IMG/VR virus record: IMGVR_UViG_2974610597_000001
DNA: 64,000 nucleotides
Source: Escherichia virus ESCO5
Lineage: Duplodnaviria; Heunggongvirae; Uroviricota; Caudoviricetes
Direction: 5' to 3' (one strand)
The notes beneath the pieces were generated by a model. It had not been told where the DNA came from, ran no database searches, and saw only the letters and a list, made by a program, of their open reading frames with translations. This document shows, piece after piece, positions 1 to 64,000 of this stretch. Both the position numbers and the translations under genes were made by a program. Within the stretch, counting starts at the first letter, position 1, and the number at the start of each line of letters is the position of its first letter.

Positions 1-1
1 T

Positions 2-415
2 CATTTTATTGAGCGAGATGTAGATATTGTTGTAGAAGCTATAAACTCTCAACTAATCCCTCAAACACTACGACTAAACAATATCTTCCTTTCTGATGAA
101 GATATGCCTAAGTTTGTCAGTGGTGAAATGGGTGATCCTGATATTGAAGTAAATGCTAAAGCTATTCAACAGTTGGTAGCCTCTGGTGCAATACCTTTAA
201 CCCCAGAAGTTATTAACGAGTTCCTTGAAAAAATTGGTTTTGAATATCGCATCCCTGACGATATTGTTGCCAATAAAGAGAAATTCTTTGAATTCATGGA
301 TAACTATATGCCTGACAAAACTTCACGATCAGGAGATGGTTTAGCTACAGCAGGGACTGGAACATCTGATACTGTTTCTGCTTTAGATCCTTCAGCACAA
401 AACCTGTCGAATTAA
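2..415 (+). CDS. C-terminal part of a virion protein truncated by the window edge, probably portal protein
   Basis: Frame is open from position 2 to the stop at 413-415; the listed ORF 104..415 is only the part after an internal Met. Lies immediately upstream of scaffold, decoration and capsid genes. Confidence 0.4.
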   Translation, partial: HFIERDVDIVVEAINSQLIPQTLRLNNIFLSDEDMPKFVSGEMGDPDIEVNAKAIQQLVASGAIPLTPEVINEFLEKIGFEYRIPDDIVANKEKFFEFMDNYMPDKTSRSGDGLATAGTGTSDTVSALDPSAQNLSN

Positions 416-443
416 AAATATTTAATATTTTTTAATTTTTCTA

Positions 444-472
444 TTGACAAAACAACAAATATCCTGTAGACT
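444..472 (+). promoter_or_regulatory. sigma70-like promoter (TTGACA - 17 bp - TAGACT)
   Basis: Consensus -35 hexamer at 444-449 and -10-like hexamer at 467-472 in an AT-rich intergenic gap upstream of the 509 gene. Confidence 0.35.
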
Positions 473-508
473 AAGATTTATGGGATATCTGTTTTTAAGA
501 GGTTTCAA

Positions 509-988
509 ATGGAACTCAATAAAGATACACTGTGGGAACTCTTCAAAACCTTCGCTGGTTTTAAAGAGAATTCTGAATCCCAACAAGATTCTATACCATC
601 TCAAAAACCTGAAACTTTAGTCAAACAAAATAAATTTGATGAAGAAAAGATGCAGGTTATTGAGGTCTTGTATTGTCCACCTGAAGAAGACGATCTCCAC
701 GGAGAGCGCATGTCTGATTTGGAAATCAGGAAGATGGTTGACAACTTCAATGAGAATATTACCAACATTAGTGGTAATCTTGGTCACATGAAGAACACCG
801 ATAAGTTTTCTCCAATTAAAGCTTGGGTAAATGAAGTTGATTGTTACATTGGTGACGAACTCGTTGTGGAAGGAACTCCCCTCGTTAAAATCCAATTCAA
901 CGACCCTGAATTATATCAAGCTCGTAAAGACGGCGTTCTTAAAGGTTTGAGTATAGGCGCAATGGGCGTTAAAGTCAAGAAGGACTAA
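509..988 (+). CDS. hypothetical head-module protein (possible prohead protease or scaffold-associated)
   Basis: 159-aa ORF with RBS AAGAGG upstream, between probable portal and scaffold-like gene. Function assigned by position only. Confidence 0.5.
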   Translation: MELNKDTLWELFKTFAGFKENSESQQDSIPSQKPETLVKQNKFDEEKMQVIEVLYCPPEEDDLHGERMSDLEIRKMVDNFNENITNISGNLGHMKNTDKFSPIKAWVNEVDCYIGDELVVEGTPLVKIQFNDPELYQARKDGVLKGLSIGAMGVKVKKD

Positions 989-990
989 TC

Positions 991-2106
991 GTGGCAAATA
1001 CATATTTAACTAACGTAGACTTTTCAGGAAAAGCTACGGAAGAGTCACTAGGTGCTCATATTGCTTACACTTTTGATTTTCAAGGTGGAGCGGCATCTGG
1101 TTATAATACCCCCCTTTTATTTAAGTCAGACGGATCTCCAGACATAACTTTTGAAAAGTTAGAAGCTCTCACTAAAATGGGAGAAGATGTTACAGAGTTA
1201 CGTAAAAGCTATATTCAACAAGTGATGGATCGCATTTCTGAAAAAGTGCGTGAAAAATTTGAAGCTGGTTGGGATTGGGTTTACGTTATTGATGCTGACT
1301 TCGATGCGAACGTTGCAATTTTCTGTTCAGATAACGGTATGTTCTCTGTTGGCTTTAAAGTTGACGGACTGAATGTTGAAGTTGAAGAGGTTGCTAAACC
1401 TGTTGTTCGTGTTACTGATTATCAAGTTGTTGATGGTGATGTAATGATCTCCATTGATTTCTTTGAGGACGTTTTAGACGATGCTTTGAGTAATCTCGTT
1501 AAGAGTTCCTTGAAACAAAGTCAAGTTAAAGATTATTTAGTGAAAGCTCACGCTAAAGCTAATACAAACTCTGTGGATGCAGAGGCTAACCCCGCAGGTG
1601 ATAAATCTGCAAACACAACTGGAATCAATAAAGGAGAAACCCCTTTGGAAAATATCAACAAAGAAGAATTCCTGAAATCTGCTGAATTCCAAGAACTGAT
1701 GAAAGCACAGATCGCTGAAGCTGTAGAAAAAGCAGCCGCAGATGCACGTGCAGCCGCAGAACTTGAAGCACAGGAAAAAATCGCTAAGGCAGAACAGGAA
1801 GCAGAAGAACTTCGTAAAGCTGAACAAGCTCGTATCGAAGAAGAATATACAACTGTTGTTAAATCCTATTCTTTCGTAGAAGAAGACAAAGTTGAAGCTC
1901 TCGTTAAATATCTGGTAGATAATAAAGATATCGCTGAAACTATCGTCAAAGCATTCGAAAAAGCACGTGCAGAAGTGGACGCAGTTAAGAAAGAATTTGG
2001 AGCAGAACGTGGTGTTGATGTGATCAATACTCAACCTGTAGCTAAATCTTCTTCTGAACTGATTAGTCAGAAAGCTGCTGAACTTAAAAAAGCCCAGAAA
2101 CAATAA
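991..2106 (+). CDS. scaffold-like head assembly protein
   Basis: 371 aa with a long Ala/Glu/Lys-rich coiled-coil segment (AEAVEKAAADARAAAELEAQEKIAKAEQEAEELRKAEQAR); sits upstream of decoration and capsid genes. Confidence 0.5.
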   Translation: MANTYLTNVDFSGKATEESLGAHIAYTFDFQGGAASGYNTPLLFKSDGSPDITFEKLEALTKMGEDVTELRKSYIQQVMDRISEKVREKFEAGWDWVYVIDADFDANVAIFCSDNGMFSVGFKVDGLNVEVEEVAKPVVRVTDYQVVDGDVMISIDFFEDVLDDALSNLVKSSLKQSQVKDYLVKAHAKANTNSVDAEANPAGDKSANTTGINKGETPLENINKEEFLKSAEFQELMKAQIAEAVEKAAADARAAAELEAQEKIAKAEQEAEELRKAEQARIEEEYTTVVKSYSFVEEDKVEALVKYLVDNKDIAETIVKAFEKARAEVDAVKKEFGAERGVDVINTQPVAKSSSELISQKAAELKKAQKQ

Positions 2107-2125
2107 TCTTAGGAGATTAAATTAA

Positions 2126-2524
2126 ATGGCTAAAGGAATTACTTTATCTAACTCTCGCCAGGAATTCGGACACCTGGTTCTGGGTGGAGTGTTTAGCTCT
2201 GACCTTGGACACTGTGTACGTGAAGTTAACCTGGTTAAAACAGCAACCATGAAAATTGGTTCTATCCTGAAAGCTGACAACACTGAAGCTGCTAAAGCTG
2301 AAGCTGCCGATGCTGCTAAAGTTCTGATTTGGACTGATGCTCTGTTCGGTATTGATGATGTAGCAGTAGGTGACACTTTCACCGCAGTTGTTGGCGTACG
2401 TGATCTTACTCTGAACCGCTTTGCAGTATACTACAAAGATGGCTCCCTGGTAGATGACGCTGGCGTAGCAGCACTGGAAACACATGATCTGAAACTGACC
2501 GAAAAAGTCGTTTTCACTTCTTAA
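2126..2524 (+). CDS. head decoration protein (lambda gpD-like)
   Basis: 132 aa, Ala/Gly/Val-rich, directly precedes the capsid gene as D precedes E in lambda; RBS TAGGAGAT. Confidence 0.45.
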   Translation: MAKGITLSNSRQEFGHLVLGGVFSSDLGHCVREVNLVKTATMKIGSILKADNTEAAKAEAADAAKVLIWTDALFGIDDVAVGDTFTAVVGVRDLTLNRFAVYYKDGSLVDDAGVAALETHDLKLTEKVVFTS

Positions 2525-2545
2525 TTTTAATAGGAGATTAATATA

Positions 2546-3547
2546 ATGCCAGCAGTAATTTTAGATCAGGTTGTAGATTTCAGCCCTATGATCGAACTTC
2601 AGGATTCCCCTGATACACTGATTGCCAGCCTGAATCTGTTCAGCGTTGACTATCATTCAACTACCGCTATTGAAATCGGTAAAGAAAAAGCTGAAGATGC
2701 GCTGATCTCCGCTCGTGAGCGTGGTGGTGAGCGTAACTTCCTGACCATGAAAAATCCAGAACTGAAAGCGTTCCGTATTCCGTTCTTCCCTCTGGATAAA
2801 AACATCAAAGCTCAAGATATTCAATCTTTCCGTAGCTTTGCGATGGCAGGAATCAATGACTCTCTGCGCACAGACGCTGAAGTTGTTAACCGCTATATGT
2901 CCCAGATTCTGCGTGACGTAGCAAAAACCAAAGAGAAAATCTTTGCAGAAGCAGTTATGGGTCGTGCCTATAACGGCGTAGGTGGTGCAGCTAACTCTGC
3001 ATACAACTGGTATACCGAGTGGAATGCTACCCAGAAATCTGTTGCTGTAGACTTTGCTTCTACCACTGTTTCTCCAGCAGCCACTATCGAGCAAGAAGCT
3101 CGTGCTTACATCATCGATACTAAACAAGATGGCTCTACCGCTACTCGTATCGTAGCTCTGTGTTCTCGTGAATTTTTCGCATCTCTGGTTAACTCTCCAT
3201 TTGTTCGCCAGGCATATCAGTATTTCCAAGGAACTCCTAACCTTCTGCGTGACCGCCTTAGCGGTAACATGGATGTTCAGGTGTTCGAATGGAACGGTGT
3301 AACTTACATTGAAGATATCCACGGTAACATCCCTGCTGGTGAAGCATATGTTCTGCCTATGGGTATCGAAGGTATGTTCCAGGCGCACTACGCTCCTGCG
3401 GATACTCCAGAACTGGCTAACACCCAGGCTCGTGAACTGTATACCTTCATGATCAGCCAGCACCGCACCATTCAGCTTCAGTCTGAATTCTCGCTGCTCG
3501 CAGTTAACACCCGTCCAGAACTGGTAGTTAAACTGACTACGGCTTAA
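2546..3547 (+). CDS. major capsid protein (lambda gpE-like)
   Basis: 333 aa; size, position and C-terminal region (LANTQARELYTF) recall the lambda E family; followed by a strong hairpin. Confidence 0.65.
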   Translation: MPAVILDQVVDFSPMIELQDSPDTLIASLNLFSVDYHSTTAIEIGKEKAEDALISARERGGERNFLTMKNPELKAFRIPFFPLDKNIKAQDIQSFRSFAMAGINDSLRTDAEVVNRYMSQILRDVAKTKEKIFAEAVMGRAYNGVGGAANSAYNWYTEWNATQKSVAVDFASTTVSPAATIEQEARAYIIDTKQDGSTATRIVALCSREFFASLVNSPFVRQAYQYFQGTPNLLRDRLSGNMDVQVFEWNGVTYIEDIHGNIPAGEAYVLPMGIEGMFQAHYAPADTPELANTQARELYTFMISQHRTIQLQSEFSLLAVNTRPELVVKLTTA

Positions 3548-3567
3548 CAGAACTCTGTTAATATTAG

Positions 3568-3597
3568 AGGCTCGTCCGTGATGGGCGAGCCTTTTCT
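3568..3597 (+). terminator. hairpin terminator after the capsid gene
   Basis: AGGCTCG (3568-3574) pairs with CGAGCCT (3586-3592) across an 11-nt loop, followed by TTTTCTGTTT. Confidence 0.5.
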
Positions 3598-3631
3598 GTT
3601 TACAACAAGAGTTTACAATGAGGAGATTGAT

Positions 3632-3976
3632 ATGTCAAACCCAGAATTGAAACGTTACTTTAGTTATCACGAAATGATTCGTGATTTCGAATCGCTTTCA
3701 CCACTGATTGATGCTGATAAAACATTAGTATCTGCGCCACCAATGTCTTTCTATCTGAAAGATGGTCGTATTGCATTAGGTGGAAACTTCATTCACTTCC
3801 TCACACGTTTGAGAGAAGAAACAGGTATTCTTGTGCATCCTTTTGCAAGTGAAGAACACATGGGTTACTATCTTGTAAGTTACGAAGATTATGCACCTGT
3901 AAAAATCAAAGAAGAAGTTTTAAAAGTAGAAGCGGTAGACACTCCAGCTAAAAAACGTTCCCTTCGTAAAAAATAA
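3632..3976 (+). CDS. hypothetical protein (head completion or neck region)
   Basis: Start moved to the ATG at 3632, preceded by GAGGAG; the listed ATG at 3578 lies inside the terminator hairpin loop. Confidence 0.5.
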   Translation: MSNPELKRYFSYHEMIRDFESLSPLIDADKTLVSAPPMSFYLKDGRIALGGNFIHFLTRLREETGILVHPFASEEHMGYYLVSYEDYAPVKIKEEVLKVEAVDTPAKKRSLRKK

Positions 3977-3985
3977 GGTGGGCTT

Positions 3986-4534
3986 ATGCTGAATGCGGTA
4001 GAGTTGGCACCACTGATCCGAATTCTTGTTTATAACCCTTCTCAAGAAGTATTGCCAGATGCAATGCTGATTCAGATCATCCAGACTTGGATTGATATTA
4101 TAGGGAATGAAGATAAGGATAAGTGTGCAGTATTGTGGAACAGCTTGATTTCTGTTTTAGAGTATTTATGGAACAACGATGTTCTTAATAACAATACTCA
4201 AACAGGAGGGGCTATGTCTCGCAGAGAAAAGATGGGTGAAGTCGAAGTTGAAGTTAAATTTAACAACGGTCAAGTAACTTATAAGTCTCCGTGGGAAGAT
4301 ATTTATCATAACTATTTAAATGGTCTTATGGTTATTCCTGGGTGCACGGCAGGACGAGGAGCAACCAGTAAAGTTCTTATTGGTGGTGTTGATGCTCGTG
4401 AGATTGATCGAGTAAACAGCGATCCTAACTCTGTAAATGGTCTTGGTAATGTTGCAAGTGTTGATCGTAATACACGCAACGTTAATTATTTGCGAAATTA
4501 TGGACCTGTTTCTTTTTATCGTAGGGACAAATAA
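3986..4534 (+). CDS. putative head-tail connector protein
   Basis: 182-aa ORF in the neck region between capsid and sheath genes; by position only. Confidence 0.4.
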   Translation: MLNAVELAPLIRILVYNPSQEVLPDAMLIQIIQTWIDIIGNEDKDKCAVLWNSLISVLEYLWNNDVLNNNTQTGGAMSRREKMGEVEVEVKFNNGQVTYKSPWEDIYHNYLNGLMVIPGCTAGRGATSKVLIGGVDAREIDRVNSDPNSVNGLGNVASVDRNTRNVNYLRNYGPVSFYRRDK

Positions 4535-5022
4535 TGGAAAGTGAGATCTTACCAGGTGATGATACGGATTGGGAAACCATTATCAAAAAGATGATGGACC
4601 TTGAACAAGTTCAAATCGAAGCTGGTTTTTTAACAAACAAAAGGCATCCTGAATCAGATCTCACTATTCCTGCAATAGCAGCTATTCAACAATATGGTAA
4701 TGAAACAAATAACATACCTGCTCGCCCTTTTATAACAGATGGCGCTGTTATCTCACAGAACAATATCGCTAAAAAGATGAAGCAGGTGTTTGCAAATTAC
4801 TTAATGAATAATGTCGGGTTAGCTGTTTTTGAGCCTATAGCGAGAGCCTCTAGAGAAGGAATAGCTCAAGCGATTGCAATGCAACGTTATCGTCCTTTAT
4901 CTCCTGTGACAATTAAGATACGACAAGATAAAGGCAACTATTCTAATCATATCTTAATAGATACGGCACACATGATAAATGCAATCGAAACAAAAATCAC
5001 AAAAAGCAAGTCTAAAAAATAA
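4534..5022 (+). CDS. putative neck or tail-completion protein
   Basis: 162 aa; start overlaps the upstream stop (ATGA); position between head and tail genes. Confidence 0.4.
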   Translation: MESEILPGDDTDWETIIKKMMDLEQVQIEAGFLTNKRHPESDLTIPAIAAIQQYGNETNNIPARPFITDGAVISQNNIAKKMKQVFANYLMNNVGLAVFEPIARASREGIAQAIAMQRYRPLSPVTIKIRQDKGNYSNHILIDTAHMINAIETKITKSKSKK

Positions 5023-5067
5023 CTTGCATAAACTTTGTTTTTGATGTATACTAAAAAGGAGATACAA

Positions 5068-5484
5068 GTGTTACTAGATCAATTTACTCTCCTTGATCTA
5101 ACTGAATACCAAGGTCGTAGACGAGTCTACAAAGAGGCGGTTGGTTCAGTTATTGCTAACTTAGAAAGTAGTGTAGAATATGAACCATTTACTATTGAAG
5201 CGGCAAGCTTACAACCGATATCTGGTAAAACACTGAATGCACTACCTGAAGGTTACAGATCTAAGGCTCAATATAGTTTCTGGACTAAAACAGAAATGAA
5301 GGGGTTACAACAAGGAACAGAACAGTTATCAGATCAGATATTGATAGATGGTAAATGGTATTCTGTTTATTCCCTTAAAAATTGGACCAGAACATCTTTC
5401 TTAGTCCATCATCACTGTGTTGCAATATTAGACGATCAAAACAACTCCTGGTCTTATGGAACAGAAGGAGGAAACTTTGGCTAA
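5068..5484 (+). CDS. hypothetical neck or tail protein
   Basis: Probable GTG start at 5068 preceded by AAGGAG; the listed ORF begins at 5035. Confidence 0.4.
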   Translation: MLLDQFTLLDLTEYQGRRRVYKEAVGSVIANLESSVEYEPFTIEAASLQPISGKTLNALPEGYRSKAQYSFWTKTEMKGLQQGTEQLSDQILIDGKWYSVYSLKNWTRTSFLVHHHCVAILDDQNNSWSYGTEGGNFG

Positions 5485-6115
5485 TATTTACCAACAAATA
5501 GAAGCATACGAAAATGCCATCTACTTAAATATAGGTGGCTTCCTTCAAGAATTAGTGGGGTTGCCAGTCTATGTTATGGATAAGCCATTCATTAAACCGG
5601 ATACTCCTTACCTAGCACTACGTATTATCACTTCCAGCGATTCTGGAGGTTGGTCTTACCGAAGCTCTATTCAAAATGATATGTATTCCTACGAGATGGA
5701 TAATACCTACGAGATTGAACTTGTAGCCTATCGTGGAAGACCTACCACTTTGATGAGCTATGTTCTGGCTGCTCTCCGTGGTGCAGAGGAATTAAAATAC
5801 AAACATCTCTATTCTAAAGGTCTTGGTTTTTTAGGAGCCTCTAATATAGCTCAAGCCAATACGATTGTAGACGGAGATAAGACTGAATTAAGAGCGCGTA
5901 TGGTTATGACGTTCAACACTCGTATGAGTATTGAAGATATTGCTACTACACCAATAGAAGCAATCAACATGCACATCCGTTCATTCAGAGATAGTTACAA
6001 TGATCCTATCCCTTTAGATTTAATTCTAAACAGGGTTTATGCAATTACTTTGGTTCCAGGCGAATACTCGTCAGTTAATCAAAATGGATCATTATTTAAC
6101 AACCCTACCGAATAA
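5456..6115 (+). CDS. hypothetical tail protein (possible tail terminator or sheath-associated)
   Basis: 219-aa ORF directly upstream of the sheath gene; an alternative TTG start at 5477 follows AAGGAGG. Confidence 0.35.
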   Translation: MEQKEETLANIYQQIEAYENAIYLNIGGFLQELVGLPVYVMDKPFIKPDTPYLALRIITSSDSGGWSYRSSIQNDMYSYEMDNTYEIELVAYRGRPTTLMSYVLAALRGAEELKYKHLYSKGLGFLGASNIAQANTIVDGDKTELRARMVMTFNTRMSIEDIATTPIEAINMHIRSFRDSYNDPIPLDLILNRVYAITLVPGEYSSVNQNGSLFNNPTE

Positions 6116-6149
6116 ACTCATTGGAATTAAGTTTCTAACAGGAGCATAA

Positions 6150-7523
6150 ATGGCAACTTTTCGTGAAAAGGTAGCAACCGTAACTTTACTGTATGGTGCT
6201 ACATCAATTCGTGAAACCCAGTTCGATATTCCTCTGATCCTTACAGGTCAGAACGTAACTGGCGAAGCGATTCAATATTACTCTTCTTCCGATGCACTTT
6301 TGGAAGCAGGTTATGGATTAAATGATCCAGCGTATATTATGGCAGTCAAACTGTTTAACGGTTTGTTCCCACCAGATCAAGTCATGGTTGGTAAGCGTGA
6401 AGTTACAAACTTTACTCTAACTCCAATCGTAGAAGATAGTGCAACTTACACAATTACCATCAAAAATGGTACCAAGAAAAAAGAATTTAAATTCATTGCT
6501 GATGACACTGCAACTGCACAAGAGATTGTAGTTGGTCTGACTGAAATGATCAATGCAGATCTTGTTTATGGCCCACTGTTTACAGTAGCTAACAACGGCG
6601 CTGCAATGACTTTCACTCCAGTAGAAGGTAAGTTTGGTTCTATTGACAGCACAGGTTTCACTCAAGAAACTGTCTATGCTAATGCTATTACGGAAGATAT
6701 TGCTGCTCTGCATGATATTGATAGTAGCTGGTTCTGGACCCTTTCAGATTCCCATGAAACAGAAGATATTCTAGCTTTGGCTGCATGGGTAGAAGAGAAT
6801 GATAAAGTTTACTTCTTCTCTAGTTCTGAACCTGGAATTAAAACGAAAGCAGAAGATAACGTTCTGGAACGACTGAATGACCTCGGTTATAATAACACTT
6901 GCTTTGCATTGTGGATGACCGATGCAGATTCTGTATTCCCAGAAGCAGCAGTTGTTGGTGCTATCTGTTCTCGTCAACCTGGTTTAACTACCCTTCACGG
7001 TAAAACACTGGTAGGCGTAGAGATCGAGAAACTGGATCAGACTTCGGAAAACAATATTGTTCAACAGAACGGTAACATCTATCGTAAAGAGCATGGAACT
7101 CTGTTCTATCGTGATGGATTGATGGTTAGCGGTTTCTTTGTTGACTATGTTGTTCATGCTTTGTGGTTTAAAGCTCGCACAGAAGAATCACTGTTTACAC
7201 TGTTTAAACAACAGTCTATGCTGGGTGGTGGTGTTCGTGCTACTTCAAACGGTCTGGCTTTGATTCGACAAGCTGTTCTGGCTAACCCGATCCAAGTAGG
7301 TATCCTCAACGGTTCCATCGCTAATGAAGTTGTTACTTCTGAAGAGACTGGTTTGCGTGTCGATCTGAAACCTATTGTTTATATTCCTTCTCGTGCCGAT
7401 ATGACCGATGCGCAAATCAATGCTCGTCTGGTTGATGGGATGAAGATTGAATATGTTTACGCTGGCTTCTTCCATTACGTTAAAGTTCAGGTCAACGTCC
7501 TGACTAACCGTACTGCAAACTAA
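6150..7523 (+). CDS. tail sheath protein
   Basis: 457 aa, followed in order by tube, frameshifted chaperone pair and tape measure, the canonical contractile-tail arrangement. Confidence 0.7.
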   Translation: MATFREKVATVTLLYGATSIRETQFDIPLILTGQNVTGEAIQYYSSSDALLEAGYGLNDPAYIMAVKLFNGLFPPDQVMVGKREVTNFTLTPIVEDSATYTITIKNGTKKKEFKFIADDTATAQEIVVGLTEMINADLVYGPLFTVANNGAAMTFTPVEGKFGSIDSTGFTQETVYANAITEDIAALHDIDSSWFWTLSDSHETEDILALAAWVEENDKVYFFSSSEPGIKTKAEDNVLERLNDLGYNNTCFALWMTDADSVFPEAAVVGAICSRQPGLTTLHGKTLVGVEIEKLDQTSENNIVQQNGNIYRKEHGTLFYRDGLMVSGFFVDYVVHALWFKARTEESLFTLFKQQSMLGGGVRATSNGLALIRQAVLANPIQVGILNGSIANEVVTSEETGLRVDLKPIVYIPSRADMTDAQINARLVDGMKIEYVYAGFFHYVKVQVNVLTNRTAN

Positions 7524-7525
7524 TA

Positions 7526-7548
7526 CGGCGGGGGTTAAGCCCCCGTTA
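7526..7548 (+). other. GC-rich hairpin after the sheath gene (possible RNA stabiliser or weak terminator)
   Basis: CGGGGG (7529-7534), loop TTAAG, CCCCCG (7540-7545); no clear U-tract follows. Confidence 0.35.
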
Positions 7549-7569
7549 TCAAAATAAAGAGGATCTATA

Positions 7570-8049
7570 ATGGATAAAATGCTTACTGGCGTAATGGCCT
7601 ACGACCCATCTCAAGTTATCCTTTCATTAGGTGGTTGGGAACCGTGGGGTTTTGCGGCTGATACTAAAATCGTTATTGCTAAATCTAACGATATTATCAA
7701 CCCTTATTCAGGGACTGATGGGGACGTTTCATTAGCTTTGAGTCGTAACCGTTTGGGAACACTCACAATGTCTTTGCAACGCACATCTCCAGCTAACGAA
7801 GTACTTGCAACATATGCACAAACAATGTATTCTACTCGTCAAGTAGCATTCAGTGTTTACTTGGAAGACCCACGTGGCTATTACATTAGCACGATTGGAT
7901 GGATTCAAAGTCAGCCTGAAGATACTATTGGCGAAATGATTACAGAGAACCAATGGGTTATTGGTCTTAAAGATGCAAGCCTTCTGCGTAATGAAGTTGG
8001 TGTAGGTTTGAGCACCCTTAACTCAATCTCTGCTCTGACAATTCAATAA
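7570..8049 (+). CDS. tail tube protein
   Basis: 159 aa immediately downstream of the sheath gene and upstream of the chaperone genes. Confidence 0.65.
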   Translation: MDKMLTGVMAYDPSQVILSLGGWEPWGFAADTKIVIAKSNDIINPYSGTDGDVSLALSRNRLGTLTMSLQRTSPANEVLATYAQTMYSTRQVAFSVYLEDPRGYYISTIGWIQSQPEDTIGEMITENQWVIGLKDASLLRNEVGVGLSTLNSISALTIQ

Positions 8050-8055
8050 TAAATA

Positions 8056-8077
8056 AAGGGCAGAAATGCCCTTTTTA
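8056..8077 (+). terminator. rho-independent terminator
   Basis: AAGGGCA (8056-8062), GAAA loop, TGCCCTT (8067-8073), then TTTTT. Confidence 0.65.
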
Positions 8078-8094
8078 TCATTAGAGAGGAAAAT

Positions 8095-8577
8095 ATGTCA
8101 CAAGAACAAGATAACACAATTCAAAAATATGCTCGACCAGAAGAAGTAGTTGAGATTCCGTTAGATGGAAACAGATCTGTTACTTTCCGTATTATGAAGT
8201 GGAGTCCATCTAAAGTGTTTGACAGGATTCCAGAATTGGGTAGTGTTCTGGTTGTTCCTATGACTATGTATAGCACAGCAACAATGTCCGCAGACGAAGA
8301 CCTTGAGTCACGTATTGCTATGGCACTGATCCAACTTTTTGCAGGTTTGGAAGAAAAGAATTTAACTGTCTTTTTGCGTAAAATTTTAGATGAGGTTTAT
8401 ACTCAAGACGGTTATAACGTTGCAGAAAATTTTGATGAATTATTTATGGCTCACCCAGAACTAGTGTTAGATCTTACTGCTAAAGTTCTGGAGGTAAACT
8501 ACGGCCCTTTTTTCAAACGAGGTTTCGGAAAACTGTTCACACAGCTTCAGGCGATGACGAGTTTAGCAGCAAATTAA
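8095..8577 (+). CDS. tail assembly chaperone (gpG-like)
   Basis: 160 aa between tube and tape measure; overlapped at its 3' end by an open -1 frame. Confidence 0.6.
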   Translation: MSQEQDNTIQKYARPEEVVEIPLDGNRSVTFRIMKWSPSKVFDRIPELGSVLVVPMTMYSTATMSADEDLESRIAMALIQLFAGLEEKNLTVFLRKILDEVYTQDGYNVAENFDELFMAHPELVLDLTAKVLEVNYGPFFKRGFGKLFTQLQAMTSLAAN

Positions 8578-8843
8578 CACCTGCGATTGAACATGCTATC
8601 GACACAGCAACGAAAACCCTTACTTTGAAGTGGTATGAGGTTATTCTTTGCAAAGTCGTTAAAGATACCTCGGAAACACTGAAAACATTGGATAACTACG
8701 GTGTAGATTATCTTTTAAAACTATATGAGTATTTAACATACGAAGAGTATGTTGAAGCCATGTATGTTAAAGACACTTCAATAAAGAGAAAACATCAAAA
8801 CCAGACAAATAAAATGTCAGATTTGTTTAAGAAACTTGTTTAA
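8484..8843 (+). CDS. tail assembly chaperone C-terminal extension (gpGT-like, reached by -1 frameshift)
   Basis: The -1 frame is open from 8484 to the stop at 8841-8843; the listed ORF 8625..8843 is its tail end and starts at TTG with no good RBS. Confidence 0.5.
   Translation, partial: SSGGKLRPFFQTRFRKTVHTASGDDEFSSKLTPAIEHAIDTATKTLTLKWYEVILCKVVKDTSETLKTLDNYGVDYLLKLYEYLTYEEYVEAMYVKDTSIKRKHQNQTNKMSDLFKKLV
8508..8514 (+). promoter_or_regulatory. candidate -1 ribosomal frameshift slippery heptamer T_TTT_TTC
   Basis: X_XXY_YYZ heptamer in the zero frame of the chaperone ORF, inside the 94-nt overlap with the -1 frame. Confidence 0.5.
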
Positions 8844-8863
8844 TCCAACACGAGGAACATACT

Positions 8864-10852
8864 TTGTTAGAAATTAACGCCTCCAAAATTAGTAACGTGG
8901 TTACGTTTAAGGTGGACAAGAACAGTCTCAAGGAAGCAAAAGATGCCGTGTTGAGTGTTCAGAAGTTTGCAAATAAAATGCAACCCACTATGAACATGAC
9001 CAAGTTTAGACAACAAATGAAAGAGATTGAGCGTGAACTTAAGAAAGCTCAAACTCAAAGTCAAAAACCTATGCGAGCACCTACTCCCGCTGGAGCGGGT
9101 GCTCCTGTAGGCGGATCTGGCAGACCTAGAACTCCTAAAACCCCGCAAGGAAGAGAAGAAGAAAAAGCTCGTAAAGCTGCTGAACGCGAAGCTAAAGCAG
9201 CAGCACGTAGGGAAGACTTAGGTAATCTTCGTTTGCAGAACTTTAACTATCGAGCAAGAGCATTTAGTAAAGCCAGTCCTGGCGCTATGCAAGAAGCTAG
9301 AGACGTTATGGGTAAAGCTGTAGAGCAATACAAAAAGGGTGAAATAACTCTTCAACGTATGAACCAAGCTCTTGCTCACCAGTTAGATGCTTTACGCAGA
9401 TCGCATCGTGAAAAGAATGCTGAAATAGAAGACGAGGTTCGTGGTCGCCGTCGTATTCGTAGAGAGCTAGAAGCAGAAGCTAAAACCCGTATACGTATGC
9501 GAAATCGTGAACTTAGAGATATAGAACGCAACCGTAAGCGTGAATTAGCTCAACAAAGACGTGATCGTGATCGTCGATATGGACAATTAAAAGAAGGTGC
9601 GGCAGGTCTTAATCCACGCATGATTGCATCCTCTTTGATCGGTGCTGGGTTATTTGCAGGGGGTTCTGTAGTTGGTAACACTTTGATGAATACTAACGAA
9701 AGGATTAAACTTGTAAGCCGTGGTGCTGAAAACGTTCAGACAAACGCCAACGCTATTTTGGCAATGACAGCTTGGGGTGAACAGAACGGTGTAGACTCTG
9801 CAAATATTATTAAGTCAATAGATAATATTAAAGACGTTCGTGAACGTCTTGGTAATACAGTTTTAGCCTCAAAATGGAATGAGAAAGAAGGGAAGTGGAA
9901 AGGCGGTGATAATGGCATAAATGACATTATGAACTTGTTTGGATGGAATCCAGAACAGCTTAAACCTTTACAGAACGATCCTTTGGCTTTTATTCAGGCT
10001 ACTGTTAATGAAGGTGAGCGTCGAGGTATGAACTCTGCTCAAATCGGGCGACTTCTTGAAAACCTTGGTGATGACCTTATGCACTACCAACGTATGTTTA
10101 GTAAAAACGGCGAAGGGTATAATGAAGTATTGAAAATGCTTCAAAGAACAGGTGCAACATTAACTCAAGAACAAATAGATGCTTCTAAAGAGTTTACTCG
10201 TTTTGCTGCAACAGTTCAGCTTGTAGGTCAAGGTATGCAGAACCATTTCTTAGAGGGTTTTGTGAAAGCCTTACCTAAAGATGATTCTTGGTTGGATAAC
10301 GTTAAAGTGCTAGATCAGTTTGCCAAAGATTTAGGTGAAGAACTTGGTAAGACAACAGTTCAATTAGGAGGTTTTGCTAAAGAATTGGGAGATGGTTTCG
10401 GATCTTTTACCAATTGGCTTAAAGAGACATTCCCAGACACCTTCGGAGACAACACAGATCCTAATAAATCTATGGCACAAAAGGCATATGAGGCAACGCA
10501 AAGTGGAGACAGCAATCCTGTAGCAGATTGGTTGTACAATTTAACAGGTATTGATACACAAGATGTTGGTCGTATGTGGAGAGGAGAACAAACAAGGACA
10601 CGTGCTTTTGGATTTGGTAATCCTCTTGAAGATTTACGTGAATCAGCCTATACACCTAACGTAAGTTTGGCTCGTAATCAACCTATTGTTGAGAATACGG
10701 TAGCAATACCAAGTGATCTTATCAAAGTTACGATCAGCCCTTCTTCAGAGTTTGGAAATATTCTTGATGCAAGAATTCAAAATAGCGGAAATAGCATTTT
10801 CCAACGTTTATCTCTTTCAACTCTAAGTGGACAATCTAACACTGGTGGTTAA
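8864..10852 (+). CDS. tail tape measure protein
   Basis: 662 aa; Arg/Lys/Glu-rich coiled-coil N-terminal half and Gly-rich hydrophobic segment; follows the chaperone pair; TTG start after GAGGA. Confidence 0.8.
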   Translation: MLEINASKISNVVTFKVDKNSLKEAKDAVLSVQKFANKMQPTMNMTKFRQQMKEIERELKKAQTQSQKPMRAPTPAGAGAPVGGSGRPRTPKTPQGREEEKARKAAEREAKAAARREDLGNLRLQNFNYRARAFSKASPGAMQEARDVMGKAVEQYKKGEITLQRMNQALAHQLDALRRSHREKNAEIEDEVRGRRRIRRELEAEAKTRIRMRNRELRDIERNRKRELAQQRRDRDRRYGQLKEGAAGLNPRMIASSLIGAGLFAGGSVVGNTLMNTNERIKLVSRGAENVQTNANAILAMTAWGEQNGVDSANIIKSIDNIKDVRERLGNTVLASKWNEKEGKWKGGDNGINDIMNLFGWNPEQLKPLQNDPLAFIQATVNEGERRGMNSAQIGRLLENLGDDLMHYQRMFSKNGEGYNEVLKMLQRTGATLTQEQIDASKEFTRFAATVQLVGQGMQNHFLEGFVKALPKDDSWLDNVKVLDQFAKDLGEELGKTTVQLGGFAKELGDGFGSFTNWLKETFPDTFGDNTDPNKSMAQKAYEATQSGDSNPVADWLYNLTGIDTQDVGRMWRGEQTRTRAFGFGNPLEDLRESAYTPNVSLARNQPIVENTVAIPSDLIKVTISPSSEFGNILDARIQNSGNSIFQRLSLSTLSGQSNTGG

Positions 10853-10859
10853 TAAAATA

Positions 10860-10881
10860 CCTCGCTTCGGCGGGGTTTTTT
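10860..10881 (+). terminator. rho-independent terminator
   Basis: CCTCGC, TTCG loop, GCGGGG (one G-U pair), then TTTTTT at 10876-10881. Confidence 0.7.
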
Positions 10882-10889
10882 CGTTTCCC

Positions 10890-10919
10890 TTGACACAAAG
10901 TTTCTATATGTGTTACAAT
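10890..10919 (+). promoter_or_regulatory. sigma70-like promoter (TTGACA - 17 bp - TTACAAT)
   Basis: -35 at 10890-10895 and -10 at 10913-10919, immediately after the terminator and upstream of the baseplate genes. Confidence 0.45.
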
Positions 10920-10978
10920 AATCAATATGGGAAGATCTTGCATCTTCCTTTTGGCATTATCATTACTACGAGGTTATC

Positions 10979-11680
10979 ATGGCAGCAATGACTCCACAAC
11001 AGTCGGTGAGAGCCGTCTATAAGGCAGAACAGGAAATCAACTCTACCGAGAATAAAAATACCTCGGCATCTACTGTAAAGGGTGATAATGGTTTCTGCAT
11101 TTTAGCAAGTGTTTATAATAGTTCAAGTGATCAATACATTCAAAACTTTAAAGCAATTACTTTCGATTCGGTCCCTGAAGTAGGTGTAACTCGTGAGGCA
11201 GATGTTACAAGTTTTCCAGTAGAATCAGGATCGGATGTAAGTGACCACGTTCAAATAAAAAACAACAGATTTAAACTTTCAGGTATAATTACCGAAACAC
11301 CAATTCGGCTTATGCGAGATCAATTATACAGTGCAGGTGTAAATGGAGCAAGGATTTCTCAAGCAATAGAATATCTAGATCAAATATTTGAGTCAAGACA
11401 ACCAATAGTTCTTTTGACAGAACACAGGACTTTTGAAAATGTTATTCTGAAAGGCTACTCTTATGATTATAAATCTGAATTTGCTATGCAATTTGATTTA
11501 GAGTTCGAACAAATTCGTCTAGTCTCTAAGGCCACTACTAATGCTATTGCTGTAAAAACAGCACCAAATAAGTCAACTGGTGGTGATGTGAAAGGTCAAG
11601 TCGCTTCTAATGGTCCTAAGTCAGATATTACAGTAAGAACTGCTGAAGCTACTAATACCCCAACAAACAACGGAGGTTAA
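10979..11680 (+). CDS. tail or baseplate-associated structural protein
   Basis: 233-aa ORF, first gene after the tape measure; by position only. Confidence 0.4.
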   Translation: MAAMTPQQSVRAVYKAEQEINSTENKNTSASTVKGDNGFCILASVYNSSSDQYIQNFKAITFDSVPEVGVTREADVTSFPVESGSDVSDHVQIKNNRFKLSGIITETPIRLMRDQLYSAGVNGARISQAIEYLDQIFESRQPIVLLTEHRTFENVILKGYSYDYKSEFAMQFDLEFEQIRLVSKATTNAIAVKTAPNKSTGGDVKGQVASNGPKSDITVRTAEATNTPTNNGG

Positions 11681-11682
11681 TA

Positions 11683-12096
11683 GTGACAACTTATTCTAAA
11701 ACAACAAGGTCTACAAGTAATACTGGCTACAGTGCAGTTTATCTGGAGGACCATTCTACTTATTTTGCATGGTATCTGAAAACTGAAGAGTACCCTGATC
11801 AAACATATACAGTTACATTGGATGGAGTTGATTATGACATTCGTTTAAGGTGGAACACTAGGGACGAGTCTTGGCAATGTCAGATAGGATTATCTGGAGA
11901 TGATCCAAGTATAAGTTTCAAAGTTACAAATGGTTTAGATCTTCTTAAACCTTATAAATATCTTGAAAGTGTGCCAGATGGTCAATTGTATATAGTAGAT
12001 ACAGTTAAGATTAATGGTCGTCCTGGGTATACAACTACAGGTCGAGATAAACGTTTTGTATTGGTTTATATTGATAACAAACCTAATCAGGCGTAA
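11683..12096 (+). CDS. hypothetical baseplate protein
   Basis: 137-aa ORF tightly packed in the baseplate operon. Confidence 0.4.
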   Translation: MTTYSKTTRSTSNTGYSAVYLEDHSTYFAWYLKTEEYPDQTYTVTLDGVDYDIRLRWNTRDESWQCQIGLSGDDPSISFKVTNGLDLLKPYKYLESVPDGQLYIVDTVKINGRPGYTTTGRDKRFVLVYIDNKPNQA

Positions 12097-12105
12097 GGAG
12101 ATAAT

Positions 12106-13116
12106 ATGGCAGAAAGAGAGTATACAAAAGCTCCTGCCCCTAATTTAAACAGGGCATACAAATTATTAATTGGTTCTGCCACAAACACAATACAGAAGAG
12201 AACTAAGAACTCGGCATTTAAATCTACAGTAGATTTGGATACTAAGTTAGGCACAACAGAAAAATCCTCTTCTAATTTGTATTTGTTGCAAGACCATCAA
12301 ATAACCTTCAGCATTAAGAAAGATAATAATAAAGATCCTAACCAAGCAGAGATTGTAGTTTATAATCTATCGGATGATACTGTTAACTATATAAACCGTG
12401 GTATCCGAAATAACTTGGCGGTTGCTCTAGCGGTAGGATACGAAGGTGAAGAGTTGGTTATGATTTTCAAAGGAACTATCCAATGGGTTAGTGATACTTT
12501 TGACTCGGTAGACAGGAAAACCACTTTACACTGTTTGGATGGCGGTATTAACATTGCAGAAGCAAGAACAAGCCGCAGTTATCCAAAAGGAACTAAAATC
12601 AAACGTGTTGTGACAGATTTGGTAAAAGATTTAGGAACTACAGAAGGTAATATACACGTAGACAATGATCAAACCTTATCCTCAGCAACAGCTATGTGTG
12701 GAAACACTTCACATTACCTAGAACATATTTGTAAAAGTATTGATCACAATGTGTCAATACAAGATGGATCTGTTTATGTCACTCCTCGTTCACAAATGTC
12801 TAGTGCACGTAGCGCCTACATTAGCCCTGAAACTGGTCTGATAGGAAGTCCAGAACCATTCCACAACGATATAAAACCTACTAAAAAAGTTACCAAGTCC
12901 TCTAAGAAGGCAAAGAAACCTACAGATGGTGTTAAATTCAAATGCCAAATGAATGGTGCAATACTACCAGAAAAAACAATCTGGTTAAAAAGCCGAGATT
13001 ATGATGGTCCATTTAAAGTTGTTTCTGTTTCTCACAATGGTGATAAAGAGGGTAAAGAGTGGGTTACTGAAGTGGAGTGTGTATCCGTGTCTGAAATAAT
13101 GACTAAGGAGAAATAA
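12106..13116 (+). CDS. putative baseplate hub protein
   Basis: 336 aa directly upstream of the spike gene; RBS AAGGAG. Confidence 0.4.
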   Translation: MAEREYTKAPAPNLNRAYKLLIGSATNTIQKRTKNSAFKSTVDLDTKLGTTEKSSSNLYLLQDHQITFSIKKDNNKDPNQAEIVVYNLSDDTVNYINRGIRNNLAVALAVGYEGEELVMIFKGTIQWVSDTFDSVDRKTTLHCLDGGINIAEARTSRSYPKGTKIKRVVTDLVKDLGTTEGNIHVDNDQTLSSATAMCGNTSHYLEHICKSIDHNVSIQDGSVYVTPRSQMSSARSAYISPETGLIGSPEPFHNDIKPTKKVTKSSKKAKKPTDGVKFKCQMNGAILPEKTIWLKSRDYDGPFKVVSVSHNGDKEGKEWVTEVECVSVSEIMTKEK

Positions 13117-13850
13117 TGGATGCATTGAATTTTGTCACAGCAATGCGTGGCTTAATGACAGAACAATTAGCAGAAGTCCATACAGCCCTGCCAGTCCGTG
13201 TGACTGGCGTTAATTATGGTGCTAAAACTGTCACTTTAGAATCTATTGTTAAAAACACACGATCTAGTGAAGATGAAATAGATTATCCTACTTTTGAAGA
13301 TGTTCCTTTTATGGTTAATGGGGGTGGGACAGGAAGAATCTCATTCCCTATTAAAGCTGGCGATTTAGGAACTGTTATATTTTCTGAAAGAGATCCTTCT
13401 AATGCACTGCAAACTAGTGGAGAAACCTCTTCATCATCCACTTTTATGCAGCCTTGTGGATTATACCCTATTTGTTTTATTCCCAAAATAGCTACAGGAA
13501 CAGATTCAACAGAAGCCGTAGATTCTGAAAAGGTAGTTATTTCTAATAACAAAAACACGTACGCTTCTTTCGACCCTACAGGTAATATTTCAATATGGAA
13601 TAGTCAAGGGATGAAAATAGATATTACTACCTCCGGTATTACTATTACAGATGGCACAGGGACTTTGGATCTAAAAGGTGGTAATTTAACTTTCAAAGGC
13701 GGCGTGGCAGATATCAATGGTCTTAAAATAGATCAGAACGGTTTGATGACAGATGGTAATGGCATCGGATTCCATACTCACACGCACACGGTTCGTAACA
13801 TTCAGAGCGGTAACTCAAGTGCCGAGTCCTTAAAACCAACAGGAGCCTAA
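13116..13850 (+). CDS. baseplate central spike protein (gpV/gp5-like)
   Basis: 244 aa; Gly/Thr-rich repetitive C-terminal half ending in GIGFHTHTHTV, an HxH-type motif like the metal-binding tip of P2 gpV-type spikes. Confidence 0.55.
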   Translation: MDALNFVTAMRGLMTEQLAEVHTALPVRVTGVNYGAKTVTLESIVKNTRSSEDEIDYPTFEDVPFMVNGGGTGRISFPIKAGDLGTVIFSERDPSNALQTSGETSSSSTFMQPCGLYPICFIPKIATGTDSTEAVDSEKVVISNNKNTYASFDPTGNISIWNSQGMKIDITTSGITITDGTGTLDLKGGNLTFKGGVADINGLKIDQNGLMTDGNGIGFHTHTHTVRNIQSGNSSAESLKPTGA

Positions 13851-13851
13851 C

Positions 13852-14478
13852 ATGGGAATCCCTTTTGACTTAAAACTTGGGCCAAACAACGACCTCATCA
13901 TGGATGATGGGGATTTGGTCCTCACTACAACCAGAACAGAAATTGCAGCACAAACTCTTGGGATAACTCTGAACACGTATCGTGGAGAGTGGTTTTTAAA
14001 TACTAACTTCGGTGTTCCTTACTTACAAGAGATTATTGGTGTTGCTAGAAAGAAAGATATTGTAGACAGAATATTTTTAGCAGAGATTGCCAAAAACGTT
14101 TACATAGATACAATAAACAGTTATAAATCTGCTTATGACATGGATCAACGTTATTACTCAATGACAGTTATGGTGACAGTTGGAGCAGATACAGTAACAT
14201 CCATATTCAATACTCAACCTTCTGAAGAGTTTATTTACCCTGAAGCTGGTGAAGACAATGCAGCGATCATTTGTGAAGCTTACAGTATTGTTGAGAATTC
14301 GAATAGACTTTATCGCTTTATCAACTTTGTTGGTTTGCCACGTGATACCTACTCTACTTGGTGGAATGAATGGTCTACAGAGTCAGCAGGGGAAAGAATC
14401 ATGGTTAACGAAAAAGGTGATGCATTAGCTACAAACAATAATTTCGGTATAACAGCTATGACAGGAGTAGAAGAATAA
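13852..14478 (+). CDS. baseplate wedge protein (gpW/gp25-like)
   Basis: N-terminal segment EIAAQTLGITLNTYRGEWFLNTNFGVPYLQEI resembles the gp25/GPW signature; directly follows the spike gene. Confidence 0.5.
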   Translation: MGIPFDLKLGPNNDLIMDDGDLVLTTTRTEIAAQTLGITLNTYRGEWFLNTNFGVPYLQEIIGVARKKDIVDRIFLAEIAKNVYIDTINSYKSAYDMDQRYYSMTVMVTVGADTVTSIFNTQPSEEFIYPEAGEDNAAIICEAYSIVENSNRLYRFINFVGLPRDTYSTWWNEWSTESAGERIMVNEKGDALATNNNFGITAMTGVEE

Positions 14479-14951
14479 TGGCAGATTTAACTACGATCAA
14501 AGTTTCTGATCTTACACAAACAACCTCTGTGTCTGATACAGATTTCTTTGTAACAGATCAGGCTGGAATAACAAAGAAGACTTCTTTGAAAGTGCTGTTG
14601 AGTGGTGCAGGGGTAACTAGAAACCGTTTAAATGCACGGGGAACAGTAACTAGCACCTTGGCATTAGATATTAGTTCAGCAGAATATTTTTCGGCAACCT
14701 TATCTTCTGCAACGTGCACAATTAGTTTTACTAATATTCCAGTAGCAACGAATGCAGTTTTAAACTTTACTTTAGCTTTGCGTCAAGGAAGTGGCGCAAA
14801 TAAAGTCGTATGGCCTTCTTCTGTAAAATGGAGTTTTGGTCGTTCCCCAGTTTTGAGTTATCGTCAAGGTGCAACAGACACTTTTGAGTTTATCAGTTAT
14901 GATAATGGAGCAACTTGGACAGGTAGCTTAGTTTTAGCAGGAGTTATTTAA
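14478..14951 (+). CDS. hypothetical baseplate or tail-fibre-associated protein
   Basis: 157-aa ORF whose start overlaps the upstream stop. Confidence 0.4.
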   Translation: MADLTTIKVSDLTQTTSVSDTDFFVTDQAGITKKTSLKVLLSGAGVTRNRLNARGTVTSTLALDISSAEYFSATLSSATCTISFTNIPVATNAVLNFTLALRQGSGANKVVWPSSVKWSFGRSPVLSYRQGATDTFEFISYDNGATWTGSLVLAGVI

Positions 14952-17827
14952 TGTCAAGAGTTAAGCACAATATTGACAACACGTTTCAGTTGATTGAAGG
15001 GTTGGTTCAGTTTTTGGAAAGAAATACTGGGCTTACCATAGATCCTACGGTTCAGCATTACATTATCAACCCACAAAACGTATTGGCGAACAACAGACAC
15101 TTTATTAACTGGACAGCGCAGGAAGGGCAACCAAACGGTGACGCTACTACCGAAGGTCAATCTGTGCTTATCACTGGTTTTGCTTATGCATATTTGGCTA
15201 CAGGGGATAAAAAATATCTTGAATCTGCCGAGAAGTATTGGCAAGCCTATATAGATCACTTCTTCGGGGGCCAACCTATTCCTGATCCTCCAGCTAAATA
15301 TCGTCCCAACTGGATCATCAATGGTAAAGAACCACGTTTAGCACATTACCCTCTCACAGATGATGGGTATCCTACGCACGGCGGGTTCAAAGGTAGCATG
15401 ATGACTTGGATTAACGGAAGGACTGTTATTCCTAAAGGTGCACCGCATTGGGGGGAATACTTAGATAAAGCTTGGTTTGCTTTCAATGGCAATCTTGGTT
15501 GGAACTCCGTTAACGCAACAGTTTATGCAACTAACCCAGATGGTTCAACTAACTGGAAAGAATATGGAGATCAGTGGGATGTTGAATGGATTATAGATCG
15601 TCTAGGACGTAAAGTTGATTGGGATGGTAACATCTTATCTACAGGTCACAGCTTTGCAGAATATGGAACAGTGCAACTTAAAAATGCTTCTGTGAACGGT
15701 GACTATAAATTCAACTACGCTACATGCAACCCTGTAGAACACGGTGGATATCTGCTTAAGCGTAATGAGATGTGGCATAACCGTCCTGTAAACGTTCCGG
15801 TAGAATTAGGTTATCAAGATAATGCTTCCGATGCGGAAACGTGGTGGTGTGATGCAAACTACTTGATGTATCAGATCACAGGAGAGAGAAAATACTGGCT
15901 TTGCTGGCAATCTTCTTTATTGCTGTGTCAAGACTACTCAAACATTGATATGTTTGATAAATTCTTCCGTAGATCTACGACAGCAATAATTCCTTTTACA
16001 GATGGTATCTCTTATGATTACTCATACCCATCTACAGCAATACCTAAATACTCTCGTGACGAATTAGGATACACAGTAATTCGACAAGATGTTGCAGCCC
16101 AAACAACTCTAGAACAACAGGCAGTTTGGTTCAGAGTGGATCAGAATTCAAAACTGCGTATTGAGTTTCAAGGTGTAGATGATGCAGGGGAAGGTATTCT
16201 TTTCCGTCCAGAGTTAGAATTAAGCAAGACTAAGAGTGAAACAGACACAGTGACATATCGTTGTGGCTTACCTCTTGGTGCAGCTAATATGACTAAGATG
16301 GATATACCTTTATCTAGTTTTATGCGCACCGAACCTCCTGGAGGTGGTGTATATATTATTGCTGAACCTAGAATCATTGTTGACTGGGGAAGCAATACTG
16401 TGATACAATATAAATATGCAACTGGTATTGCTGGGACAAATAGTGATCAGATAGTTTCTGCTAATATGGATTCAGATGGTGGTTTTACTGTTGGGTTTTG
16501 GTTAACACCAACTAAAACAGCCAATTTAAAATCTATTACGTATCGTTCATACGCAGATGATTTTAACATCACTATTACGGATTCCGCAGGTTGGAGATGG
16601 TGGGCCATGTTAGAAAAAACAAATTCTACATGGGTTACTAAAGCTTTAAGTCCTGCTGATTTCAAATTAAGTACTTGGCAACCTAATCACGATGACACAG
16701 AGACAAAACCTTCGTCAATAAACCTGACTGCTATTGATCAGATCAATATTGCATTGGATTCTGAACCTGCAAATGGCTTGACAGGGGCAATCGATTTTTA
16801 TTGCGTTAACGATATCCCATCTTTGTATTCTTCAGCCACTGGTGATGACTACACAATGTATTTCAGGGTTACAGTTTCATCTGAAAATCCTTATACAGCA
16901 AAACTTGGAGATTGTACAATACTGGACTACAAACTTGACAGTTTGAATTATACTCCAGGAATCATTCCATTTTCTAATATTAGCGATCCTAACACAGCAT
17001 TATATGACGGTTGGCGCGGTATTCCTTACCCAGGTTATCAATACCCATCCTTATATTGTTTTAAAGGGAGAGATATTGATTGGGTTCGTATGAACAACAG
17101 TATAGACTTTTTATATGATTCACAAATGTGGTTTTATAATAAGTTTGCCCCTGTGATGCCTGGGCCAATGGCACAAGCTTATGTTTGGGATCGTTGGGAT
17201 GCTCATAAATACGGAAACAAGAATGAGTTCACAATGTATCATTGGAACGATAAAGCTTGGGATGGGTATGAAGCACGAGCATTCTTCTGTGCGTGTCATA
17301 CAGTATACGAACTTAAACAACGAGGAGCAGAAGTTCCTGAAAAACTTTTAACAGTTTGTAAAAACTGGATCAACTATCTGAAGTGGTTCCAAGACAACAA
17401 CGAAGGAAGAACACCAACAATATTTTATCCCAATGGAGAAGTGGCAGCGCCTGTAGATGACTTTACAAGTCACATGTCTGCGCTCTTTATGGCAGGATGT
17501 GCTATAATGGGGATGGCTGGATATGATTCAGAAATTCCTAACATTAAAATAGTAGCAGACCGCTGTTTTGAACTTATTCAGGAAAATTATATTGTTCTTG
17601 GTCCTAATCATGTTATGAATGGCTGTTGGAGTTCCGCTCCTAGACCAGATAGTGATAACGGAGTCTTCTTTGGCTTCCACGCTGGAGAGTTGTTACGTGG
17701 TTTTGGGTTGTATGCTTTATACAAAAAACTTAATCCCCAAAATGCATTACCTGTTTTGGATTCGAGCAATATTCCTGCACTTACTGTTTTGACAATGGCA
17801 AACATTAGTGTGGACGTTACCGAGTAA
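14951..17827 (+). CDS. large tail fibre or tailspike protein 1
   Basis: 958 aa, Trp/Tyr-rich; first of a run of large receptor-binding-type proteins. Confidence 0.5.
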   Translation: MSRVKHNIDNTFQLIEGLVQFLERNTGLTIDPTVQHYIINPQNVLANNRHFINWTAQEGQPNGDATTEGQSVLITGFAYAYLATGDKKYLESAEKYWQAYIDHFFGGQPIPDPPAKYRPNWIINGKEPRLAHYPLTDDGYPTHGGFKGSMMTWINGRTVIPKGAPHWGEYLDKAWFAFNGNLGWNSVNATVYATNPDGSTNWKEYGDQWDVEWIIDRLGRKVDWDGNILSTGHSFAEYGTVQLKNASVNGDYKFNYATCNPVEHGGYLLKRNEMWHNRPVNVPVELGYQDNASDAETWWCDANYLMYQITGERKYWLCWQSSLLLCQDYSNIDMFDKFFRRSTTAIIPFTDGISYDYSYPSTAIPKYSRDELGYTVIRQDVAAQTTLEQQAVWFRVDQNSKLRIEFQGVDDAGEGILFRPELELSKTKSETDTVTYRCGLPLGAANMTKMDIPLSSFMRTEPPGGGVYIIAEPRIIVDWGSNTVIQYKYATGIAGTNSDQIVSANMDSDGGFTVGFWLTPTKTANLKSITYRSYADDFNITITDSAGWRWWAMLEKTNSTWVTKALSPADFKLSTWQPNHDDTETKPSSINLTAIDQINIALDSEPANGLTGAIDFYCVNDIPSLYSSATGDDYTMYFRVTVSSENPYTAKLGDCTILDYKLDSLNYTPGIIPFSNISDPNTALYDGWRGIPYPGYQYPSLYCFKGRDIDWVRMNNSIDFLYDSQMWFYNKFAPVMPGPMAQAYVWDRWDAHKYGNKNEFTMYHWNDKAWDGYEARAFFCACHTVYELKQRGAEVPEKLLTVCKNWINYLKWFQDNNEGRTPTIFYPNGEVAAPVDDFTSHMSALFMAGCAIMGMAGYDSEIPNIKIVADRCFELIQENYIVLGPNHVMNGCWSSAPRPDSDNGVFFGFHAGELLRGFGLYALYKKLNPQNALPVLDSSNIPALTVLTMANISVDVTE

Positions 17828-17835
17828 GGGGTAAA

Positions 17836-19989
17836 ATGAAACAAGCTATATTTACTGTCACGCGAGACAAGAGAGTAAATGCGAGTTCATTTAACTACAC
17901 GACTGTTGATGGAACAGCAGTCGCTGGTAGAGATTATATTGCAAAATCGGGAACACTTGTGTTCCCTGATGATGCTGATTCTGCTACCATTGTGGTTGAA
18001 GTATTTGAACGACCAAAGAACTCAATAGATCTTAACTTCTCCCTCCAAGTTTCAGGGATTAGTCAAAATAACATGATGGTTGAAACGACCATCAACTGTA
18101 TTATAACTACGATTCAAGAAAATACTACTCCAATAACTTGGACTACAAAAGACGTTAAAATGTTCTCTCCTATGTATTGGACAATAGATTCTCAAGCAAC
18201 GGAAAGTTGTTCTATTGTATCTCATGGAGACTCTTTTACTGCAAGATTTGTAAACAGAACAACAGCAGGTTTGGCAGGGGTTATCTGGAGCACAGTTGAC
18301 AAATATGACCATAAAGGTGTTGGGTATTTACCCCACACAGATTTAAGTTCAGAGAAACTTTGGTTTAAAATGGAAGTTAGTCAAAACATGCCAGGTTTTA
18401 AAGAAGAACCTTTGGTGCCAACTTTGACTGTAACTCTCTTGGATAAAAGTGTCCACTATGTTAGTTTAGGATTTTATGCTTCAGATATTTCAGAAGATGG
18501 TAAAACAGCTACAATCAAACTAGATTTTGGTAATATCTTCTCTGGTCCTAATAATGATATTCCTTTGGACATGAGTGCTGTAGATAATATTTTCTTCTCT
18601 TTGATTACAGCAAGGTATGAAGAAATAGAAGAGATTGTACCTATTGATAGTCAAGAGGCTTGGTTTACTTTCACTCTTCTTGAACCTACTTCTGGTTATA
18701 GTATGATGAAAGTCAGTAACCTTGTCCAGCCTGAACATGATATTCGCATGTGCACATCTTATGACGATATGTATAACCTGACTCCAGAGAGAGTTATTTA
18801 TAATACATATGCGCTAGGTTATCGTGGAATGATTAACCATTACAACGGAATGTCTCACTATTATGAGTTCTCATGGAACGGAACATCTTGGGCTTTAAAT
18901 AGATCTGTCTTCCTGAATCCAGCTACAGAAGCTTGGCTAAATAGTTTCCATTCTATAGCGAACGAGAAGGGTTACACAATAATGAACTCTTTAAGTTTTG
19001 AGTTGATGAGCACAGTTTGTCCTGTAGAATGGGTCCAGCATGATTGGAACGATGCTCTTGCAGCAACAGGGTATGAGCCTCCTAGTTACGTGTTGTCTCC
19101 AACTATTGACGAAGGTATGAAATATTTGCAAAATGTTATTAATAAAATAGCATCTATTTCGCAAGCTAATAATATTCCAGTTGTCATTCAAATTGGTGAG
19201 CCTTGGTGGTGGTATAATACAGCGAGTAAAATGCCTTGTATATACGATTACACTACTAAACTAGCATTCAACACAGAAACAGGTTTATTTGCACAAGATG
19301 TAGGAACAATAGATAATTATAAAACAGGAACACCGTTTGACGAATACTATGCATTTTTGTCTCGTAAACTAGGATTAAGAGTTGCAAAGTTTGCAACAGA
19401 TACTAGATTAGCCTATCCTGGAGCTAAAGTTACATTATTACCATTTGTGCCATCCATTTTAGGTAACGGTATGATGGAGTTTGTTAACTTCCCTAAAGAT
19501 TATTATATCCCAGAAAACTTCGACTTTTATTGTTCAGAGTGTTATGACTGGTTGTTGGAAGGTAAGATGGAAAAATCTTTTGACGCTATCACAATACCTA
19601 ATGAACAATTAGGTTTTAGTTATGATAAGATACATTATCTTGCAGGTTTTGTTCCAGATGCTACTCTTGCACCTTTGTATAGCTTTGATCCTGAATCAAA
19701 CTACCGCACGTATCTTTGGAAAATGATTATAGGTAACATAGTGTTGAACGCCAATAAGTTCAATGGACTTACACAATATATATGGGCCTATCCTCAAATA
19801 ATGCACGATTCTATCACGGTAGTTAATTCTCAATCCCAAGTTTTCTATATGGGTAACGTGCCTTTGAACGTTTATTTACAGGATATCACTCTTAAACAGG
19901 TAAATGTTGAGATTGCCACCATAAGTGGAATTACATTAGCCACTAAATCTGGAGAAGATTTAGTAACAACACAAAAATTTTATATATAG
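17836..19989 (+). CDS. tail fibre or tailspike protein 2 with N-terminal Calx-beta-like domain
   Basis: 717 aa; N-terminus (NYTTVDGTAVAGRDYIAKSGTLVFPDDADSATIVVEVFE) matches the Calx-beta pattern. Confidence 0.5.
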   Translation: MKQAIFTVTRDKRVNASSFNYTTVDGTAVAGRDYIAKSGTLVFPDDADSATIVVEVFERPKNSIDLNFSLQVSGISQNNMMVETTINCIITTIQENTTPITWTTKDVKMFSPMYWTIDSQATESCSIVSHGDSFTARFVNRTTAGLAGVIWSTVDKYDHKGVGYLPHTDLSSEKLWFKMEVSQNMPGFKEEPLVPTLTVTLLDKSVHYVSLGFYASDISEDGKTATIKLDFGNIFSGPNNDIPLDMSAVDNIFFSLITARYEEIEEIVPIDSQEAWFTFTLLEPTSGYSMMKVSNLVQPEHDIRMCTSYDDMYNLTPERVIYNTYALGYRGMINHYNGMSHYYEFSWNGTSWALNRSVFLNPATEAWLNSFHSIANEKGYTIMNSLSFELMSTVCPVEWVQHDWNDALAATGYEPPSYVLSPTIDEGMKYLQNVINKIASISQANNIPVVIQIGEPWWWYNTASKMPCIYDYTTKLAFNTETGLFAQDVGTIDNYKTGTPFDEYYAFLSRKLGLRVAKFATDTRLAYPGAKVTLLPFVPSILGNGMMEFVNFPKDYYIPENFDFYCSECYDWLLEGKMEKSFDAITIPNEQLGFSYDKIHYLAGFVPDATLAPLYSFDPESNYRTYLWKMIIGNIVLNANKFNGLTQYIWAYPQIMHDSITVVNSQSQVFYMGNVPLNVYLQDITLKQVNVEIATISGITLATKSGEDLVTTQKFYI

Positions 19990-19997
19990 GAGTAAAA

Positions 19998-22763
19998 ATG
20001 TCAACTACAATTACTAATTTACCCGAAACATCAAAAGTTAATGGTTCTGATTACCTGGTTTTAGACCAACCTGATAAGACTGTTAAAAGCACAGTTTCCA
20101 ACTTTCTTACTGACACTGGGGTGGTTTTAGCCACCCAGTTAAAAGATATTTCTGGAGCTACCAAGTACCCAGAACTTCAAATGTCACGCTGGAGAGATGA
20201 AGGTGATCCTAGAGGATGGGGAGCAGTAGGTGACGGAGCAACAGACGATACCAATGCCATAACACAGCTTCTTGCTGCTATGCCTGATGGATGGATTATT
20301 GATGGGCGTAATCTCACTTTCAAGGTTACAACACTACCAGATATAAGCAAGTTTAAAAACGCTGCTTTTGTTTACGAGCGTATTGTTGGACAACCCCTTA
20401 CTTATGTATCTGAAGGTTTCTTCGATGGAAATCTGACAAAGATTACGGATACACCATTTTACAATGCTTGGACGCAAGATAAGACGTTTGTTTATGACAA
20501 TGTTATATATGCACCATTTATGGCTGGCGAACGTCATGGTGTACAAAACCTCCATGTAGCGTGGGTTAAATCAGGAGATGATGGACAAACTTGGTCTATG
20601 CCAGAATGGTTAACTCCAATTCATCCTGATTATAATGCCTCTTCAGCAAACAAAGTTAACTATCATTGTATGAGTATGGGCGTATGTGGTAATCGCCTAT
20701 ATGCAGTCATCGAAACCCGTTATTTATCTAACATGCGATTGAAGAAAGCAGAACTTTGGTCACGTCCAATGCCTTATTATAGAAGGCCAACTGGAGGTAT
20801 AACAATTAGTTCTGGGTCTACTACGGCGACGATTGTTTTAGAAAAGCATGGTCTTAAAGTTGGAGATGCTGTTAACTTTTCCAATTCAGGTGCAACTGGT
20901 GTATCTGGAAATATGACTGTTGCATCTGTAATTAACAAGGATACATTTACTGTTACATTAGCGAGTGCTGCCACATCTAATATAGATAATACAGGAACTA
21001 CTTGGCATTTTGGAACACGTTTCTGGGATAGCCCTTGGGAAATTACAGAATTACCAGATGTTGCCTATTCTACTAATGCAGACTTATGTGTTACAGAAAC
21101 CCATAGTTTTACAGTTATAGATGATGATAATTACACTTTTGCTGTGGGTTATCACAATGGTGATGTTTCCCCAAGAAGATTAGGTATTTTGTATTTCAAT
21201 AATGCTTACTCTGACCCAAGTTCTTTTACTCGTAGAACAATTAGTCAAGAATATGCTGACAATGCAGCAGAACCCTGCATTAAATATTATGATGGAATTT
21301 TATATTTAACTACTAGGGGTACTTCAACTTCTGCTGCTGGTTCTACATTAGCAATGAGTGCTGACCTTGGAGAAAACTGGAATTACTTAAGATTTCCTAA
21401 CAACGTTCATCATACAAACCTACCATTTGCAAAAGTTGGTAACTACCTTTATATCTTTGGTACAGAACGTTCATTTGGAGAATGGGAAGGAGAAGAACTA
21501 GATAATAGATATAAAGGTACGTATCCTCGAACGTTTATGTGCAAGATTAATGTATCTGCATGGCCTGCATCTTTATCCGATGTTCAATGGTTTAATATCA
21601 CCGATCAGATGTATCAAGGGCATATTGTTAATTCTGCATGTGGTGTTGGTTCGGTATGTGTTAAAGATGGTTGGTTATATTATATCTTTGGAGGCGAAGA
21701 TTTCTTATCTCCTTGGTCTATTGGGGATAATAGTAAAAAATTATGGTACAAGCACGATGGTCATCCAGCCGATTTATATAGCTATAGACTAAAGATTACC
21801 GAACATGATTTTGTATCACGTGATTTCAAATATGGAGCTACGCCAAACCGTACATTGCCTGTATCTATGGGTACAGATGGGGTAAGGCATGTCTCAGCCC
21901 CTGTAACTTTTGATAATGATGTGCAAGTACACTCTTTAACAGTTACTGGTCTTGAGCATGATGGGACACAACAATCTGCCGTTAGAATAAAATTAGATGG
22001 TGATTATGGGGTTGTTGCAAAAAATGTCCCAATAAAAAATCCTTCTGAACAGCGACTAATCTTATGTGGAGGAGAAACTCCTTACGTTACTGATGGATCG
22101 CTATTACAACTATATGGTTCAAACCATACGTATCCAAACAGAGCAGTTTTATATGCCCCAGGAGGAGCATATACCCAAAATAATTTCATGCCATATTTAG
22201 ATGGACAAGTTGCATTAGGTGGTGCATCTAACAGATGGTCAGAAGTGTACGCATCTACAGGAACCATTAATACTTCAGATGGAACATTAAAAACTAAACC
22301 TACAGAGATTGAAGATATTTTACTGAAAGCGTGGGAAGATATTCATGTAATCTCTTATCAATGGCTGAGTGCTATCGCGGAGAAAGGAGATTCTGCGCGT
22401 ATTCATTTTGGTGTTATAGCTCAAGATGTAAGAGATATTCTGATTAATTATGGTTTAATGGATGAAAATAGCACTGATTGTAAGTATGCTTTTCTGTGTT
22501 ATGATGAATACCCTGCTATGTACGATAGTGTTGTTACGGGACAAAAAGAAATCCCTTTATTTGATGATGAAGGGAATGTTGTAATTGATGAAGAAGGTAA
22601 TCCAGTAACAATCGTAGAAGATGTTGTAGAAACTATCGAAATAATTCCAGCAGGATCGCGATGGGGTATCCGCGCTGACCAAATGTTTTTTATTGAGATG
22701 GCTTATCAACGTAAAAAGTTAAAAGCTCTTGAAGAAAGACTTGCAACCCTGGAAAGTAAATAA
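19998..22763 (+). CDS. tailspike with Asp-box motifs and C-terminal S74-type intramolecular chaperone domain (sialidase-like)
   Basis: 921 aa; GDGATDDT motif near the N-terminus, Asp-boxes SGDDGQTW and SADLGENW, and a C-terminal TSDGTLKTKPTEIEDI...GVIAQDV segment typical of autoproteolytic chaperone domains. Confidence 0.6.
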   Translation: MSTTITNLPETSKVNGSDYLVLDQPDKTVKSTVSNFLTDTGVVLATQLKDISGATKYPELQMSRWRDEGDPRGWGAVGDGATDDTNAITQLLAAMPDGWIIDGRNLTFKVTTLPDISKFKNAAFVYERIVGQPLTYVSEGFFDGNLTKITDTPFYNAWTQDKTFVYDNVIYAPFMAGERHGVQNLHVAWVKSGDDGQTWSMPEWLTPIHPDYNASSANKVNYHCMSMGVCGNRLYAVIETRYLSNMRLKKAELWSRPMPYYRRPTGGITISSGSTTATIVLEKHGLKVGDAVNFSNSGATGVSGNMTVASVINKDTFTVTLASAATSNIDNTGTTWHFGTRFWDSPWEITELPDVAYSTNADLCVTETHSFTVIDDDNYTFAVGYHNGDVSPRRLGILYFNNAYSDPSSFTRRTISQEYADNAAEPCIKYYDGILYLTTRGTSTSAAGSTLAMSADLGENWNYLRFPNNVHHTNLPFAKVGNYLYIFGTERSFGEWEGEELDNRYKGTYPRTFMCKINVSAWPASLSDVQWFNITDQMYQGHIVNSACGVGSVCVKDGWLYYIFGGEDFLSPWSIGDNSKKLWYKHDGHPADLYSYRLKITEHDFVSRDFKYGATPNRTLPVSMGTDGVRHVSAPVTFDNDVQVHSLTVTGLEHDGTQQSAVRIKLDGDYGVVAKNVPIKNPSEQRLILCGGETPYVTDGSLLQLYGSNHTYPNRAVLYAPGGAYTQNNFMPYLDGQVALGGASNRWSEVYASTGTINTSDGTLKTKPTEIEDILLKAWEDIHVISYQWLSAIAEKGDSARIHFGVIAQDVRDILINYGLMDENSTDCKYAFLCYDEYPAMYDSVVTGQKEIPLFDDEGNVVIDEEGNPVTIVEDVVETIEIIPAGSRWGIRADQMFFIEMAYQRKKLKALEERLATLESK

Positions 22764-22783
22764 TACCGCTTAGGCGGTATTTC
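22763..22783 (+). terminator. hairpin terminator
   Basis: ATACCGC, TTAG loop, GCGGTAT, followed by TTCAATCTTT. Confidence 0.45.
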
Positions 22784-22811
22784 AATCTTTATATCTCACT
22801 TAGAGGTACTC

Positions 22812-23075
22812 ATGGTTAAAGAGAAAAACGGTTTTAAAAAATTTATTCGCGGAATGTTCTGCACTTACCCCGGCAACGGGGTAAGCTCTACGAAAGTCTG
22901 GAACGCTGTAGGCATGTCGGTTATGACAGGCATGTTTATCTTTTTAGGAATAGAAAAAGAAATTCCTGAATGGATGGGTTGGGCTTTTGTTTTCATGATA
23001 ACCCCTTCTCGCCTCATGAAAAATCTTATTGATTTACGTTGGGGCAGATCACAATCTACCAAAGAGGATGACTAA
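22812..23075 (+). CDS. small two-TM membrane protein (holin-like candidate)
   Basis: 87 aa with two hydrophobic segments (MSVMTGMFIFLGI, WMGWAFVFMITP) and a charged C-terminus; RBS GAGG. Confidence 0.3.
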   Translation: MVKEKNGFKKFIRGMFCTYPGNGVSSTKVWNAVGMSVMTGMFIFLGIEKEIPEWMGWAFVFMITPSRLMKNLIDLRWGRSQSTKEDD

Positions 23076-24562
23076 TGGACGAATATGGTTTGACAGATGC
23101 GGGATTTGTAATCCCGACTTTTGACGATGTTTTAAACAACTACATGACAGCAGTAAAAAACACATTTGGTGCAGATGCAGCCACTTCGGAAGATACTGTG
23201 ATCGGACAACTGTTTAGAATAATTGCATACACAGATTACACATTGTGGGAAGGTATGCAAGGGGTTTATAATACTCAAACACTGGATGGTGCAGAAGGTA
23301 TTTATCTTGACGAAATCTTTTCTAAACGTGGTTTCTATCGAGCAGGGGCAGCAGCAAGTACAGGTTATGCATATGTTAAAAGTAATAACAAAGCAGCTTG
23401 GACTTACGAGTTAGGCACAGATATTTACTTCAACTCTGATAGCGATATGAACTACTATGTTAGCACACCAACTATGTTGAATGCTAAGATTGCAGCTTAT
23501 CAAATTTCTCGTGCTAATGCCACTGCTACAGGTGTTCCAAATATTACTTTTTATGCACAAAGTGCGATAGATGGAGGACTAAACAGTAAAACACTTGCAC
23601 CTGGTTCTTCTACATTTATAGCCGATCTTGAAACTTTTATCAAGGCAAACTTAACAGAGGCTGATCGTAGTCTTGTATTTTCTGATTCTGGTAACTTGTC
23701 AATTGGTTTTACTTCTTTAACCAGTGATACTCCAGTGGGACTAGTAACTCCTATCAAATTTTATGCTAGTGTTCCAGTTGGAACCAAATGGAGTGAAATT
23801 CCGGTAGTTGCAGCAGAGAAAGGATACAATCCGGTGGGTGTGGAGTCTATTACAGGGATATCTTCTACCTTTACAGGTTATCTTGATAGTGGTAACTTCT
23901 ATTCGTTTTCTCCTGGTCGAGATGTTGAGACAGATGCAGAATTCCGCTCTCGTTTCAATGACAACGTTGACGAAGCTAACGCAGGGACACGAGCAGCTAT
24001 TGTGAAAGCTCTGTTACTTACAGATGGTGTTACTAAGGTGAAGATTTATGATAACCCTACGTTACATGATCAAGAACATGCTCCAGCTATGACTTTCCAG
24101 ACTATAGTCTATGGAGGGAGTGCTGAAGAAGTTGCTGAAGTTATTTACAAAACTAAACCAATCAACAGTTTGACACATGGAACAACTAACATAACTGTTA
24201 CAACGGAAGACGGAGGACAAGAAATTATTCGTTTTTCTCCTGGTGCTTCTGCTACGTATTCCGTAAAACTTGTTTATCAAACTGTCAACGGAACAACTTT
24301 AAGTGGAACAGAAAAACAAAACATTGTAGAAGCTTTACAAAACCTGCAAGCTTACTTTGAATTAGGTTCTTCAGTAACGAACGATCAAATCAAAGGTGTT
24401 ATTTATGCAGCACTTGCTTTTGGACGCTTGACTTCTCTTCGTGTTTATGTTAAACTTAATACTGAGGATGACAGTAAATATACAGAGAATAATATAGTTC
24501 CTGCTTATAATGTTGTCCCTTCTTTTGACCTTGATAACATTTCTTACGAGTATGGAGTGTAA
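23075..24562 (+). CDS. baseplate wedge protein (gpJ/gp6-like)
   Basis: 495 aa; N-terminal region (FDDVLNNYMTAVKNTFGADAATSEDTVIGQLFRIIAYTDYTLWEGMQGVYNTQTLDGAEGIYLDEIF) resembles the baseplate J family. Confidence 0.5.
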   Translation: MDEYGLTDAGFVIPTFDDVLNNYMTAVKNTFGADAATSEDTVIGQLFRIIAYTDYTLWEGMQGVYNTQTLDGAEGIYLDEIFSKRGFYRAGAAASTGYAYVKSNNKAAWTYELGTDIYFNSDSDMNYYVSTPTMLNAKIAAYQISRANATATGVPNITFYAQSAIDGGLNSKTLAPGSSTFIADLETFIKANLTEADRSLVFSDSGNLSIGFTSLTSDTPVGLVTPIKFYASVPVGTKWSEIPVVAAEKGYNPVGVESITGISSTFTGYLDSGNFYSFSPGRDVETDAEFRSRFNDNVDEANAGTRAAIVKALLLTDGVTKVKIYDNPTLHDQEHAPAMTFQTIVYGGSAEEVAEVIYKTKPINSLTHGTTNITVTTEDGGQEIIRFSPGASATYSVKLVYQTVNGTTLSGTEKQNIVEALQNLQAYFELGSSVTNDQIKGVIYAALAFGRLTSLRVYVKLNTEDDSKYTENNIVPAYNVVPSFDLDNISYEYGV

Positions 24563-24564
24563 AA

Positions 24565-25194
24565 ATGGCAGTGAGTGTTGACCATGTAACAACTTGGGCC
24601 AGTATCAATGAAGATGTTAAAAACCTTCTGATTGAAGATTTTAAATCTTCTCCTAACATTGTCAAGCTCCTCTACATCGTATCCAGTGAAAAGCAAAAGA
24701 TAGATCAGGCAATGATCTATCTTGCTAAACACCGCTTGATCTCCACAGCCACAGGCAAATACCTAGATATCTTAGGAGAAGAAATGGGGATCGAACGTAA
24801 TGGCTCTGATGATGAAGAGTATAGAACAATATTAAAAATCAGGGCTTACCGCGTAGCCTCATCGGGGACTCGTGGTGACATAATTGATATCTTCGCCCGT
24901 TTCACAGGAACAGAGCGTGAAACGCTTAATACTTACGTAGGTTTGAATAAAACCTTTGATGTGTTTTTCTACAACCTGTGTCTTCAATCTGATCAAGCTT
25001 TAGAGCAGTTGCTAAGTGTTTTCCCTATTATTAGTAGCTACCGTCTTGGAGCAAAAGCAGGATCAGCTTTTGGTTTTAGTTCTTATTATGCTGCCAAACC
25101 GCCTCATGGTATTGGTGGTTTAGGTTCCCTGTACATGGAATCTACTGGGGATGAAACAGGACGCATGTGTACGCTTCTCAAGCAAATAGATTAA
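24565..25194 (+). CDS. baseplate wedge subunit (gpI-like)
   Basis: 209 aa immediately after the J-like gene. Confidence 0.4.
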   Translation: MAVSVDHVTTWASINEDVKNLLIEDFKSSPNIVKLLYIVSSEKQKIDQAMIYLAKHRLISTATGKYLDILGEEMGIERNGSDDEEYRTILKIRAYRVASSGTRGDIIDIFARFTGTERETLNTYVGLNKTFDVFFYNLCLQSDQALEQLLSVFPIISSYRLGAKAGSAFGFSSYYAAKPPHGIGGLGSLYMESTGDETGRMCTLLKQID

Positions 25195-25203
25195 GGAGTT
25201 TAA

Positions 25204-26265
25204 ATGGCGAAGCCAATATATTATCCTGACTGGGCTACACAAACTGTAACGCTCCCAGGAACTTTAAACACAAACAAAATTAGACCTAAAGAAACCATCC
25301 GCACAATTGGTATGGATTATGGTCAAATCATGACTTGCGAAGAAATGAACTGGATTCTTAATAATATCGGTTTATGGATTCGCTATTTGGTGGATGACTT
25401 TCTTCCAACTTTACCTGATACTTACTTGCCTTTAATTGGAACTAAGATTACAATGGCAGGTGATGCTACTGGTGAGGCTACTTGGAATGGTAATAAAGAA
25501 GTTACTTTATCTATCCAAGTTCAAGATAATAGTCATAATCACTTGTCGGCAAACATTACAGATGCCACTAGTTCAACAGTAACACCAAACGTGTTGGTAA
25601 AACGTGATGCAGGTGGTGCTATTTACGGTGGTGATATTTATGTTAATGGCACTTCCACAACAGATCCTGCAACACTGTTCTTCAAAAACTTTGCAGGACA
25701 AACGAATGGTGAGATTTCTGCCGAGTATCAAAGCGGAGGTCAGCTTTACATCTATCGTAGAAATCCTAGCACAGGTAGTGTATCGGCAGGTGTTCGTTTA
25801 TATGATGCAGGTTATGTTCTAATAGATAATCCAAGATCAAACAGTGGACAAGACACTTCTAACGGAAATGCTTTAGTTCGTTTAGATTATCTGAACTCTC
25901 GTTTGACTTCCCTTCAGAATACATTGCAGACGAATATTAACACTGTTCAAAACAACTTGAATAATGTTAACAACAACCTCTCTTCTCGTATAAACAATGT
26001 AGAAAGTAATCATCAAAGTCAGATTACAAATAACTACAACTATGCTAACGGAACCTTTGTAAGAGATATTCGTTATACTAGCCAAGGTGTGTATTATCCA
26101 CCAGGGAACGAGGTTTCTTGGACTTATATCTGTTCTTCTGGTTATGTTCTTTCTGGTATTATCGTACAGGAAACAGGACGTAGCTCTGCGGATAACATCG
26201 GTGGGGTTTACTTCAAACGCCTCCAGCGCAACGTTAACGGAAACTGGTACGATATTGGAGGCTAA
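25204..26265 (+). CDS. short tail fibre protein
   Basis: 353 aa with an Asn/Gln-rich coiled-coil segment; followed by a tail-fibre assembly gene. Confidence 0.5.
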   Translation: MAKPIYYPDWATQTVTLPGTLNTNKIRPKETIRTIGMDYGQIMTCEEMNWILNNIGLWIRYLVDDFLPTLPDTYLPLIGTKITMAGDATGEATWNGNKEVTLSIQVQDNSHNHLSANITDATSSTVTPNVLVKRDAGGAIYGGDIYVNGTSTTDPATLFFKNFAGQTNGEISAEYQSGGQLYIYRRNPSTGSVSAGVRLYDAGYVLIDNPRSNSGQDTSNGNALVRLDYLNSRLTSLQNTLQTNINTVQNNLNNVNNNLSSRINNVESNHQSQITNNYNYANGTFVRDIRYTSQGVYYPPGNEVSWTYICSSGYVLSGIIVQETGRSSADNIGGVYFKRLQRNVNGNWYDIGG

Positions 26266-26811
26266 ATGATATTTACAAACTTTAAAAAATATATTCCTGA
26301 AGACCCTGAACTAAAAGAATTGGTAGAAGCAGAGAACATTCTTTTTCTTCGTTGCGATCAAGGTTACGATTGGTATGATTTACGTAGCACAGAATTCAAT
26401 AACGATAAAATGAAAGTCGTTTTTGATGATCAAAATCGTATTGTGTTTTGGAATACTGATCCTACACTACTTTGCCCTGAAGATCTTTCTATAGCACAAG
26501 TAGACTTTAACATAGATACTTTTGAGGATATTAGGAACAAGGTTCTGGATTTAGAAACCTTAACTCTTAAGAATAAAGAGTATTCCCGTGAAGAGTTGAT
26601 GACACAAGCTAGTGCAAAAATTCGCTCTTTACAAGAAACAGCGGTAGCACTTATAACACCTTTACAGTATGCTAAAGATTTAGAAATGGCTACTGAAGAC
26701 GAATTAGCTTATCTTAAAAATCTTCAAGTTTATGTAGTTAAACTAAATCGTGTTCCGCTTCAAAAAGACTATCCTTACGCTATAGATTGGCCTACATTAC
26801 CGACAGAATAA
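26266..26811 (+). CDS. tail fibre assembly chaperone (Tfa-like)
   Basis: 181 aa; C-terminus (KNLQVYVVKLNRVPLQKDYPYAIDWPTLP) matches the conserved tail-fibre assembly protein ending. Confidence 0.55.
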   Translation: MIFTNFKKYIPEDPELKELVEAENILFLRCDQGYDWYDLRSTEFNNDKMKVVFDDQNRIVFWNTDPTLLCPEDLSIAQVDFNIDTFEDIRNKVLDLETLTLKNKEYSREELMTQASAKIRSLQETAVALITPLQYAKDLEMATEDELAYLKNLQVYVVKLNRVPLQKDYPYAIDWPTLPTE

Positions 26812-26820
26812 GGGATCACT

Positions 26821-27156
26821 ATGGAATTTCAAGAAGCATGGGGACTTGCAAAGGATGCAATAATCCCTTTAATCGGAGTCATCTGGTTCTTTTTCAAACA
26901 AAAAATGGATAAATTCGGCTCTGATCTTGAGGAAATGGAGGAGAAAAGTCGAGAGCTAGAGAAGAAGTTGGTCTTTGTTGAATCAACTTATGCAACTAAA
27001 GCCGAACTTACCCAGATGCTAAATCAAATTAACTCTACATTAATGGCAAATAATAACACTCTTGAGCAAAAAATTGAAAAGATTATGGACCTCAAGAATG
27101 CGACTATCCAAATGATGCTAGATGACATAGTTAAACGTACACAGAATAAGGGGTAA
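26821..27156 (+). CDS. membrane-anchored coiled-coil protein
   Basis: 111 aa; N-terminal hydrophobic helix (IIPLIGVIWFFF) then heptad-like coiled coil. Confidence 0.35.
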   Translation: MEFQEAWGLAKDAIIPLIGVIWFFFKQKMDKFGSDLEEMEEKSRELEKKLVFVESTYATKAELTQMLNQINSTLMANNNTLEQKIEKIMDLKNATIQMMLDDIVKRTQNKG

Positions 27157-27159
27157 TTA

Positions 27160-30100
27160 ATGGCAACATTCCCAACATATCCAGCAACGTCTCTCGAACA
27201 GGGCGTAGACCTGGTTATTTTCTCATCTAACCAACTCCATGATGTTATTAATGGAAGTGCTACAGAGAGTATTGAAACAGAATCAGGGTTGATACCAACC
27301 CTGAGAAAATCCCTTGTTGACAACTTTTTCTTTAAAAGCCCATTGGATTGGGCGCAAGGCACAAACGAAACAGTTTTTAACCAACTACGTTATTTTCAGA
27401 ATGGGGTATTGAGCGGTTATTATTATGCTCCTAATGCTACATTGGTAAACCCAATTCCTATGCAAGGGACTCCAGTAGGAGATAACAACTGGGTATTGTG
27501 GGGACTGAAGACAGAACAACTAGCAACAGAAGTCACCCCTTGGGTATATTCTGGTGCAACTGGTTATGAAACAGTAATCAGTCCTCCCTACATCTTTGAT
27601 AGTGCTATTGTTACAATCAATGGTGTTATTCAGGTTCTGGGAGAAGCTTTCCGCATAGAAGATAGTAAAATCATTTTATCTGAACCTTTGGGACATGATC
27701 CTGCAACAGGACTGCCAAACAAGCTTTTTGCCTATATTGGTAAAATCGTAGCTTCCGCAGATACAGATCCTAACTTAGAAAACCGTCTTGTCAGTTTAGA
27801 AACAAAAACTGAAGAACTGACAGAAAACATGGATAAAGTACCTTTACAAACTATTGCTCGTAAATACGGTTTGTTGGATGACGAAGTAGCTTACGCAACA
27901 GCGGGTCAATCATTAACAGGGATTAAAGCTCTGTATGATCCGGTAGCACAATCTTCCTACACATTGCCTCCTAACATCACAGGGACTTTAACATCTTTGT
28001 CTGTTTCTGGAGTAATGACTTATTCTGGCGGATCTGTAGATCTTTCTGCATTAGCTGTTGAACGTGGACAGTTTGTTCATTTGCCTACAAGCTTTGGTAA
28101 TAATGTAACTCTGACAGCTAAAAATCAGACGATTGGGCGTGGCGCTGGTCGCTATCGTTGGGCGGGAAGTTTACCAAAAAGTATTTTAGCTTCTGATACA
28201 TTGGAAACAAGTGGTGGATTAGGTCCAAATGCATGGGTTCTAACTAATACAGAAGGACTGTTAACCCCTCGTGGTGGAACATACAACGATTTATTCGATG
28301 TTGTCCGCTTATCAGAATTTGCTAACAATACAACTACCTATACCACACCAGAAGCAGCTTTCCAGGCGGCACTGTTAGCAGCAAAAGCTTCGAAAAGTAA
28401 GATTCTCGACGCTTACGGTTGTGATATGACTTTCACGACAAGCTCTTTTGATATTCAAGATATCACTTTGCGTGGGGGTGTGTTCCGTGGTCAACGCGAT
28501 TATCGTGTGCAAAATGCTACAGTAGAAGGCACAACTTTCCGTAACTCTCGTGTTATGTATTGGGGTGGTGCTGTGCGCATGTTCGATTGTTTGTGGGACG
28601 GTGCTCCTCGCGCAGGTCAAGTTGGTAGCTTGGTATTCCAAGGAAACCCAATATCAGGTACTTTTGAAATTGATAATTGTACTTTTAAAAACGGGTTATA
28701 TGGCATCCTTCAACAAGGAACAGGGGAACCAGTAACACGCGGTGTCTTCCGTAACCTTACCTTCATGGACATGCAAGGTGATGCAATAGAACTGAACGTC
28801 ATCAATAAACATTATGATGATGGTTGTGTGATTGAGAATATTTACCTGTCTAATATTGATGGGACTAACGCTCCTATTCCTCTGTCCAACTGGGGTATCG
28901 GTATTGGTGTGGCTGGTAAAGGACCATATGGTTACGGAATTCCTGATGATCAATATTGCAAGAATATTACAATTCGTAACGTTTTTGCAAAACGTTGTCG
29001 TCAGATTGTCCACGTAGAAGTTGGTCGTAATATTTCTATCGAAAACATTCATGGCGATCCAGATCAAACTGTATCTGTTGGGACAGGTTTGGCAACTGGC
29101 GCAGTTGTAATGTATGGAAGTAAAGATTTTACGATTGATGGTGTTTACGGAGAGCCTAAAACAGACGGTAGCACACTTGCAAGTAATATCCGTATGATTT
29201 ATTTGGAGTGGGGAACTAACGCAGTTCTGGATGAAGAGGGCAATCCGGTAGTTCCGGCACAGGGCAGACCTTCAAACCCATGCTTTAACTATTCTGTTCG
29301 TAACATTCACACCAAAACTGGGCGTGTTTTTGCAGGAGTTTCCGCTGGGCCAGGTTATGAAAACAGAGTCAGCTTTGAGAATATCCATTGTGCTGCGTTG
29401 CAGTTGTTCGGTGTAGCTTCTTGGCTTTCAATGTCTAACATCACCTGTAATATCTTTGATTGTGTTGGTCAACCTGAATCTGGTCCAGGGACATTTTATG
29501 ATGGATTCTTCCGTAGAGAAAAATCTGTTCTTGAGATGGTTAACGTAAACTGTTACCCAGATGGCAAGACTATGGTTACTGGTCGCCCACAGTGGAGCCG
29601 TTGCCGTTACTCTGATATTCATCGTGTCAACTGTAATGTTGAAGCTAATATGTATACCAATATCGCAGGTGGTATTGGAGCTATTGTAGGGACAACTGGC
29701 AAAGTTTATTACTTAGAGCCTAACCCTAGCCGAAACATTGATGGGATGCATTTCCCAACAGGGAAGGAGTTTGACAAAGGGGATATGATAGTCAAAGCGG
29801 ATAATACGTTCTTCCTTGTAACAACAAGTGGGGCATACATTCCAGATATCCCAGCTTTCGGTATTCGAGCTACACAAGCAGGAGATACCTTCCTGACACA
29901 GAACTTGACTCCTAATGGGACAGCAACAAACGCTTCTTGGTTGTATCACTATCCTCTGTCAGCAGGAACACGTATCCGTATTCCTGGTGCTGGTGTAGGT
30001 GGAGCAGATTTGGACACAGTTATTACTCGTGCACCTTATCAAGATAATGATACGTGGACTAACCCAGTTAAAATAGACATTGCAGATCCAATTGTAACGC

Positions 30101-30213
30101 CTACGAGTGCTGGAGTTAGAATCAAAACCATACCTAACGATTCTAGTAATGTTTCTGTAGGTAATACTGCGGTTATTCGCCCAACACCAGTGGTAGATGT
30201 GCCAACAACCTAA
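27160..30213 (+). CDS. tailspike with parallel beta-helix depolymerase domain
   Basis: 1017 aa; central region has repetitive beta-helix rungs (NCTFKNG, NITIRNV, NISIENIHGD). Confidence 0.55.
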   Translation: MATFPTYPATSLEQGVDLVIFSSNQLHDVINGSATESIETESGLIPTLRKSLVDNFFFKSPLDWAQGTNETVFNQLRYFQNGVLSGYYYAPNATLVNPIPMQGTPVGDNNWVLWGLKTEQLATEVTPWVYSGATGYETVISPPYIFDSAIVTINGVIQVLGEAFRIEDSKIILSEPLGHDPATGLPNKLFAYIGKIVASADTDPNLENRLVSLETKTEELTENMDKVPLQTIARKYGLLDDEVAYATAGQSLTGIKALYDPVAQSSYTLPPNITGTLTSLSVSGVMTYSGGSVDLSALAVERGQFVHLPTSFGNNVTLTAKNQTIGRGAGRYRWAGSLPKSILASDTLETSGGLGPNAWVLTNTEGLLTPRGGTYNDLFDVVRLSEFANNTTTYTTPEAAFQAALLAAKASKSKILDAYGCDMTFTTSSFDIQDITLRGGVFRGQRDYRVQNATVEGTTFRNSRVMYWGGAVRMFDCLWDGAPRAGQVGSLVFQGNPISGTFEIDNCTFKNGLYGILQQGTGEPVTRGVFRNLTFMDMQGDAIELNVINKHYDDGCVIENIYLSNIDGTNAPIPLSNWGIGIGVAGKGPYGYGIPDDQYCKNITIRNVFAKRCRQIVHVEVGRNISIENIHGDPDQTVSVGTGLATGAVVMYGSKDFTIDGVYGEPKTDGSTLASNIRMIYLEWGTNAVLDEEGNPVVPAQGRPSNPCFNYSVRNIHTKTGRVFAGVSAGPGYENRVSFENIHCAALQLFGVASWLSMSNITCNIFDCVGQPESGPGTFYDGFFRREKSVLEMVNVNCYPDGKTMVTGRPQWSRCRYSDIHRVNCNVEANMYTNIAGGIGAIVGTTGKVYYLEPNPSRNIDGMHFPTGKEFDKGDMIVKADNTFFLVTTSGAYIPDIPAFGIRATQAGDTFLTQNLTPNGTATNASWLYHYPLSAGTRIRIPGAGVGGADLDTVITRAPYQDNDTWTNPVKIDIADPIVTPTSAGVRIKTIPNDSSNVSVGNTAVIRPTPVVDVPTT

Positions 30214-30221
30214 TGGAAATA

Positions 30222-30245
30222 GAGAGGGGGATTCCCCCTCTTCTT
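30222..30245 (+). terminator. hairpin terminator
   Basis: GAGAGGGGG, ATT loop, CCCCCTCTT. Confidence 0.5.
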
Positions 30246-30277
30246 CCAATAGAATGGTCTAATAATAGGAGAGATAA

Positions 30278-32302
30278 ATGAATTTAACAAGACCTAATAG
30301 TGCGATAGCCGATCTAGTAGAAGCTACTTATCGAAAACGTCGCAGTTTTGAGGCAGGTTTTACATTACGTAATTCCCGTGAAGTTTTGCTGTTAGCGGCA
30401 GAAGGGAATTATTACCAATGGAAAGGAACTTTTCCTAAAGTAGTTCCAGCAAACTCTACGCCAGCCACCACAGGTGGTATTTCTTCCCTTGCATGGCAAA
30501 GTGTTGGGACCGCTGATGATATAGCAATTATCAATGCCAAGTTTACGGCAATGCAGCAACAGATTGATGATCTGTCGGAAACAATACCTGAAGCTGGTAA
30601 ATCGGCTTATCAGATCGCACTTGATAATGGTTTTGTTGGAACAGAAGCACAATGGCTTGCTTCTTTGAAAGGGGATACTGGTGCTCAACTTAATATTAAA
30701 GGATCATTAGCAAGCACTAGTGAACTACCATCTACAGGTAACGTAGCAGGTGATGGTTATATTGTAGGAGATGTAATCTACGCTTGGGATGGGGCTGTTT
30801 GGAAACTTATCTCTTCTCTTGGGCCAGAAGGGAAATCAGCTTACGAGGTATGGTTAGCAGATGGTAATACAGGATCTGTTTATGACTTTCTTGCCTCTAT
30901 AAAAGGTGATAAAGGAGACGTTGGTCCTACAGGTCCACAGGGTGCACCTGGTGTCAACGCTAATGGTTTTGATTACCGTGGAGATTTGCCTTCTACAAGT
31001 AACTTACCACAACCTAACTCTGAAAACGTAAGCCAAGCTTATTCTATTAATGGTAATCTTTATGTCTCTAATGGGACAGCTTGGGTCAACATGGGTAATA
31101 TTGTTGGTCCTCAAGGTCCACAAGGTGAGGCAGGTAAAGACGGTCTAGATGGAACAGATGGAGACGAAGGGAAATCTGCATATCAAAGTTGGCTGGATGC
31201 TGGTAATGAAGGGACAGAAGTAGATTTTATTGCCTCACTTAAAGGTCCAAAAGGAGACAAGGGTGATCAAGGAGAGCGAGGTCCACAAGGTGAACTAGGT
31301 CCACAAGGACCAGTGGGTGCAACAGGATCAGGTTTAGAGATTATCGGGGTTCTGAACAGCGAAGCTGAACTTCCTCCTACTGGAGAAGTAGGTGATGCAT
31401 ATAAAATTAATAATGATTTGTATGTTTGGGTTCAAGATGCTACAGAATGGATGAATGTAGGCAGTCTTGGAGGAACATCAATTACAGCTAAAGGTCATGT
31501 TCCGAACAGTGAAGCTCTCCCTGTTTATAATAACTACGGTGATGCCTATTTAACTGAAGACACTAGTAATCTTTACATCTATACCTACGATCAAGACACC
31601 AATTCCGCATCTTTTGTTGACATGGGAAGTATTAAAGGCGACAAAGGTGAAAAAGGGGATAAAGGAGATAAGGGTGATCCTGGAACAAACGGAACCAACG
31701 GTACTGATGGGACCAACGGTAAGGACGGCGCACAGTGGTTTGTAGCAACAACTAATCCAGTCACAGGAGACGGTGTTATCAATGATTACGCCTTCAATAC
31801 TACCACTGGAGCAGTATTTAAGAAAACAGATTCTTCTACGTGGACACTTATAGGAACTCTTCCTAGTATACCAGAAGCCCCTCAAGACGGCTTGACGTAT
31901 GGTCGTTCTGATGGAAACTGGATCGAAATATCAGGATCAGATCCTACGGAAGCTATAACACCAACTAGAGTTACAGCAGGTTTCATGGAACTTGAAACAA
32001 CTACTGCCAACTCTGGAGCATCTTGGACTCCTTCTGGAACTTCCAATATGTATGTTGTTACAGTAACTGACGCTCTGACAGTTGGAGCATGGCCTGGTGT
32101 CACTGGCTCTACAAAACCTAAAGCGTTTTCAGCAATGATTTATTTGATTCAAGATACAACGGGACACACGGTTACACTAGATGCGTCTTATGGAGCACTA
32201 AATGATACAGAAATAGCAACTACTGCTAACGCAGTAACAATTTTGCAATTAACGTATCCTGGTGTGGGTGATATCGTGGACATGGTTGTTGTAACACGAT
32301 AA
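30278..32302 (+). CDS. collagen-like tail fibre protein
   Basis: 674 aa with four Gly-X-Y tracts, three copies of a GKSAY..WL..G..G...DF.ASLKG motif, and four copies of a ~40-aa LP.TG..GDAY...LY.W...W...G motif. Confidence 0.7.
   Translation: MNLTRPNSAIADLVEATYRKRRSFEAGFTLRNSREVLLLAAEGNYYQWKGTFPKVVPANSTPATTGGISSLAWQSVGTADDIAIINAKFTAMQQQIDDLSETIPEAGKSAYQIALDNGFVGTEAQWLASLKGDTGAQLNIKGSLASTSELPSTGNVAGDGYIVGDVIYAWDGAVWKLISSLGPEGKSAYEVWLADGNTGSVYDFLASIKGDKGDVGPTGPQGAPGVNANGFDYRGDLPSTSNLPQPNSENVSQAYSINGNLYVSNGTAWVNMGNIVGPQGPQGEAGKDGLDGTDGDEGKSAYQSWLDAGNEGTEVDFIASLKGPKGDKGDQGERGPQGELGPQGPVGATGSGLEIIGVLNSEAELPPTGEVGDAYKINNDLYVWVQDATEWMNVGSLGGTSITAKGHVPNSEALPVYNNYGDAYLTEDTSNLYIYTYDQDTNSASFVDMGSIKGDKGEKGDKGDKGDPGTNGTNGTDGTNGKDGAQWFVATTNPVTGDGVINDYAFNTTTGAVFKKTDSSTWTLIGTLPSIPEAPQDGLTYGRSDGNWIEISGSDPTEAITPTRVTAGFMELETTTANSGASWTPSGTSNMYVVTVTDALTVGAWPGVTGSTKPKAFSAMIYLIQDTTGHTVTLDASYGALNDTEIATTANAVTILQLTYPGVGDIVDMVVVTR
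30596..31730 (+). repeat. in-frame coding repeats (collagen-like triplets and tail-fibre repeat modules)
   Basis: Seen directly in the translation of 30278..32302. Confidence 0.7.
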
Positions 32303-32305
32303 CAG

Positions 32306-32330
32306 AAGCCCCGAAAGGGGCTTTCTTTTT
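32306..32330 (+). terminator. rho-independent terminator
   Basis: AAGCCCC, GAAA loop, GGGGCTT, then TTTCTTTTT. Confidence 0.7.
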
Positions 32331-32343
32331 ATGGAGGGTTTAA

Positions 32344-35016
32344 ATGTTTCCAATTCCAATATTTACTATTATGACCAGCACTGGTGTCGTTCCTCTGCCA
32401 GCAGGTATTGTTAAAAAAGTAATCACTCTAGATTACCCAGATAATGCTGGCAATTCTAATAGCAGTTTAGCAATTTTGCTTAATGATGGTAGATTGTTTA
32501 CTCAAGGCGCAAACCTTTTTGGTGAGATTGCAGATGGAACTCGTAGTGCACGATTCAATAATTTCCACTTAGCTTCTACTGTAGTAGCGGATGTGTTTAC
32601 CGCAGATCGTTGTTTTGTTATTAAAACTAACAGTGGGGGATGGCAATATTCAGGATTGACAGCAGGGTTGGTAGGATCTATAGCAGCAGGTGGTACGGAT
32701 GCATGTGTAACTACTTGGACCAGCTTTCCATCTGTAATAACAGGGACTATCTCTTTAGCCAATCTTAAAGAGGTTAAGGGAGGATATAACAACACTCTCT
32801 GGTTGATGAATAGTGGTGTTCTTTATGGATCAGGTCAAAACACAGTAGGCAGTTTAGGTGCAAGTACTACTAACGAAGTTTCTACTCCTCGTCAGATAAC
32901 AAGTGCAGCAGTTGCTTTTGATGCAGGTTACAACCAATGCTCTTATGTCAACAATGTGGGAACCTTGCGTGTTTGTGGGGCTAGTAAAGGTTTAGCAGGT
33001 AATAATAACACAACAACAGCTTTTGTCAATGCCAAGATATCCGCTACTGAAACAGTGTATGTCAAAGATTACATCAATACAGTTTCCCAGACAATAGTTG
33101 TAGGAGATACCTCCGGTGGCACGGGTACAGTAAACTACTTATATGTTAGATCTAATACAGAAACAACCTACACTAAACTGGACACCTTTGCAGCAGGTTT
33201 CTCAACATGGAAATTTCCACCAAGCCGCCACTCTTTTTTCGTTGGGATCAATAATTCCTTGTGGGCTATTGGTAAGAACTACACTGCAAACTTAGGTTTG
33301 GGGTATGATTCTGCGAGCGGAGATCCACTCCAAGTGGGAAAACCAGTTAAACCTGAAGGAGTGGGTTCCTGGGATATAAACAAGCTCACAAGCGTTCATA
33401 CACTGAATATGGATGTTACTAACCAATTAGGTTATCAAGGAACCTTTTTCGTTTATAATGGAGATATGTATTATTCAGGTATTTGGAAAGATGGGAAAGC
33501 CTCGTATCTGTTCAATAGTGGTCTAAACTATAATAAATTCACACCAATAGCAAGCTCCGTGATTACAGGGGATGTTCTGGCAACTGGCTTAACTACAGAT
33601 TCTTTAGGAATTTGTATTGTAGGTGGAACTAAACAGTTGACACATTCTGTTAGCCCAGAAGGAGGTAAACTTTTCAATATTAAATACACTTCTTCTGCCC
33701 CTGCAAACATGACAATATCATCTACTGGTTTAATGACTTTCCATGCAGAAGGTGGTTTTGATGCAGGTATGACAGCCTTAAACGCTGAAGGAACAATTTT
33801 ATCAGATACCTCTGGAGGATATGCTTCAACATTGAGTGTTTACACCCCTAGCTTATCTGCGATGGATGTAGGAACAACACAAACAATGGTAGCAGAAATA
33901 ACACCAACAGGAGCAGCAAGCTTACCTGATATGGTTGTTGAGTATACAACTACAGATCCTAATGTTGCTACAGTAGATCCTACAACTGGTGTAATAACTG
34001 GTGTTGGTGATGGTGGTTGTAGGATTGGTTGCACAGCTACGTATCAAGGTGTTGTTACCGCTTCTGATAGTTCTTATTTAACGGTGAATGCTGTTGCGGG
34101 AAAGGAGTTAGCTCCATCTCCGAGTAGTAGTTTAACGGTTCTAAACGGATATTTCAACCACTCGGCAGATGGGGCAATTACGTTCCCAACTTTATCGGGT
34201 ACTGTTACACCAGCTAACTTTGTAGTTAAGGTGGATGACGTTGTAGTTCCTTCAAGTAAAGTAATATTTAGAAACAAAGCTTTCTCTACAGTGGATAGTT
34301 ATCCAGCAGGAGAATATAGACTGGCTATTGAATTTGCAAGTGCTTCAGTAGTTAATAGTGTGGAAGTGTCTATGGAAGCAAACCCAAGTCTTTTAGAACT
34401 TTGGGGCGGTAATAGAATCAGTTATTCTACAAGCCCAGCCTCACAATTCTTAAAAGGTTGTGCTAACTTAAGACGAATAACTTCTGATTGTTTTAGTAAC
34501 ACATCTTACACCGGAACATCTATAAGCGGTATCTTCTCTGGCTGCACAAGTTTGACAGCTATCCCTGAAGGATTATTCAGTGATGCTTTATTTCCTTCAA
34601 TGACAACAATGTCAAGCACGTTTGAAGGTTGTACATCTTTAACATCTATTCCTTCAGATTTATTTAAGAATCTGTCAAAAGTTACAAGATATTCTTACAC
34701 CTTTAAAGATTGCACCTCTCTTGCAGAAGTTCCAGCAGGAATGTTTGATAATATTCCAACGAAAGTGACCTCTTTAACAGCTACATTCCAAGGTTGTTTA
34801 GGACTTACAGATTTTAATAAGATCTTTAATGACAACCCAGGGTTAACTGTTTGTGGTAAACGTGGAGCATTATCTTCTTTCTTTAGTGGATGCACAAATC
34901 TTACAGGAACAGGAACAACATTAACAAATACATTAGGCGGAGTAGCTAATAGTTACCTATTCAGGTATTGCACAAAACTTTCTGATTATAACAACATTCC
35001 TTCCGGTTATAAATAA
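32344..35016 (+). CDS. tail fibre or receptor-binding protein with Ig-like (Big_2-type) domain and C-terminal BspA-type leucine-rich repeats
   Basis: 890 aa; Big_2-like segment (TTTDPNVATVDPTTGVITGVGDGGCRIGCTATYQGVVTA); five or six C-terminal F.GCTSLT.IP..LF repeats. Confidence 0.55.
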   Translation: MFPIPIFTIMTSTGVVPLPAGIVKKVITLDYPDNAGNSNSSLAILLNDGRLFTQGANLFGEIADGTRSARFNNFHLASTVVADVFTADRCFVIKTNSGGWQYSGLTAGLVGSIAAGGTDACVTTWTSFPSVITGTISLANLKEVKGGYNNTLWLMNSGVLYGSGQNTVGSLGASTTNEVSTPRQITSAAVAFDAGYNQCSYVNNVGTLRVCGASKGLAGNNNTTTAFVNAKISATETVYVKDYINTVSQTIVVGDTSGGTGTVNYLYVRSNTETTYTKLDTFAAGFSTWKFPPSRHSFFVGINNSLWAIGKNYTANLGLGYDSASGDPLQVGKPVKPEGVGSWDINKLTSVHTLNMDVTNQLGYQGTFFVYNGDMYYSGIWKDGKASYLFNSGLNYNKFTPIASSVITGDVLATGLTTDSLGICIVGGTKQLTHSVSPEGGKLFNIKYTSSAPANMTISSTGLMTFHAEGGFDAGMTALNAEGTILSDTSGGYASTLSVYTPSLSAMDVGTTQTMVAEITPTGAASLPDMVVEYTTTDPNVATVDPTTGVITGVGDGGCRIGCTATYQGVVTASDSSYLTVNAVAGKELAPSPSSSLTVLNGYFNHSADGAITFPTLSGTVTPANFVVKVDDVVVPSSKVIFRNKAFSTVDSYPAGEYRLAIEFASASVVNSVEVSMEANPSLLELWGGNRISYSTSPASQFLKGCANLRRITSDCFSNTSYTGTSISGIFSGCTSLTAIPEGLFSDALFPSMTTMSSTFEGCTSLTSIPSDLFKNLSKVTRYSYTFKDCTSLAEVPAGMFDNIPTKVTSLTATFQGCLGLTDFNKIFNDNPGLTVCGKRGALSSFFSGCTNLTGTGTTLTNTLGGVANSYLFRYCTKLSDYNNIPSGYK

Positions 35017-35019
35017 GAA

Positions 35020-35046
35020 AAGGAGCCATTTGGCTCCTTTCTTTTA
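35020..35046. terminator. bidirectional terminator between the convergent modules
   Basis: AAGGAGCC, ATTT loop, GGCTCCTT, flanked by an A-tract upstream and T-tract downstream. Confidence 0.7.
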
Positions 35047-35072
35047 TAAAAACTCTTTATAAATCAATAAGA

Positions 35073-35960
35073 TCAGAACGGAATATCATCATCGAAGTCC
35101 ATCGGAGGTTCTTCTTGATTACTTGGAGTTGGTTCTGGTTGTGGTTCAGGCTTTTTAACTTCTTTCTTCTCTTCTTTCTTAGGTTGTTCTGCGGAACCAC
35201 GAATGGCAGCAGCAACTTTATCAGACAGAGCCAGAACTTTACGAGCAGAATCAATCAGATCTTCTACAGATACAGTCTTAATGGTATGGTCTTTACAAGC
35301 ATTAAGGATAGCGTGACCAACAGATGCCCCAAGATCATAATCATTAATATCAACGCCACGAGATTCAGCAATTTCAGATTTCAGCGTGACAGTTGCAGAT
35401 TGAACAACCCCAGCGATATCGAAAGCATCGCCTTTAACACCATTACGAATCAGTTCCAGTGCACCATTTACTGCGTGACCAGTTTCCAGACCTACAGTAT
35501 CACGTTTTTTATAGGACTGTTTAGGAGCAGCATCGTTGGAACCTTTATTGCCAGAAGATTTGTTAGACTTCTGAACACCATCGGTAGACAATACTGTAAT
35601 ACGAGATTTTTTAGTATTGTAGTAAGTTTTACCGCCTTTATTATCAACGCGATCAATATCAATACTTACTTCTACACCTTTTTCAATAGTGATCCAGTTA
35701 TCACCTTCTTTGACTTGCAGGTTTTCATAACCTTCTTTCAGTTCAATGTCACCAAGAGAAATCCAAACACCTTTCTCCTCTGGTTTAGCACCTTTCTCTT
35801 TCAGAACAAGAGAAGCTCGGTGAGTTGAAACAATCGTTTTTCCTTCCCAATGAAAAGTTTTAGGTTCAGCGAATTTATCCAGTTTAACGTAGTCTACGAT
35901 ACCAGTTGCATAAGTTACGGTTTTGCCTTTACGATCAGTTTCAGTATTAATTACGGACAT
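35073..35960 (-). CDS. single-stranded DNA-binding protein-like, with E. coli SSB-type C-terminal tip
   Basis: 295 aa ending in PSNQEEPPMDFDDDIPF, nearly identical to the E. coli SSB tail; N-terminal body is not a canonical SSB OB fold by eye. Confidence 0.55.
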   Translation of the reverse strand: MSVINTETDRKGKTVTYATGIVDYVKLDKFAEPKTFHWEGKTIVSTHRASLVLKEKGAKPEEKGVWISLGDIELKEGYENLQVKEGDNWITIEKGVEVSIDIDRVDNKGGKTYYNTKKSRITVLSTDGVQKSNKSSGNKGSNDAAPKQSYKKRDTVGLETGHAVNGALELIRNGVKGDAFDIAGVVQSATVTLKSEIAESRGVDINDYDLGASVGHAILNACKDHTIKTVSVEDLIDSARKVLALSDKVAAAIRGSAEQPKKEEKKEVKKPEPQPEPTPSNQEEPPMDFDDDIPF

Positions 35961-35976
35961 TATTATCTCCTCTATA

Positions 35977-36369
35977 TTACATTAATTTTGCACAGAAAGA
36001 GCGGAGTCTTTCCATATCATCTTGCTCTAACAGGTATTTACCTTTACCTATTCCAACTCCAATTTCACCGTTAGGGAAATGAACTATTTGCACTGGAAAA
36101 CCTCCGAGTTTAATTGTGGCAGCTTTGCCTTCTTCGTCTATAACGTTTCGGATTGTATCTTGCAGTGAAATGAATTCTTTGTTTGTAACAGTGGCTTCAA
36201 TTATTTCAGAGGTTTCAACACGAGCCGTTAGCTTCTTGTCTCCACCTTGAATAATCAAAATTTGAAAATAAAAAGAGTTGTCAAGACCTACAACATTTTT
36301 CTCAACTAGTGTCAAACTGGTATAATTTCCATAAACAGTTTCAACAGCTATTTTAGAACGTTCAGTCAT
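35977..36369 (-). CDS. hypothetical protein
   Basis: 130-aa ORF with ATG start and AGGATAG upstream. Confidence 0.45.
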   Translation of the reverse strand: MTERSKIAVETVYGNYTSLTLVEKNVVGLDNSFYFQILIIQGGDKKLTARVETSEIIEATVTNKEFISLQDTIRNVIDEEGKAATIKLGGFPVQIVHFPNGEIGVGIGKGKYLLEQDDMERLRSFCAKLM

Positions 36370-36414
36370 TGAATGCTATCCTATCATAAAATGTTTAATA
36401 TTGTCAAGCTTTAA

Positions 36415-37008
36415 TTACCAAGGAATATCTTCTTCTTCCAATTTGGTATCTACTTGAGGTGGACGTGGAACCTTAACCTCTTTAACAAAACGAAGATATG
36501 GAAAACGTGTAGCGATTTTAATAACATGTTTGGCATCTTCTCTAACATCTTTGTGCAAGAAGCAGATCCCTGTTTCCAAAGTTGTTTCAAAATCTTTAGA
36601 GTAATAACAATCCTTTCCATCAAATGCAGCCTGGCAGATGGACAGATCAAACTCATTCAGAAAGGTTGTCATTACATTTGGGTCCATAATCATAAGGTTG
36701 CAAAGCTGACCGTCACGTTCAAATTCAAAAACGTGTTTAAGACCAGTAACACCCTCGTAGTTATCAGAAGCCTCTTTGTTTCCTAGCTTACGAACATTAG
36801 TTCCCATTAAAGCAGATGCAATTAGTTCTTGTATTTGCTCTTCTGATCGATGTGCAGGAAGTGACGTATAGAAATCCAGATCACGTCCAGCAATATCAAG
36901 AATACGCCAATCACGAACAGCACCGCCAGCCAAGACAGAATTAGGATCAGCGATCTTTAAGACAGTAAGAATTTCTTTGGCAATGTTGATTTGTTTTGAT
37001 TTAGTCAT
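36415..37008 (-). CDS. Pol-beta superfamily nucleotidyltransferase (CCA-adding/poly(A) polymerase head-like)
   Basis: GGAVRDW then RDLDF ([GS]-x(9-13)-DxD pattern) near the N-terminus; C-terminus EEEDIPW resembles the SSB tip. Confidence 0.5.
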   Translation of the reverse strand: MTKSKQINIAKEILTVLKIADPNSVLAGGAVRDWRILDIAGRDLDFYTSLPAHRSEEQIQELIASALMGTNVRKLGNKEASDNYEGVTGLKHVFEFERDGQLCNLMIMDPNVMTTFLNEFDLSICQAAFDGKDCYYSKDFETTLETGICFLHKDVREDAKHVIKIATRFPYLRFVKEVKVPRPPQVDTKLEEEDIPW

Positions 37009-37219
37009 TGATACGCTCCACAGTTACTTTAACAATATCGTCCATATTAATCTCATCTCCCAAGACTTCAATAACACCTTCCTCATAAAGTCGAGCACAT
37101 TCTTCCCATACTTCTGCTTCCGTCATTCCACCTTCAATCTTATTTGCAAGACCTTTAATAACATCTTCATTTTGTTCATCAATAAGAATTGAAACATTAA
37201 AGCTCACTAGTTTACGCAT
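37001..37219 (-). CDS. hypothetical small acidic protein
   Basis: 72-aa ORF overlapping the upstream stop. Confidence 0.35.
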   Translation of the reverse strand: MRKLVSFNVSILIDEQNEDVIKGLANKIEGGMTEAEVWEECARLYEEGVIEVLGDEINMDDIVKVTVERIND

Positions 37220-37227
37220 TGTTTTCT

Positions 37228-37395
37228 CCTTATACCTCTAAACGGAAAGTTTCTTTAGATACAAAATCGTATCCACCTTTTTCAAGCCAGTCATTGTAAA
37301 CCTCATCAGCTTGAGACTCTATCATAAAATACCGAGTGGTAATTTCGTCTCCGACAATACGCACAATTTTATAGCAAATCATGATACCATTTCCC
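37228..37395 (-). CDS. hypothetical small protein (55 aa, not in the ORF track)
   Basis: ATG overlaps the upstream stop (TAATG) and follows GGAGG; translation MGNGIMICYKIVRIVGDEITTRYFMIESQADEVYNDWLEKGGYDFVSKETFRLEV. Confidence 0.3.
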
Positions 37396-37396
37396 A

Positions 37397-37588
37397 TTAA
37401 TCTTCCTCCAGATCAATTTCATTATAGCAATGTATGCAGTAGCCATCGTTGTGCATATGTTGTTCATAAGACATATCTTTACCACAAGACCAACAACGAA
37501 TATCGCCATCGTCCCATTCACGTTCTTCTTCGCCTTCAAATGCATCTGGTAGGTAAGGCATACCAAGACAATCTAAATCGTAATGCAT
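37397..37588 (-). CDS. small zinc-ribbon protein
   Basis: Start moved to the ATG at 37588 after AGGAGGAG; Cys pairs CWSCG and CIHC; acidic C-terminus. Confidence 0.4.
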   Translation of the reverse strand: MHYDLDCLGMPYLPDAFEGEEEREWDDGDIRCWSCGKDMSYEQHMHNDGYCIHCYNEIDLEED

Positions 37589-37637
37589 ATCTCCTCCTAT
37601 AAAGGGGCAGAAGCCCCTTATAAAACAATATGTTAGA

Positions 37638-40600
37638 TCAATGACAGGATGCCCAGGAATTACCCACGTCATATCCGGCAGTAAGCTGAACGTTAAGATT
37701 GTAAAATTCTCCAGCCTTAGTAACAGCTAAAGCAGCAAGTTCACCTGCCCGACTATAAGCTGTAAACCATCCACCTTTGGGAGATTCATGAATGTTAGCC
37801 CAAATTTGCCCTGTCTCTTTTTCCTTATTATGCTTCCATTCTTCAACTTTAGCAAGGCATTCTTTATCAATTTTCTTTTGTTCTTCAGGATCGTCTACTT
37901 TCTTCCAACCTAATGATTCAGGTGAAAACCATTTGAATTCTACAAGGTTACGAGAAACTTCAAGCTGGGCTTCATCGTGGTATGCAATCATTTGTTGCAC
38001 GAAGTCTTTATTCTTCCAGTCATCTTTAAAGAAGTCAACACTTAGTCCTTCTTCTTCGATCATATCGTCATAAATAACCATTGCACGTTTAGCACAGATA
38101 ACCCCACCACTTTGGAACAGAGAGTTAAGAATCGCGTGAGCAGAACGAGTAGGAACCTTACGACCGTCAATACCCAAAACATACTGTTTACCAGTCTTAA
38201 CCCAGAAATCGTTTAAACGTTCTTTAAGACGCGCCAGTGGGAATGCAGCTTCCCAGAAAGCATCGAACACCAGTTGCCCTGTAAACTTATCGCTACCAAT
38301 TGTTTTAGCAACCTTGTCGGCTTGTGCACCATAGGTAATACCATACTTAACAGATTTAGCAGGACTACGTTCAAATTTACGTCCAATAGTTTCAGTGATA
38401 CGTTTTGCCATCATGGTATGAACATCGTTAGGCTTCTCTAACAAGAGAGCGTTACAGTATTCATGAGGCTCCGGTTCGTAGCGCCAACAGTTTCCTGTGA
38501 TGGTAATGCAGTCTTTCTGACGCATGACCCACGTACCAAGTTCTGTTTGTGGACACCAAACATCCTCTACACCCCACTCTTCAATAGTCAAACTTTGAAC
38601 AGGAATGTGAGAGCGGTTAGCCAATGTTACCACTTTTACTTTCTGCTCTTTTGTATTGAAAGCTACAGAGATATTGCCTCCATGCACCAGGTACGAGGCA
38701 GTTAAAGCTGCTTCAAAAAGTTCACCTGGGTTCTGCGCCCAACGCCAAACAGGTTTTTGTTTATGTTCATGCCAGTAACCATCTGCAATCAAGAAACCTT
38801 CCAAGAAAGCTACACGCTCGGCATGAGACATATTAACTACACGCTCTACCCACGGAACATCCCATTTACCTTGTTGAACAGAAGTTAAACTATTTACCTG
38901 ATCTTGTTCCATGTTAAATGGAGCATTACAAATAATATTATCTCCTGTGCAAAGCTCGGCAGTTGTTCTGACTTTAGGCACATAAGTATTCCCTTTACTA
39001 CGGGTATTAACATACCAACGGTGATCTGCTGTTGCACGGTAAGTGTGTGATTTCCCTTTAATCTCAAACGTCTTACTATTTTTATAGAAGACCTTACCTT
39101 TTACTTTAGTCCATTCTTTCAGACCTGTTTCAGCATTGTACCCTAAAATCTCATCCCCTTCCTTCAGGTCGTGATATCCTACCCAACCTTTACGAGTCAA
39201 AGCTTGAGCATCCATCGGCACACAGTAATGCGACTCAATCTTTGCTTCCAAAGAGTCGAAGTCATAACCGATCTGGAAATATTTAGGAACTTCTACACCA
39301 AACAAGTTACGCATCTCCCATCCAAACAAAGATGTGACACGAGGGATATTGGCTACAGACCTATGCTTCATACGAGAGGTTGCAGCATCACATGTAGCGG
39401 CTGGGGTAGGAATACGCCCATCTGCCCTTACTGCGGCTAAGAAACCTTTATCGTATTCTTGATCTTCTTCATCTTCTTCCCAATCAGCACCGCCACCTAA
39501 AATAGAGTTCCTACGATGCTTATACGTTAAGTATTCTACAATCTGAGTAGCATAAGGAAATTTCTCACCCAAAGCTTGCAGGTTAGGACAGATTTCTTTT
39601 TCCTGACCTTTGGTAAAACATGGGTTAGTCAATACTTTAAGACCGCGACCTTTACCTTTTGCTATACGCTCTTGAATCTTCCTTTCCAAGGTTTCCGGTG
39701 CGCACTCCAGATGATCACAACGGTCCTGACAAAAATTAGAAGATAAAGTTTGCTCAACGTAAGCTCGAATACCTTTCTGAAGTTCTTCCTCACTCTTTTT
39801 AATCTTGGTGCCAGATTTAAGAGTCAAATCTTTATCTTTATATTCCGATGGTACCCAACCTAATCCTACAAGCCAGTTTTTAATATGGGTTGTATCGTTC
39901 AATGTCGCAGGGATGTTAGGATCACACAGAGGCTCATCTGCTGCAACTGGCAGTTTCCACTCTTTCCCCAACATAACTAACCACCAATCGCCATCCCTCT
40001 CTTCCAAATGACCATCATGTTTTTTAGCAAAATTGATCATATGGTTAGTTGGTTCGAGGTTCTTTTTAATTTGCAATTTAGGCGGAATAAAAGCTTTAAG
40101 ATAACCTTTTGTTGCTGGTTTAGGTGGCAAAATAGGCTCAACGAGTAAACGAAGACGCTCCATTTCTGCATCCAAAAAAGCAAGGTTCTCTTCTGCTTGC
40201 TTCATATTAAAAGCAAACCCACGGTGTTCCTGGCGCGTGATAATGTCTGCTACACGTTGTTCAAGTTCAAATGGACCTTCCCATTTATCATAATCACCCC
40301 ATTCTTCCATAAGGTAGTTATATACGCTCGTATTGGCTTTGTTGTCATAGATACAGTAATAAAGCATATCCGCAGCAAAAGTCTTAAATCGATCTTCTTC
40401 TGGAATCTCTTTACGGAAATCTATTTTTACATCACCACCTGCTTTTCGAGAAAGTGCTGCCAAGCTATGTCCTGATTTGCCCTCAATCTTTCGATCTGGG
40501 TTTAACACTTTACTCAAAATCAAGGAGTCAATAAGTTTTACCTTATTTTTGCCCCACGTATTATATTTAACACTGTAATCTAATCCATAAAACAGTTTTG

Positions 40601-40970
40601 TAGCCAACCAGTCGTAGTTGATACCGTTGTGAGCCACAGCCATTTCAACCAGATATTCAGGCTTGTCTTTAAAATAACCTTCATGATTAATAAAGTCTGG
40701 GAAATCTTTTAGTTGAAAATGCGTGTAATCTTGCGCCACATACTCTTTAAGAACATATGTATATTTACCATCTGACTCTTCATAAGGACGCCCATCAAAG
40801 ATGTATTTAGGGCCATCGTGGAAAGCTACTATTTCTCCTGTTTCATGGTTCTCTAAGACAATACAGTGCATTTGAAATGTGTCTTTGAGACGATAAGGAC
40901 TAGCTAAATAATCAATAGTGTCATTATTCAACAATCCGTTTGCTTCAATATCCCATGTAAACTTACTCAC
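37638..40970 (-). CDS. family A DNA polymerase with 3'-5' exonuclease domain, interrupted by a putative intein
   Basis: Exo motif DIEANGL; motif A DFDSLEAKI (res 571-579), motif B RSPAKSVKYGITYG (869-882), motif C YHDE (997-1000); about 250 extra residues between motifs A and B. GTG start overlaps the upstream TAG. Confidence 0.9.
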   Translation of the reverse strand: MSKFTWDIEANGLLNNDTIDYLASPYRLKDTFQMHCIVLENHETGEIVAFHDGPKYIFDGRPYEESDGKYTYVLKEYVAQDYTHFQLKDFPDFINHEGYFKDKPEYLVEMAVAHNGINYDWLATKLFYGLDYSVKYNTWGKNKVKLIDSLILSKVLNPDRKIEGKSGHSLAALSRKAGGDVKIDFRKEIPEEDRFKTFAADMLYYCIYDNKANTSVYNYLMEEWGDYDKWEGPFELEQRVADIITRQEHRGFAFNMKQAEENLAFLDAEMERLRLLVEPILPPKPATKGYLKAFIPPKLQIKKNLEPTNHMINFAKKHDGHLEERDGDWWLVMLGKEWKLPVAADEPLCDPNIPATLNDTTHIKNWLVGLGWVPSEYKDKDLTLKSGTKIKKSEEELQKGIRAYVEQTLSSNFCQDRCDHLECAPETLERKIQERIAKGKGRGLKVLTNPCFTKGQEKEICPNLQALGEKFPYATQIVEYLTYKHRRNSILGGGADWEEDEEDQEYDKGFLAAVRADGRIPTPAATCDAATSRMKHRSVANIPRVTSLFGWEMRNLFGVEVPKYFQIGYDFDSLEAKIESHYCVPMDAQALTRKGWVGYHDLKEGDEILGYNAETGLKEWTKVKGKVFYKNSKTFEIKGKSHTYRATADHRWYVNTRSKGNTYVPKVRTTAELCTGDNIICNAPFNMEQDQVNSLTSVQQGKWDVPWVERVVNMSHAERVAFLEGFLIADGYWHEHKQKPVWRWAQNPGELFEAALTASYLVHGGNISVAFNTKEQKVKVVTLANRSHIPVQSLTIEEWGVEDVWCPQTELGTWVMRQKDCITITGNCWRYEPEPHEYCNALLLEKPNDVHTMMAKRITETIGRKFERSPAKSVKYGITYGAQADKVAKTIGSDKFTGQLVFDAFWEAAFPLARLKERLNDFWVKTGKQYVLGIDGRKVPTRSAHAILNSLFQSGGVICAKRAMVIYDDMIEEEGLSVDFFKDDWKNKDFVQQMIAYHDEAQLEVSRNLVEFKWFSPESLGWKKVDDPEEQKKIDKECLAKVEEWKHNKEKETGQIWANIHESPKGGWFTAYSRAGELAALAVTKAGEFYNLNVQLTAGYDVGNSWASCH
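38490..39224 (-). other. putative intein (Hint domain with LAGLIDADG-like motif) inside the DNA polymerase
   Basis: Residues 583-827: N-terminal Cys, block-B-like TADH, LEGFLIADGYW, C-terminal ITITGN followed by Cys +1. Confidence 0.55.
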
Positions 40971-41764
40971 TATTCCTCCTTTCTAATGTTCTCCAGAACC
41001 CACTGAAGTTCTTTTAAACTTAAACTTCTTACTCCCGCAGTTTTACTAGCTTCAGCTTTAAGTAACGGGTAAGCCTCAATGATACGCGTTTTAAGATCAG
41101 AAGTCAAGGCTTTTAAAAAATAGGTAGATGCTTCAGATAAAGAATCTTCTTCTGATAACACTTTACCTGCACTTGCTCCCGCTCTCCTAACGGCTATATC
41201 GTAGTCTTTACTGTTACCTAATACGAATAGTCGATTCTCTCCTAAAACAACGGGAGAACGCTTCTCGTTGCGTTTAATCCATATCTGGAATACACAAGGA
41301 ACATCCCAAGGTTCTCCATGAAGAATAAAAGATCCTTTTGGACATTCTTCTTCGTAAAGAAGATGCATGTGGGGATTTAGTTTGTGTGCAAAAAAGATTT
41401 TTTGAAATGTGCGAGGCAAGATAAAACAAATACCACCTTCGTTATCCAACATTTCAGCACAATGGTTAAAGAACTTAATGGCAAGACTAGCATTTTTTCC
41501 AAACGGAGGATTACCGACAAAAGCAGTTACACTACCAACAGACTCAACAGATTGAGCTAAAAAATCTGCCTCAATACAATCTTCAAACTTAGGGTCAATA
41601 TCAAAAGAAGTTATGTTTTTAAAACAAGAAGAGAAAGCTCCTTCTCCCGCAGATGGTTCTACGTAGTTAGCTTCCTCTCCAAAAATTTCTTTGATCTTAT
41701 CACATAAGAACCCCGCATAAGCGGGGTTAGTGTAATATTGATCAAGTGTGTTCAACTTGCTCAA
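40970..41764 (-). CDS. N6-adenine DNA methyltransferase
   Basis: AdoMet motif VEPSAGEGAF followed by catalytic motif GNPPFG. Confidence 0.65.
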   Translation of the reverse strand: MSKLNTLDQYYTNPAYAGFLCDKIKEIFGEEANYVEPSAGEGAFSSCFKNITSFDIDPKFEDCIEADFLAQSVESVGSVTAFVGNPPFGKNASLAIKFFNHCAEMLDNEGGICFILPRTFQKIFFAHKLNPHMHLLYEEECPKGSFILHGEPWDVPCVFQIWIKRNEKRSPVVLGENRLFVLGNSKDYDIAVRRAGASAGKVLSEEDSLSEASTYFLKALTSDLKTRIIEAYPLLKAEASKTAGVRSLSLKELQWVLENIRKEE

Positions 41765-41773
41765 TAGTCCTCC

Positions 41774-42205
41774 TTAGTTGTTAGCGAACTCAATAGTGAG
41801 GTCAACTTTACCATCGTCAGAAATAACCATGTTTTTGGTATTTTTAAAGATGATATCTACTTTACCTTCACTTACACGACAGAATGCAACACCATCTGCA
41901 ACTTTATCGATATAATATTTGTAAGAAAGAATACCCACTTTACTACGACCAGCACCTTTTGTGAAAGAAGGGCTTACATCGAAACGGAAACCTTTAGAAG
42001 AAACAACACGGTAAGAACGTCCAGTTGGAAGATGTTCAATAACAGAGACATTGTTCTCAACAACTTTTACAGCAAACTCTTCAGGATGATCCTCAACAAT
42101 CATATGTGGGATGGCAAATGCCAACGCTTGTTTGTGTTTAATAACACCAGCACCCAGAGCACCAGCAGCTTTAACTTTTGCATTCAGATCGATTGTCATA
42201 CGCAT
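41774..42205 (-). CDS. hypothetical protein
   Basis: 143-aa ORF, ATG after AGAGGAGAAG, directly downstream of a consensus promoter. Confidence 0.5.
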   Translation of the reverse strand: MRMTIDLNAKVKAAGALGAGVIKHKQALAFAIPHMIVEDHPEEFAVKVVENNVSVIEHLPTGRSYRVVSSKGFRFDVSPSFTKGAGRSKVGILSYKYYIDKVADGVAFCRVSEGKVDIIFKNTKNMVISDDGKVDLTIEFANN

Positions 42206-42238
42206 TTTTACTTCTCCTCTTGTTTGGTTGATGAGACA

Positions 42239-42267
42239 AGTATAAGTCCCTTCCGTAAAGTTGTCAA
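42239..42267 (-). promoter_or_regulatory. sigma70-like promoter (TTGACA - 17 bp - TATACT)
   Basis: On the - strand, -35 at 42267-42262 and -10 at 42244-42239. Confidence 0.5.
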
Positions 42268-42271
42268 CAGG

Positions 42272-42299
42272 TATTTTTAATAAAAGGGCCGAAGCCCTT
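42272..42299 (-). terminator. rho-independent terminator after primase-helicase
   Basis: On the - strand AAGGGC, TTCG loop, GCCCTT, then TTATT; stem overlaps the primase-helicase stop codon. Confidence 0.55.
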
Positions 42300-44076
42300 A
42301 ATAATTGCTATCCGTAGGCAAATTAGCAGGATTGTTGAAATACTGCTCTTTGTCATGCAGAGTTGCAGTTCTAATGTCATAGTAAAACTGCCCTGCCGGA
42401 CCAGTTTCCGAGAACTCACGGTTTTTTAGGATAAAGCAATGAGTCGTATTGCGTTCTACAGGGTCTTCAGCGGCTTTATCTCGTTCCAAAGCCAAGGTAA
42501 TACCAGCACCTTTAGCCAAGAAACTACTACCCATTGCATCGTCCTCTGTTAAGTGTTCATTGCCACCATTAGCCGATTTCTTAACGTGTGAGATGACGAT
42601 AATAGTTATAGCATACTCTTTCATGATGCGCTTCAACCATGTTGCTAACTCTTCCTGGGCTTGAACATCCATACCAGAAAGCAAATCAGAATAAGGGTCG
42701 ATAACAAGAATTGTTACTCCAAAATAGATGATCATCTCCAAAACTTTTTCTTTGATAGACTCCACATCTGCTCCACGATCATCACACACATAAAAACGTG
42801 GTGATCCATCTTCTCTTTCGTAAAAATCCAGGATTTTTTCTTTATTCTCTTCCAAGATTTGAAATTTCTCTTCCGGTGTTTTCCTGTGTAGAGGAATATG
42901 CAGGAACGAGGACAACAGGTTACGAGAATATTTCTTATAAGTTGCTTCCAAGGACAGAATACCTAGGGTATGTTCTGGGTGCGCAACAATAATATGTTTG
43001 GTGATCTCGTTCACCATCAAAGTTTTACCGATACTGGTCTTTGCCAGGATGACTGTAATCTCTTCCTCTACTAAACCACCACCCAGCATATTTGCAGCAA
43101 CACGCATAAAAGGAGGCAAGGTAATCATCTTGGATTCCAAGCATTCTAATGCAGCTTCATACAAGACATTAGAAGCATAAACACCTGCTGGGGTGTATAG
43201 ACGAGCACTCCAAAAAGCTTTTACGAAATCTTTTGCACGACCTTCTTCCAGATACTGATTGGCATCCTTAAGATCCATCTGCATACGATAGACTTTGTTA
43301 CGAGGCAGCACCTTAACAATATTTTCAAATGCCTCATTACCTGCTTTGTCGTTATCCATGCAAACAATAATCTTCTTAAATTTTTCAAAGAAAGGATATT
43401 GTGCCTGAACTTGTTTATACATACTGGTTTCACCAGTTGTGCCACTTACTACGGCTGGAAGCTCATATTTACTGTCCAAGTTTTCAGATAGCATTTGATA
43501 AGCTGCCAGAGCATCGTGTTCACCACCTGTAATTACAACAGTATGAGAACGGTCTGCAAAACGAATTTGTCCAAAAAGATCTACATCTTTACCTACTTGA
43601 CCAATAGGTTTACTGAAATCTTTAGGATGAATACGACGCTTAAAACCAACCAATTCTTTACCGATGGTAGTCGGATATAAACAACTTTCTACTACCATCT
43701 GATCTCCTTCCTGACGGTATTCATAACGAACACCATAGAAAGATGAAACTTTTTCTTTAATGCCTCGATAACCACGTGGGTTGGTTGATGTTTCTTGAAC
43801 AATTTTACGATGAATCTGTTTATTAAATTCCGAACCCACAATCTCCTCCTCTTCTTCTAAAACTTCACCATTTTCTCGTAACCATTCTACGCTAGGAATA
43901 GTGTATTCACACGCAAAGCACTTAGCACCTTTATGCTCTCCATTAGAATCTAATCCGTAAACCATCAGGTTATTACGAGAGCGATCCTTGCCATTTTTCA
44001 TGCAGCGCGGACAACCTGTATGTCCTTCCTTGCTAAGATCAACATCAAATCCATATTTAGTTATAATGTGCGACAC
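42298..44076 (-). CDS. bifunctional DNA primase-helicase (T7 gp4-like)
   Basis: N-terminal zinc ribbon (CPRC...CFAC), TOPRIM-like segment (VVITGGEHD, CMDNDKAGNEA), Walker A (AKTSIGKT); GTG start after AGGAGA. Confidence 0.85.
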   Translation of the reverse strand: MSHIITKYGFDVDLSKEGHTGCPRCMKNGKDRSRNNLMVYGLDSNGEHKGAKCFACEYTIPSVEWLRENGEVLEEEEEIVGSEFNKQIHRKIVQETSTNPRGYRGIKEKVSSFYGVRYEYRQEGDQMVVESCLYPTTIGKELVGFKRRIHPKDFSKPIGQVGKDVDLFGQIRFADRSHTVVITGGEHDALAAYQMLSENLDSKYELPAVVSGTTGETSMYKQVQAQYPFFEKFKKIIVCMDNDKAGNEAFENIVKVLPRNKVYRMQMDLKDANQYLEEGRAKDFVKAFWSARLYTPAGVYASNVLYEAALECLESKMITLPPFMRVAANMLGGGLVEEEITVILAKTSIGKTLMVNEITKHIIVAHPEHTLGILSLEATYKKYSRNLLSSFLHIPLHRKTPEEKFQILEENKEKILDFYEREDGSPRFYVCDDRGADVESIKEKVLEMIIYFGVTILVIDPYSDLLSGMDVQAQEELATWLKRIMKEYAITIIVISHVKKSANGGNEHLTEDDAMGSSFLAKGAGITLALERDKAAEDPVERNTTHCFILKNREFSETGPAGQFYYDIRTATLHDKEQYFNNPANLPTDSNY

Positions 44077-44088
44077 TTTGTTCTCCTG

Positions 44089-44367
44089 TTAAAATGGTTC
44101 GTTAGTCTCCATCATATATTCTGCTTCTAGTTCTTCCATGTGCTTTCTAAATTGGAAAGCAATTTCTGCTACAGTTACATTTAAATCTTTTTCAAAAACT
44201 TCTGTAGATCCTTCATAAAAACGAATACCGTCAATTAAAAGCCCTCCGTGGTAATCCCAATCGCTTTCACGAGAAAGTGGATTAGGTTCTTCATAATAGT
44301 AATCCACCTCCACAACCAAGGCTTTCCCGTTACGAGTGGTGTATTCAAAATCAAAAGTGTTAATCAT
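44089..44367 (-). CDS. hypothetical protein
   Basis: 92-aa ORF between primase-helicase and the glycosyltransferases. Confidence 0.4.
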   Translation of the reverse strand: MINTFDFEYTTRNGKALVVEVDYYYEEPNPLSRESDWDYHGGLLIDGIRFYEGSTEVFEKDLNVTVAEIAFQFRKHMEELEAEYMMETNEPF

Positions 44368-45311
44368 TATAGCTCCTCAAATAAAAGTCTACGACGCTCA
44401 TTCAACACATCAATGTGATAATGAGTCCTGACATACTTAGCTAATGCTAATCCTTTCTCCATGCAAACATCGGGAGCACTTAATAAGTATTCCGTAATAT
44501 CTTTCCACTCGGAAGGTGTTTCAGCAAAGAATAACAAATCTTTAAACTCTTGTGTATGATAATTCTCACGAGGAGAGCAGATTAAAGGTAAACCCTTAGC
44601 ACCTGCCTCAAGAATTTTAAGATTGCTTTTTGCATTATTAAACACGTTATCGATCAATGGTGCAAGACTGATTTGATGACCATCGTAAGATTCCATGTAG
44701 TAGGCATATGGTCTTACACCTTCATAAACACAAGTTGGTGCTACATTTTCCCTGATTAAAGACCATTCACGACTACTTAAAACTTCAGAATCCCTACGAA
44801 AACCACATATTGTAAGATCTTTACCAAAATCGGGCAAGATAGCCAAATCTTGTTTATGTGTTTCACTTCCAGCCCAGACTAATGGAGTTTTGGAGTAGCG
44901 ATCACGGGTCAACACAAATTGACCTTCATCGTAAGGAAGTCCATTAGGGATTATGTGCACATTATCATTGTATTGTGAAAGTTCAACTTGCAAGGCAGGT
45001 GTCGTAGTTGTAACAAGATCACTGTGCTCTAAAAACCATTTTAAATGTTCACGAATACCTGATTCAAAAATACCTTCTAACATGTGTCCTTTTGGAATAA
45101 CTAAAGAGTCATCCAAATCCATAACCATTTTAAAGCCCAGGTTTTTAAGGGCTAAAAAGCCCTCTTTACCTTTTGTTGGCACTCCGTTAAAAACGAAAAC
45201 GTTGTGTTTAGGTTGTGAAGAGAACTGCCTTGAGTAAGGCAGCACTACCCTATGGAAATCGCAGACACTATAATTGATTCCGTTACGATTGTCAAGAATT
45301 ATTTGTCCCAT
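44367..45311 (-). CDS. glycosyltransferase, GT-B-like (paralog 1)
   Basis: 314 aa; C-terminal NLKILEAGAKGLPLICS resembles the GT-B sugar-donor region; clearly paralogous to 45319..46305. Confidence 0.5.
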   Translation of the reverse strand: MGQIILDNRNGINYSVCDFHRVVLPYSRQFSSQPKHNVFVFNGVPTKGKEGFLALKNLGFKMVMDLDDSLVIPKGHMLEGIFESGIREHLKWFLEHSDLVTTTTPALQVELSQYNDNVHIIPNGLPYDEGQFVLTRDRYSKTPLVWAGSETHKQDLAILPDFGKDLTICGFRRDSEVLSSREWSLIRENVAPTCVYEGVRPYAYYMESYDGHQISLAPLIDNVFNNAKSNLKILEAGAKGLPLICSPRENYHTQEFKDLLFFAETPSEWKDITEYLLSAPDVCMEKGLALAKYVRTHYHIDVLNERRRLLFEEL

Positions 45312-45318
45312 ACTTCAC

Positions 45319-46305
45319 CTACAAACTTTCAATAACCTGGCGTCGCAATTCGTTTGCATCTGCCAGATTATAATGTGTTCGAACATGTTCCGCTAAGAAC
45401 AAGCCGCGATCTTCCCGATAGTTCGGATTGCGAAGAAGCTTAACAATTTCGTAATGCCATTCAGCTTTATTCTCTGCGTAAGCAACAGCGCGAGCATCTA
45501 CAGGGTTAAAATAAGGTAATACCTTAGAACAAACAATCGGAATACCTTTTGCCCCAGCTTCAAGGATTTTGAGATTACTTTTACAATTATTAAAATCATT
45601 GTCTACCAAAGGAGCTATAGCAATAGCATGACTTTCGTAAACACTCATGTAATTATCTAAATCTTTTACAGCAGCTTTATATTTGGCGTTTGGTAAATTT
45701 CTACGGATCTTAATCCACTCTTGCCCTGTGATACTCTGCGATGCTTCATATCCTGCAATAGTAAGAAGTTCATCATCGAAAGTATTAGAGACTAGTCGTA
45801 AATCGGGTTCGTGACTAGCACCGCCAGCCCATACAACAGGGGTACCGGATGAACGATCATTTGACAAAGTGAATTGTCCGCTATCAAAAGGAAGTGCATT
45901 TCGGATCACAACAACATTCCTATTTAAGTGACGGATCTTATATGCCAAATATTCCGTAGTCACAATGACCACATCGGCAAGCTTAACCATAGCTACAATA
46001 GCATGAGTGTTTGACTCATATAAACTTGCTAAATAATGTTCTGGATTAAGTTGGTAGAAATCATCTAAATCTACAACAATCTTAACACCTTGACGTTTCA
46101 GTGACAGAACATATTCTGCCCCTTTAGAATGAATACGGTTAAACACGACAACATCTTTCTTAGGCTGAAAATTATTGTTGTTAAATGGTATAACAATACG
46201 ATGATAATCACAACCACTGTGAGGTTTTGCATCAATTTTCAGTTTAGTCCATTTTTTATTTGACATGTGCCAGTGCCTCCTCATAAGAAATTCGGATTTT
46301 CCCAT
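45319..46305 (-). CDS. glycosyltransferase, GT-B-like (paralog 2)
   Basis: Shares CDYHRIV..., VVWAGGASHEPDL and NLKILEAGAKGIPIVCS with paralog 1; true start probably the internal Met near 46266. Confidence 0.5.
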   Translation of the reverse strand: MGKSEFLMRRHWHMSNKKWTKLKIDAKPHSGCDYHRIVIPFNNNNFQPKKDVVVFNRIHSKGAEYVLSLKRQGVKIVVDLDDFYQLNPEHYLASLYESNTHAIVAMVKLADVVIVTTEYLAYKIRHLNRNVVVIRNALPFDSGQFTLSNDRSSGTPVVWAGGASHEPDLRLVSNTFDDELLTIAGYEASQSITGQEWIKIRRNLPNAKYKAAVKDLDNYMSVYESHAIAIAPLVDNDFNNCKSNLKILEAGAKGIPIVCSKVLPYFNPVDARAVAYAENKAEWHYEIVKLLRNPNYREDRGLFLAEHVRTHYNLADANELRRQVIESL

Positions 46306-46939
46306 TTTTAATATCTTCTAAAGACGCTTTATATTCTTCCCAGTTAATGCCAATAGCAACTTCTTTCTCTTCTTTTGTCAGATTAGCAAAAGGCATAGGA
46401 TTGTTTCCAAAAACATCGTCTGGGTGGATATAAGCCATGATACGAAGTGGACAAGGTATTGCCTGAATGCCCTGATTCAAACCAGCAGCTTTCAAACGGT
46501 GTACCCATTCAGCATCTTCAAAACCATAGCCGTGAGTGTAAGGGCGGAAATAACCCATCTTCTCAACAACGGCACGAGAATACATTGCAAATTGACACAT
46601 TGCAAGTTCCCAGAGAATAACTTCTCCTTTACTCCCAACAACTTTATCTTTGAAATACTCCGGCATACCAAAGAAATCCCATCCTCCAGAGACAGCTTGA
46701 TCTACAAAATATGTTTCCCATCCCTCCATGATTGGGTAGCAATCGTCGTCAAAAATAAACCAATAATCATAACCTTCTTCATAAAACTGGTGCATAAGTT
46801 CATTCCTGGCGTAAGCTACACCTTTACGATCTGGATCGTTGAATACTCGAAAATCTGCATGTGGATCTGTTACAAGGTAGTCTTTAAGTGGACGGACACC
46901 TACAGTGATAACACCCACTCCGATTTTAATATTTTCCAT
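46256..46939 (-). CDS. glycosyltransferase, GT-A (family 2)-like
   Basis: 227 aa with DxD-type motif (IFDDDC) and GYGFEDAEW. Confidence 0.5.
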   Translation of the reverse strand: MENIKIGVGVITVGVRPLKDYLVTDPHADFRVFNDPDRKGVAYARNELMHQFYEEGYDYWFIFDDDCYPIMEGWETYFVDQAVSGGWDFFGMPEYFKDKVVGSKGEVILWELAMCQFAMYSRAVVEKMGYFRPYTHGYGFEDAEWVHRLKAAGLNQGIQAIPCPLRIMAYIHPDDVFGNNPMPFANLTKEEKEVAIGINWEEYKASLEDIKNGKIRISYEEALAHVK

Positions 46940-46947
46940 TTTCTCTC

Positions 46948-47511
46948 CTAAATAGTTTTACTGTGATCGTGACAGTGTAATAAATGATGTATAGACCGTT
47001 GAGGATTTGTTTGACCTAATCTGTAAATGTGAAACAGATACATTCCCCGCATCAATCCTAACCTCTTTCCTTTTTCATGTAAAGTGCGAGAGAAAATTAA
47101 GTCGAATTGGATAGATTTTTCTTCGAAAGGAATTTCATTCCACAATGATTTTCTAAAAAGCAAAAAGAAACCTGCCAGAGGTGTTCCGAAAGGAACTTCT
47201 TCAACACTCACTTTATGATATTCTCTTGCAATCTTAGCATATTCTATATGGTTTAGAATATCTGGATCATCGTTAATTTGGTTAGAGAAAAGCTGATAAC
47301 CACTACCTAACCTGTTACAAGTTGCACCTATTACATCAAAAGGCGGGTTTGACATAACAAGCTCTTCAAGCATAGATGGTTGATCAGGCAGGAGGAACAT
47401 TGTATCGGTATCTCTTAAGCACACCCAACTATCATCTGGAAGAACGGCAATAGCTTCATTGATAGCCTTGCCGATATTTCCTGTCAGATAGGGAGTAATA
47501 TAATAAATCAT
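46948..47511 (-). CDS. putative nucleotide-sugar transferase (GT-A-like)
   Basis: 187 aa with CLRDTDTMF; weak gestalt similarity. Confidence 0.35.
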   Translation of the reverse strand: MIYYITPYLTGNIGKAINEAIAVLPDDSWVCLRDTDTMFLLPDQPSMLEELVMSNPPFDVIGATCNRLGSGYQLFSNQINDDPDILNHIEYAKIAREYHKVSVEEVPFGTPLAGFFLLFRKSLWNEIPFEEKSIQFDLIFSRTLHEKGKRLGLMRGMYLFHIYRLGQTNPQRSIHHLLHCHDHSKTI

Positions 47512-47527
47512 TCTCCCCTCCGTTATA

Positions 47528-47719
47528 TTAACTGTCAGCTACAATCCCACGTTTAATCATTTCTTGTTGGATTTGGATGACACGATCTCGTGCTTCCATA
47601 TATTCTTTAAAAGATTCTTGGAGATGGTCACGAGCTACATCCCGTAGTTTAATCAGCTTGTCGTTTGTCACTTCTTGAAGAGAGATCTCGCCAGTTTCAT
47701 TGGTCCCAAGCGTTTTCAT
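47528..47719 (-). CDS. hypothetical small protein
   Basis: 63-aa ORF. Confidence 0.35.
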   Translation of the reverse strand: MKTLGTNETGEISLQEVTNDKLIKLRDVARDHLQESFKEYMEARDRVIQIQQEMIKRGIVADS

Positions 47720-47927
47720 TTACAACCTCCTTAATAGCTACTGCACAGTTCTTACAAATACATTGACCTTTGTTCTTAGAAATTTCAATGTAAGGTTCAT
47801 TTTCGTTTTCTCCGCGTCGTGAATCGTATATTACAGTATTGAAGCAGACAACGCAAATGTTTTTAATAACAACATATTTTTGCACTTTTTGTTTAGTGCG
47901 AAAATTTACTTCAATGACTTCTCCCAT
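47697..47927 (-). CDS. small zinc-finger-like protein
   Basis: Start moved to the ATG at 47927 (TGATG overlap with upstream stop, GGGGAG RBS); Cys pairs CVVC and CICKNC. Confidence 0.4.
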   Translation of the reverse strand: MGEVIEVNFRTKQKVQKYVVIKNICVVCFNTVIYDSRRGENENEPYIEISKNKGQCICKNCAVAIKEVVNENAWDQ

Positions 47928-48211
47928 CAGTGAATCTCCCCTAAAATGTTGTTTTGAGACATTACTGCGGAGCATTCTACAGCATCATGAGTCCTTGCAA
48001 AACGCTCCCACAGCACAGCATCTACTTTAAGAACCACACAAGGATAAATACTGTCGTTGATCATATCAATGCTATATTTATCTACATCCTTTTCATCTTC
48101 CATAAACAAAGTAGCGTATGCTTCCAAATGTTTACGGGTGTAGTATACGTCCTCTTCGGTAAGACCGACAACCAGGTAACTTGCTACAACAACAGTATTA
48201 TCTTCTTGCAT
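47927..48211 (-). CDS. hypothetical protein
   Basis: Start moved to the ATG at 48211 preceded by GGGGAG. Confidence 0.4.
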   Translation of the reverse strand: MQEDNTVVVASYLVVGLTEEDVYYTRKHLEAYATLFMEDEKDVDKYSIDMINDSIYPCVVLKVDAVLWERFARTHDAVECSAVMSQNNILGEIH

Positions 48212-48212
48212 T

Positions 48213-48734
48213 TTAACTCCCCTTTGGTAGATAGAAACCATGCACTTTATCTCGATAAACAAGACGCATATCACGCTCCCAGTGTGTCCTTATATTCCGT
48301 TTCTTGAAGTATAGAGCACCTTTAGTAACATCTAAAACAGACCGCAATTCAGGAAAATGTTTCTCTAAATAAAGTAAACGCTCCGCTATTGCTTTTGCTT
48401 CCTGCCATTTATCTTTCTCTGTCACGTTAAAAGTTTTCGCATATGAGAATTGCCCTTTCTGGAACAAGACTCCCTTGACTGTGTTAGGGAAGTAGGCATC
48501 ATTTCTTCTGTTGATTACCACATTCCCAACGGCATTCATTCCTTTTTTACCCAGACCGCGACCTTCTGCGTAAATTGCACAAGCTAATAGAATTTTATCA
48601 TTATATTGCTTTGTACATTTGTGAACTACTTTAGCGGTTTTTACGTTTGCAGCTTCGGCTTTCGCCACAACAGGTGTAAATGTAAAAGCAGTTAAGGATA
48701 GTAACGCAACTGTTACAAAGTTTTTTATCAGCAA
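48213..48734 (-). CDS. secreted endolysin, SleB/CwlJ-type cell-wall hydrolase
   Basis: N-terminal signal peptide (ending AKAEA); hydrolase motif AIYAEGRGLGKKGMNAVGNVVINRRND...GQFS; TTG start after AGGAGG. Confidence 0.6.
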   Translation of the reverse strand: MLIKNFVTVALLSLTAFTFTPVVAKAEAANVKTAKVVHKCTKQYNDKILLACAIYAEGRGLGKKGMNAVGNVVINRRNDAYFPNTVKGVLFQKGQFSYAKTFNVTEKDKWQEAKAIAERLLYLEKHFPELRSVLDVTKGALYFKKRNIRTHWERDMRLVYRDKVHGFYLPKGS

Positions 48735-48766
48735 ATTTTGCCTCCTTTTTAAGTTAACGAATTTCT

Positions 48767-48795
48767 AGTATAACACGATAGAGGCTTTATTGCAA
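48767..48795 (-). promoter_or_regulatory. sigma70-like promoter (TTGCAA - 17 bp - TATACT) upstream of the endolysin
   Basis: On the - strand, -35 at 48795-48790 and -10 at 48772-48767. Confidence 0.45.
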
Positions 48796-48815
48796 GAGGG
48801 GGATTTCTCCCCCTC
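48796..48815 (-). terminator. GC hairpin after the TerD-like gene
   Basis: GAGGGGG / CCCCCTC inverted repeat directly abutting the -35 hexamer. Confidence 0.4.
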
Positions 48816-48830
48816 AAAATCATTTGTTAA

Positions 48831-49433
48831 TTATGGACATTCATACCATTCTTTTTTACCACCGAAGGCCATTACCACATCGCAAATATCCAGACCAGCT
48901 TTACCTACACCATATGCTTTCAGCTTCCATTCTCCATCTTCACGAACCAGGGAAGCCACGTGGCAGATTGTGTTGCCAGCTACTTCAGGAGCCAGGAAGT
49001 CAAAATCCAGAATTTCCACATTACGCTCGGAGTCGAAGATTTTAAGCATACCTTCAGAAGCATGACCAAAACGTTTCAGACCTGTATCATCATCAATAGT
49101 CAGAACAAAGGCAATCTCTTGTGCATCAGGAGAGATTTTAGCCAGAGTAATATCAATCTGCTCCATGCTGCCAGTTCCATCACGAACATCGTCACCAGCA
49201 AAGGTAGAACGTTCAGGATCAAACTTATTAGCATAGCAAACCAGATGACGTGCAGACAGCATTTCAGGATTGCCAGCGGCATTGTGACGACAAACCAGTG
49301 CACTTACATCCAGATCCAGTTTAGAATCAGATTTCCAAGAGAACTCCAGGCGTAGTTCTTTCAGAGCCGGAGCAACTTTCTTCAGGGAAATTTTTTCGCT
49401 AGAGCCTTTTTTCAGGGAAATTTTATCAGTCAT
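48831..49433 (-). CDS. terD: TerD-family protein
   Basis: Duplicated ISLKK N-terminus, LDLDVSAL and GDDVRDGTG acidic loops, C-terminal EDGEWKLKAYG, matching E. coli TerD features (VSLSK, FDLDASAF, NGEWKFRAVG). Confidence 0.8.
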   Translation of the reverse strand: MTDKISLKKGSSEKISLKKVAPALKELRLEFSWKSDSKLDLDVSALVCRHNAAGNPEMLSARHLVCYANKFDPERSTFAGDDVRDGTGSMEQIDITLAKISPDAQEIAFVLTIDDDTGLKRFGHASEGMLKIFDSERNVEILDFDFLAPEVAGNTICHVASLVREDGEWKLKAYGVGKAGLDICDVVMAFGGKKEWYECP

Positions 49434-49448
49434 CTTTTGTCTCCTCTA

Positions 49449-49718
49449 TTATTTAAGTGTAATACCAGTTACAGTCAATTCTACTTCCAAAAGCTTAGAT
49501 GTGTTTTGGATTGATACTAATTGTGCATGATGGTTTAGTTCTACAGCAGAATAATCATTTTCCCCATCATCTACTTTTAAATAAACAATGATTTCACTAA
49601 GGTCTAAACCATTTTCGTCAAATGCATTTTCATAGACGAAAGTATCTCCTACATCCAAATCTTTAATGGTAAGGCATCGTTTATTTACTTTTTGCTCATC
49701 AATTTCGAAGTTTAACAC
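49449..49718 (-). CDS. hypothetical small protein (paralog A)
   Basis: 89 aa; shares DLDVGDTF..Y..A.DE.GLD and a C-terminal V.L.VT.ITLK with 50740..51018. Confidence 0.45.
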   Translation of the reverse strand: MLNFEIDEQKVNKRCLTIKDLDVGDTFVYENAFDENGLDLSEIIVYLKVDDGENDYSAVELNHHAQLVSIQNTSKLLEVELTVTGITLK

Positions 49719-49947
49719 TTCTTCCTCCTAATATTATCTCCGGTTTATATATACGAAGAATTATAGCATTTTCATTTTCTTTGTCAACCCATTCTTCATA
49801 ATCAGGCCATACATGAATCTCTACTCTACTTACAATATCTTCCATTCGCACAGTCCCAATGAAATACTCTTTGAGACTGCACATAATGAAAGCTTCTCTC
49901 TCGCGCCAATAATTTTCTATGACTTGAGAGGCAAGCTCGTCGATCAT
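49699..49947 (-). CDS. hypothetical protein
   Basis: 82-aa ORF. Confidence 0.4.
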   Translation of the reverse strand: MIDELASQVIENYWREREAFIMCSLKEYFIGTVRMEDIVSRVEIHVWPDYEEWVDKENENAIILRIYKPEIILGGRSVKLRN

Positions 49948-50738
49948 TTTTTAGCACCTACTTTAACAACCCACTCTCCGAACTCTTCAGATAAGAGTTT
50001 GTCATAAAGCTCTGAATCTGTCAAGTCTAAATCTTTAATGCCAATAAAACCAACATTATCATAAGCATTTGCCAGTTCTTTCAGGAAGCCAAACTTCTCA
50101 TTACCAACGCCAACCATGAACCAATAAATAGGTTTATTCTTATTCTCTTCAATAAGACGACGAACAGCACTAGGATCACCATTCTCACCATCCGTCTGGA
50201 AGAATACAACACCAGGGGTAACGTCAGCACCTGGTTCAGACACAGCTACAACCTTTTCACGCTCTACAGATACTGTTTCAGTTTTACCAAGCAGACGATT
50301 AAAGAAGCCTTTCTTTGGAGCCTCTTCTTGTACCACTTGTTTAGTGGTAATATATTTGGTAACAGTGCCAAAATACTCATCGTAGATATCTGCCATTACA
50401 GGGGCGTAATTTGTTCCACCTCCGATACGAACATTACGCATACATTTACCAACATAGTCATCGTAAACGTCTGCTGTTGCTGGAGTAAGCTCTTGGGAAC
50501 TCGTATTGAAGGCCCACATATCAATTTGTTGATTATCGTCGAACAGCATACCAAAAGGAAGCAGTTTACCTACAAAATCACTCACTACCCCACTAGAATA
50601 TAGACCATGCATACTACCAGAAATATCTAGAGCACATGCTACACGAAGAACAATCTTACCTTCATTCAGGTTCTTATTCTTTTTCAGAGAGAAAGCAAGG
50701 TTTTCTTGACGTTTTTTCAGGCTGATTTTATCGGACAT
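49944..50738 (-). CDS. von Willebrand factor A domain protein (TerY / TerF-vWA-like)
   Basis: MSDKISLKK N-terminus, then MIDAS motif DISGSM, GGGTNY and FQTDGENGD. Confidence 0.7.
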   Translation of the reverse strand: MSDKISLKKRQENLAFSLKKNKNLNEGKIVLRVACALDISGSMHGLYSSGVVSDFVGKLLPFGMLFDDNQQIDMWAFNTSSQELTPATADVYDDYVGKCMRNVRIGGGTNYAPVMADIYDEYFGTVTKYITTKQVVQEEAPKKGFFNRLLGKTETVSVEREKVVAVSEPGADVTPGVVFFQTDGENGDPSAVRRLIEENKNKPIYWFMVGVGNEKFGFLKELANAYDNVGFIGIKDLDLTDSELYDKLLSEEFGEWVVKVGAKK

Positions 50739-50739
50739 A

Positions 50740-51018
50740 TTATTTCTCCTTCTTAAGTGTAATGTTGGTAACTTCTAAATCTACTTCCACCATATTTGTA
50801 TCTGGCGGGATGCAATGAGTATAGCCTCGTTGTGCTAGTGATCCATTAATACAAATCGCACTGTTTGTGGAATTTTTAATGAACACCAAGTTACGGTAGG
50901 TATCCAACCCTGCGTCTTCATAGGCATCATAATACATGAATGTGTCCCCTACGTCAAGATCTTCGAAAGCAATAGGTAAATCCTGACCTTTTTCTTCTTG
51001 AATATTGAATCTAAACAC
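50740..51018 (-). CDS. hypothetical small protein (paralog B)
   Basis: Probable GTG start at 51018 after GAGGAGG; see paralog A. Confidence 0.4.
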   Translation of the reverse strand: MFRFNIQEEKGQDLPIAFEDLDVGDTFMYYDAYEDAGLDTYRNLVFIKNSTNSAICINGSLAQRGYTHCIPPDTNMVEVDLEVTNITLKKEK

Positions 51019-51574
51019 GCATACCTCCTCTACCAATTTTGAAGCCCAAATCGTAAGCTTCCTTAGTAATCTTTTGTAACTCACTTATAGGAAGTGTTAC
51101 AAGAGGATCATCTTCTTCAATTTCCATCTTGTCATCTTCTGTTTCAATGAGAGTATTATGCACTTTGTGATAAGGGTTGTCAACACGTTTAAACTTATTC
51201 TTTTCTGTGCTGAAAAAACAATCTGGATCTTCTTCACCATCACCCCAACCTTGATTAGGATCTCCGTCAGATTGTTCTGTAGGGATTTCACCTGTAAAGT
51301 ACTCTTCCAGCACCATAGCAATACCGTCCCTTGGATTTGAGGAATGCATTAAATCACAAACCTTACCCCAATCCATAGCCCATTCGAACCGTTCACGAAC
51401 GCCATTTTCATCCTCTTTTCCAGAGAAAACACAACCATAACTATCATAGTTGCCATACATCTCTTCAATAACAACACCGTCTTTCAAAAGAAAGAGGTAG
51501 CAAGGTGATCCGTCGAAAGAAGTAGAAAGGGCAGCTTTGCCCGATTCTTTGCACAAAAAACTAAAACAACCCAT
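51011..51574 (-). CDS. hypothetical acidic protein
   Basis: 187-aa ORF, Asp/Glu-rich. Confidence 0.45.
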   Translation of the reverse strand: MGCFSFLCKESGKAALSTSFDGSPCYLFLLKDGVVIEEMYGNYDSYGCVFSGKEDENGVRERFEWAMDWGKVCDLMHSSNPRDGIAMVLEEYFTGEIPTEQSDGDPNQGWGDGEEDPDCFFSTEKNKFKRVDNPYHKVHNTLIETEDDKMEIEEDDPLVTLPISELQKITKEAYDLGFKIGRGGMRV

Positions 51575-51777
51575 TACAAACCCTCCTTCAGATTATCAAG
51601 AGCTACAGTGGTTTCACAAAATTCTCCATAAGCTTTATGATGTTCCAGAAAAGCTTCGGGTCCACCCCAGTCATTATCTTGTGTATTCCAACCATCAATA
51701 AAAGCATCTTCAATGATTGTGATCAGTTCTTGTCGGGTTAACTGGATAATATTAGGATCGTTATCGTAGTTAAACAT
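51574..51777 (-). CDS. hypothetical protein
   Basis: 67-aa ORF; ATG overlaps the upstream stop. Confidence 0.4.
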   Translation of the reverse strand: MFNYDNDPNIIQLTRQELITIIEDAFIDGWNTQDNDWGGPEAFLEHHKAYGEFCETTVALDNLKEGL

Positions 51778-51938
51778 CTTCTTCCTCCTCTAAAATATGA
51801 AACCCGTAATTACAATAGTCCTGAAAGGTTTCGTGCGCAAGATCTTCTATATCCTCTTGAGACATATCATCTTCAATTTCGATATCCACAACCTCATTGC
51901 ATCCACACCAAGCAGTTTCAATATTCACTCGTAATATT
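51774..51938 (-). CDS. hypothetical small acidic protein (about 55 aa, not in the ORF track)
   Basis: ATG after AGGAGG; translation MKILRVNIETAWCGCNEVVDIEIEDD...EEEEDV; coupled start/stop overlaps on both sides. Confidence 0.3.
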
Positions 51939-51942
51939 TTCA

Positions 51943-52140
51943 TTACTCCTCCTCCTCATTGAAGTCAATATCTGCAAGGAGTTCGAATTTACGGAAGTTA
52001 CGACAACCTTCATAAATATAACAATCACGACAAACTGCTAGAACACTTGGGGGATATATGCCTCCCATCGGTGCGAATCGTTTTTCGTCATCATAACGGA
52101 CACCAATGTCTTCATCAATTATATAGATACGGATTCTCAT
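51943..52140 (-). CDS. hypothetical small protein
   Basis: 65 aa with CRDC...C and a C-terminal EEEE. Confidence 0.35.
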   Translation of the reverse strand: MRIRIYIIDEDIGVRYDDEKRFAPMGGIYPPSVLAVCRDCYIYEGCRNFRKFELLADIDFNEEEE

Positions 52141-53249
52141 TTACCAAGCCCTCGTTTCACAGCAGCTACCATCCCGTCTTCCAGAGATTGAACTTCATTA
52201 ATATAATCAACACGAGCAGCACGGGCTTCCGTATTGATGCGGTTAGTTTCTTCCAACATCTTAACCAAGTTTTCCTGATCGTGACGCAGAGTTTCAATAT
52301 CCAACACTTGACGGTTAGCCAGTGCTGCTGCTTCGATCTGATTCTGTGTGGCAAGATCGCTACCTAGTTTAATTGCCAGGTTAAATTCATCAAGAACGTT
52401 ATTCTGCGTCTCTGCTGCTTTCATTTGACGTAAGCTCTCGATATACATTGAGAAGTTAGCAGAGTAAGCAGGAATAACATTATTTACTATGTTACGCGCA
52501 GATCGCATTAAGCTTGCAGAAACTTTTTGCATACCTTGTACACGCGGTCCCATTTGGACACACAGTAGGCGCAACGCCTTTAAATCTGCAATACGAATCT
52601 CCAGGAGATCCAAAGTATCTCGGATCACTTGTCGCTGTTCTACGGCATCTTCTGGAAGAGCAGCCAAAGCTTGTTCTTCTTTTTCATAGGTTGCTGTTAG
52701 AAGCTGCATATCTCGGTTCAAACTTGCAGCATATTGTCCAATAGCTTGGTGTAGCTTTTCAAGATATACCAAGGAATCTTCTTCTTTGCGAATATCCATT
52801 TGAAGGTTCTTTACCAACTCTTCAATACGGTTATTAACATTATCAAACTCCCCAAACAGGTCTTCTTTCATACCCATAACTTTTTTAATGAGTTTAGTAA
52901 TACCCTTGCTTTGTTTAATAGAGTTTGGATCAAGTTGTTTTGCCTGTTTAATCAAGGCTGTGAGTCGTTCACTCATCTGATCGCCTTGATTACTACGTTG
53001 ATGTTTTAACACCTCGGCATTCAAGGAACGCAAGGTTGTTCCTGCCTCTGCCCCAATCTCTTCGATCTCTTGTCGGGTCATAGAAGGTAAAACTGGAACT
53101 TCTTGCGGTGCTGCTGGTGCATAAACAGGACTGGCATCTAACACACTTGGAGCAAATACAGATTTACTTGCATCTGTTGTTGCAGCGAATACACTCATTT
53201 CAGACTTCTTCTGACCACCAGTAGCTGCTTTTAAAAATGGACTTGTCAT
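52137..53249 (-). CDS. TelA-like helical protein
   Basis: 370 aa, predicted all-alpha coiled coil with a low-complexity N-terminus; size and composition fit the TelA/KlaA family; sits between the TerD/vWA genes and TerC. Confidence 0.45.
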   Translation of the reverse strand: MTSPFLKAATGGQKKSEMSVFAATTDASKSVFAPSVLDASPVYAPAAPQEVPVLPSMTRQEIEEIGAEAGTTLRSLNAEVLKHQRSNQGDQMSERLTALIKQAKQLDPNSIKQSKGITKLIKKVMGMKEDLFGEFDNVNNRIEELVKNLQMDIRKEEDSLVYLEKLHQAIGQYAASLNRDMQLLTATYEKEEQALAALPEDAVEQRQVIRDTLDLLEIRIADLKALRLLCVQMGPRVQGMQKVSASLMRSARNIVNNVIPAYSANFSMYIESLRQMKAAETQNNVLDEFNLAIKLGSDLATQNQIEAAALANRQVLDIETLRHDQENLVKMLEETNRINTEARAARVDYINEVQSLEDGMVAAVKRGLGK

Positions 53250-53836
53250 TCTTCATTCTCCTCTTCTGCATCTCTTATATATGGTGAAACACCGTACTCT
53301 TTAGCTACTTTAACCCAATCATCCCATTTATACAACCATAATTTTCCTTCAGTTCCTTCTTTATCTGATTTCAACCACATGTTAGGTTGCTTGCCTGGGT
53401 ACATGCGATTAGGTTTACGATTATAACCTCTAACACATCTTGTCGCAAACCTATCTACCAGAACAAGAACATATTTATATTCGTGGTTCAACGGCTCTTT
53501 GGAAGTGGCTTTAGGATTAGCTCCTAATTCTGCTGCCAGTTTTTGCCAATGAGCACCGTGTCTACTAAACTTACCCATACAACCATCAATAGCATGAGCA
53601 ATTTCGTGCTTCATTGTATCCACGATCATATCTCTTGTAGAGTTCTTATGCAAGTGCCAATTTACAACAACAATTTTATCTCGGTAGTTGCACCAACCGA
53701 AAGAGTTATTAACTTTGTTTCTAACACAAGCTTTATATCCTGCTTCACGTAACATGTTGTAGTAAACAGGAAAATCTTCTTTTATTTCCTGCATCACTTC
53801 CCACCACAAGAGTTGCAAGTCTCTCTCGGTATGCAT
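53246..53836 (-). CDS. SprT-like zinc metallopeptidase
   Basis: HEIAHAI (HExxH) and a downstream His/Cys-rich segment (GCMGKFSRHGAHW). Confidence 0.45.
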   Translation of the reverse strand: MHTERDLQLLWWEVMQEIKEDFPVYYNMLREAGYKACVRNKVNNSFGWCNYRDKIVVVNWHLHKNSTRDMIVDTMKHEIAHAIDGCMGKFSRHGAHWQKLAAELGANPKATSKEPLNHEYKYVLVLVDRFATRCVRGYNRKPNRMYPGKQPNMWLKSDKEGTEGKLWLYKWDDWVKVAKEYGVSPYIRDAEEENEE

Positions 53837-53839
53837 AAC

Positions 53840-54433
53840 TTACACCTTAAAAGCGAAATGCGTGGTCGTGGCTTCAAAATCAGGGCCAGATAAACTTGCA
53901 CTGAAATCTGAAATATTTGTAATTAAAAAGCTTTTATGCATACCTAACACAGCCACGCTTTCAATATCTTCTACTAACATTTCAATCATGTTAGAAACAT
54001 GGCTGAACGTAGAGTTTTGTTTTTTGATGGTGTAGAAAGAAAGATTCCCACCTGCTATATAAGACACCTCTTCAAAATCTTTAATCGTATATTGTGTGCC
54101 ATCAGTAAAGAAAATGGTAGCTTTATTAGTAGCACGTTTCTTGTTTTTTGGTCCTTTTTTACGTTTACTGCGAGTAGGCAAACCGTTTGGAAATACCGTA
54201 GCTACAAATTCTTCAGGAGAAACCTCCTTACCGAAATCATAACCGTAAGAAACAGCGTCTATAAACTCGTCGTCTTCATTTTTAAAATAATGAAAATAGG
54301 GCCAATTTGAGAGATTATCGAGCATCTTATGCTCATCCACAGCAGAGAACGTATCCCTCAAAGCACGTGTGATTTGCAAAGCATTAGGCAAACTTTTAAC
54401 ACCTGTAATGGAAGTACGAATAGAAATTGTCAT
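53840..54433 (-). CDS. hypothetical protein
   Basis: 197 aa with a basic patch (RSKRKKGPKNKKR). Confidence 0.4.
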   Translation of the reverse strand: MTISIRTSITGVKSLPNALQITRALRDTFSAVDEHKMLDNLSNWPYFHYFKNEDDEFIDAVSYGYDFGKEVSPEEFVATVFPNGLPTRSKRKKGPKNKKRATNKATIFFTDGTQYTIKDFEEVSYIAGGNLSFYTIKKQNSTFSHVSNMIEMLVEDIESVAVLGMHKSFLITNISDFSASLSGPDFEATTTHFAFKV

Positions 54434-54447
54434 TGTTTTTCTCCTTA

Positions 54448-54885
54448 TTAACGTCGCTTGCTACGAGATGAACTCTTTTTACTTAAAGGACTATTGTAAG
54501 ATTTACGAGTTGTATAGCTACTATTTGTTTTAAAAGTTTGTCTCGGCTTTTCATAAGTTTTTATCTCTTGTTTAGGCTTACTATAAAAATTAGTTTTCGG
54601 TTTAGGTGTATTATAATGCTTATTAATAATCGTTCTGTTATCGTTATAATCCCCACTGCTACGATTACTACCGCCACTCATCATATGCCCTAACAACATA
54701 CCTGTAGCAAACTCACCAACACCGCTACTACTAGAACCGCCACCATTGTTGATAATAGTTGTATCTCCGTCAGATCCTTGTTGAGCGTATTGTTGAGGAG
54801 GTTGTTGGTATTGTGCAGGATTTGTTTCATCCTCGCAAGCTGTTAAAAAGATACAACCAATTAAAATCAGGGCTAGTTTTTTCAT
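54448..54885 (-). CDS. lipoprotein
   Basis: Start at internal Met: MKKLALILIGCIFLTAC with lipobox LTAC; mature part rich in Gln/Pro/Gly/Ser/Asn/Lys. Confidence 0.6.
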   Translation of the reverse strand: MKKLALILIGCIFLTACEDETNPAQYQQPPQQYAQQGSDGDTTIINNGGGSSSSGVGEFATGMLLGHMMSGGSNRSSGDYNDNRTIINKHYNTPKPKTNFYSKPKQEIKTYEKPRQTFKTNSSYTTRKSYNSPLSKKSSSRSKRR

Positions 54886-55068
54886 ATTTGCTTTCCTCGT
54901 TTTGGCTATTAATACATCTGTGTTTGAAATCTCCAGAGAAGCAATAAAGTTGCTCTCCATCTCGGTATAAACTCACTTTACTGCCGTTGATTACGCTTGT
55001 CAATACAAAAATTACAACAAACAACCCTATTGCAAAACAAATATTTTCAAACACAACCAACAAGTATT

Positions 55069-55419
55069 TCATTTTAAAAATACCTCATCATCAGTTTCAT
55101 TATCCCAGAAGAACAAGTCCCAACCATTCGGATCATTCCATTTAGCTGCTGGAGAAGTCCATATTTGCTCGATATCAATATTCAAAACTTCACCGTTTCG
55201 TTTTGAAACAGCTTTAGTTAATTCCCAACGGGATACAGGCTCCACTTCCCCTGAACCACTCCCACAACAAGCTACCACATTAGGAGGCAAATTAATTGGA
55301 TCTTTGGTCACAATCATAACGCTTACCCCAGGGTAAACTTTTGAAAGATAATCTAAAACGTAATCCACATCACCAGATAAATCCCAAACAAGTTCTTGAA
55401 TTTCATCAAAATTATTCAT
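55069..55419 (-). CDS. hypothetical protein
   Basis: 116-aa ORF downstream of TerC. Confidence 0.4.
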   Translation of the reverse strand: MNNFDEIQELVWDLSGDVDYVLDYLSKVYPGVSVMIVTKDPINLPPNVVACCGSGSGEVEPVSRWELTKAVSKRNGEVLNIDIEQIWTSPAAKWNDPNGWDLFFWDNETDDEVFLK

Positions 55420-55437
55420 AAGTCTCTCCTATAAAAT

Positions 55438-55455
55438 AGCCTCCCGAAGGAGGCT
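55438..55455 (-). terminator. hairpin terminator after terC
   Basis: On the - strand AGCCTCC, TTCG loop, GGAGGCT, then ATTTTAT. Confidence 0.45.
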
Positions 55456-55461
55456 CATCTA

Positions 55462-56535
55462 TTAAACAGCAGCTTCTTCTTTTTCAGGGAAGATAAAGCT
55501 TGCAATAACACCAAGAGATAATGTGCCTAGAACAATCATCAGACTTACGTTAGGGGAAATATCATGCGGGAGGAATGACCACTTGGCATGAAGTGTTTCA
55601 CCGAACGGGTGATACATAAGTTTAGCACCAACAAACACCAGAACCACAGCAACAGCTTTCTCTAAGTGAACCAGATATTTCACAGCTACACTTAACACAA
55701 AGAAAAGTGCACGTAAACCAAGAACAGCCATCAGCATTGCAGAATAAACTAGCAGAGGTTCTTGTGTCACACCGATTACAGCCGGAACTGAATCAAAAGA
55801 GAAGACAATATCTGTAAGCTCAATAACAAACACACAAAGAAGAGCAGGAGTTGCATATTTAATACCATTCTTAATGGTAATGAACTTTTCACCATCTAGT
55901 GCATTGTGCACAGGCAGAACTTTACCTACTAAACGAACAGCCCAATGCTTAGAGTAATCAATATCCTCTTCTTCGTCACCACCTTTGATGATAGCCACGG
56001 CAGACCAAGCTACAATCAAACCGAACAACACTTGGACCGACCAATGAAGGTTAAACAAAGCGGTCCCTGCTGCAACAAAAATACCTCGGAAGACAATGGC
56101 TCCTGCAATCCCCCAAAGTAAAATCTTATGTTGAAGATGTGTGCTCTTAATTCCAAAGCTTGCAAAAATTGCCATGAATACCATCAGGTTATCTACAGAA
56201 AGACTCTTTTCCAACACATAGCCACTTAGGAAAAGCGCGGCAAACTCTTTACCATGTTCTACCCAAATGAATGCGTAATATCCTAAAGCTAAAGCAATCC
56301 AAAAAACAGACCAAAGCAAAGCAGATTTAATTCCAATTTCTTTATTTTTACCATGTTCTACCCAAATGAATGCGTAATATCCTAAAGCTAAAGCAATCCA
56401 AAAAACAGACCAAAGCAAAGCAGATTTAATTCCAATTTCTTTATTCTCTTTATGACCAAAGAAATCGATACCAATAGACAATGCCAAAATACCAACTAAA
56501 ACAACTACATCAATAATTGGGAAACCGAGTTGCAT
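55462..56535 (-). CDS. terC: TerC-family integral membrane protein
   Basis: Multi-pass membrane protein with LEKSLSVDN and TDIVFSFDSVPAV motifs; contains an internal exact 33-aa duplication. Confidence 0.8.
   Translation of the reverse strand: MQLGFPIIDVVVLVGILALSIGIDFFGHKENKEIGIKSALLWSVFWIALALGYYAFIWVEHGKNKEIGIKSALLWSVFWIALALGYYAFIWVEHGKEFAALFLSGYVLEKSLSVDNLMVFMAIFASFGIKSTHLQHKILLWGIAGAIVFRGIFVAAGTALFNLHWSVQVLFGLIVAWSAVAIIKGGDEEEDIDYSKHWAVRLVGKVLPVHNALDGEKFITIKNGIKYATPALLCVFVIELTDIVFSFDSVPAVIGVTQEPLLVYSAMLMAVLGLRALFFVLSVAVKYLVHLEKAVAVVLVFVGAKLMYHPFGETLHAKWSFLPHDISPNVSLMIVLGTLSLGVIASFIFPEKEEAAV
56248..56445. repeat. perfect 99-bp tandem duplication (2 copies) inside terC
   Basis: 56248-56346 is identical to 56347-56445; in frame; CTCTTTA occurs at both 56245-56251 and 56446-56452. 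Confidence 0.95.
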
Positions 56536-56616
56536 TCTTTTCTCCTCTCTTTGCGGGGAACTATTCCCCGCTTCATTTGATATATATCTTACTCTTTTTA
56601 AGAACTATGTCAACAC

Positions 56617-56838
56617 TTATTTTGTTGAATGAGAGGAAAAGATTCCTCGTAATACCGCCAGAATAAACGAAACACAAACCACGGTCCAGAAGGTTACTGG
56701 GACAGTGATATCTGCATGACCCATAACTTCAGCAACATAGTTGTAAGCCAGCAACAGTAACCAAGCTGGAATCAAACTAAGCATAAAAGCAATAACAAAA
56801 AAGCTTACCACCGCAATAATACCTGCAAAAACACCCAT
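56617..56838 (-). CDS. small two-TM membrane protein
   Basis: 73 aa with two hydrophobic helices. Confidence 0.45.
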   Translation of the reverse strand: MGVFAGIIAVVSFFVIAFMLSLIPAWLLLLAYNYVAEVMGHADITVPVTFWTVVCVSFILAVLRGIFSSHSTK

Positions 56839-56850
56839 ACTAATCTCCTC

Positions 56851-57324
56851 TTAAAGTTTATAAATAGTCACATCGTGACCTGTTTTTACTAAAGTTTCTT
56901 CAATCATCACTTGGATGATAGCCCAATTACCTCCAGCATATCCAGCGCCAATCATAGGTAAGCCGATCTTACATTTTTGGTCACGGAGAAGCACATCATT
57001 AGCCATAGCTATTAGTGCATCGTAAAGTGCATCATAGTCCAACTGACGACCTTTAGCATTGTATCCGTAACGGTATTGCCCGTATAGATTATATACCAAA
57101 GGGTCTGATTGTTCGTCTGGCACCCCTAAACTAAAAGAACCTAACTTACTTTGATCACCAGCCATTGTGTCTAAATCTGCCGCATATGCATAAGGGAATG
57201 CTCGTTTAATTTGCGGAGCAATTCCTGCCCCCATATTACACATACAATTGCAACAATGAGCAATAACAGTTACTTCACCTGCTTTAGCGGCATCAATAAG
57301 ATTACCTGTTTTCATTTTAAGCAT
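56851..57324 (-). CDS. macrodomain protein (OARD1/TARG1-like ADP-ribose hydrolase)
   Basis: Start at internal ATG after AAGGAG; VIAHCCNCMCNMGAGIAPQIKRAF resembles the TARG1 motif [24 protein letters not shown]. Confidence 0.55.
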   Translation of the reverse strand: MLKMKTGNLIDAAKAGEVTVIAHCCNCMCNMGAGIAPQIKRAFPYAYAADLDTMAGDQSKLGSFSLGVPDEQSDPLVYNLYGQYRYGYNAKGRQLDYDALYDALIAMANDVLLRDQKCKIGLPMIGAGYAGGNWAIIQVMIEETLVKTGHDVTIYKL

Positions 57325-57337
57325 TTTTAGCTCCTTA

Positions 57338-58165
57338 TTACAGAATGTGTTGTTTTGTGTAACGATCCAAGAATTCAAAGTTTTCAGCATACTTTGAAAT
57401 TCGGTTGTAACCTTCTCCCAAACATCCGAAGAAAAGTTGCTCTACATAGTAGTGTGGCAATTGGCTAAGAATGATTTTGAAGTCTTCGTGATTTTGGCCC
57501 ATAAGATACTTAATAGGACGAACAAGACACTGTGCATCACGTTCTTCATTAATCATTTTAACAAACGCTTCTGGTGTATTGATATAGTTAAAATTCAGTT
57601 TAGCTTCAGTATCTGCTTGATTACCTTCATATTTTGCAAAATACAAGAAGTAAACATCATTTTTAACTTGATTTTCATCAAGAATCTCAATCAGTTTGTC
57701 TTCATGAGTTCCGGTGATATTTACATCATCAATGAACACAAGCTTCTTATCACCCCAGAATTCTTTGTTGCAGTAGAATGTATCCCCATCAATAAGTTTC
57801 TTACGACTAGCTTTATCCAAGAAACCATAATCGTTGATATAGCTAACTTTACGATGAATAATATCCAGTTCTGCTGAACGACCTTGATCATATTGTGCTT
57901 GCAACATATTAAAGTAATTAATAAAATGATCTGTCATCATTGTTGCAGCATTGTGCACATGGTTATAAGGAGAAGGGATGATAACAAATTGTTCCCCAAT
58001 ATGTTTCATTGCCACTTGAGCAAAAAACTGAAGTACCAATTCTTTACCCATACGACGCGCAGCTTGGTTACTACCAAATTTCAATTTTGAATAGTCTTTG
58101 ATATCAAAAGTAGCAGTTTCCAGGTCATCAAATTTATTTGCAAAAATTTGAGTTTGATTACGCAT
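57338..58165 (-). CDS. phosphoribosyltransferase (type I PRTase) domain protein
   Basis: PRPP-binding signature KLVFIDDVNITGTHE; RBS GAGGAG. Confidence 0.6.
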   Translation of the reverse strand: MRNQTQIFANKFDDLETATFDIKDYSKLKFGSNQAARRMGKELVLQFFAQVAMKHIGEQFVIIPSPYNHVHNAATMMTDHFINYFNMLQAQYDQGRSAELDIIHRKVSYINDYGFLDKASRKKLIDGDTFYCNKEFWGDKKLVFIDDVNITGTHEDKLIEILDENQVKNDVYFLYFAKYEGNQADTEAKLNFNYINTPEAFVKMINEERDAQCLVRPIKYLMGQNHEDFKIILSQLPHYYVEQLFFGCLGEGYNRISKYAENFEFLDRYTKQHIL

Positions 58166-58814
58166 TTACAATTTCTCCTCTTTTAAGTTTCTCTAGTAAG
58201 TCGTTAGGGTTCTTAATATGACAGAAGTTAATCCCTATGTCAACACATTTACCATCAAATTCTTCGCTGTCCCCAACATGTAAAATCTCTTCAGCCTTCA
58301 AAGGAATGCTTGAATATGTGGCGGTCCTAACAAAGAATCTAGGATCTGGTTTACATAACAGATGTTCGTCTGAAAAATGCATAAATTCAAAACAATTCCA
58401 ACTGTCGAACATACAAGCACGACGCAAAATATCCCCAGATATAAAATTAGTATTGCTTTTAATACTAAGATCATATTTACCAGACAAGTATAGCAAACAA
58501 ACTGGCAAATCTAAAGCGATATGTGGAGGAAATTTAAGAAACCATTGCTCACAATCAAAACGCATTTGTGCAGATTCTACAGGGGTTAAACCTATCTTTC
58601 TTCCCAACATATTCCATGCATATGCTACACCTTCTGCACACCCATTTAGTGCAGCATTATCCATAATTTCTTTGGCATCTTTATATGCTTCTTTTGCCGC
58701 ACGTTCAGACATTCTACCATATGTAGCAATAGTGTGCGTACGTGCATCTGCATAGTTTTGATTGGCAGAAATAAGAGTATTCCATACATCAAAAGAAATA
58801 TGTTTTATTGTCAT
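58158..58814 (-). CDS. HAD-superfamily phosphatase-like protein
   Basis: N-terminal ISFDVWNTL (motif I-like), LSIKSNT, C-terminal HVGDSEEFD; start moved to internal ATG at 58814. Confidence 0.5.
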   Translation of the reverse strand: MTIKHISFDVWNTLISANQNYADARTHTIATYGRMSERAAKEAYKDAKEIMDNAALNGCAEGVAYAWNMLGRKIGLTPVESAQMRFDCEQWFLKFPPHIALDLPVCLLYLSGKYDLSIKSNTNFISGDILRRACMFDSWNCFEFMHFSDEHLLCKPDPRFFVRTATYSSIPLKAEEILHVGDSEEFDGKCVDIGINFCHIKNPNDLLEKLKRGEIVNA

Positions 58815-58815
58815 A

Positions 58816-59421
58816 CTAGGCCCACCACGCATCAAGATTTAAGTTACTGTCTACCACAACTTGTTCTATGTGGTAGCCTTTTATCTGTATCCCACTGTTC
58901 AAGAGCATATCATATGCTTCATTGAAACGCAACTTATCTTCTGCGGAATATAAGCGAGCATTGTAAAATCGGTAATCAAGTTCTTCAGCATTAGAAGAAA
59001 TACGGAAGAAGTTTGTTTCTACTTCAGGATCACTTGCTGAAGTTTTAATGTGAACTTCTCCGTAATTTTCTTTGCTTAGATCCATGAAAAGAACACAGGC
59101 AACATGTTTAAACATTCGTTCCAGTTTGTAACGAACAACATTGAAACCTGCGTTCTCAAGTTTTTCTACACATTGCAACATTAACGTAGTGTCGAGATCG
59201 CTTTGATACTTTGTTAACATACGATCACGTTGAGACTTTGTATCCCGATGTAAATCAATTGTTGTGCATTTGGCACCAATGATCTTAGCTGCTTTCATCA
59301 ACTCTTCAGAACTAACGTTAGATAAAGTAAGATGAAAATGGGCTTTCCACACTTTTTTAGCAGGGACACCAAAAGATTTATCCCCACTATTCGGCATGTT
59401 GACTACTACACTATGTTGCAT
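58816..59421 (-). CDS. hypothetical protein
   Basis: 201 aa, ATG after GAGGAG. Confidence 0.45.
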   Translation of the reverse strand: MQHSVVVNMPNSGDKSFGVPAKKVWKAHFHLTLSNVSSEELMKAAKIIGAKCTTIDLHRDTKSQRDRMLTKYQSDLDTTLMLQCVEKLENAGFNVVRYKLERMFKHVACVLFMDLSKENYGEVHIKTSASDPEVETNFFRISSNAEELDYRFYNARLYSAEDKLRFNEAYDMLLNSGIQIKGYHIEQVVVDSNLNLDAWWA

Positions 59422-59436
59422 TACTTATCTCCTCAC

Positions 59437-59628
59437 TTAAAATGGAAGTCTTTGAAGTTCATCTCCTCCGATATCAAGTAATTTAGCAACATCTCGATCA
59501 GAAAGCAACTCTTTTCTTTGTAAAATATCCACAAGGGTTGCAAGAATGTCCTTAACGTCCCGATCACTGTTCTTCAAAAGTTCTCCTGCCGTCCCTACCC
59601 TATCTCCTACAGCAAAATATGTAACCAT
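59437..59628 (-). CDS. hypothetical small protein
   Basis: Start at ATG 59628 after TAGGAGG. Confidence 0.35.
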   Translation of the reverse strand: MVTYFAVGDRVGTAGELLKNSDRDVKDILATLVDILQRKELLSDRDVAKLLDIGGDELQRLPF

Positions 59629-59641
59629 AAAACCTCCTACG

Positions 59642-60112
59642 CTAATCTGATTGCCAACCACTCGCCGTTTTGGTCCATAATCTTTGATTATCTGACCCTC
59701 TGAAAGGTTTTGTGGTTGGATTGTTTATTTCATACTTTCCGTCTACAATAATGTCAACAAGATTTTTAATATACAAAGGCACTTCCTCAAAAGTATATCC
59801 TGTATACACCATTATATCTTTGCTTGACCCATAAACGTCTCTAACCTTTTCTATAAGGTTTTTAACATTGTAAATATTCTGCGGATCTAATGGTTCTCCT
59901 CCTAAAATTGTTAAACCTTTTACAAACGGTCTTGACAAATCTTTTAAAACTTGCTCTACATTTTCGTTAGTGAACGGTTTCCCATAAGAATAAGACCAGG
60001 CTTTCTGGTTAAAACAGCCACGACAACCGTGGCTACAACCACTAACCCAGAGGGAGCACCTAACTCCCTCACCATTAATAAGATCTACAGGTTCATATCC
60101 TGCAAAATTCAA
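59642..60112 (-). CDS. nrdG: anaerobic ribonucleotide reductase activating protein (radical SAM)
   Basis: CSHGCRGC motif; 156 aa; immediately downstream of nrdD with overlapping stop/start. Confidence 0.85.
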   Translation of the reverse strand: MNFAGYEPVDLINGEGVRCSLWVSGCSHGCRGCFNQKAWSYSYGKPFTNENVEQVLKDLSRPFVKGLTILGGEPLDPQNIYNVKNLIEKVRDVYGSSKDIMVYTGYTFEEVPLYIKNLVDIIVDGKYEINNPTTKPFRGSDNQRLWTKTASGWQSD

Positions 60113-61923
60113 AGATGTTTCTCCCTTTGCAAAACTTCCTGCATTTTACCTTTGTTATAAGGCCGTGAATTAGGGGCAGAAAGATACCCTGATACACGTC
60201 TAACTACAGAAATAGTTTCTTCTTCATGGTTGCCACAATTAGGACACTCAAACCCTTTAGCCGTTGCCTTAAATTCTCCATGAAAACCACACTTAAAGCA
60301 TTGATCCACGGGCTGATTAATACCAAAATAGTGAATATGTTCATAAGCGTAGTCTACTAAAGTCTCCAAAGCTTCTAAGTTATTCTTTAAGTTTGGTGTT
60401 TCGACATAACTTATGTTACCACCATTGCTAATCTGTGCAAAACCTGCTTCATAATCCCATTTTTCAAAAGGATTTGTTACCAACCATACAGGTTGATGAA
60501 AAGAATTAGTAAGATAGTCTCTTTCTACCAGACCTGGATATTTTTCATTTAAAGCTGTTGCAAATTTATAGCACAAGGATTCTGCTGGAGTTCCATAAAG
60601 ACTAAATGCCAACTTAGATCGTTCTTTAAACACAGCACACACATCTTTCATATGTTGCAGAATGTTTTTACCTAGTTCCTTTTTATCTTTTTCCTCTGGA
60701 TAAAGGATTTCCAAAGCTTCGGCAAGACCTACATAACCAATACTAATAGAAGCATAACCACCTTCAAACAAAGCACCAATTTCATCGTTGGCATTTAAAC
60801 GCGCTAAAGCCCCTTCCATGAAAAGAATAGGGTTTTCAGATGCTTTGGTATGTCTGATACGGTTTACACGTAGCATGTGAGCATCGTAGGCTATCTCCAT
60901 ATGTTTATTAAGAAGATCGGTGAAAGATTCTCCTTTACTTCTCGCTTCCGCAGCAATCAGAGGCAAGTTGATAGAAACTACTCCAAGGTTGAATCGTCCA
61001 TCATATTTTTCTCCTTGTTCGGTGGCATAGTACGACAAAAAGGAACGACAACCCATACTCGTAACGGTACCATCTGCTGATCCCGTAACTTCTTTGTTCA
61101 AAGGAACAGAAATAAAATCTGGATAAATACGATCAGCACAACATGCCAAAGCTTGTTGCTTAAGGTCGTAGTTAGGATCACTAGGTTTCATGTTAACACC
61201 TTCTTGTAAAAAGAAAATAACTTTAGGGAATACAGGCGTTACATGATCTTTACCTAGACCGTTACTATGCACTTTAAGATAGTTAGCTGTGATCATTCTG
61301 CCAAAAACAGAGGTATCCAGACCCATACTGATTGTAATAAAAGGAGATTGTCCATTAACACTCATTAAAGTGTTAACCTGATACAAAAGAGTTTGCATAG
61401 CGTCATATACATCTTGTTCGGTCATTTCTAGGGCTTCTTTCCTTGCATAACAACCGTAGCGACGTTTGGTTATCTCCATGTTTTTAAGGAAACTGGCTTC
61501 AACATAAGGACTAAGACCTTTATCAATGTGCGCACACGTCTGACCTCCATACTGACTGGAGGCAACAGCTTGGATGATTTGAGTTAGCACTGTAGTAGCT
61601 ACTCCAATAGATTTTGGTTTTTCTATCTGTGCAGCACCGATCTTAAAACCATTCTCTAACATATCTTGATAATTAACAAGACAACAGTTTGTAAGAGGAG
61701 AGAGCAGATAATCCAAGTCGTGAATATGTCCAAAACCTTCTGTATGCCATTCTGACAAGTTTTTTGGCAGTATCTGTGTCATTGCCATATGTTTGCTTAA
61801 AATCCCCGCCAAGAGATCCCTGTGCGTGTTAACAAGGTGGGAAGGTTTGTTTGCATTCTCTCTAGTGTATGTTTCTGAAGTGCGATCTAAAAAAGAAAAA
61901 ACATCTTGGTACAAATCTTTCAT
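60109..61923 (-). CDS. nrdD: anaerobic ribonucleoside-triphosphate reductase (class III)
   Basis: C-terminal glycyl-radical motif RRVSGYL and zinc ribbon CFKCG...CPNCG; 604 aa. Confidence 0.9.
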   Translation of the reverse strand: MKDLYQDVFSFLDRTSETYTRENANKPSHLVNTHRDLLAGILSKHMAMTQILPKNLSEWHTEGFGHIHDLDYLLSPLTNCCLVNYQDMLENGFKIGAAQIEKPKSIGVATTVLTQIIQAVASSQYGGQTCAHIDKGLSPYVEASFLKNMEITKRRYGCYARKEALEMTEQDVYDAMQTLLYQVNTLMSVNGQSPFITISMGLDTSVFGRMITANYLKVHSNGLGKDHVTPVFPKVIFFLQEGVNMKPSDPNYDLKQQALACCADRIYPDFISVPLNKEVTGSADGTVTSMGCRSFLSYYATEQGEKYDGRFNLGVVSINLPLIAAEARSKGESFTDLLNKHMEIAYDAHMLRVNRIRHTKASENPILFMEGALARLNANDEIGALFEGGYASISIGYVGLAEALEILYPEEKDKKELGKNILQHMKDVCAVFKERSKLAFSLYGTPAESLCYKFATALNEKYPGLVERDYLTNSFHQPVWLVTNPFEKWDYEAGFAQISNGGNISYVETPNLKNNLEALETLVDYAYEHIHYFGINQPVDQCFKCGFHGEFKATAKGFECPNCGNHEEETISVVRRVSGYLSAPNSRPYNKGKMQEVLQREKHL

Positions 61924-62000
61924 TATTAATCCTTATTTTGTGAGTAGAACTATTATTCTACCTCTTTCAACCGAAAAAAGCTTTGAGGGAAATCAAAAAA

Positions 62001-62025
62001 GGCGCAAAGTGCGCCTTTAAGTTTT
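62001..62025 (-). terminator. rho-independent terminator upstream of nrdD
   Basis: On the - strand GGCGCA, CTT loop, TGCGCC, then TTTTTTGATTT. Confidence 0.65.
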
Positions 62026-62026
62026 A

Positions 62027-63442
62027 TCATTTGGAGAGGAATTGTCTTCCCATGATCTTACCGTTCTTCACAGCGGTCCCATCGTGTCCATTGTAATCCC
62101 AGGTTCCATCGATATTACGCAAGAAGCTATCACGAACAGTATAGGCTTTACCGTTCTCTACTTTACTTTCTTCCACAATGATTGCCATAACAAGCTTATT
62201 TTCAATTTCGGTAGTAACCGATTCTTTGATACCCTCTGTAACTTCACGATCATATTGGATATAAACTCGCTCCTCGGTTACTTGCACGTCTACCACATTT
62301 TTAAATGTGTAGGTCTGTTGCGTAGTGTAGAGGACACGAACGACACTCTTCTTACCTACCGGAGGCTTCTTACGAGGCTTACGGTAACGTGGTTTAGGGT
62401 TGTTAGTTGGAAGCCAACCAACAATATCCCGATCATATCCAACATGACCCCAAGTGAAATGCGTAGCCGATCCACTATCCGTAGTTCCGTCACGAAAGAG
62501 AACTTCTACGTGACCACCACAAGGGCGGTGTCCACCATTATTATAGTTGTATTTTGCCGTGCGCGGGAGAATGAAGTATTCTTTAATCGCCCACTCTTCC
62601 AGATTGTCGATATTCCAAGTGAATACTGTTCCCTTAGCAACATCTGTTTGACCATTGTTGAAGCGAACCTGCACGAAATCTTCCGAAGGCATAACACCTG
62701 TGTTCGGCAGATATTCAAATGCAGTATCTTCCGCTACAAACTGTTCTTCCTCTTGCTCCTCAATACTTGGCACAGGCGCAGCTTCATCGTATTTCGCAGC
62801 AAACATATTTTTAAATTCTTGAGCCGTGACTTCTACAAGGCCGCGATCACCAGTAGCAGCAGAGTGTGGGCGTGGTAAATCCCCAACTTCAATATGCATT
62901 GCATCTAAGCCTGCTTGACGATCAAAGAAGATAACCTTGCGGAATTGTTTATCTTTATATTGTGGCAGTTCATACATACTTGGATCGATTGTCTTCAAAC
63001 GTTCAGCATCTTCTGGCTTCCAGAAGCTTTTACCTGTTGCAAATCTAAAGTCTACCAGTAGTTTAACAACATCTCCTAATGATAAACTATCTGCATCTAC
63101 GAAAACGTCTTCGATTCCCAATAACCCTGATTTCTTAAGAATCAAATCTAACATGTAACCTCCTGTGGTTTGTTCTGCGTCTGGATAACGATCAACACTG
63201 GTGCTGGTTACACCGTTTATTTCACCAGTGGAGGCATTGTAGGAAATATATGGGAAGGTCATATCGTTCATTGCAAAATCACCTGAACAGGTTGGATCAT
63301 CTTCTCCCTCCCAGCCATACACCTTCACAATACCTTCACACAATTTGTCATACACACCAGCGCGACGTGCTGCTTCAGCAACTTCCTGTTTACGGGCAAA
63401 TTTATTAATCATGATTCCTCCTGTTAATTGCCATAGATGCAC
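62027..63442 (-). CDS. hypothetical large protein (possible enzyme of the accessory biosynthetic module)
   Basis: 471-aa ORF; likely true start is the internal Met (MINKFARKQ) after GGAGGA near 63411; no motif identified by eye. Confidence 0.5.
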   Translation of the reverse strand: MHLWQLTGGIMINKFARKQEVAEAARRAGVYDKLCEGIVKVYGWEGEDDPTCSGDFAMNDMTFPYISYNASTGEINGVTSTSVDRYPDAEQTTGGYMLDLILKKSGLLGIEDVFVDADSLSLGDVVKLLVDFRFATGKSFWKPEDAERLKTIDPSMYELPQYKDKQFRKVIFFDRQAGLDAMHIEVGDLPRPHSAATGDRGLVEVTAQEFKNMFAAKYDEAAPVPSIEEQEEEQFVAEDTAFEYLPNTGVMPSEDFVQVRFNNGQTDVAKGTVFTWNIDNLEEWAIKEYFILPRTAKYNYNNGGHRPCGGHVEVLFRDGTTDSGSATHFTWGHVGYDRDIVGWLPTNNPKPRYRKPRKKPPVGKKSVVRVLYTTQQTYTFKNVVDVQVTEERVYIQYDREVTEGIKESVTTEIENKLVMAIIVEESKVENGKAYTVRDSFLRNIDGTWDYNGHDGTAVKNGKIMGRQFLSK

Positions 63443-63962
63443 GAGGTTCGGCTATGGCTGTTGCATAAATATATGGATGACCTTGTGGGGACAATCTTGT
63501 TCCGAATGACCCTAATTCTAAACCATTCATGTCTTCCACGTCAAGCCCTATTTCTGTTTCTACAATTCTTGTTTGGACTTTGTAGTAGGTCCAGAAGAAG
63601 TATCGCATTTCTTCGGCATACTCTTTCACTTCACCAAAGCTGGGATAGAACTCAATCAACTCCAGCTTCAAGAAGATGTTGAAGTGAGAATCATCCAACA
63701 CTTCCTCTGTGCGGTAACATGGTGTCAGGGCCATGTAGGGATGACCAGCGATAAACTCGTAGCCATCCTTTTCCATTTGCAAGAATGATTGCTCGGCACT
63801 GGCAACATAAAACTTCCCATTAGGATGCCCCAAAGGAGCATCTTCTTTGCCAGGTGGCAGTGTGAATGCCAAAATATCTGCATCCACTAAATAAGGAACA
63901 TCTAACATTTCAGCAAAGCGTCCATAACTCTGGATGGCTTCGGCAATCACACCTGTGTTCAT
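63405..63962 (-). CDS. hypothetical protein with weak class II aminoacyl-tRNA synthetase/AsnA-like ligase motifs
   Basis: 185 aa; strong RBS AGGAGG; CYRTEE (motif-2-like) and GLELGSFGTR (motif-3-like); tentative. Confidence 0.35.
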   Translation of the reverse strand: MNTGVIAEAIQSYGRFAEMLDVPYLVDADILAFTLPPGKEDAPLGHPNGKFYVASAEQSFLQMEKDGYEFIAGHPYMALTPCYRTEEVLDDSHFNIFLKLELIEFYPSFGEVKEYAEEMRYFFWTYYKVQTRIVETEIGLDVEDMNGLELGSFGTRLSPQGHPYIYATAIAEPRASMAINRRNHD

Positions 63963-64000
63963 GACCTTCCTCCTGTGCGGAAAGCGCGTTTAGTAATGTT

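Follow-up and report, generated by a model that had tools for sequence, protein, structure and literature searches.

The ESCO5 tailspike precursor, a probable EndoN92 orthologue with an endosialidase propeller and a predicted self-cleaving chaperone domain

Within the window, by which we mean the whole 64,000-nucleotide stretch of DNA from Escherichia virus ESCO5 analysed here, one gene of the tail region almost certainly encodes, to judge from its sequence, the orthologue of phi92 gp143 (EndoN92), that is, the GH58-type endosialidase tailspike of ESCO5, a phi92-like myophage. The enzyme is already known and carries little weight as a discovery: GenBank annotates it, the ESCO5 genome announcement mentions it by name, and for an orthologue that is nearly identical both a crystal structure and biochemical work have been published. 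The first-pass annotation, reading the letters for motifs, had called the protein a strong candidate for an endosialidase-like capsule depolymerase; its reasoning was sound and the identity is borne out, and "candidate" is too weak a word for a protein that is annotated and published in this very phage. A depolymerase of the K1/K92 E. coli capsule matters for phage therapy directed at avian and neonatal-meningitis strains, and the C-terminus is a classic example of the self-cleaving type of chaperone domain.

The features of the gene and its immediate surroundings are as follows.

19988..19992, plus strand: ribosome-binding site AGGAG; it overlaps the stop codon that ends the gp142 homologue upstream
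19998..22763, plus strand: endosialidase tailspike precursor gene, ATG start, 921 aa and a stop codon
19998..20222, plus strand: aa 1-~75, putative N-terminal virion-anchor module, retained across the phage lineage irrespective of the enzymatic cassette behind it
20223..20423, plus strand: aa 76-142, End_N_terminal (PF12218), the endosialidase N-terminal extension with the GDGATDDT motif, E 1e-33
20424..21797, plus strand: aa 143-600, End_beta_propel (PF12217), catalytic six-bladed beta-propeller, E 1e-212
20571..20594, plus strand: aa 192-199, Asp-box 1, SGDDGQTW
20772..21020, plus strand: aa 259-341, End_beta_barrel (PF12195), polysialic-acid-binding domain inserted in the propeller, E 4.1e-38
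21357..21380, plus strand: aa 454-461, Asp-box 2, SADLGENW
21804..22274, plus strand: aa 603-759, End_tail_spike (PF12219), the stalk, E 1.2e-62
22275..22760, plus strand: aa 760-921, C-terminal intramolecular chaperone domain, Peptidase S74, matching PF13884 and 3GW6
22275..22292, plus strand: predicted self-cleavage site, Ser760 to Lys765 catalytic pair, aligning with endoNF S911/K916
22762..22781, no strand assigned: G+C-containing 8-bp hairpin overlapping the stop codon, predicted on the minus strand only, weakly terminator-like and of uncertain function

Re-reading the sequence confirmed the open reading frame and every motif that had been quoted from it. GDGATDDT occupies aa 78-85, the two Asp-boxes are the only matches to S-x-D-x-G-x-x-[WFY] in the entire protein, and the S74-like segment is represented by TSDGTLKTKPTEIEDI at aa 759-774 and GVIAQDV at aa 805-811. 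As these motifs sit inside matches to curated profiles that score far above threshold, they are not chance occurrences. A pectate-lyase-type domain was considered for GDGATDDT and rejected, as the 13.5 bits of PF12708 fall short of its cut-off of 27 and the match covers aa 74-93 only; the stretch belongs to PF12218. The same AGGAG motif carries a ribosome-binding-site annotation ahead of gene 143 in the phi92 record. A search for terminators and promoters around the gene yielded no defined site, only the weak hairpin at its end, and the five terminator-like sites of the tailspike region are not above the 3.1 +/- 1.8 found in shuffled controls.

The propeller matches PF12217 at 706 bits (cut-off 24) over profile positions 1-366 of 367. 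Nested within it, the barrel spans its full profile (1-83), and the stalk follows, so that the endosialidase comparison made in the first-pass annotation holds for all four Pfam families of the enzyme. The likeness to S74 chaperones that it had also noticed is equally real, since PF13884 matches at the extreme C-terminus directly after the stalk (aa 760-819, E 1.7e-12, 47.8 bits against a cut-off of 22), and the L-shaped tail fibre of T5 (pb1, 4UW8) is among the more distant structures matched by the chaperone domain, together with 3GUD (GA-1 appendage), 7Y5S, 9VVR and 6EU4. The crystal structure of EndoN92 itself, 4HIZ, matches aa 75-759 with E = 0, its chain beginning at aa 75 and its last residue being precisely the one that aligns with T759. 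Structures of endoNF (1V0E, 3GVJ-L) match at about 1e-237, and the matches to 4HIZ, 3GVL and 1V0E are collinear. 3GW6, comprising the endoNF stalk and chaperone domain, matches aa 663-921 (E 2e-70), and a second 3GW6 match, obtained for the chaperone domain, has an E value of 1.2e-58; both run to the last residue. In PHROGs the protein falls into the tail-spike family phrog_1171 (E 2e-300). The stalk of endoNF is described in the literature as a triple beta-helix.

At the level of DNA the gene is 100% identical over its 2766 nt to ESCO5_00098 (AOT23219.1; KX664695.3 83032-85797), annotated as an endo-N-acetylneuraminidase, from which it differs in nothing, and likewise 100% identical to the gene with the same annotation in vB_EcoM_REC. 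Identity is 98-99.5% to the tailspike genes of nepoznato, phAPEC8 and other phages, and 96.8% to phi92 gene 143. The two phages with the orthologous pair belong to different genera, ESCO5 to Phapecoctavirus (Stephanstirmvirinae) and phi92 to Justusliebigvirus. Global alignment with EndoN92 (CBY99572.1; PDB 4HIZ) gives 96.74% protein identity, the difference consisting of 27 substitutions and a three-residue insertion, N213-A214-S215, in a propeller loop (921 aa here, 918 aa in EndoN92), and none of these 30 positions coincides with a mapped catalytic or cleavage residue. EndoN92 has the same domain order, cleavage boundary and N-terminal anchor, and lies in the same position after the homologues of gp141 and gp142. 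According to the ESCO5 genome announcement, this phage and phAPEC8 have in common an endo-N-acetylneuraminidase with 96.7% identity to EndoN92.

Residues of the active site were mapped by alignment to full-length K1F gp17 (endoNF), which is 54.5% identical over aa 44-921, using the catalytic and substrate residues listed in the deep-mutational scan of K1F (PMC12632334). Each of the five is identical and lies in conserved local sequence: endoNF H350 corresponds to H180, R549 to R393, E581 to E425, R596 to R440 and R647 to R491. The second-shell residues Q330, D331, H527, S528, K585 and N699 correspond to Q160, D161, H369, S370, K429 and N545, all again identical. None of the residue numbers searched for as named polysialic-acid-binding residues of the stalk was found in PMC12632334. 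Beyond these residues, endoNF (K1F gp17; PDB 1V0E, 3GVJ-L; 3GW6) shares the whole layout of propeller, barrel, stalk and chaperone domain as well as the S911/K916 pair, and the chaperone domains differ by 8 residues in length in the tentacle region. The main difference is at the N-terminus, where endoNF carries a T7-gp17-like adaptor of ~245 residues that fits a podovirus tail, whereas the protein described here has an anchor of ~75 residues that fits a myovirus baseplate.

The 27 substitutions and the insertion might conceivably shift specificity, for instance if alpha2,9 cleavage were lost or gained, tolerance of O-acetylated K1 capsule changed or processivity altered, a prospect we regard as improbable; were it true, the protein would be a functionally distinct natural variant, of use for mapping specificity determinants. 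EndoN92 acts on both alpha2,8- and alpha2,9-linked polysialic acid, as cited in the phi92 cryo-EM paper. Several of the differences from EndoN92 lie in the stalk, at aa 644-739, and in the K1F deep-mutational scan the stalk region tunes processivity and host discrimination (PMC12632334).

Cleavage is predicted between Thr759 and Ser760, so that the mature protein would end at Thr759. Ser760 and Lys765 are five residues apart with the bond on the N-terminal side of the serine, and a threonine precedes that serine here as it does in K1F (T910). In the 3GW6 chain the position aligned to S760 holds an alanine and the lysine is kept. In the annotation of the phi92 record, the mature endoN92* peptide gives way to the chaperone C-terminal domain at the corresponding residue. 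Serine and lysine form the catalytic dyad of endosialidase auto-cleavage and the domain acts as a folding sensor (PMC3742443), and T5 pb1 is likewise cut at a Thr-Ser bond (Thr1263-Ser1264). The S74 chaperone domains of T5 pb1, of the GA-1 neck appendage and of MYRF (ICA domain) share the Ser/Lys pair and the Thr-Ser cleavage as well as profile matches, but their upstream receptor-binding or DNA-binding modules are unrelated and the similarity is limited to aa ~727-921.

The modularity of tailspikes is well known. Here, most of the gene is present in 14 of the 81 phage records that match by megablast and 67 are without it; among the listed matches of the latter kind (H15-H25) the match consists of the first ~150-250 nt only, with a second short piece in one case. 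At the same position in phage VEcB, the 749-aa protein vecB_140 is near-identical over aa 1-74, then diverges and ends in an S74 domain of its own. In the siphovirus fTaEco03 the endosialidase cassette recurs with 74% identity, joined to another N-terminus (Tail_spike_N), and podoviruses of the K1F-like and K1E-like groups carry it at 45-55% identity. Based on the partial matches and the divergence of VEcB after aa 74, we propose that aa 1-~75 form a lineage-specific baseplate anchor and that the remainder is an exchangeable receptor-destroying cassette. No Pfam family covers aa 1-~75.

In the window the gene belongs to a block of tail-fibre and baseplate genes in keeping with what has been called the "multivalent adsorption apparatus" of phi92. 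Upstream lie a baseplate hub, a central spike and the homologues of gp141 (958 aa) and gp142 (717 aa; Calx-beta, NCTSP_N and TIM-barrel_NCTSP). The downstream genes encode a membrane protein of 87 aa, a Baseplate_J-like wedge protein, a protein for tail-fibre assembly and two spikes, one colanidase-like and the other with collagen repeats. The 2026 cryo-EM study of phi92 placed gp143, from low-resolution density, in the distal portion of fiber I, around the periphery of the baseplate, and proposed that it degrades the capsule reversibly, ahead of irreversible binding by fiber III.

By analogy with the work on EndoN92 and endoNF, from which the catalytic activity, autoproteolysis, trimer folding and virion position of the ESCO5 protein are extrapolated, the most likely course of events is as follows. 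The precursor would trimerise, with the S74 chaperone domain (aa 760-921) nucleating the folding of the stalk, and once the trimer has folded Ser760 and Lys765 would cut the Thr759-Ser760 bond, thereby freeing the chaperone domain. The mature spike of ~759 aa would attach to the baseplate periphery via its lineage-specific N-terminal ~75 residues, and the active site of the propeller, assisted by binding sites in the barrel and stalk, would depolymerise the polysialic-acid capsule of K1/K92 E. coli. With the capsule gone, the phage could reach its outer-membrane receptor. According to the genome announcement ESCO5 is not K1-dependent and grows on K1-negative hosts, and thus the endosialidase would aid infection of encapsulated strains and yet not be essential in general.

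Nothing in the sequence argues against the endosialidase reading, and each of the alternatives that we weighed meets evidence already given. That the spike is catalytically dead and serves as an adhesin binding polysialic acid on the capsule is extremely unlikely, as the five catalytic and six second-shell residues are all identical to those of endoNF and no difference from EndoN92 falls on any of them; the idea arises only from those 30 differing positions and from the K1-independence of ESCO5, none of which is specific to it. The two Asp-boxes and a weak match to BNR_2 (E 0.016) could be taken to indicate an exosialidase of the canonical BNR/GH33 type, or some other propeller enzyme with Asp-boxes whose substrate is not polysialic acid, and the first-pass annotation had read the boxes as typical of sialidase beta-propellers. 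The boxes are real; they do not make the protein a canonical BNR exosialidase, an assignment that was tried and rejected, because there are two of them only and the BNR_2 match stays at 15 bits, below the gathering score of 31.4. Set against the full-length propeller match and an identity of about 97% to the crystallised EndoN92, that assignment has next to no probability.

As for the C-terminus, the domain might be kept in the mature spike and act solely as a structural trimerisation module, self-cleavage being a prediction for this protein. We give this a negligible chance, in view of the conserved Thr-Ser site and Ser760/Lys765 pair with its correct spacing, the processed mature peptide annotated in the phi92 record, and the EndoN92 crystal chain that stops at the equivalent of T759.

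Compared with the ESCO5 record (KX664695.3 / NC_047776.2), from base 63035 of which it starts, the window is 100% identical over positions 1-25000 and 39001-64000, bar a 99-bp duplication. The duplication is a perfect tandem one (56248-56346 / 56347-56445) that direct comparison shows to be absent from the ESCO5 record, and it lies in frame in a gene for a TerC-like membrane protein (55462..56535, minus strand), in which it repeats 33 residues, NKEIGIKSALLWSVFWIALALGYYAFIWVEHGK. The listed matches from related phage records come in two pieces whose span falls short of the query by about 93-99 bases, an indication that those phages lack the duplication as well.

Related phages share the first ~75 amino acids of the endosialidase tailspike in nearly identical form but carry a completely different middle cassette, as exemplified by vecB_140 of phage VEcB, the C-terminal end of which is also a Peptidase_S74 domain. 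The near-identity of the N-terminus next to a different middle cassette marks a sharp recombination boundary near residue 75 of the tailspike. The features of this region, of the remaining tail module and of one distal gene are as follows.

17836-19989, + strand, 717-aa homologue of phi92 gp142, directly upstream of the endosialidase gene
19998-20222, first ~75 aa of the tailspike, near-identical across related phages; with it, 4001-6247 of locus L005, cited for the vecB_140 comparison
22762-22781, hairpin with an 8-bp stem, AATACCGC-TTAG-GCGGTATT, overlapping the endosialidase stop codon
22812-23075, + strand, predicted 87-aa membrane protein, homologue of phi92 gp144 (phrog_1322)
27160-30213 and 30278-32302, + strand, two additional tailspikes with Tail_spike_N domains (CBA120 TSP1/gp66-type)
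32344-35016, + strand, 890-aa ORF closing the tail module, with RCC1-like propeller repeats and a Big_2 Ig-like domain
56248-56445, within the - strand gene 55462..56535, tandem duplication of 99 bp, perfect over its 2.0 copies (100% match)

The two additional tailspikes, one annotated as colanic-acid-degrading and the other carrying collagen triple-helix repeats, confirm a multi-spike adsorption apparatus resembling that of phi92. The gp142 homologue, which carries Calx-beta at its N-terminus together with NCTSP_N and TIM-barrel_NCTSP (E 1.3e-79 for the last), is possibly the scaffold arm that bears the endosialidase. Its ESCO5 label, 'non-contractile tail sheath', is odd for a fibre-module protein of a myovirus. 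The 890-aa ORF, in which the propeller repeats match RCC1 at 24 bits and WD40_RLD below the cut-off, could be an additional adhesin. Among the ORFs listed for the surveyed region (9-36 kb) it is the final one on the + strand; after it, at ~35 kb, the genes listed change strand, as does the GC skew.

The hairpin at the endosialidase stop codon scores as terminator-like on the - strand only and is statistically not notable. Between the endosialidase gene and a Baseplate_J-like gene lies the gene of the 87-aa membrane protein, annotated in ESCO5 as 'structural protein'; the category of its family is 'moron / auxiliary / host takeover'.

The 99-bp duplication, the sole difference from the ESCO5 record KX664695.3 in the parts compared (1-25000 and 39001-64000), resides in a gene for a TerC-like integral membrane protein and keeps the reading frame. 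The 33 amino acids repeated, NKEIGIKSALLWSVFWIALALGYYAFIWVEHGK, correspond to about one hydrophobic stretch, which is possibly membrane-spanning. Among the related phage records listed, matches fall into two pieces and span ~93-99 bases fewer than the query, and therefore these records probably do not carry the duplication.

Follow-up and report, generated by a model that had tools for sequence, protein, structure and literature searches.

The TfpM1 locus of phage ESCO5

The DNA analysed here, a stretch of 64,000 nucleotides (the window), comes from Escherichia phage ESCO5, a Phapecoctavirus. Positions 32344..35016 on the + strand hold an open reading frame of 890 aa plus stop with an ATG start (ORF list), which corresponds to ESCO5 HOR27_gp226, annotated as 'tail protein' (hereafter gp226) and named TfpM1 (of Stephanstirmvirinae) in a 2025 paper (PMC12695924). 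The protein is 100% identical in ESCO5 and vB_EcoM_REC and matches PHROG 11922 'tail protein' with E = 0, its aa 1-890 aligning to profile positions 1-867 of 870. The locus is syntenic in ESCO5, phAPEC8, PhiWec179, L002 and L012. ESCO5 itself originates from chicken caecal content.

An earlier note on this DNA had placed gp226 last in the structural arm, and the reading frame, which spans exactly 32344..35016, is indeed the final + strand gene before the strand switch, beyond which lies a convergent SSB gene (35073-35960). A pattern scan identified a bidirectional terminator-like hairpin in the gap between gp226 and SSB (35019..35040, both strands). The same type of scan revealed a further terminator-like element, a GC-rich hairpin with a T-run, 20 nt 5' of the gp226 ATG (32305..32324, + strand), at a site that matches a terminator annotated in the phAPEC8 record; this element may lower the expression of gp226.

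Upstream lie two genes whose products contain Tail_spike_N (71 and 37.6 bits), one a colanidase-like tailspike, the other a collagen-like fibre; in the collagen-like fibre this anchor takes up the first 73 aa (30278..30496, + strand; Pfam aa 12-77, E = 9e-20). Tail_spike_N is absent from gp226 by Pfam scan, which also detected no coiled-coil, collagen or beta-helix family, unlike in the neighbours, and no enzymatic domain was detected. The designation of gp226 as a tail fibre in the earlier note holds in part, being based on position and annotation; gp226 is without the Tail_spike_N of its two upstream neighbours, and its domain types (propeller, Ig and LRR) are usually monomeric.

A conserved trunk with RCC1-like and Ig-like domains

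The N-terminal part of gp226 (aa 1 to about 400; 32344..33543, + strand) consists of a conserved peptide, beginning M-F-P-I-P, and a probable RCC1-like beta-propeller. One RCC1 repeat scores above the Pfam cutoff (24.2 vs 21.7), WD40_RLD aligns to aa 40-332 with E = 8e-11 and 42.3 bits, which is below its curated cutoff of 150, and the phmmer sequence matches of the N-terminus in the PDB are to the RCC1-propeller structures RPGR, UVR8, and HERC2. In the full-length model aa 1-400 are all-beta, mostly with pLDDT 85-95. The N-terminus is conserved, with M1, P3, P5, G14 and P17 among its nearly invariant residues, and 65 phage records have this N-terminal part of the trunk at 95% identity or more. 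Two Ig-like domains follow (aa about 415-495 and 498-582; 33586..34089, + strand), seen as two Ig-sized beta domains in the full-length model. The second is a Big_2 domain, matched by Pfam in two stretches within aa 505-565 at 35.8 bits against a gathering threshold of 22.8. Both the beta-propeller-like repeats and the Big_2-like Ig domain that the earlier note had described ahead of the C-terminal repeats are thus recovered by these searches.

A related N-terminus is found in rV5 gp27 (a 1878-aa 'Ig-like domain-containing protein') and the BASEL 'lateral tail fiber protein with intimin domain', whose gene likewise comes last in the fibre cluster. From the M-[FL]-P-I-P start onwards, gp226 and gp27 show 40% identity for ~185-200 aa, and they have Big_2 in common, but gp27 is twice the length of gp226, has no LRR, and is unrelated over its other ~1,600 aa bar Big_2. 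In purified rV5 virions gp27 was weakly detected by MudPIT (3 peptides, 9 spectra, 3.1% coverage; PMC3606486 Table S5), a result that bears on gp226 via the shared ~190 aa only and suggests to that extent that gp226 may also be present in the virion. Our literature search found no virion proteomics for a Phapecoctavirus, and the second BASEL paper does not deal with this group.

The C-terminal repeats are predicted to form an LRR solenoid

The part of gp226 beyond the Ig domains begins with a beta-sandwich (aa about 598-686; 34135..34401, + strand), whose strands run from E13-22 to E99-103 in a model of this part alone and cover E598-686 in the full-length model; the alignment consensus indicates that homologs have an equivalent N-terminal beta domain. 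Seven repeat units follow (aa 703-890; 34450..35013, + strand), located at aa 703-730, 731-759, 760-786, 787-814, 815-846, 847-872, and 873-890. Six exact F..C..L units start at aa 731, 760, 787, 815, 847, and 873, and an L..C..L at aa 703, giving unit lengths of 28, 29, 27, 28, 32, and 26 aa and a final 18-aa partial unit; the last units make up a C-terminal cap, helical in part, that closes with ...C.KLSDYNNIPSGYK. No more than two F..C..L were obtained in any of 20,000 residue shuffles, whether these covered the full-length protein or were restricted to aa 651-890, and none gave six, confirming the tandem F.GCTSLT.IP..LF repeats that the earlier note had described at the C-terminus. This consensus fits units 2-4 well, and units 1 and 5-7 are degenerate.

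Structure prediction, which the earlier note had proposed as a check on the repeats, gave a confident AlphaFold model of the C-terminal part (pLDDT 85.7, pTM 0.87), whose fold agrees with the definition of the LRR superfamily (a curved solenoid of tandem 20-30-aa units, each with a short beta-strand in a single parallel sheet). A profile of the family matches the LRR structures LRRTM, 4fs7, and 4gt6 (E 5e-26 to 2e-19), and among 115 homologs LRR_5 is scored by 48 and DUF285 by 34. In gp226 itself, LRR_5 (PF13306; gathering threshold 27.7 bits) found no match, either in the full protein at E <= 1 or in aa 585-890 at E <= 1e-3, so that of the two Pfam families named in the earlier note Big_2 passes its threshold and LRR_5 does not. 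DUF285 (Pfam; 12.8 vs 25 bits, E = 0.099) and the PARCEL repeat TIGR02167 (NCBIfam; 21.9 vs 30 bits) are sub-threshold. As no LRR model in Pfam or NCBIfam scores above threshold, the LRR call for gp226 rests on structure and transitive homology. The lack of a curated match in gp226 and the weakness of the Foldseek matches to solved structures (best E = 9e-3, TM <= 0.29) are what one would expect if the repeats were a conventional phage-fibre fold, such as a beta-helix or triple beta-spiral, that is only periodic in sequence; we find this reading hardly tenable. We read the C-terminus of gp226 as a genuine LRR domain that diverges from the known repeat families to which it belongs.

The BspA type proposed for the repeats holds at most at the level of class: the family profile matches the BspA-type 4fs7 and 4gt6, and TpLRR is the closest solved structure, but the type is not borne out by LRR_5 or by the period, which is 26-32 aa in gp226 versus 23 residues in the BspA/TpLRR unit (consensus L..I.IP..V..Ig..AF..C..; LRR_5; 6mlx TpLRR, 4fs7 BACOVA_04585, 4fdw, 4h09). 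Units 2-4 have the F..C..L..IP skeleton, and the gp226 units are longer owing to an 'LF.....' loop that is inserted after IP and before VT. Unlike BspA/TpLRR proteins, gp226 also has a beta-sandwich before the LRR and its own cap motif (C.KLSDY..IP..YK) at the end. The 26-aa repeat of DUF285/PARCEL (PF03382, TIGR02167), found in surface lipoproteins of Mycoplasma, Listeria, and others, is nearest in length to the gp226 repeat of about 27-28 aa; the half-motif VT.[MLY]...F..C..L is common to the two, and the DUF285 and PARCEL models are the sole curated ones that touch gp226 directly, but the 'IP..LF' half of the gp226 unit is BspA-like and not DUF285-like.

The C-terminus of gp226 is an exchangeable cassette

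The allelic partner of gp226 in phAPEC8, the genus type phage, is gp086 (YP_007348548), a protein of 891 aa encoded at the same locus between the same flanking terminators. Identity between the ESCO5 and phAPEC8 proteins is 98% up to aa 584, past which the two are unrelated, and the DNA homology (~97%) ends at 34094 and is back at 35038, identity being already 60-77% from about 33930. The exchangeable cassette (34095..35037, + strand) therefore comprises aa 585-890 (~306 aa), the stop, and the start of the terminator, with the hairpin at 35019..35040 as the right edge of the swapped block. The last 307 aa of phAPEC8 gp086, which end ...DWGSKFITGLKYYD, have no Pfam match and are unrelated to the LRR.

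Identity in the trunk and identity in the cassette do not run in parallel from lineage to lineage. A cassette of at least 91% identity occurs in 36 phage records, and a trunk of at least 95% in 65. The relatives P0124-127 have a trunk of 75-76% and a cassette of 91-92% identity, P0128/129 a trunk of 99% and a cassette of 63%, and PhiWec179 compared with phAPEC8 is 77% identical in the trunk and 98.7% in the cassette. The C-terminus of the family takes at least five states, including none, as some relatives end after the Ig domains, and P0141-P0145, which have the same trunk, pass the DUF285/PARCEL cutoffs (145 bits for P0141, a syntenic relative). The last ~306 aa of gp226 belong to a set of several tips that replace one another on the conserved trunk, for which reason the LRR cassette is probably a host-binding module.

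Rearranged forms of the gene also occur. In P0324/P0131, aa 1-421 are joined in frame to aa 579-890, cleanly removing both Ig domains, and in the syntenic fusion P0001/L002, represented by a single contig, the 73-aa Tail_spike_N anchor of the upstream collagen-like fibre takes the place of the whole trunk and is joined in frame to gp226 aa 567-890. CAA and imperfect microhomology are all that mark the junction of P0001. The two genes have no exact k-mer longer than 11 nt in common, and an assembly chimera was rejected as the explanation. The in-frame deletion variants retain the cassette, which was dropped as a sign of selection, as a search by cassette homology favours in-frame survivors. In two deposited genomes, SF1-1 and iGC_PHA_EC001, gp226 is split by a 1-nt length difference, and phi92-like relatives are without the TfpM1 gene entirely. 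In view of the large in-frame deletions, gp226 is probably dispensable on laboratory hosts. When variation among orthologues was mapped on the repeat register it was dispersed with no clear pattern, and revealed no hypervariable binding face. The allelic swaps on near-identical trunks, the Ig-less form, the propeller-less form, and the Tail_spike_N graft constitute a set of natural test constructs.

LRR modules in phages and the origin of the cassette

Proteins of uncultured phages frequently contain LRR modules, and the structural matches include dozens of phage proteins that carry a BspA/LRR annotation. One cassette homolog, P0028, directly follows a Phage_tail_C protein in a crAss-like contig. 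An independent case in a cultured phage is gp35 ('tail protein I') of the P2-like Klebsiella phage ST16-OXA48phi5.4, which combines Tail_P2_I, Big_2, and LRR_5/DUF285 and whose repeats are 33% identical to the cassette; unlike gp226 it has a P2 baseplate gpI anchor and not an RCC1 propeller, and belongs to a temperate member of the Peduoviridae with no documented cassette swap. No paper on LRR or BspA repeats in a characterised phage receptor-binding protein was found in the literature. An LRR tip is thus unusual, as the earlier note had stated, among characterised receptor-binding proteins, but not in the databases, which hold these dozens of proteins and the Klebsiella fusion.

The same note had suggested acquisition from a bacterial adhesin. 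A sensitive search found 14,280 cluster representatives, among which the best scores belonged to multi-repeat proteins of 2-7 kaa, and the four giant proteins that were scanned carry Flg_new, PKD, BACON, LRR_5, and DUF285, like cell-surface proteins, as might be expected had the cassette been recently captured from such an adhesin. Identity to the giant surface proteins is, however, only 30-47%, and a single-protein pattern scan of 185,579 species (one genome each), which detects only fairly close relatives, returned only a mis-binned phage copy and a 30%-identical Bacteroidales match and thus no close bacterial copy. Among non-orthologous homologs with an examined context, the three nearest (31-39% identity) sit on crAss-like or other phage-like contigs, and the GC content of the cassette (0.375) is close to that of the window (0.392), although as evidence on foreign origin GC was judged uninformative. 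We therefore consider recent capture from a bacterial surface adhesin very unlikely. A scan of viral contigs gave no match.

A proposed role for TfpM1

We consider it fairly probable that gp226 serves the tail-fibre apparatus of Phapecoctavirus as a modular accessory adhesin. In favour of this role we count the LRR fold, the exchangeable tip, the tail context of gp226 and of related proteins (rV5 gp27, the Klebsiella gp35 fusion, P0028) and the PhiWec correlation described below. Counting against it are the missing Tail_spike_N anchor, the terminator-like hairpin 5' of the gene, the lack of TfpM1 in phi92-like relatives, the split and deleted forms, the dispersed variation among orthologues and the weakness of the rV5 gp27 signal. 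The conserved trunk, comprising the N-terminal peptide, the RCC1-like beta-propeller, and the two Ig domains, would mount the protein on the virion and act as a spacer, while the self-contained cassette, a beta-sandwich plus a predicted LRR solenoid of about 6-7 rungs, would bind a putative host-surface ligand non-enzymatically and thereby modulate adsorption and host range. Recombination would exchange the cassettes, acting between the second Ig domain on one side and the terminator/SSB region downstream on the other, both of which are conserved. A conserved N-terminal attachment part, an exchanged distal part, and breakpoints at domain boundaries are likewise features of T-even gp37/gp38 and of the tailspikes of Ackermannviridae/CBA120. 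Proteins of these kinds are trimeric fibres or beta-helix spikes; gp226 differs from them in its usually-monomeric domain types, such that it may itself be a monomer, and in having no detected enzymatic domain, and it is without the CBA120 TSP1/Gp66-type Tail_spike_N anchor, which is gained only in the fusion P0001.

LRRs are general protein-protein interaction modules, and the LRR of gp226 could instead contact a phage component, for example a neighbouring fibre, making gp226 a structural or scaffolding accessory, or a non-virion protein, without a specific ligand. The general role of LRRs fits this explanation, as do the lack of a detected anchor domain, the terminator-like hairpin 5' of the gene, and the relatives that end after the Ig domains without a cassette. 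The docking end should then be conserved, yet it is the N-terminus that is conserved and the C-terminus that is replaced by unrelated folds, and the natural fusion grafts the cassette onto a known N-terminal anchor, which places the LRR distally. We regard this explanation as distinctly unlikely.

Host gene requirements are available for phages with either cassette. The LRR cassette is carried by PhiWec188/190 and the phAPEC8-type cassette by PhiWec179, with whose tail-fibre proteins those of PhiWec181 and 186 are stated to be identical (PMC12695924). PhiWec188/190 require yhaH, whereas PhiWec179, 181, and 186 require flhD; waaT is required by both groups, and sensitivity was restored by complementation (PMC12548472). 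This correlation cannot be ascribed specifically to the cassette, as another fibre gene, TfpL, also differs between the groups and YhaH is an inner-membrane protein. We tentatively raise the possibility that the cassette is a true LRR-type receptor-binding domain, forming a monomeric tip on a propeller-Ig stalk, that sets the secondary host factor. If so, the LRR allele would confer dependence on a YhaH-dependent surface feature and the phAPEC8-type allele on flagella, and this would be the first LRR receptor-binding domain tied to a phenotype, as far as the searched literature shows.

A different target is conceivable for the Ig and LRR part, which might bind animal mucus or extracellular-matrix glycoproteins and hold the phage in the gut mucosa, much as has been suggested for Ig-like decoration proteins of capsids, with host recognition left to other fibres. 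In oral and gut bacteria, LRR proteins of the BspA family bind host matrix proteins, and we count this general background in favour of the proposal, along with the Big_2 Ig domains of gp226, a repeat type common to giant gut-microbe surface proteins (Flg_new, PKD, BACON), the chicken caecal source of ESCO5, and the seeming dispensability of gp226 on laboratory hosts. However, a cassette that is cleanly replaced between alleles, with a history at odds with that of the trunk, is typical of bacterial-host-range determinants, in the PhiWec phages the type of cassette varies together with a requirement for a bacterial gene, and gp226 is located in the tail-fibre cluster and not among the head genes. 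A mucosal target is in our view unlikely, and we retain the accessory adhesin as the preferred role of gp226.

Implications for the Phapecoctaviruses

Few coliphages used in therapy and biocontrol cocktails have a host range as broad as that of the Phapecoctaviruses; AV125, with the LRR cassette at about 97% identity, infected 84/198 ESBL/AmpC E. coli strains. The assignment of genes to fibres is explicitly unsettled for these phages (BASEL paper; phi92 cryo-EM), and the phi92 cryo-EM structure cannot place TfpM1, as phi92-like phages do not have the gene. Swappable receptor-binding tips are a well-established concept; what this analysis shows is that TfpM1 is built as a trunk plus cassette, that one common cassette is an LRR, and that the boundaries are precise (aa 584/585; DNA 34094 and 35038). 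Together these results offer a handle for host-range engineering, of moderate practical value, and a tractable, culturable model for LRR-bearing tail proteins known only from uncultured gut phages.

gp226 is the last gene of the structural arm

Escherichia phage ESCO5 (NC_047776) and vB_EcoM_REC, both of the genus Phapecoctavirus, subfamily Stephanstirmvirinae, match the region at 100% identity, and the open reading frame at 32344-35016 (+ strand) encodes an 890-aa product annotated as 'tail protein' (HOR27_gp226; gp226). Upstream of it are genes for the baseplate, for a short fibre together with its assembly protein, for a colanidase-like tailspike (27160-30213; 1017 aa) and, directly before gp226, for a collagen-like fibre (30278-32302; 674 aa), the latter two proteins each carrying a Tail_spike_N anchor domain by Pfam. 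As a bidirectional terminator-like hairpin (35019-35040) lies 3' of gp226, before a convergent SSB gene, and the GC skew changes sign at this switch, the gene was correctly described as the last of the structural arm. Another strong terminator-like hairpin, GAAGCCCC-GAAA-GGGGCTTT followed by a T-run (32305-32324), lies only 20 nt 5' of the gp226 start codon and is also annotated in the phAPEC8 record, which suggests that gp226 may depend on read-through for its expression, at levels below those of the fibres encoded before it.

Among deposited genomes, the gene aligned over 2672 rather than 2673 nt in Shigella phage SF1-1 (PQ571307.1) and iGC_PHA_EC001 (OR437326.1), where it is annotated as two 'tail protein' coding sequences, a difference attributable to a 1-nt frameshift or to faulty sequencing. 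It is also present, at 91-99% protein identity to the coliphage version, in three records that bear the names of non-Escherichia hosts, Campylobacter phage B15 (MG065650.1), Pseudomonas phage PsgM04F (OR584014.1) and Acinetobacter phage ABPW7 (OP562383.1); either the phages are genuinely polyvalent or their host labels are doubtful. Elsewhere in the window, the 1110-aa DNA polymerase (37638-40970) contains a clean 245-aa insertion (aa 583-827; 38490-39224, - strand) that the 860-aa orthologue in the related phage L012 does not have. Its first residue is Cys, it ends in TGN followed by Cys, and it includes the LAGLIDADG-like LEGFLIADGY. An intein carrying a homing endonuclease is the probable identity; Pfam returned no Hint or intein match at E <= 0.01. 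Four consecutive genes annotated as glycosyltransferases lie among the replication genes (~44367-47511, - strand; L001:26024-29168), and their products may act on DNA or another substrate.

The C-terminal repeats of gp226 adopt an LRR fold

A full-length model of gp226 (pLDDT 85.9; pTM 0.54, as expected for a beads-on-a-string architecture) begins with an N-terminal peptide that is disordered and a probable propeller, all of beta structure, which extends to ~aa 400. Two domains of Ig size follow (~aa 415-495 and 498-582), then a beta-sandwich (~aa 598-686) and finally an LRR domain with a partly helical C-terminal cap (~aa 700-890). The propeller-like repeats and Big_2-like Ig domain that the earlier note placed before the C-terminal repeats were both recovered by Pfam, with one RCC1 repeat above threshold (24.2 versus 21.7 bits), an RCC1-like alignment spanning aa 40-332, and Big_2 at aa 505-565 (35.8 bits; cutoff 22.8). 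PDB sequence matches to the N-terminus were the RCC1 propellers RPGR, UVR8 and HERC2.

The tandem C-terminal repeats are likewise real: units start at aa 703, 731, 760, 787, 815, 847 and 873 (lengths of 28, 29, 27, 28, 32 and 26 aa), six with an exact F..C..L and one with L..C..L, while none of 20,000 shuffles of gp226 reached six matches (maximum two). On its own, the gp226 sequence does not reach the threshold of any curated LRR model in Pfam or NCBIfam, with no match at all to LRR_5, 12.8 bits for DUF285 (cutoff 25) and 21.9 bits for the PARCEL repeat TIGR02167 (cutoff 30). The LRR fold is nonetheless established by independent lines of evidence: phmmer against the PDB matched a designed LRR (E = 8e-6) and, more weakly, variable lymphocyte receptors; using aa 651-890 as query identified 153 homologs, and among the 115 that were aligned, 48 scored to LRR_5, 34 to DUF285 and 11 to LRR_8; and the profile of this alignment matched LRRTM (E = 5e-26), TpLRR and the BspA-type structures 4fs7 (E = 7e-21) and 4gt6 (E = 2e-19). 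The best 50 Foldseek matches were all LRR proteins, albeit weak ones, and no profile search assigned the repeats to a standard fibre fold, the outcome set beforehand as counting against an LRR. That the repeats are not an LRR is extremely improbable.

The unit, F..C.SLT.IP..LF.....VT.x..., joins a BspA-like 'C..L..IP' half to a DUF285-like 'VT.[MLY]...F..C' half at ~27-28 aa, rather than the 23 aa of the former or the 26 aa of the latter. Because of this mixture and length, the repeats are best described as divergent BspA/DUF285-class LRRs belonging to neither Pfam family, and their previous designation as BspA-type holds only at the level of class, not as LRR_5 membership of gp226.

The C-terminus of gp226 is an exchangeable cassette

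Comparison of gp226 with phAPEC8 gp086 revealed 98% identity over aa 1-584 (the trunk: N-terminal peptide, propeller and both Ig domains), after which the proteins are unrelated. At the DNA level, identity falls to 60-77% from ~33930, inside the second Ig domain, and homology (~97%) stops at 34094 and resumes at 35038, within the terminator. Among deposited phages, 65 records have the trunk at >=95% identity and only 36 have the LRR cassette (aa 585-890). Trunk and cassette histories were discordant in three comparisons: P0124-127 versus ESCO5 (trunk 75-76%, cassette 91-92% identical), PhiWec179 versus phAPEC8 (77% and 98.7%), and P0128/129 versus phAPEC8 (99% and 63%). In 38 family members, the trunk was followed by the Cys-LRR cassette, by a related bona fide DUF285 cassette (145 bits in P0141, whose 151-kb phage contig is fully syntenic), by the phAPEC8 type, by a further type seen in P0140, or by nothing, the protein stopping after the Ig domains at ~565-595 aa. 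The alternative, non-LRR cassette of phAPEC8 (gp086 aa 585-891; L003:5753-6673), ending in DWGSKFITGLKYYD, has no Pfam match. Judged by these comparisons, the gp226 C-terminus is an exchangeable, precisely bounded cassette, and the swap pattern typifies a conserved mounting trunk that bears a putative distal module for specificity.

LRR tips are common among phage sequences

Of the non-orthologous cassette homologs with an examined genomic context, the three closest (P0028, P0004 and P0017; 31-39% identity, ~300-400 aa) all lie on phage-like contigs: P0028, in a crAss-like genome, directly 3' of a Phage_tail_C protein and with a C-terminal cap motif in common with gp226, and the other two adjoining lysozyme and DUF4376 genes. 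A viral structure library yielded dozens of matching phage proteins labelled either 'BspA family LRR' or '26-residue repeat', and a cultured Klebsiella P2-like phage combines Tail_P2_I, Big_2 and LRR_5/DUF285 in one 1008-aa protein. LRR tips are thus widespread among phage sequences, though uncharacterised, and the suggestion that they are unusual in phage fibres is only partly true.

The earlier note also proposed acquisition from a bacterial adhesin. A sensitive search (E <= 1e-3) returned 14,280 cluster representatives, headed by giant multi-repeat proteins with only 30-47% identity, four of which were scanned and carry Flg_new, PKD and BACON domains. A pattern scan of 185,579 species (one genome each), which picks up only rather close homologs, found no close bacterial copy, returning only one mis-binned phage contig and one 30% match, so that this origin is unsupported and recent capture from bacteria is improbable. 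The mis-binned contig (43.5 kb; JAEZZU010000064.1, 'MAG: Proteobacteria bacterium OH_PFB_59') encodes a 100% identical cassette and almost certainly derives from a phapecoctavirus.

Natural deletions retain the cassette

All deletion variants seen keep the cassette in frame; as they were searched for by cassette homology, selection for in-frame retention is not claimed. In a 396-aa fusion (L002:8001-9191, Logan SRR10359460), a natural 3.5-kb deletion joins window 30278-30521 to 34045-35016, fusing the Tail_spike_N anchor of the collagen-like fibre (its first 73 aa) to gp226 aa 567-890, the end of Big_2 and the LRR cassette. The fusion was observed once, on a single syntenic 21-kb contig, with only CAA and imperfect microhomology at the junction; a k=31 assembly chimera was rejected, as the two genes share no k-mer >11 nt. 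Two internal-deletion forms (P0324/P0325/P0131/P0331 and P0315/P0320), both on near-genome-length contigs, keep the N-terminus and the cassette. One, seen in several contigs, joins aa 1-421 to 579-890 and lacks both Ig domains (727 aa, or 573 aa with Met155 taken as the start); the other (610 aa), in two contigs, has lost aa 196-471, and with them the greater part of both the propeller and the first Ig domain, through deletion at a 12-nt direct repeat, TTTGATGCAGGT (32917 and 33757). Together with the 1-nt split in two deposited genomes, these variants suggest that the phages can do without the trunk on laboratory hosts, and perhaps without gp226 altogether.

gp226 as a candidate accessory adhesin

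In the literature searched, no paper discusses the domain content of gp226. The protein has been named TfpM1, with a length of 890 or 891 aa, and phi92-like phages lack it (PMC12695924), so that the 2026 phi92 cryo-EM paper is uninformative; fibre gene assignments in this group are stated to be unclear (BASEL paper). The similarity to gp226 of rV5 gp27, weakly detected in virions (3 peptides, 9 spectra; PMC3606486), is confined to ~185-200 aa at the N-terminus and a Big_2 domain. It is rather unlikely that gp226 has a structural role or lies outside the virion, and binding of non-bacterial material such as mucus is also unlikely. We favour, with some confidence, an accessory, probably monomeric, tail-associated adhesin, whose conserved N-terminus would mount on the virion and whose swappable beta-sandwich and LRR tip would bind a host-surface ligand. 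Of the previous assignment as a tail fibre with LRRs, the LRR part stands at the level of fold and class, while 'tail fibre' is unproven.

PhiWec188/190, which carry the LRR cassette, need yhaH, whereas PhiWec179, which carries the phAPEC8-type cassette, and PhiWec181/186, stated to have identical fibre proteins (PMC12695924), need flhD; both groups need waaT, and complementation restored sensitivity (PMC12548472). It is suggestive that cassette type tracks host-gene requirement, but TfpL differs between the groups as well and YhaH resides in the inner membrane, which makes this a lead rather than proof. Modular phage adhesins with exchangeable tips are already known, and the main new finding here, the C-terminus as an exchangeable cassette, adds to them a precisely bounded cassette system.

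Follow-up and report, generated by a model that had tools for sequence, protein, structure and literature searches.

A probable non-canonical SSB of Escherichia phage ESCO5 ends in the C-terminal tip of E. coli SSB

Introduction

The protein gp225 of Escherichia phage ESCO5 ends in the same 12 residues as E. coli SSB, on a body that sequence searches place outside the canonical SSB family. On balance, we favor the view that gp225 is a non-canonical phage SSB, from a family restricted to phages, that plugs phage ssDNA into the network of host SSB partners. What the analysis shows is the gene itself and the identity of its tip, the domain layout predicted for the protein, a genome with no other SSB, the position of the gene in a replication module, the conservation of the tip throughout the family, and homology to the trigger of an ExoI-regulated defense system.

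The C-terminal tip of SSB is the hub that leads more than 12 bacterial enzymes of replication, repair, and recombination to ssDNA. Host-like tips are familiar from phage and plasmid SSBs, as are acidic aromatic tails from phage SSBs. For the protein studied here the SSB label was already present in GenBank, and the combination of an SSB-like body and a host C-terminal tip had already been stated for a homolog, Bas52_0087. New here are the ancestral tip across 323 clusters, the placement of both defense-escape mutations of that homolog within the four-helix domain, the two C-terminal forms of the family together with an apparent homing-endonuclease hotspot at the 3′ end of the gene, and the conserved ...DDIPW ending of the neighboring gp223. 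With the same peptide carried on a different scaffold in so many clusters, the family offers a natural system for learning which host partners are needed or neutralized by large lytic phages. Since one homolog is a trigger of the ExoI-regulated DRT10, the family also bears on how infection is detected by ssDNA-sensing defenses.

Results

gp225 is the final gene of a replication block

The stretch of DNA that we analyzed (the window) comprises 64,000 nucleotides, of which positions 34000–40000 match Escherichia phage ESCO5 with 100% identity. This phage is a 149-kb myovirus (genus Phapecoctavirus, subfamily Stephanstirmvirinae). Window position 1 corresponds to position 63035 of the ESCO5 record (NC_047776.2); because the 64-kb window as a whole does not occur letter for letter in that record, at least one difference must lie outside 34000–40000. 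The gp225 gene runs on the minus strand from an ATG at 35960 to a TGA at 35073–35075 (Table 1) and is 100% identical to positions 98107–98994 of the ESCO5 record. GenBank already labels the ESCO5 protein 'single-stranded DNA-binding protein', its close relatives are mostly labeled 'hypothetical', and the family to which it maps in PHROGs (phrog_4477, E = 4e-97) carries the label 'unknown function'.

The gene closes a leftward replication block whose order is primase/helicase (gp216), Dam-like methylase, DNA polymerase I (gp219), small ORFs, the nucleotidyltransferase gp223, gp224, and gp225. The hairpin downstream of gp225 separates this block from a convergent block of tail genes, and the same terminator hairpin is found in relatives, 3′ of either the SSB-like gene or a homing-endonuclease cassette. 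No second SSB is annotated in the complete ESCO5 genome, and when we searched all ESCO5 ORFs with E. coli SSB using phmmer, gp225 was the sole match, by virtue of its tail alone.

Table 1. Features of the gp225 locus and of the 3′ ends of Form-B relatives. Positions refer to the window, except where a locus handle precedes them.
Feature	Position	Strand	Basis or remark
SSB-like CDS gp225 (HOR27_gp225)	35073..35960	minus	ORF list and translation; 295 aa plus TGA
Shine-Dalgarno GAGGAG, strong	35967..35972	minus	6 nt before the gp225 ATG; direct sequence reading
All-beta OB-fold-like domain (predicted), residues 1–127	35580..35960	minus	pLDDT about 90; presumed ssDNA-binding module
Basic low-complexity disordered linker, residues 128–152	35505..35579	minus	pLDDT <50 at 132–147; pI 10.1
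Four-helix domain (predicted), residues 153–255	35196..35504	minus	family-specific; pLDDT about 96; putative oligomerization module
Disordered Lys/Glu/Pro-rich linker, residues 256–283	35112..35195	minus	pLDDT about 50; analogous to the SSB intrinsically disordered linker
Tip, residues 284–295, EPPMDFDDDIPF	35076..35111	minus	identical to the C-terminal tip of E. coli SSB
Intrinsic terminator hairpin, bidirectional	35018..35041	both strands	terminator scan; between gp225 and the convergent tail gene
gp224, 130 aa	35977..36369	minus	phrog_16560 (label 'unknown function'); directly upstream of gp225
Promoter-like site TTGACA-18-TAGGAT, extended TG, sigma-70-like	36378–36407	minus	in front of gp224
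gp223 nucleotidyltransferase	36415–37008	minus	phrog_10174; weak match to PolyA_pol head domain; two genes upstream of gp225
Form-B extension / downstream locus	L002:4886-5399
Form-B extension / downstream locus	L011:2042-2553
Form-B extension / downstream locus	L009:2040-2084
Form-B extension / downstream locus	L010:2043-2087
Form-B extension / downstream locus	L012:3425-3896
Form-B extension / downstream locus	L014:3380-3761
Form-B extension / downstream locus	L015:3620-4213

The tip is identical to that of E. coli SSB

The protein ends in ...PEPTPSNQEEPPMDFDDDIPF, its last residues being ...PTPSNQEEPPMDFDDDIPF. Whereas the original prediction had described these residues as almost identical to the E. 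coli SSB tail, the agreement proved to be exact over the final 12 residues, and in both proteins PSN precedes this 12-residue tip, with a two-residue insertion (QE) in gp225. Pairwise BLASTP matched the two tails with E = 4e-08, and aligning the family profile to E. coli SSB with hhalign gave E = 4.9e-10 over 19 columns of the tail, a match that lies far beyond chance. Among enterobacterial phages, the stretch identical to the host extends to 12 residues in gp225 and to 15 in some relatives (PSNEPPMDFDDDIPF in P0033, P0044, and P0059).

At the DNA level, similarity between gp225 and chromosomal ssb was confined to the last 40 nt (90–92.5% identity). Eight of the 12 tip codons are the same as in E. 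coli ssb, compared with 5.0 ± 1.3 expected from phage codon usage (exact P = 0.03), with the main contribution coming from two CCG proline codons, rare in ESCO5 (7%), that coincide with those of E. coli. We considered a recent transfer of tail DNA from the host ssb but do not claim one on a 40-nt match and this P value; the codon coincidence is a hint, not evidence, of past short-patch exchange or of matching to the host.

The body lies outside the canonical SSB family

Outside the tail, we found no resemblance to SSB in the sequence. Pfam searches with gp225 and 41 homologs returned only noise, with no match to PF00436 at E ≤ 1 in any of the 42 members, and the precomputed annotations of 120 gp225 homologs held no Pfam domain in any of the 120. 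BLASTP and hhalign comparisons of gp225 or its family with E. coli SSB aligned 19–26 C-terminal residues and none of the body, and searches of all PDB sequences with phmmer and with the family profile (hmmsearch) matched only the tails of SSB entries. The original prediction that the rest of the protein does not look like the host SSB therefore holds at the sequence level.

We modeled gp225 as a single chain with AlphaFold2 using a 42-sequence alignment. The model had a mean pLDDT of 83.7 and a pTM of 0.45, the low value of the latter being expected for two domains joined by flexible linkers. It predicts an N-terminal all-beta domain that resembles an OB fold of the nucleic-acid-binding type, followed by a basic linker, a four-helix domain, and a second linker that leads into the tip. 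The closest structural neighbors of the N-terminal domain were overwhelmingly ssDNA-binding OB domains, with fold matches that were moderate, and its conserved positions are G20, H47, W66, K84, G95, Y113/Y114, and I121; the domain is not basic. Its likeness to RPA/CST-type OB domains (Stn1, RPA32, and archaeal RPA) is at the level of the fold only, with 7–8% identity, and the organisms, the domain context, and the tail all differ. The four-helix domain, which had only generic helical structural neighbors, contains the strongest internal motifs of the family, RDxxGxETGHAxNGA and DYDLGASVGHAxLNA. Residues 256–286 contain eight prolines and have a pI of 4.9. The N-terminal domain thus appears to be OB-like, yet by its sequence gp225 is outside the canonical SSB family.

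Together, the predicted architecture and the genomic context justify the SSB label. With E. coli SSB and other PF00436 proteins gp225 appears to share an OB fold, a disordered Pro-rich linker, and an acidic tip identical to EPPMDFDDDIPF, and presumably the role of coating ssDNA and recruiting partners, but it lacks the sequence signature of their OB domain and has a four-helix domain that bacterial SSBs do not. In being a phage-specific, non-canonical, OB-based SSB, it would resemble T7 gp2.5 and, more loosely, T4 gp32, which have an acidic C-terminal tail with a terminal aromatic residue that mediates protein–protein contacts, although our tests for similarity between gp225 and either protein, in sequence or in fold, found none. 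Phage SSBs of the gp2.5/gp32 kind are sensed by defense systems such as Retron-Eco8 and Hachiman.

The tip is the most conserved feature of a large phage family

A word-indexed search recovered 137 gp225-family clusters at 90% identity, and an exhaustive profile search of 1.84 billion representatives recovered 323 clusters at 50% identity (E ≤ 0.001), 111 of them with E ≤ 1e-30. In the phage collection, the family is found in Stephanstirmvirinae (ESCO5/phAPEC8-like and phi92-like phages) and in Vequintavirinae (rV5-like phages, Seunavirus, and Mydovirus), and further relatives have Klebsiella, Salmonella, Cronobacter, Pectobacterium, Erwinia, Serratia, or Aeromonas as hosts. These searches show that the relatives now labeled 'hypothetical' mostly belong to the gp225 family.

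Members fall into two size classes. Those of ~280–300 amino acids, gp225 included, have one OB domain, and those of 370–425 amino acids have an additional ~60-amino-acid beta domain (KVYGEI...VGGRL...GFKAY) in the first linker. The absence of this insert from gp225 is a difference between subfamilies that leaves its membership intact, as gp225 shares homology throughout the N-terminal beta domain and the four-helix domain, the invariant or nearly invariant ETGHAxNGA and GASVGHAxLNA motifs, and an acidic tail ending in [ILV]PF. In the family alignment P294 and F295 are invariant and D288 and D290–D292 are nearly so. An acidic end with [ILV]P[FW] was present in 99 of 138 distant representatives, the rest being mostly near-variants or truncated sequences.

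Because it is conserved across distant representatives, we regard the tip as older and better conserved than any other feature of the family and not as something grafted onto the ESCO5 protein; the enterobacterial phages stand out in how long a stretch of identity they share with the host tip. The original prediction is thus upheld in part, in that a non-canonical body does carry the host tip, and its proposal that the phage had grafted this tip onto its own scaffold is weakened. Several distant members (P0152, P0154, P0180, P0182, P0197, and P0219) end in ...DIPFN, ...DVPFN, or ...DIPFS, with one residue past the Phe, which is another variation in the position of the terminal carboxylate within the family.

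A homolog is linked to an ExoI-regulated defense system

ExoI is a classical partner of the SSB tip. A connection between ExoI and the gp225 family comes from Bas52_0087 (QXV84166.1) of Escherichia phage RudolfGeigy/Bas52 (Vequintavirus), which BLASTP aligns to gp225 over both the OB domain (35% identity, E = 1e-12) and the four-helix domain plus tail (33% identity, E = 8e-16). Like gp225, it ends in ...FDDDIPF and is encoded near phage replication genes. It differs in its length of 408 amino acids and in having the additional ~60-amino-acid beta domain in the first linker, where gp225 has a single OB domain, and its tip matches E. coli SSB over about 7 residues, compared with 12 for gp225.

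Two Bas52 mutants that escaped the DRT10 (UG17) reverse-transcriptase defense carried D252V and Y351C in Bas52_0087, which on the basis of AlphaFold2 and Phold was described as SSB-like, with two OB folds, a disordered C terminus, and FDDDIPF (bioRxiv 10.64898/2026.04.29.721553). In the same study, DRT10 was active against Stephanstirmvirinae generally and was restrained by the host exonuclease ExoI/SbcB, and expressing Bas52_0087 by itself caused no toxicity and did not suffice to trigger DRT10; its authors propose that Bas52_0087 competes with or displaces SbcB/ExoI, and they call the helical region with the escape sites a putative oligomerization interface (bioRxiv 10.64898/2026.04.29.721553). 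In our alignment, D252 pairs with the nearly invariant D154 of gp225, where the helical domain begins, and Y351 pairs with A250, within the last helix of that domain, which puts both escape sites in the four-helix domain.

In the literature that we searched, there was no published biochemistry of any gp225-family member. A search for the extension motif described below and for the orthologue names rv5_gp209, Phi92_gp156, and phrog_4477 returned only the DRT10 preprint, and the papers on Retron-Eco2 and KpAvs2 concern other proteins of these phages.

Some relatives extend past the tip

In many relatives, which we call Form B, the protein runs 14–17 residues past ...DIPF, continuing with [AS]P[ILV]GL[QP]Y and a hydrophobic-patterned tail (peptide ...DIPFAPIGLQYGRNFLHCF; example of an extension, APIGLQYGRNFLHCF). 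Thus, in Form A (for example, ESCO5) the tip is exposed, and in Form B (for example, nieznany) the terminal Phe is buried by the extension. Known complexes of the SSB C terminus need the free carboxylate of the terminal Phe, and because this carboxylate is not free in Form B, proteins of that form ought to bind the canonical partners poorly. The existence of Form B speaks against a strict need for an exposed tip.

In nieznany and one metagenomic contig, the body is 99–99.7% identical to that of ESCO5. Other codons stand in place of the stop, and the extension and the start of a gene for a 164-amino-acid HNH endonuclease overlap; the endonuclease gene separates the SSB-like gene from the terminator hairpin known from ESCO5. 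An HNH/EndoVII-type homing-endonuclease gene usually follows the extension and overlaps it, and three divergent Form-B genes, too, have endonucleases of the same type (phrog_2340/1035) downstream. We therefore considered whether the extension is a by-product of homing-endonuclease insertion over the stop codon, but this is not the whole story. In PVP-SE1 gp038 and Klebsiella phage BIS47_17 the extension is present although no endonuclease gene follows it, and in the first 7 extension codons of seven lineages we counted 64 synonymous and 23 non-synonymous codon differences, close to the pattern in the tip codons (62 and 24, respectively). Because of the endonuclease-free cases and this tip-like excess of synonymous differences, we conclude that the extension is not mere read-through; on codon comparison, it shows the mark expected of protein-level selection. 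The idea that the extension acts as an intramolecular cap found no backing in AlphaFold2, which left residues 296–310 of a Form-B protein disordered (pLDDT <50).

The ESCO5 and nieznany genes differ at 15 of 885 nt, with 4 of these differences in the last 28 nt, a distribution consistent with a recombination boundary at the junction between gene and extension. This near-isogenic pair, one with an exposed and the other with a capped tip, constitutes a natural genetic experiment. Judging from sequence context, homing-endonuclease insertion and co-conversion seem to have a recurrent hotspot at the 3′ end of the gene. In Bas51 (WalterGehring), a different homing endonuclease (phrog_1035, annotated as 'putative homing endonuclease') begins 9 nt after a Form-A stop codon (L004:2736-3314). 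The Bas51 tip reads ...YEFDDSIPF and the Bas52 tip ...YSFDDDIPF, and the last ~30 nt differ at many positions.

A second tip-like ending in the same block

The nucleotidyltransferase gp223 ends in ...LEEEDIPW, an acidic tail that resembles the SSB tip and closes with an aromatic residue. Among its homologs, all 10 down to 59% identity retain a D[DS][IF]PW end, and the two at ~30% identity do not. Tip-like ends are rare in the 149-kb ESCO5 genome, where of 1459 stop-to-stop ORFs of at least 40 amino acids only those of gp225 and gp223 have one. The gp223 tip may mark a docking site, on a host or a phage protein, that is common to several proteins of the module.

What the tip and the body may be for

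If gp225 is the non-canonical SSB that we favor, its N-terminal OB domain would coat the ssDNA of phage replication forks and recombination intermediates, self-association would fall to the four-helix domain, and the flexible linker would present the host-identical tip. The tip could then dock gp225-coated phage ssDNA on host ExoI, RecQ, PriA, RecO, RecJ, the chi subunit, DnaG, and others, and phage DNA would thereby join, and compete for, the genome-maintenance network of the host. The tip might instead serve mainly phage Pol I and the primase/helicase and/or fold back on the OB domain to gate DNA binding, as in T7 gp2.5 or T4 gp32, in which case its identity with the host tip would reflect shared ancestry or convergence rather than hijacking. 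We give this main rival reading a minor but real chance. ESCO5 encodes a full replisome of its own, the ...DDIPW end of gp223 in the same cluster suggests a phage-internal docking site (T7 gp2.5 and gp4 share one such site), and distant family members keep a generic acidic-[ILV]PF end and not the E. coli-specific PPMDFDDDIPF; however, the 12–15 host-identical residues in enterobacterial phages exceed the needs of a generic acidic tail, and the genetic link between Bas52_0087 and an ExoI-regulated system points to host partners. It is also conceivable, although we think it unlikely, that gp225 is chiefly a decoy that titrates or displaces host SSB partners (for example, ExoI, RecQ, RecJ, or RecG), so that phage DNA ends and ssDNA would be protected or ssDNA-based defenses disabled, with ssDNA coating secondary. 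An exact copy of the host tip would suit a decoy, as would the proposed competition of Bas52_0087 with SbcB/ExoI and the typically very high abundance of phage SSBs (bioRxiv 10.1101/2022.08.27.505566), but a replicative role is hard to spare for the sole SSB candidate of a phage with its own replisome, strong titration of essential partners would be expected to be harmful whereas Bas52_0087 alone is non-toxic, and Form-B siblings with a buried Phe are common. Engagement of host partners, a tip for phage machinery, and a decoy are not mutually exclusive.

The nature of the body leaves less room for debate. An ordinary host-derived ssb captured by the phage would explain the identical tail, the 40 nt of similarity to chromosomal ssb, and the two coincident CCG codons, and we find it barely credible for the gene as a whole. 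Its body has no similarity to SSB by BLASTP or hhalign and no PF00436 match among the 42 members, its four-helix domain is absent from bacterial SSBs, its 323 clusters form a separate lineage with the same architecture, and the codon coincidence is marginal. For the gp225 body, sequence comparison refutes the captured-ssb reading, which is the outcome that the original prediction had named as its own refutation. We consider it improbable, too, that gp225 is not an SSB at all but an adaptor with an SSB-like docking peptide, its OB-like domain binding protein, RNA, or a glycan. The fold matches of the predicted domain are indeed moderate, the domain is not basic, and PHROGs assigns no function, but its closest structural neighbors overwhelmingly bind ssDNA, the gene lies within a replication module in a genome otherwise without an SSB, and the defense system affected by the homolog is one that senses ssDNA or cDNA metabolism.

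A broader scenario, to which we attach rather little probability, treats the SSB tip as an exchangeable module. Cassette exchange at the homing hotspot would toggle the gene between Form A, with its exposed host-identical tip, and Form B, with the terminal Phe under a selected 15-amino-acid peptide ([AS]P[ILV]GLQY...), retuning its host or phage partners and possibly the firing of DRT10, and the ...DDIPW end of gp223 would compete for the same pockets, the whole amounting to a phage 'SSB-Ct interactome'.

Other genes of the block

With the promoter-like site in front of it, gp224 is possibly co-transcribed with gp225. At the position of gp224, one divergent relative (L012) has a gene with 31% identity, and no similarity was detectable between gp224 and Bas52_0086, the neighbor in Bas52. 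We therefore rejected gp224 as a universally conserved partner of gp225.

The gp219 DNA polymerase I ORF (37638-40970, minus strand) encodes 1110 amino acids, and the syntenic polymerases are of 1189 amino acids in a close relative (L002) and 829 in a divergent one (L015). The middle of gp219 (...CVPMDAQALTRKGW...LIADGYW...) reads like an inserted intein or a segment of the homing-endonuclease type.

Follow-up and report, generated by a model that had tools for sequence, protein, structure and literature searches.

What would a small phage nucleotidyltransferase (NTase) gain from ending like an SSB? The question arises at a locus of Escherichia phage ESCO5/REC (Phapecoctavirus), the source of the 64,000-nucleotide stretch of DNA that was analysed here as a whole (the window). 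A sequence-only reading had described, at positions 36415-37008, a 197-aa protein with a GG...DxD signature that ends in EEEDIPW. This was confirmed on the minus strand: the ORF starts with ATG, has GGAG 7 nt 5' of the start and encodes the C-terminus ...KLEEEDIPW directly before its stop codon, and the product is 100% identical to the ESCO5/REC protein. The overlap between the stop of the upstream ORF and the NTase start (ATGACTAA) implies translational coupling. The gene is already named 'nucleotidyltransferase' or 'putative tRNA nucleotidyl transferase / poly(A) polymerase' in GenBank, and it is called nucleotidyltransferase in PHROGs too, with profile matches to PHROG 10174 (E = 4.2e-63) and PHROG 1614 (E = 8.2e-12). 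No paralogues were found when the family HMM was run against all genome ORFs; ESCO5 gp195, a protein of equal length, proved unrelated in the same search. Features of the locus are listed in Table 1.

Table 1. Features of the NTase locus and its replication neighbours, with positions in the window.
Feature	Position	Strand	Evidence
Bidirectional intrinsic terminator hairpin, closes the Pol-NTase-SSB unit	35018..35041	.	10-bp stem with 5 GC pairs plus T-run, both strands
SSB-like protein, 295 aa: beta domain (1-125), linker, four-helix domain (156-253), disordered acidic tail	35073..35960	-	tip match, AF2 pLDDT 78
SSB-like tip PPMDFDDDIPF, identical to host SSB tip	35076..35108	-	alignment to 1eqq/4mz9, 7f2n
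Conserved 130-aa protein, between NTase and SSB-like gene	35977..36369	-	PHROG 16560, E = 3.5e-76
NTase gene (ESCO5 HOR27_gp223), stand-alone class II-type, 197 aa	36415..37008	-	ORF call, PHROG, AF2, Foldseek
SSB-tip-type tip E-E-E-D-I-P-W (DNA GAAGAAGAAGATATTCCTTGGTAA), then TAA at 36415-36417	36418..36438	-	conservation, recurrence
Disordered variable linker, residues 179-190 (KVPRPPQVDTKL)	36439..36474	-	pLDDT drop, column variability
E95, candidate third catalytic carboxylate, strand 90-98	36724..36726	-	E/D in 70% of 199 members; predicted beta strand
Motif A, G28-G-A-V-R-D-W34 ... D43-L-D45, predicted nucleotide-/metal-binding catalytic core	36874..36927	-	aligns with GGAVRD...DxD of CCA-adding 6ibp, 1miv
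Upstream 72-aa ORF	37001..37219	-	stop overlaps NTase start by 8 nt (ATGACTAA); PHROG 25475
Family-A (T7-type) DNA polymerase, candidate docking partner for acidic-aromatic tails	37638..40970	-	PF00476
T7 gp4-type primase-helicase (Toprim + DnaB_C), second candidate partner	42298..44076	-	PF13155, PF03796

The fold was assessed by structure prediction and by structural and profile comparison. The AF2 model of the NTase (pLDDT 86, pTM 0.80) contains a head and a neck stub, without body or tail domains, and its structured sequence ends at about residue 178. When the PDB was searched with Foldseek, the top 30 matches were all class II CC-, A- or CCA-adding enzymes and E. coli PAP, with E values down to 1e-5. 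TM-scores were 0.45-0.58 when normalised to the query and about 0.28 when normalised to the target; approximately 190 of the 197 residues aligned structurally with class II enzymes, although the targets, at 350-520 aa, are about twice as long. In a profile search of PDB sequences, 11 of 14 matches belonged to the class II enzymes (the best at E = 1.5e-3, further ones at 0.1-0.7) and the other three had E > 0.8; a single-sequence search of the same sequences with the NTase gave noise only. By AF2, Foldseek and the profile search alike, the protein is the Pol-beta/class II NTase head without body domains that had been predicted for it.

The head fold is common to the phage protein and to class II tRNA NTases and PAP I (PF01743; Aquifex CC-adding 3wfr and A-adding 1vfg, Thermotoga CCA-adding 3h39, E. 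coli PAP 3aqk), and the phage protein has motif A (GGxVRD...DxD) and keeps the order of helices and strands. Unlike those enzymes, it is half-size and lacks the domains, body and tail, that anchor RNA or tRNA. Its family has an invariant Trp of its own after GGAxRD and does not conserve motifs B (RRD) and D (EDxxR): the NTase reads N-E-F-D at the motif B position, where D was found in 24% of 199 family members, and E-D-A-K-H at the motif D position, where the 'ED' residues were E or D in 9-14%. The register of both motifs was set by eye from motif order and is approximate. The NTase also falls under the Pfam and NCBIfam cut-offs, scoring 15.4 bits against a 23-bit cut-off for PF01743 (PolyA_pol) and 12.2 against 438.8 for TIGR02692.

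Residues of the predicted active site were strongly conserved among the same 199 members: D43 and D45 in 100%, G28, G29 and W34 in 99%, and R32, Y84 and K164 in 97%. E95 may be the third catalytic carboxylate, judging from the alignment and the predicted strand on which it lies. The best explanation of the sequence and the model is that the protein is a class II head with a neck stub that would act as a catalytically competent, template-independent, stand-alone NTase.

We then considered how the C-terminus differs from the rest of the protein. Over the last two 10-residue blocks, pLDDT fell to 60 and then to 44, with values below 50 at residues 190-197. Among tail-bearing relatives, the mean majority fraction was 0.94 in the tip, 0.37 in the linker and 0.80 in the body; no linker column was invariant and indels were present there, while the P and W of the tip were invariant down to 58% identity. 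Endings of the form [ILVMF]-P-[FWY] were rare in the reconstructed 149-kb genome, being found on real proteins only in the NTase and the SSB-like protein; one more match among the 886 genome ORFs is a probable non-coding frame.

Such endings nevertheless recur across the NTase family. When the family was clustered at 50% identity to give 150 independent representatives, six carried an [ILVMF]-P-[FWY] ending where 0.21 would be expected (binomial P = 8e-8), and three ended in PW against an expectation of 0.03 (P = 4e-6). The tail-bearing members share a mutual identity of only 25-37% and their closest neighbours are without the tail, which places them on scattered branches of the family. In viral contigs generally, -[DE][DE]DIPW endings were present in 79 ORFs forming 17 clusters, among them eight canonical PF00436 SSBs (-DDIPW) and four SF2 helicases. 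-DDIPW is a genuine variant of the SSB tip. An abundant group of DDIPW-ending proteins of about 197 aa in these contigs appeared NTase-like by eye and was rejected, with 0 matches to the family HMM. At three loci (L005, L041 and L043), PolA-adjacent proteins in the SSB position end in DIPW or DVPW; for NTases ending in EEIEF or DSFDKF, no SSB-tip ORF was found within the flanks that were fetched. Literature searches for the DIPW motif returned nothing relevant. Because an invariant tip sits on a variable, disordered linker, because it recurs within the family and because -DDIPW also ends SSBs and helicases, the tail of the NTase looks functional. The SSB-tip-like C-terminus noted in the sequence-only reading was therefore borne out.

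The tip invites comparison with the E. coli SSB-Ct (DDDIPF) and with the tails of T7 gp2.5 and gp4, which likewise have an acidic run and an aromatic end; an Ile-Pro-aromatic end on a disordered linker is a further likeness. The T7 gp4 tail docks on the same T7 polymerase as the SSB of that phage. The acidic tail and terminal Phe of the T7 SSB mediate its binding to T7 polymerase and to the helicase/primase (10.64898/2026.02.22.705581). The NTase differs from SSB in that its tip sits on an enzyme without an OB fold, and in having a linker of only about 12 residues. It also ends in Trp, unlike the host SSB and the phage SSB-like protein, which end in Phe.

The earlier claim that an SSB tip, DDDIPF, is encoded two genes away was confirmed as well; the protein that bears it resembles SSB in the tip only. 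Its gene lies two genes downstream of the NTase, and its C-terminus (EPPMDFDDDIPF) is identical over 12 residues to E. coli SSB, the match being confined to the last 12 or so residues. The SSB-like family conserves DxD[ILVC]PF. A fold search with this protein gave no match at E <= 1e-3 and marginal OB folds only, so its identity as an SSB is plausible but unproven. The tip is followed directly by the stop codon and the terminator. A scan for promoters and terminators gave counts equal to the shuffled expectation, and only the strong hairpin 3' of the SSB-like gene was retained. The intervening 130-aa protein had no Pfam, NCBIfam or PADLOC match; its gene keeps its position in phi92 (gp157), in KP13-26 and in loci L019-L029.

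The order Pol I, NTase, 130-aa protein and SSB-like protein is conserved in all of these. In a census of 143 neighbours at 43 dereplicated loci, DNA_pol_A was the commonest neighbour (19), followed by DnaB_C (17) and Toprim_2 (13), with 5'-3' exonuclease at 5. The family itself is large, with 1,047 representatives at E <= 1e-3, nearly all of 170-230 aa, and its fold recurs in many small phage proteins of BFVD. Of the same family or fold, and in the same size class, are other small phage proteins labelled 'tRNA nucleotidyltransferase' or 'poly A polymerase head domain' (PHROG 10174, 1614), for example phi92 gp158 and those of Pseudomonas phage LKD16, Pectobacterium phage PP2, Acinetobacter phage fBenAci002 and Vibrio phage ICP1 (ORF223). 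These are usually located in DNA-metabolism regions, as is the ESCO5 NTase, but unlike it most are without an SSB-type tip. Literature searches found no published functional test of the small phage NTases, and searches on the Phapecoctavirus NTase and on phage tRNA nucleotidyltransferase function gave nothing relevant.

We propose, tentatively and with confidence slightly short of even, that the protein is an active NTase tethered through its SSB-type tip to the replisome or to an SSB-partner protein. Since it is encoded in a replication operon and ends in an SSB-type docking peptide, its site of action is probably replicating DNA rather than tRNA. Recruitment to SSB-tip binding sites was one of three roles offered for the protein in the sequence-only reading, and the conservation and recurrence of the tip make it the best supported of the three. 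In the ESCO5 phage clade the tip would serve as an address tag on a disordered linker, its terminal aromatic residue and carboxylate fitting into a pocket whose usual occupant is an SSB tip. By analogy with the T7 gp2.5 and gp4 tails on T7 polymerase, this pocket may belong to the phage family-A polymerase or to the gp4-like primase-helicase; a host SSB-partner protein and the OB domain of the SSB-like protein are further candidates. Docking would concentrate the NTase at SSB-coated ssDNA or at replication forks, where it might extend the 3'-OH end of DNA or of a primer RNA by adding nucleotides, or instead nucleotidylate a protein bound to it. The likely purpose would be to shield or process intermediates of phage replication, possibly in the face of host defences that sense ends or SSB.

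Several observations count against this reading. The NTase tip ends in Trp, whereas Phe is the last residue of the host SSB and of all 120 relatives of the phage SSB-like protein, and thus the two tips may not share a pocket. The body of the NTase is mildly acidic (pI 5.4), which is atypical for a polynucleotide binder, and the third-carboxylate position is E or D in just 70% of family members. Some relatives lie in nucleotide-metabolism regions or in small-gene early operons and are not polymerase-adjacent. Finally, the tip is absent in most family members, including the syntenic orthologues of phi92 and KP13-26; tethering is therefore not essential to the core function of the family.

The absence of the tip from most members would suit an enzyme that acts without being tethered, and the characterised protein nearest to the NTase, a remote relative at profile level only, is Gad2, through its NTase domain. 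Experiments have verified that Gad2 counters Gabija, and its NTase domain is an AlphaFold2 prediction. When the family profile was aligned by hhalign to the verified Brevibacillus Gad2 (sequence from 10.1101/2023.05.01.538930), the probability was 78.5% and E = 1.7e-5 over 119 columns. These columns contain GG...DxD and F-D-x-[ST]-[IV]-C and correspond to Gad2 residues 14-137. Relatives at 35-60% identity (P0009 at 60%, P0015, P0017 and others) are recorded under PF26128 'Gad2', but the NTase itself has no Pfam hit on record. Pfam scans within this analysis gave no PF26128 match, and BLASTP of the NTase against Gad2 was not significant. Like the ESCO5 protein, Gad2 (PF26128; SPbetaL7 ORF_159 and the Brevibacillus laterosporus homologue) is a phage NTase with GG...DxD followed by F-D-x-[ST]-[IV]-C. 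It differs in being about 400 aa long, with a large C-terminal domain (its C-terminal 250 or so residues have no counterpart in the 197-aa NTase), in lacking the R-D-W of GGAVRDW, and in lacking an SSB-type tip. It also occupies an anti-defence locus of temperate Bacillus phages, while the NTase belongs to a syntenically conserved core replication operon and not to a variable anti-defence island. Since, in addition, its conservation and recurrence argue that the tip matters where present, we consider it unlikely, if quite conceivable, that the NTase is a free-acting Gad2-type enzyme, directed at Gabija or a similar defence, whose tail is incidental or modulatory.

Kinship with tRNA enzymes was the other obvious lead, as among solved structures the tRNA CC-, A- and CCA-adding enzymes come closest and GenBank names the gene accordingly. 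The NTase would on this account be a minimal CCA-adding enzyme, restoring CCA to tRNAs, of the phage or of the host, whose ends host nucleases had damaged; the phage has 10 tRNA genes as well as RNA ligase and phosphoesterase genes, and E157-D158-x-x-H161 is superficially like motif D. However, the domains that would hold the tRNA are missing, the residues of motifs B and D vary as given above, and both tRNA-enzyme models score below their cut-offs. CCA is already encoded in 10 of 10 phage tRNA genes, and the host has its own CCA-adding enzyme. No tRNA gene was found within the window or in two other genome segments; the cluster, of 10 genes, is at record positions 56193-58204, which is 41 kb from the NTase inside its replication operon. 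Only three tRNA-related neighbours, each a singleton, occurred among the 143 of the census. DARNA cleaves anticodon loops and not CCA ends, so it lends no support to CCA repair. With body and tail absent, motifs B and D unconserved, CCA-encoding tRNAs and replication genes as neighbours, tRNA 3'-end repair, a role suggested in the sequence-only reading, is poorly supported and we regard it as improbable.

The tail might also act in cis, either as an autoinhibitory nucleic-acid mimic on the substrate groove of the NTase or as an oligomerisation element. It is acidic and disordered, and in SSB and T7 gp2.5 the tail is known to compete with ssDNA at the binding surface of the same protein. In the NTase, however, the body is itself acidic, so electrostatic fold-back of the tail is not favoured. 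What is conserved, moreover, is the I-P-W terminus and not charge, which is a hallmark of pocket docking, and the same terminus ends unrelated families (SSBs, helicases and others) that have no body in common. A role in cis therefore appears doubtful, and we give it a low probability.

Synthesis of a nucleotide second messenger or alarmone by a CD-NTase-like enzyme, also suggested previously, is very improbable: the Pol-beta superfamily fold with DxD and one weak Foldseek match to the FaRel2/ATfaRel2 toxin-antitoxin complex (8pu1_B, E = 0.03) are set against an empty PADLOC scan (nothing at E <= 1), significant structural neighbours that are all polynucleotide 3'-end transferases of the tRNA NTase kind and not cGAS/DncV-type, and the lack of a consistently linked effector or receptor gene among the 143 neighbours at 43 loci.

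Returning to a tethered NTase, the tip and the Gad2 kinship together allow a broader proposal. The SSB tip (acidic-Ile-Pro-Phe/Trp) would be a portable phage tag that takes a Gad2-related NTase to a host protein with affinity for SSB tips, or to replication intermediates coated with SSB; by nucleotidylating DNA ends, primers or the protein bound there, the enzyme would blind end- or SSB-sensing defences such as Gabija. We judge this rather unlikely in its full form. If true, the NTase would counter host defence after reaching its target by mimicking the SSB interaction hub, and it would open a way into the mechanism of Gad2. Hundreds of phage genomes carry a small gene annotated as 'tRNA nucleotidyltransferase-like', and clustering at 50% identity leaves over 1,000 representatives of the family. 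The company of T7-type replisomes and not of tRNA genes, a place as the sequence family nearest to the NTase domain of Gad2, and a tip attached independently in several lineages turn this vague annotation into a specific hypothesis that is cheap to test.

The -DDIPW/-DDIPF tip is common to at least 17 unrelated phage protein clusters, which comprise SSBs, SF2 helicases and several uncharacterised families. This breadth suggests wide use of the SSB interaction hub by phages, as a code for recruiting proteins. Provided that the tip binds partners of the host SSB, the proteins that carry it could also inhibit the host SSB interactome by natural competition.

A 197-aa open reading frame with an ending like that of an SSB tip had been noticed in the sequence-only reading, and the gene is real. 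Its start overlaps by 8 nt (ATGACTAA) with the end of the 72-aa ORF before it, and GGAG is found upstream of the start. Over the surrounding 3 kb (35000-38000) the window matches Escherichia phages ESCO5 and vB_EcoM_REC (Phapecoctavirus, Stephanstirmvirinae) at 100% identity; a simple string comparison of the distal part of the window with 113000-127034 of the ESCO5 reference, NC_047776.2, gave no exact match, and the sequence may derive from a near relative of ESCO5, for example vB_EcoM_REC. As the gene is already annotated (HOR27_gp223 in ESCO5, 'nucleotidyltransferase' or 'putative tRNA nucleotidyl transferase / poly(A) polymerase') and filed in PHROGs (families 10174, E = 4e-63, and 1614), the enzyme assignment is not new; the analysis of the tail is the new part.

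Positions of the features discussed, in window coordinates unless another record is named
Feature	Position	Strand	Remarks
SSB-like protein, annotated SSB	35073-35960	-	E. coli SSB match in last 12 residues only
130-aa protein, PHROG 16560	35977-36369	-	
Nucleotidyltransferase (NTase) gene	36415-37008	-	ATG start, 197 aa, C-terminus ...PPQVDTKLEEEDIPW
Insertion in family-A polymerase, 245 aa	38490-39224 within 37638-40970	-	Cys at start; ...TGN then Cys at end
Glycosyltransferase-annotated genes, ESCO5 gp211-gp214	~44367-47511	-	
tRNA cluster	ESCO5 record 56193-58204 = locus L008 6194-8205		10 genes with genomic CCA; outside window
phi92 gp156, SSB-like homologue	locus L002 6026-6973		

An AlphaFold2 model of the NTase built from a 46-sequence alignment was confident (pLDDT 86, pTM 0.80), with residues ~1-178 structured and the final ~19 disordered. 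When the model was compared with the PDB by Foldseek, all of the best 30 matches were class II tRNA CC-/A-/CCA-adding enzymes or E. coli poly(A) polymerase, with E down to 1e-5, query-normalised TM-scores of 0.45-0.58 and ~190 aligned columns; the target-normalised TM-score was only ~0.28, the targets having twice the length of the NTase. This agrees with the earlier proposal of a Pol-beta-type enzyme without body domains. A profile search of PDB sequences found the same enzyme class weakly, via motif A only (best E = 1.5e-3), while Pfam PolyA_pol scored 15.4 bits, under its 23-bit cut-off, and the NCBIfam CCA models fell far under threshold. Across 199 family members, D43 and D45 are 100% conserved, G28, G29 and W34 99%, and R32, Y84 and K164 97%; position 95, a putative third carboxylate, is E or D in 70%. 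The RRD position of motif B (ribose reading) is kept in 24% and the ED positions of EDxxR in motif D (base templating) in 9-14%. Taken together, fold and conservation point to an enzyme that is very probably an active nucleotidyltransferase and very probably the head plus neck stub of a class II scaffold; it has neither the tRNA-anchoring domains nor the CCA-specifying motifs.

Tail conservation was measured among relatives at 58-97% identity. The mean majority fraction was 0.80 for the body, 0.37 for the linker and 0.94 for the five-residue tip, in which P and W are invariant; no linker column is invariant, and indels are present. A conserved tip on a variable linker is typical of short linear docking motifs. 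The syntenic orthologues of phi92 and KP13-26 have no tip, and it recurs in scattered distant branches as NDFPW, DDIPW, NDIPW, DGIPF, PIPF and SIPY, on proteins with a mutual identity of only 25-37% whose nearest neighbours are without it. Among 150 independent family representatives the tip was present in 6 (expected 0.21, P = 8e-8) and a PW ending in 3 (expected 0.03, P = 4e-6). Genome-wide, this ending is confined to the NTase and the SSB-like protein.

We scanned viral contigs for the pattern [DE][DE]DIPW directly before a stop codon and obtained at least 120 stretches. Among the matches listed, all 79 analysed (contigs L099-L178) were real ORF ends, and these ORFs fell into at least 17 unrelated protein clusters, which suggests a recruitment tag in wide use. 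Forty representatives included 8 canonical SSBs (PF00436, best E = 1e-31) and 4 SF2 helicases, with DUF6511, DUF669 and DUF736 among the remainder. The helicases are 570-750 aa long with FDFPFGYNV upstream of the tip, and the motif also occurs on an abundant ~197-aa family whose function is not assigned. DIPW or DVPW is likewise the ending of the proteins that occupy the SSB position beside PolA in Vibrio phage 1.235.O and in two phages known from metagenomes. -DDIPW is thus a true variant of the SSB tip, and its addition to non-SSB replication proteins is a strategy that phages have used repeatedly.

The SSB-like protein encoded two genes downstream ends in 12 residues (EPPMDFDDDIPF) identical to the tip of the host E. 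coli SSB, whereas its modelled body consists of an all-beta N-terminal domain, a linker and a four-helix domain before a disordered tail; its fold matches are marginal, yet repeatedly OB folds. The protein is possibly a non-canonical ssDNA binder with an exact copy of the host tip. As 120 of 120 tip-keeping relatives end in Phe and none in Trp, the two tips are alike but not identical, and a shared pocket is not required. A conserved extension of ~15 residues (APIGLQYGRNFLHCF or variants) follows DDDIPF in phi92 gp156 and the homologues P0201, P0255, P0261 and P0303. P0201 is 99% identical to the window protein, yet extended; in the window, TGA directly follows IPF, and then a terminator. The extension would bury the free carboxylate of the tip, and extended and unextended homologues are possibly on/off tip variants.

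The best-supported model is that the NTase would be an active, template-independent enzyme tethered via its SSB-type tip. The earlier suggestion of recruitment by the tip gains support from tail conservation and recurrence. The tip would dock in a pocket that binds SSB tips; candidates for the protein bearing this pocket are the phage polymerase, the primase-helicase, a host SSB partner and the SSB-like protein. In T7, the gp4 tail docks on the polymerase. The T7 SSB tail likewise binds polymerase and primase-helicase (10.64898/2026.02.22.705581). A replisome of just this T7 type is encoded in the window. Once tethered, the NTase could have as its substrate either 3' ends present at replication intermediates or the protein to which it is docked. 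Fold, conserved active site, tail pattern and gene surroundings are observed; binding, partner, substrate and purpose are inferred. Against this model stand the acidic body (pI 5.4), the Trp where the SSB-like tip has Phe, and the many relatives, indeed most, that have no tip.

An exhaustive profile search gave 1,047 family representatives (E <= 1e-3, 50% identity clusters), nearly all stand-alone proteins of 170-230 aa, and BFVD contains many small phage proteins of this fold, whose names vary between 'tRNA nucleotidyltransferase' and 'poly A polymerase head domain protein'. The precomputed Pfam family of many relatives is PF26128, 'Gad2'. Gad2 is a ~400-aa anti-Gabija protein of SPbeta-like phages, a predicted NTase whose expression is toxic (10.1101/2023.05.01.538930); as late as February 2026 its mechanism was still called unresolved (PMC12904381). 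We compared the family profile with the experimentally verified Brevibacillus Gad2 from the supplement of 10.1101/2023.05.01.538930. Because hhalign gave 78.5% probability (E = 1.7e-5, Gad2 residues 14-137), pairwise BLASTP was not significant and the window protein has no Pfam match on record, the kinship appears remote and confined to the NTase domain, that of a relative and no orthologue. This kinship makes a protective or counter-defence purpose plausible, although its remoteness weighs against that reading. The finding amounts to an annotated mini-NTase family carrying an added SSB interaction-hub tag, and would be of greater interest if the tag targets a defence or host SSB partner.

Of the other roles suggested earlier, neither fared as well as tethering. 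Repair of tRNA 3' ends is not supported, as all 10 phage tRNA genes, ~41 kb away, encode their own CCA and the NTase lies in a replication operon: primase-helicase, methyltransferase, family-A polymerase, three small ORFs, NTase, 130-aa protein and SSB-like protein, with a strong terminator ending the NTase transcription unit. Phi92, KP13-26 and several metagenomic phages share the order polymerase, NTase, ~130-aa protein, SSB-like protein. A census of 43 dereplicated viral loci, restricted to proteins of 200 aa or more no further than 4 kb from the NTase homologue, covered 143 neighbours and counted DNA_pol_A (19), DnaB_C (17), Toprim_2 (13) and 5'-3' exonuclease (5), as well as DNA methylases, ligases and thymidylate synthases; domains related to tRNA were limited to three singletons. 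The family keeps company with DNA replication, not tRNA, and some relatives lie in nucleotide-metabolism regions or early operons of small genes. Second-messenger synthesis found no backing, with no PADLOC match for the NTase and no CD-NTase-like structural neighbours in Foldseek.

Several further features were observed. RNA ligase and phosphoesterase genes lie ~5 kb upstream of the ESCO5 tRNA cluster. In a group of related large phages (L009, L010, L013 and L014) the NTase homologue, one ending NDFPW, heads a small-gene operon upstream of TerC and dTDP-sugar genes, divergent from a DUF7325 gene and away from the polymerase. The 130-aa protein always lies between the NTase and SSB-like genes in Stephanstirmvirinae-like phages; it had no match in Pfam, NCBIfam or PADLOC, and may function together with one or the other of these neighbours. 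The polymerase insertion contains LEGFLIADG (LAGLIDADG-like) and had no Pfam intein match at E <= 1e-3; the polymerase of a related contig (L017) is 865 aa, exactly 245 aa shorter, and the insertion resembles an intein that carries a homing endonuclease. Immediately upstream of the primase-helicase, and oriented like it, come four successive glycosyltransferase-annotated genes (gp211-gp214), and dTDP-sugar genes are also present elsewhere in the phage genome; these genes could point to glycosylation of DNA or of a surface.
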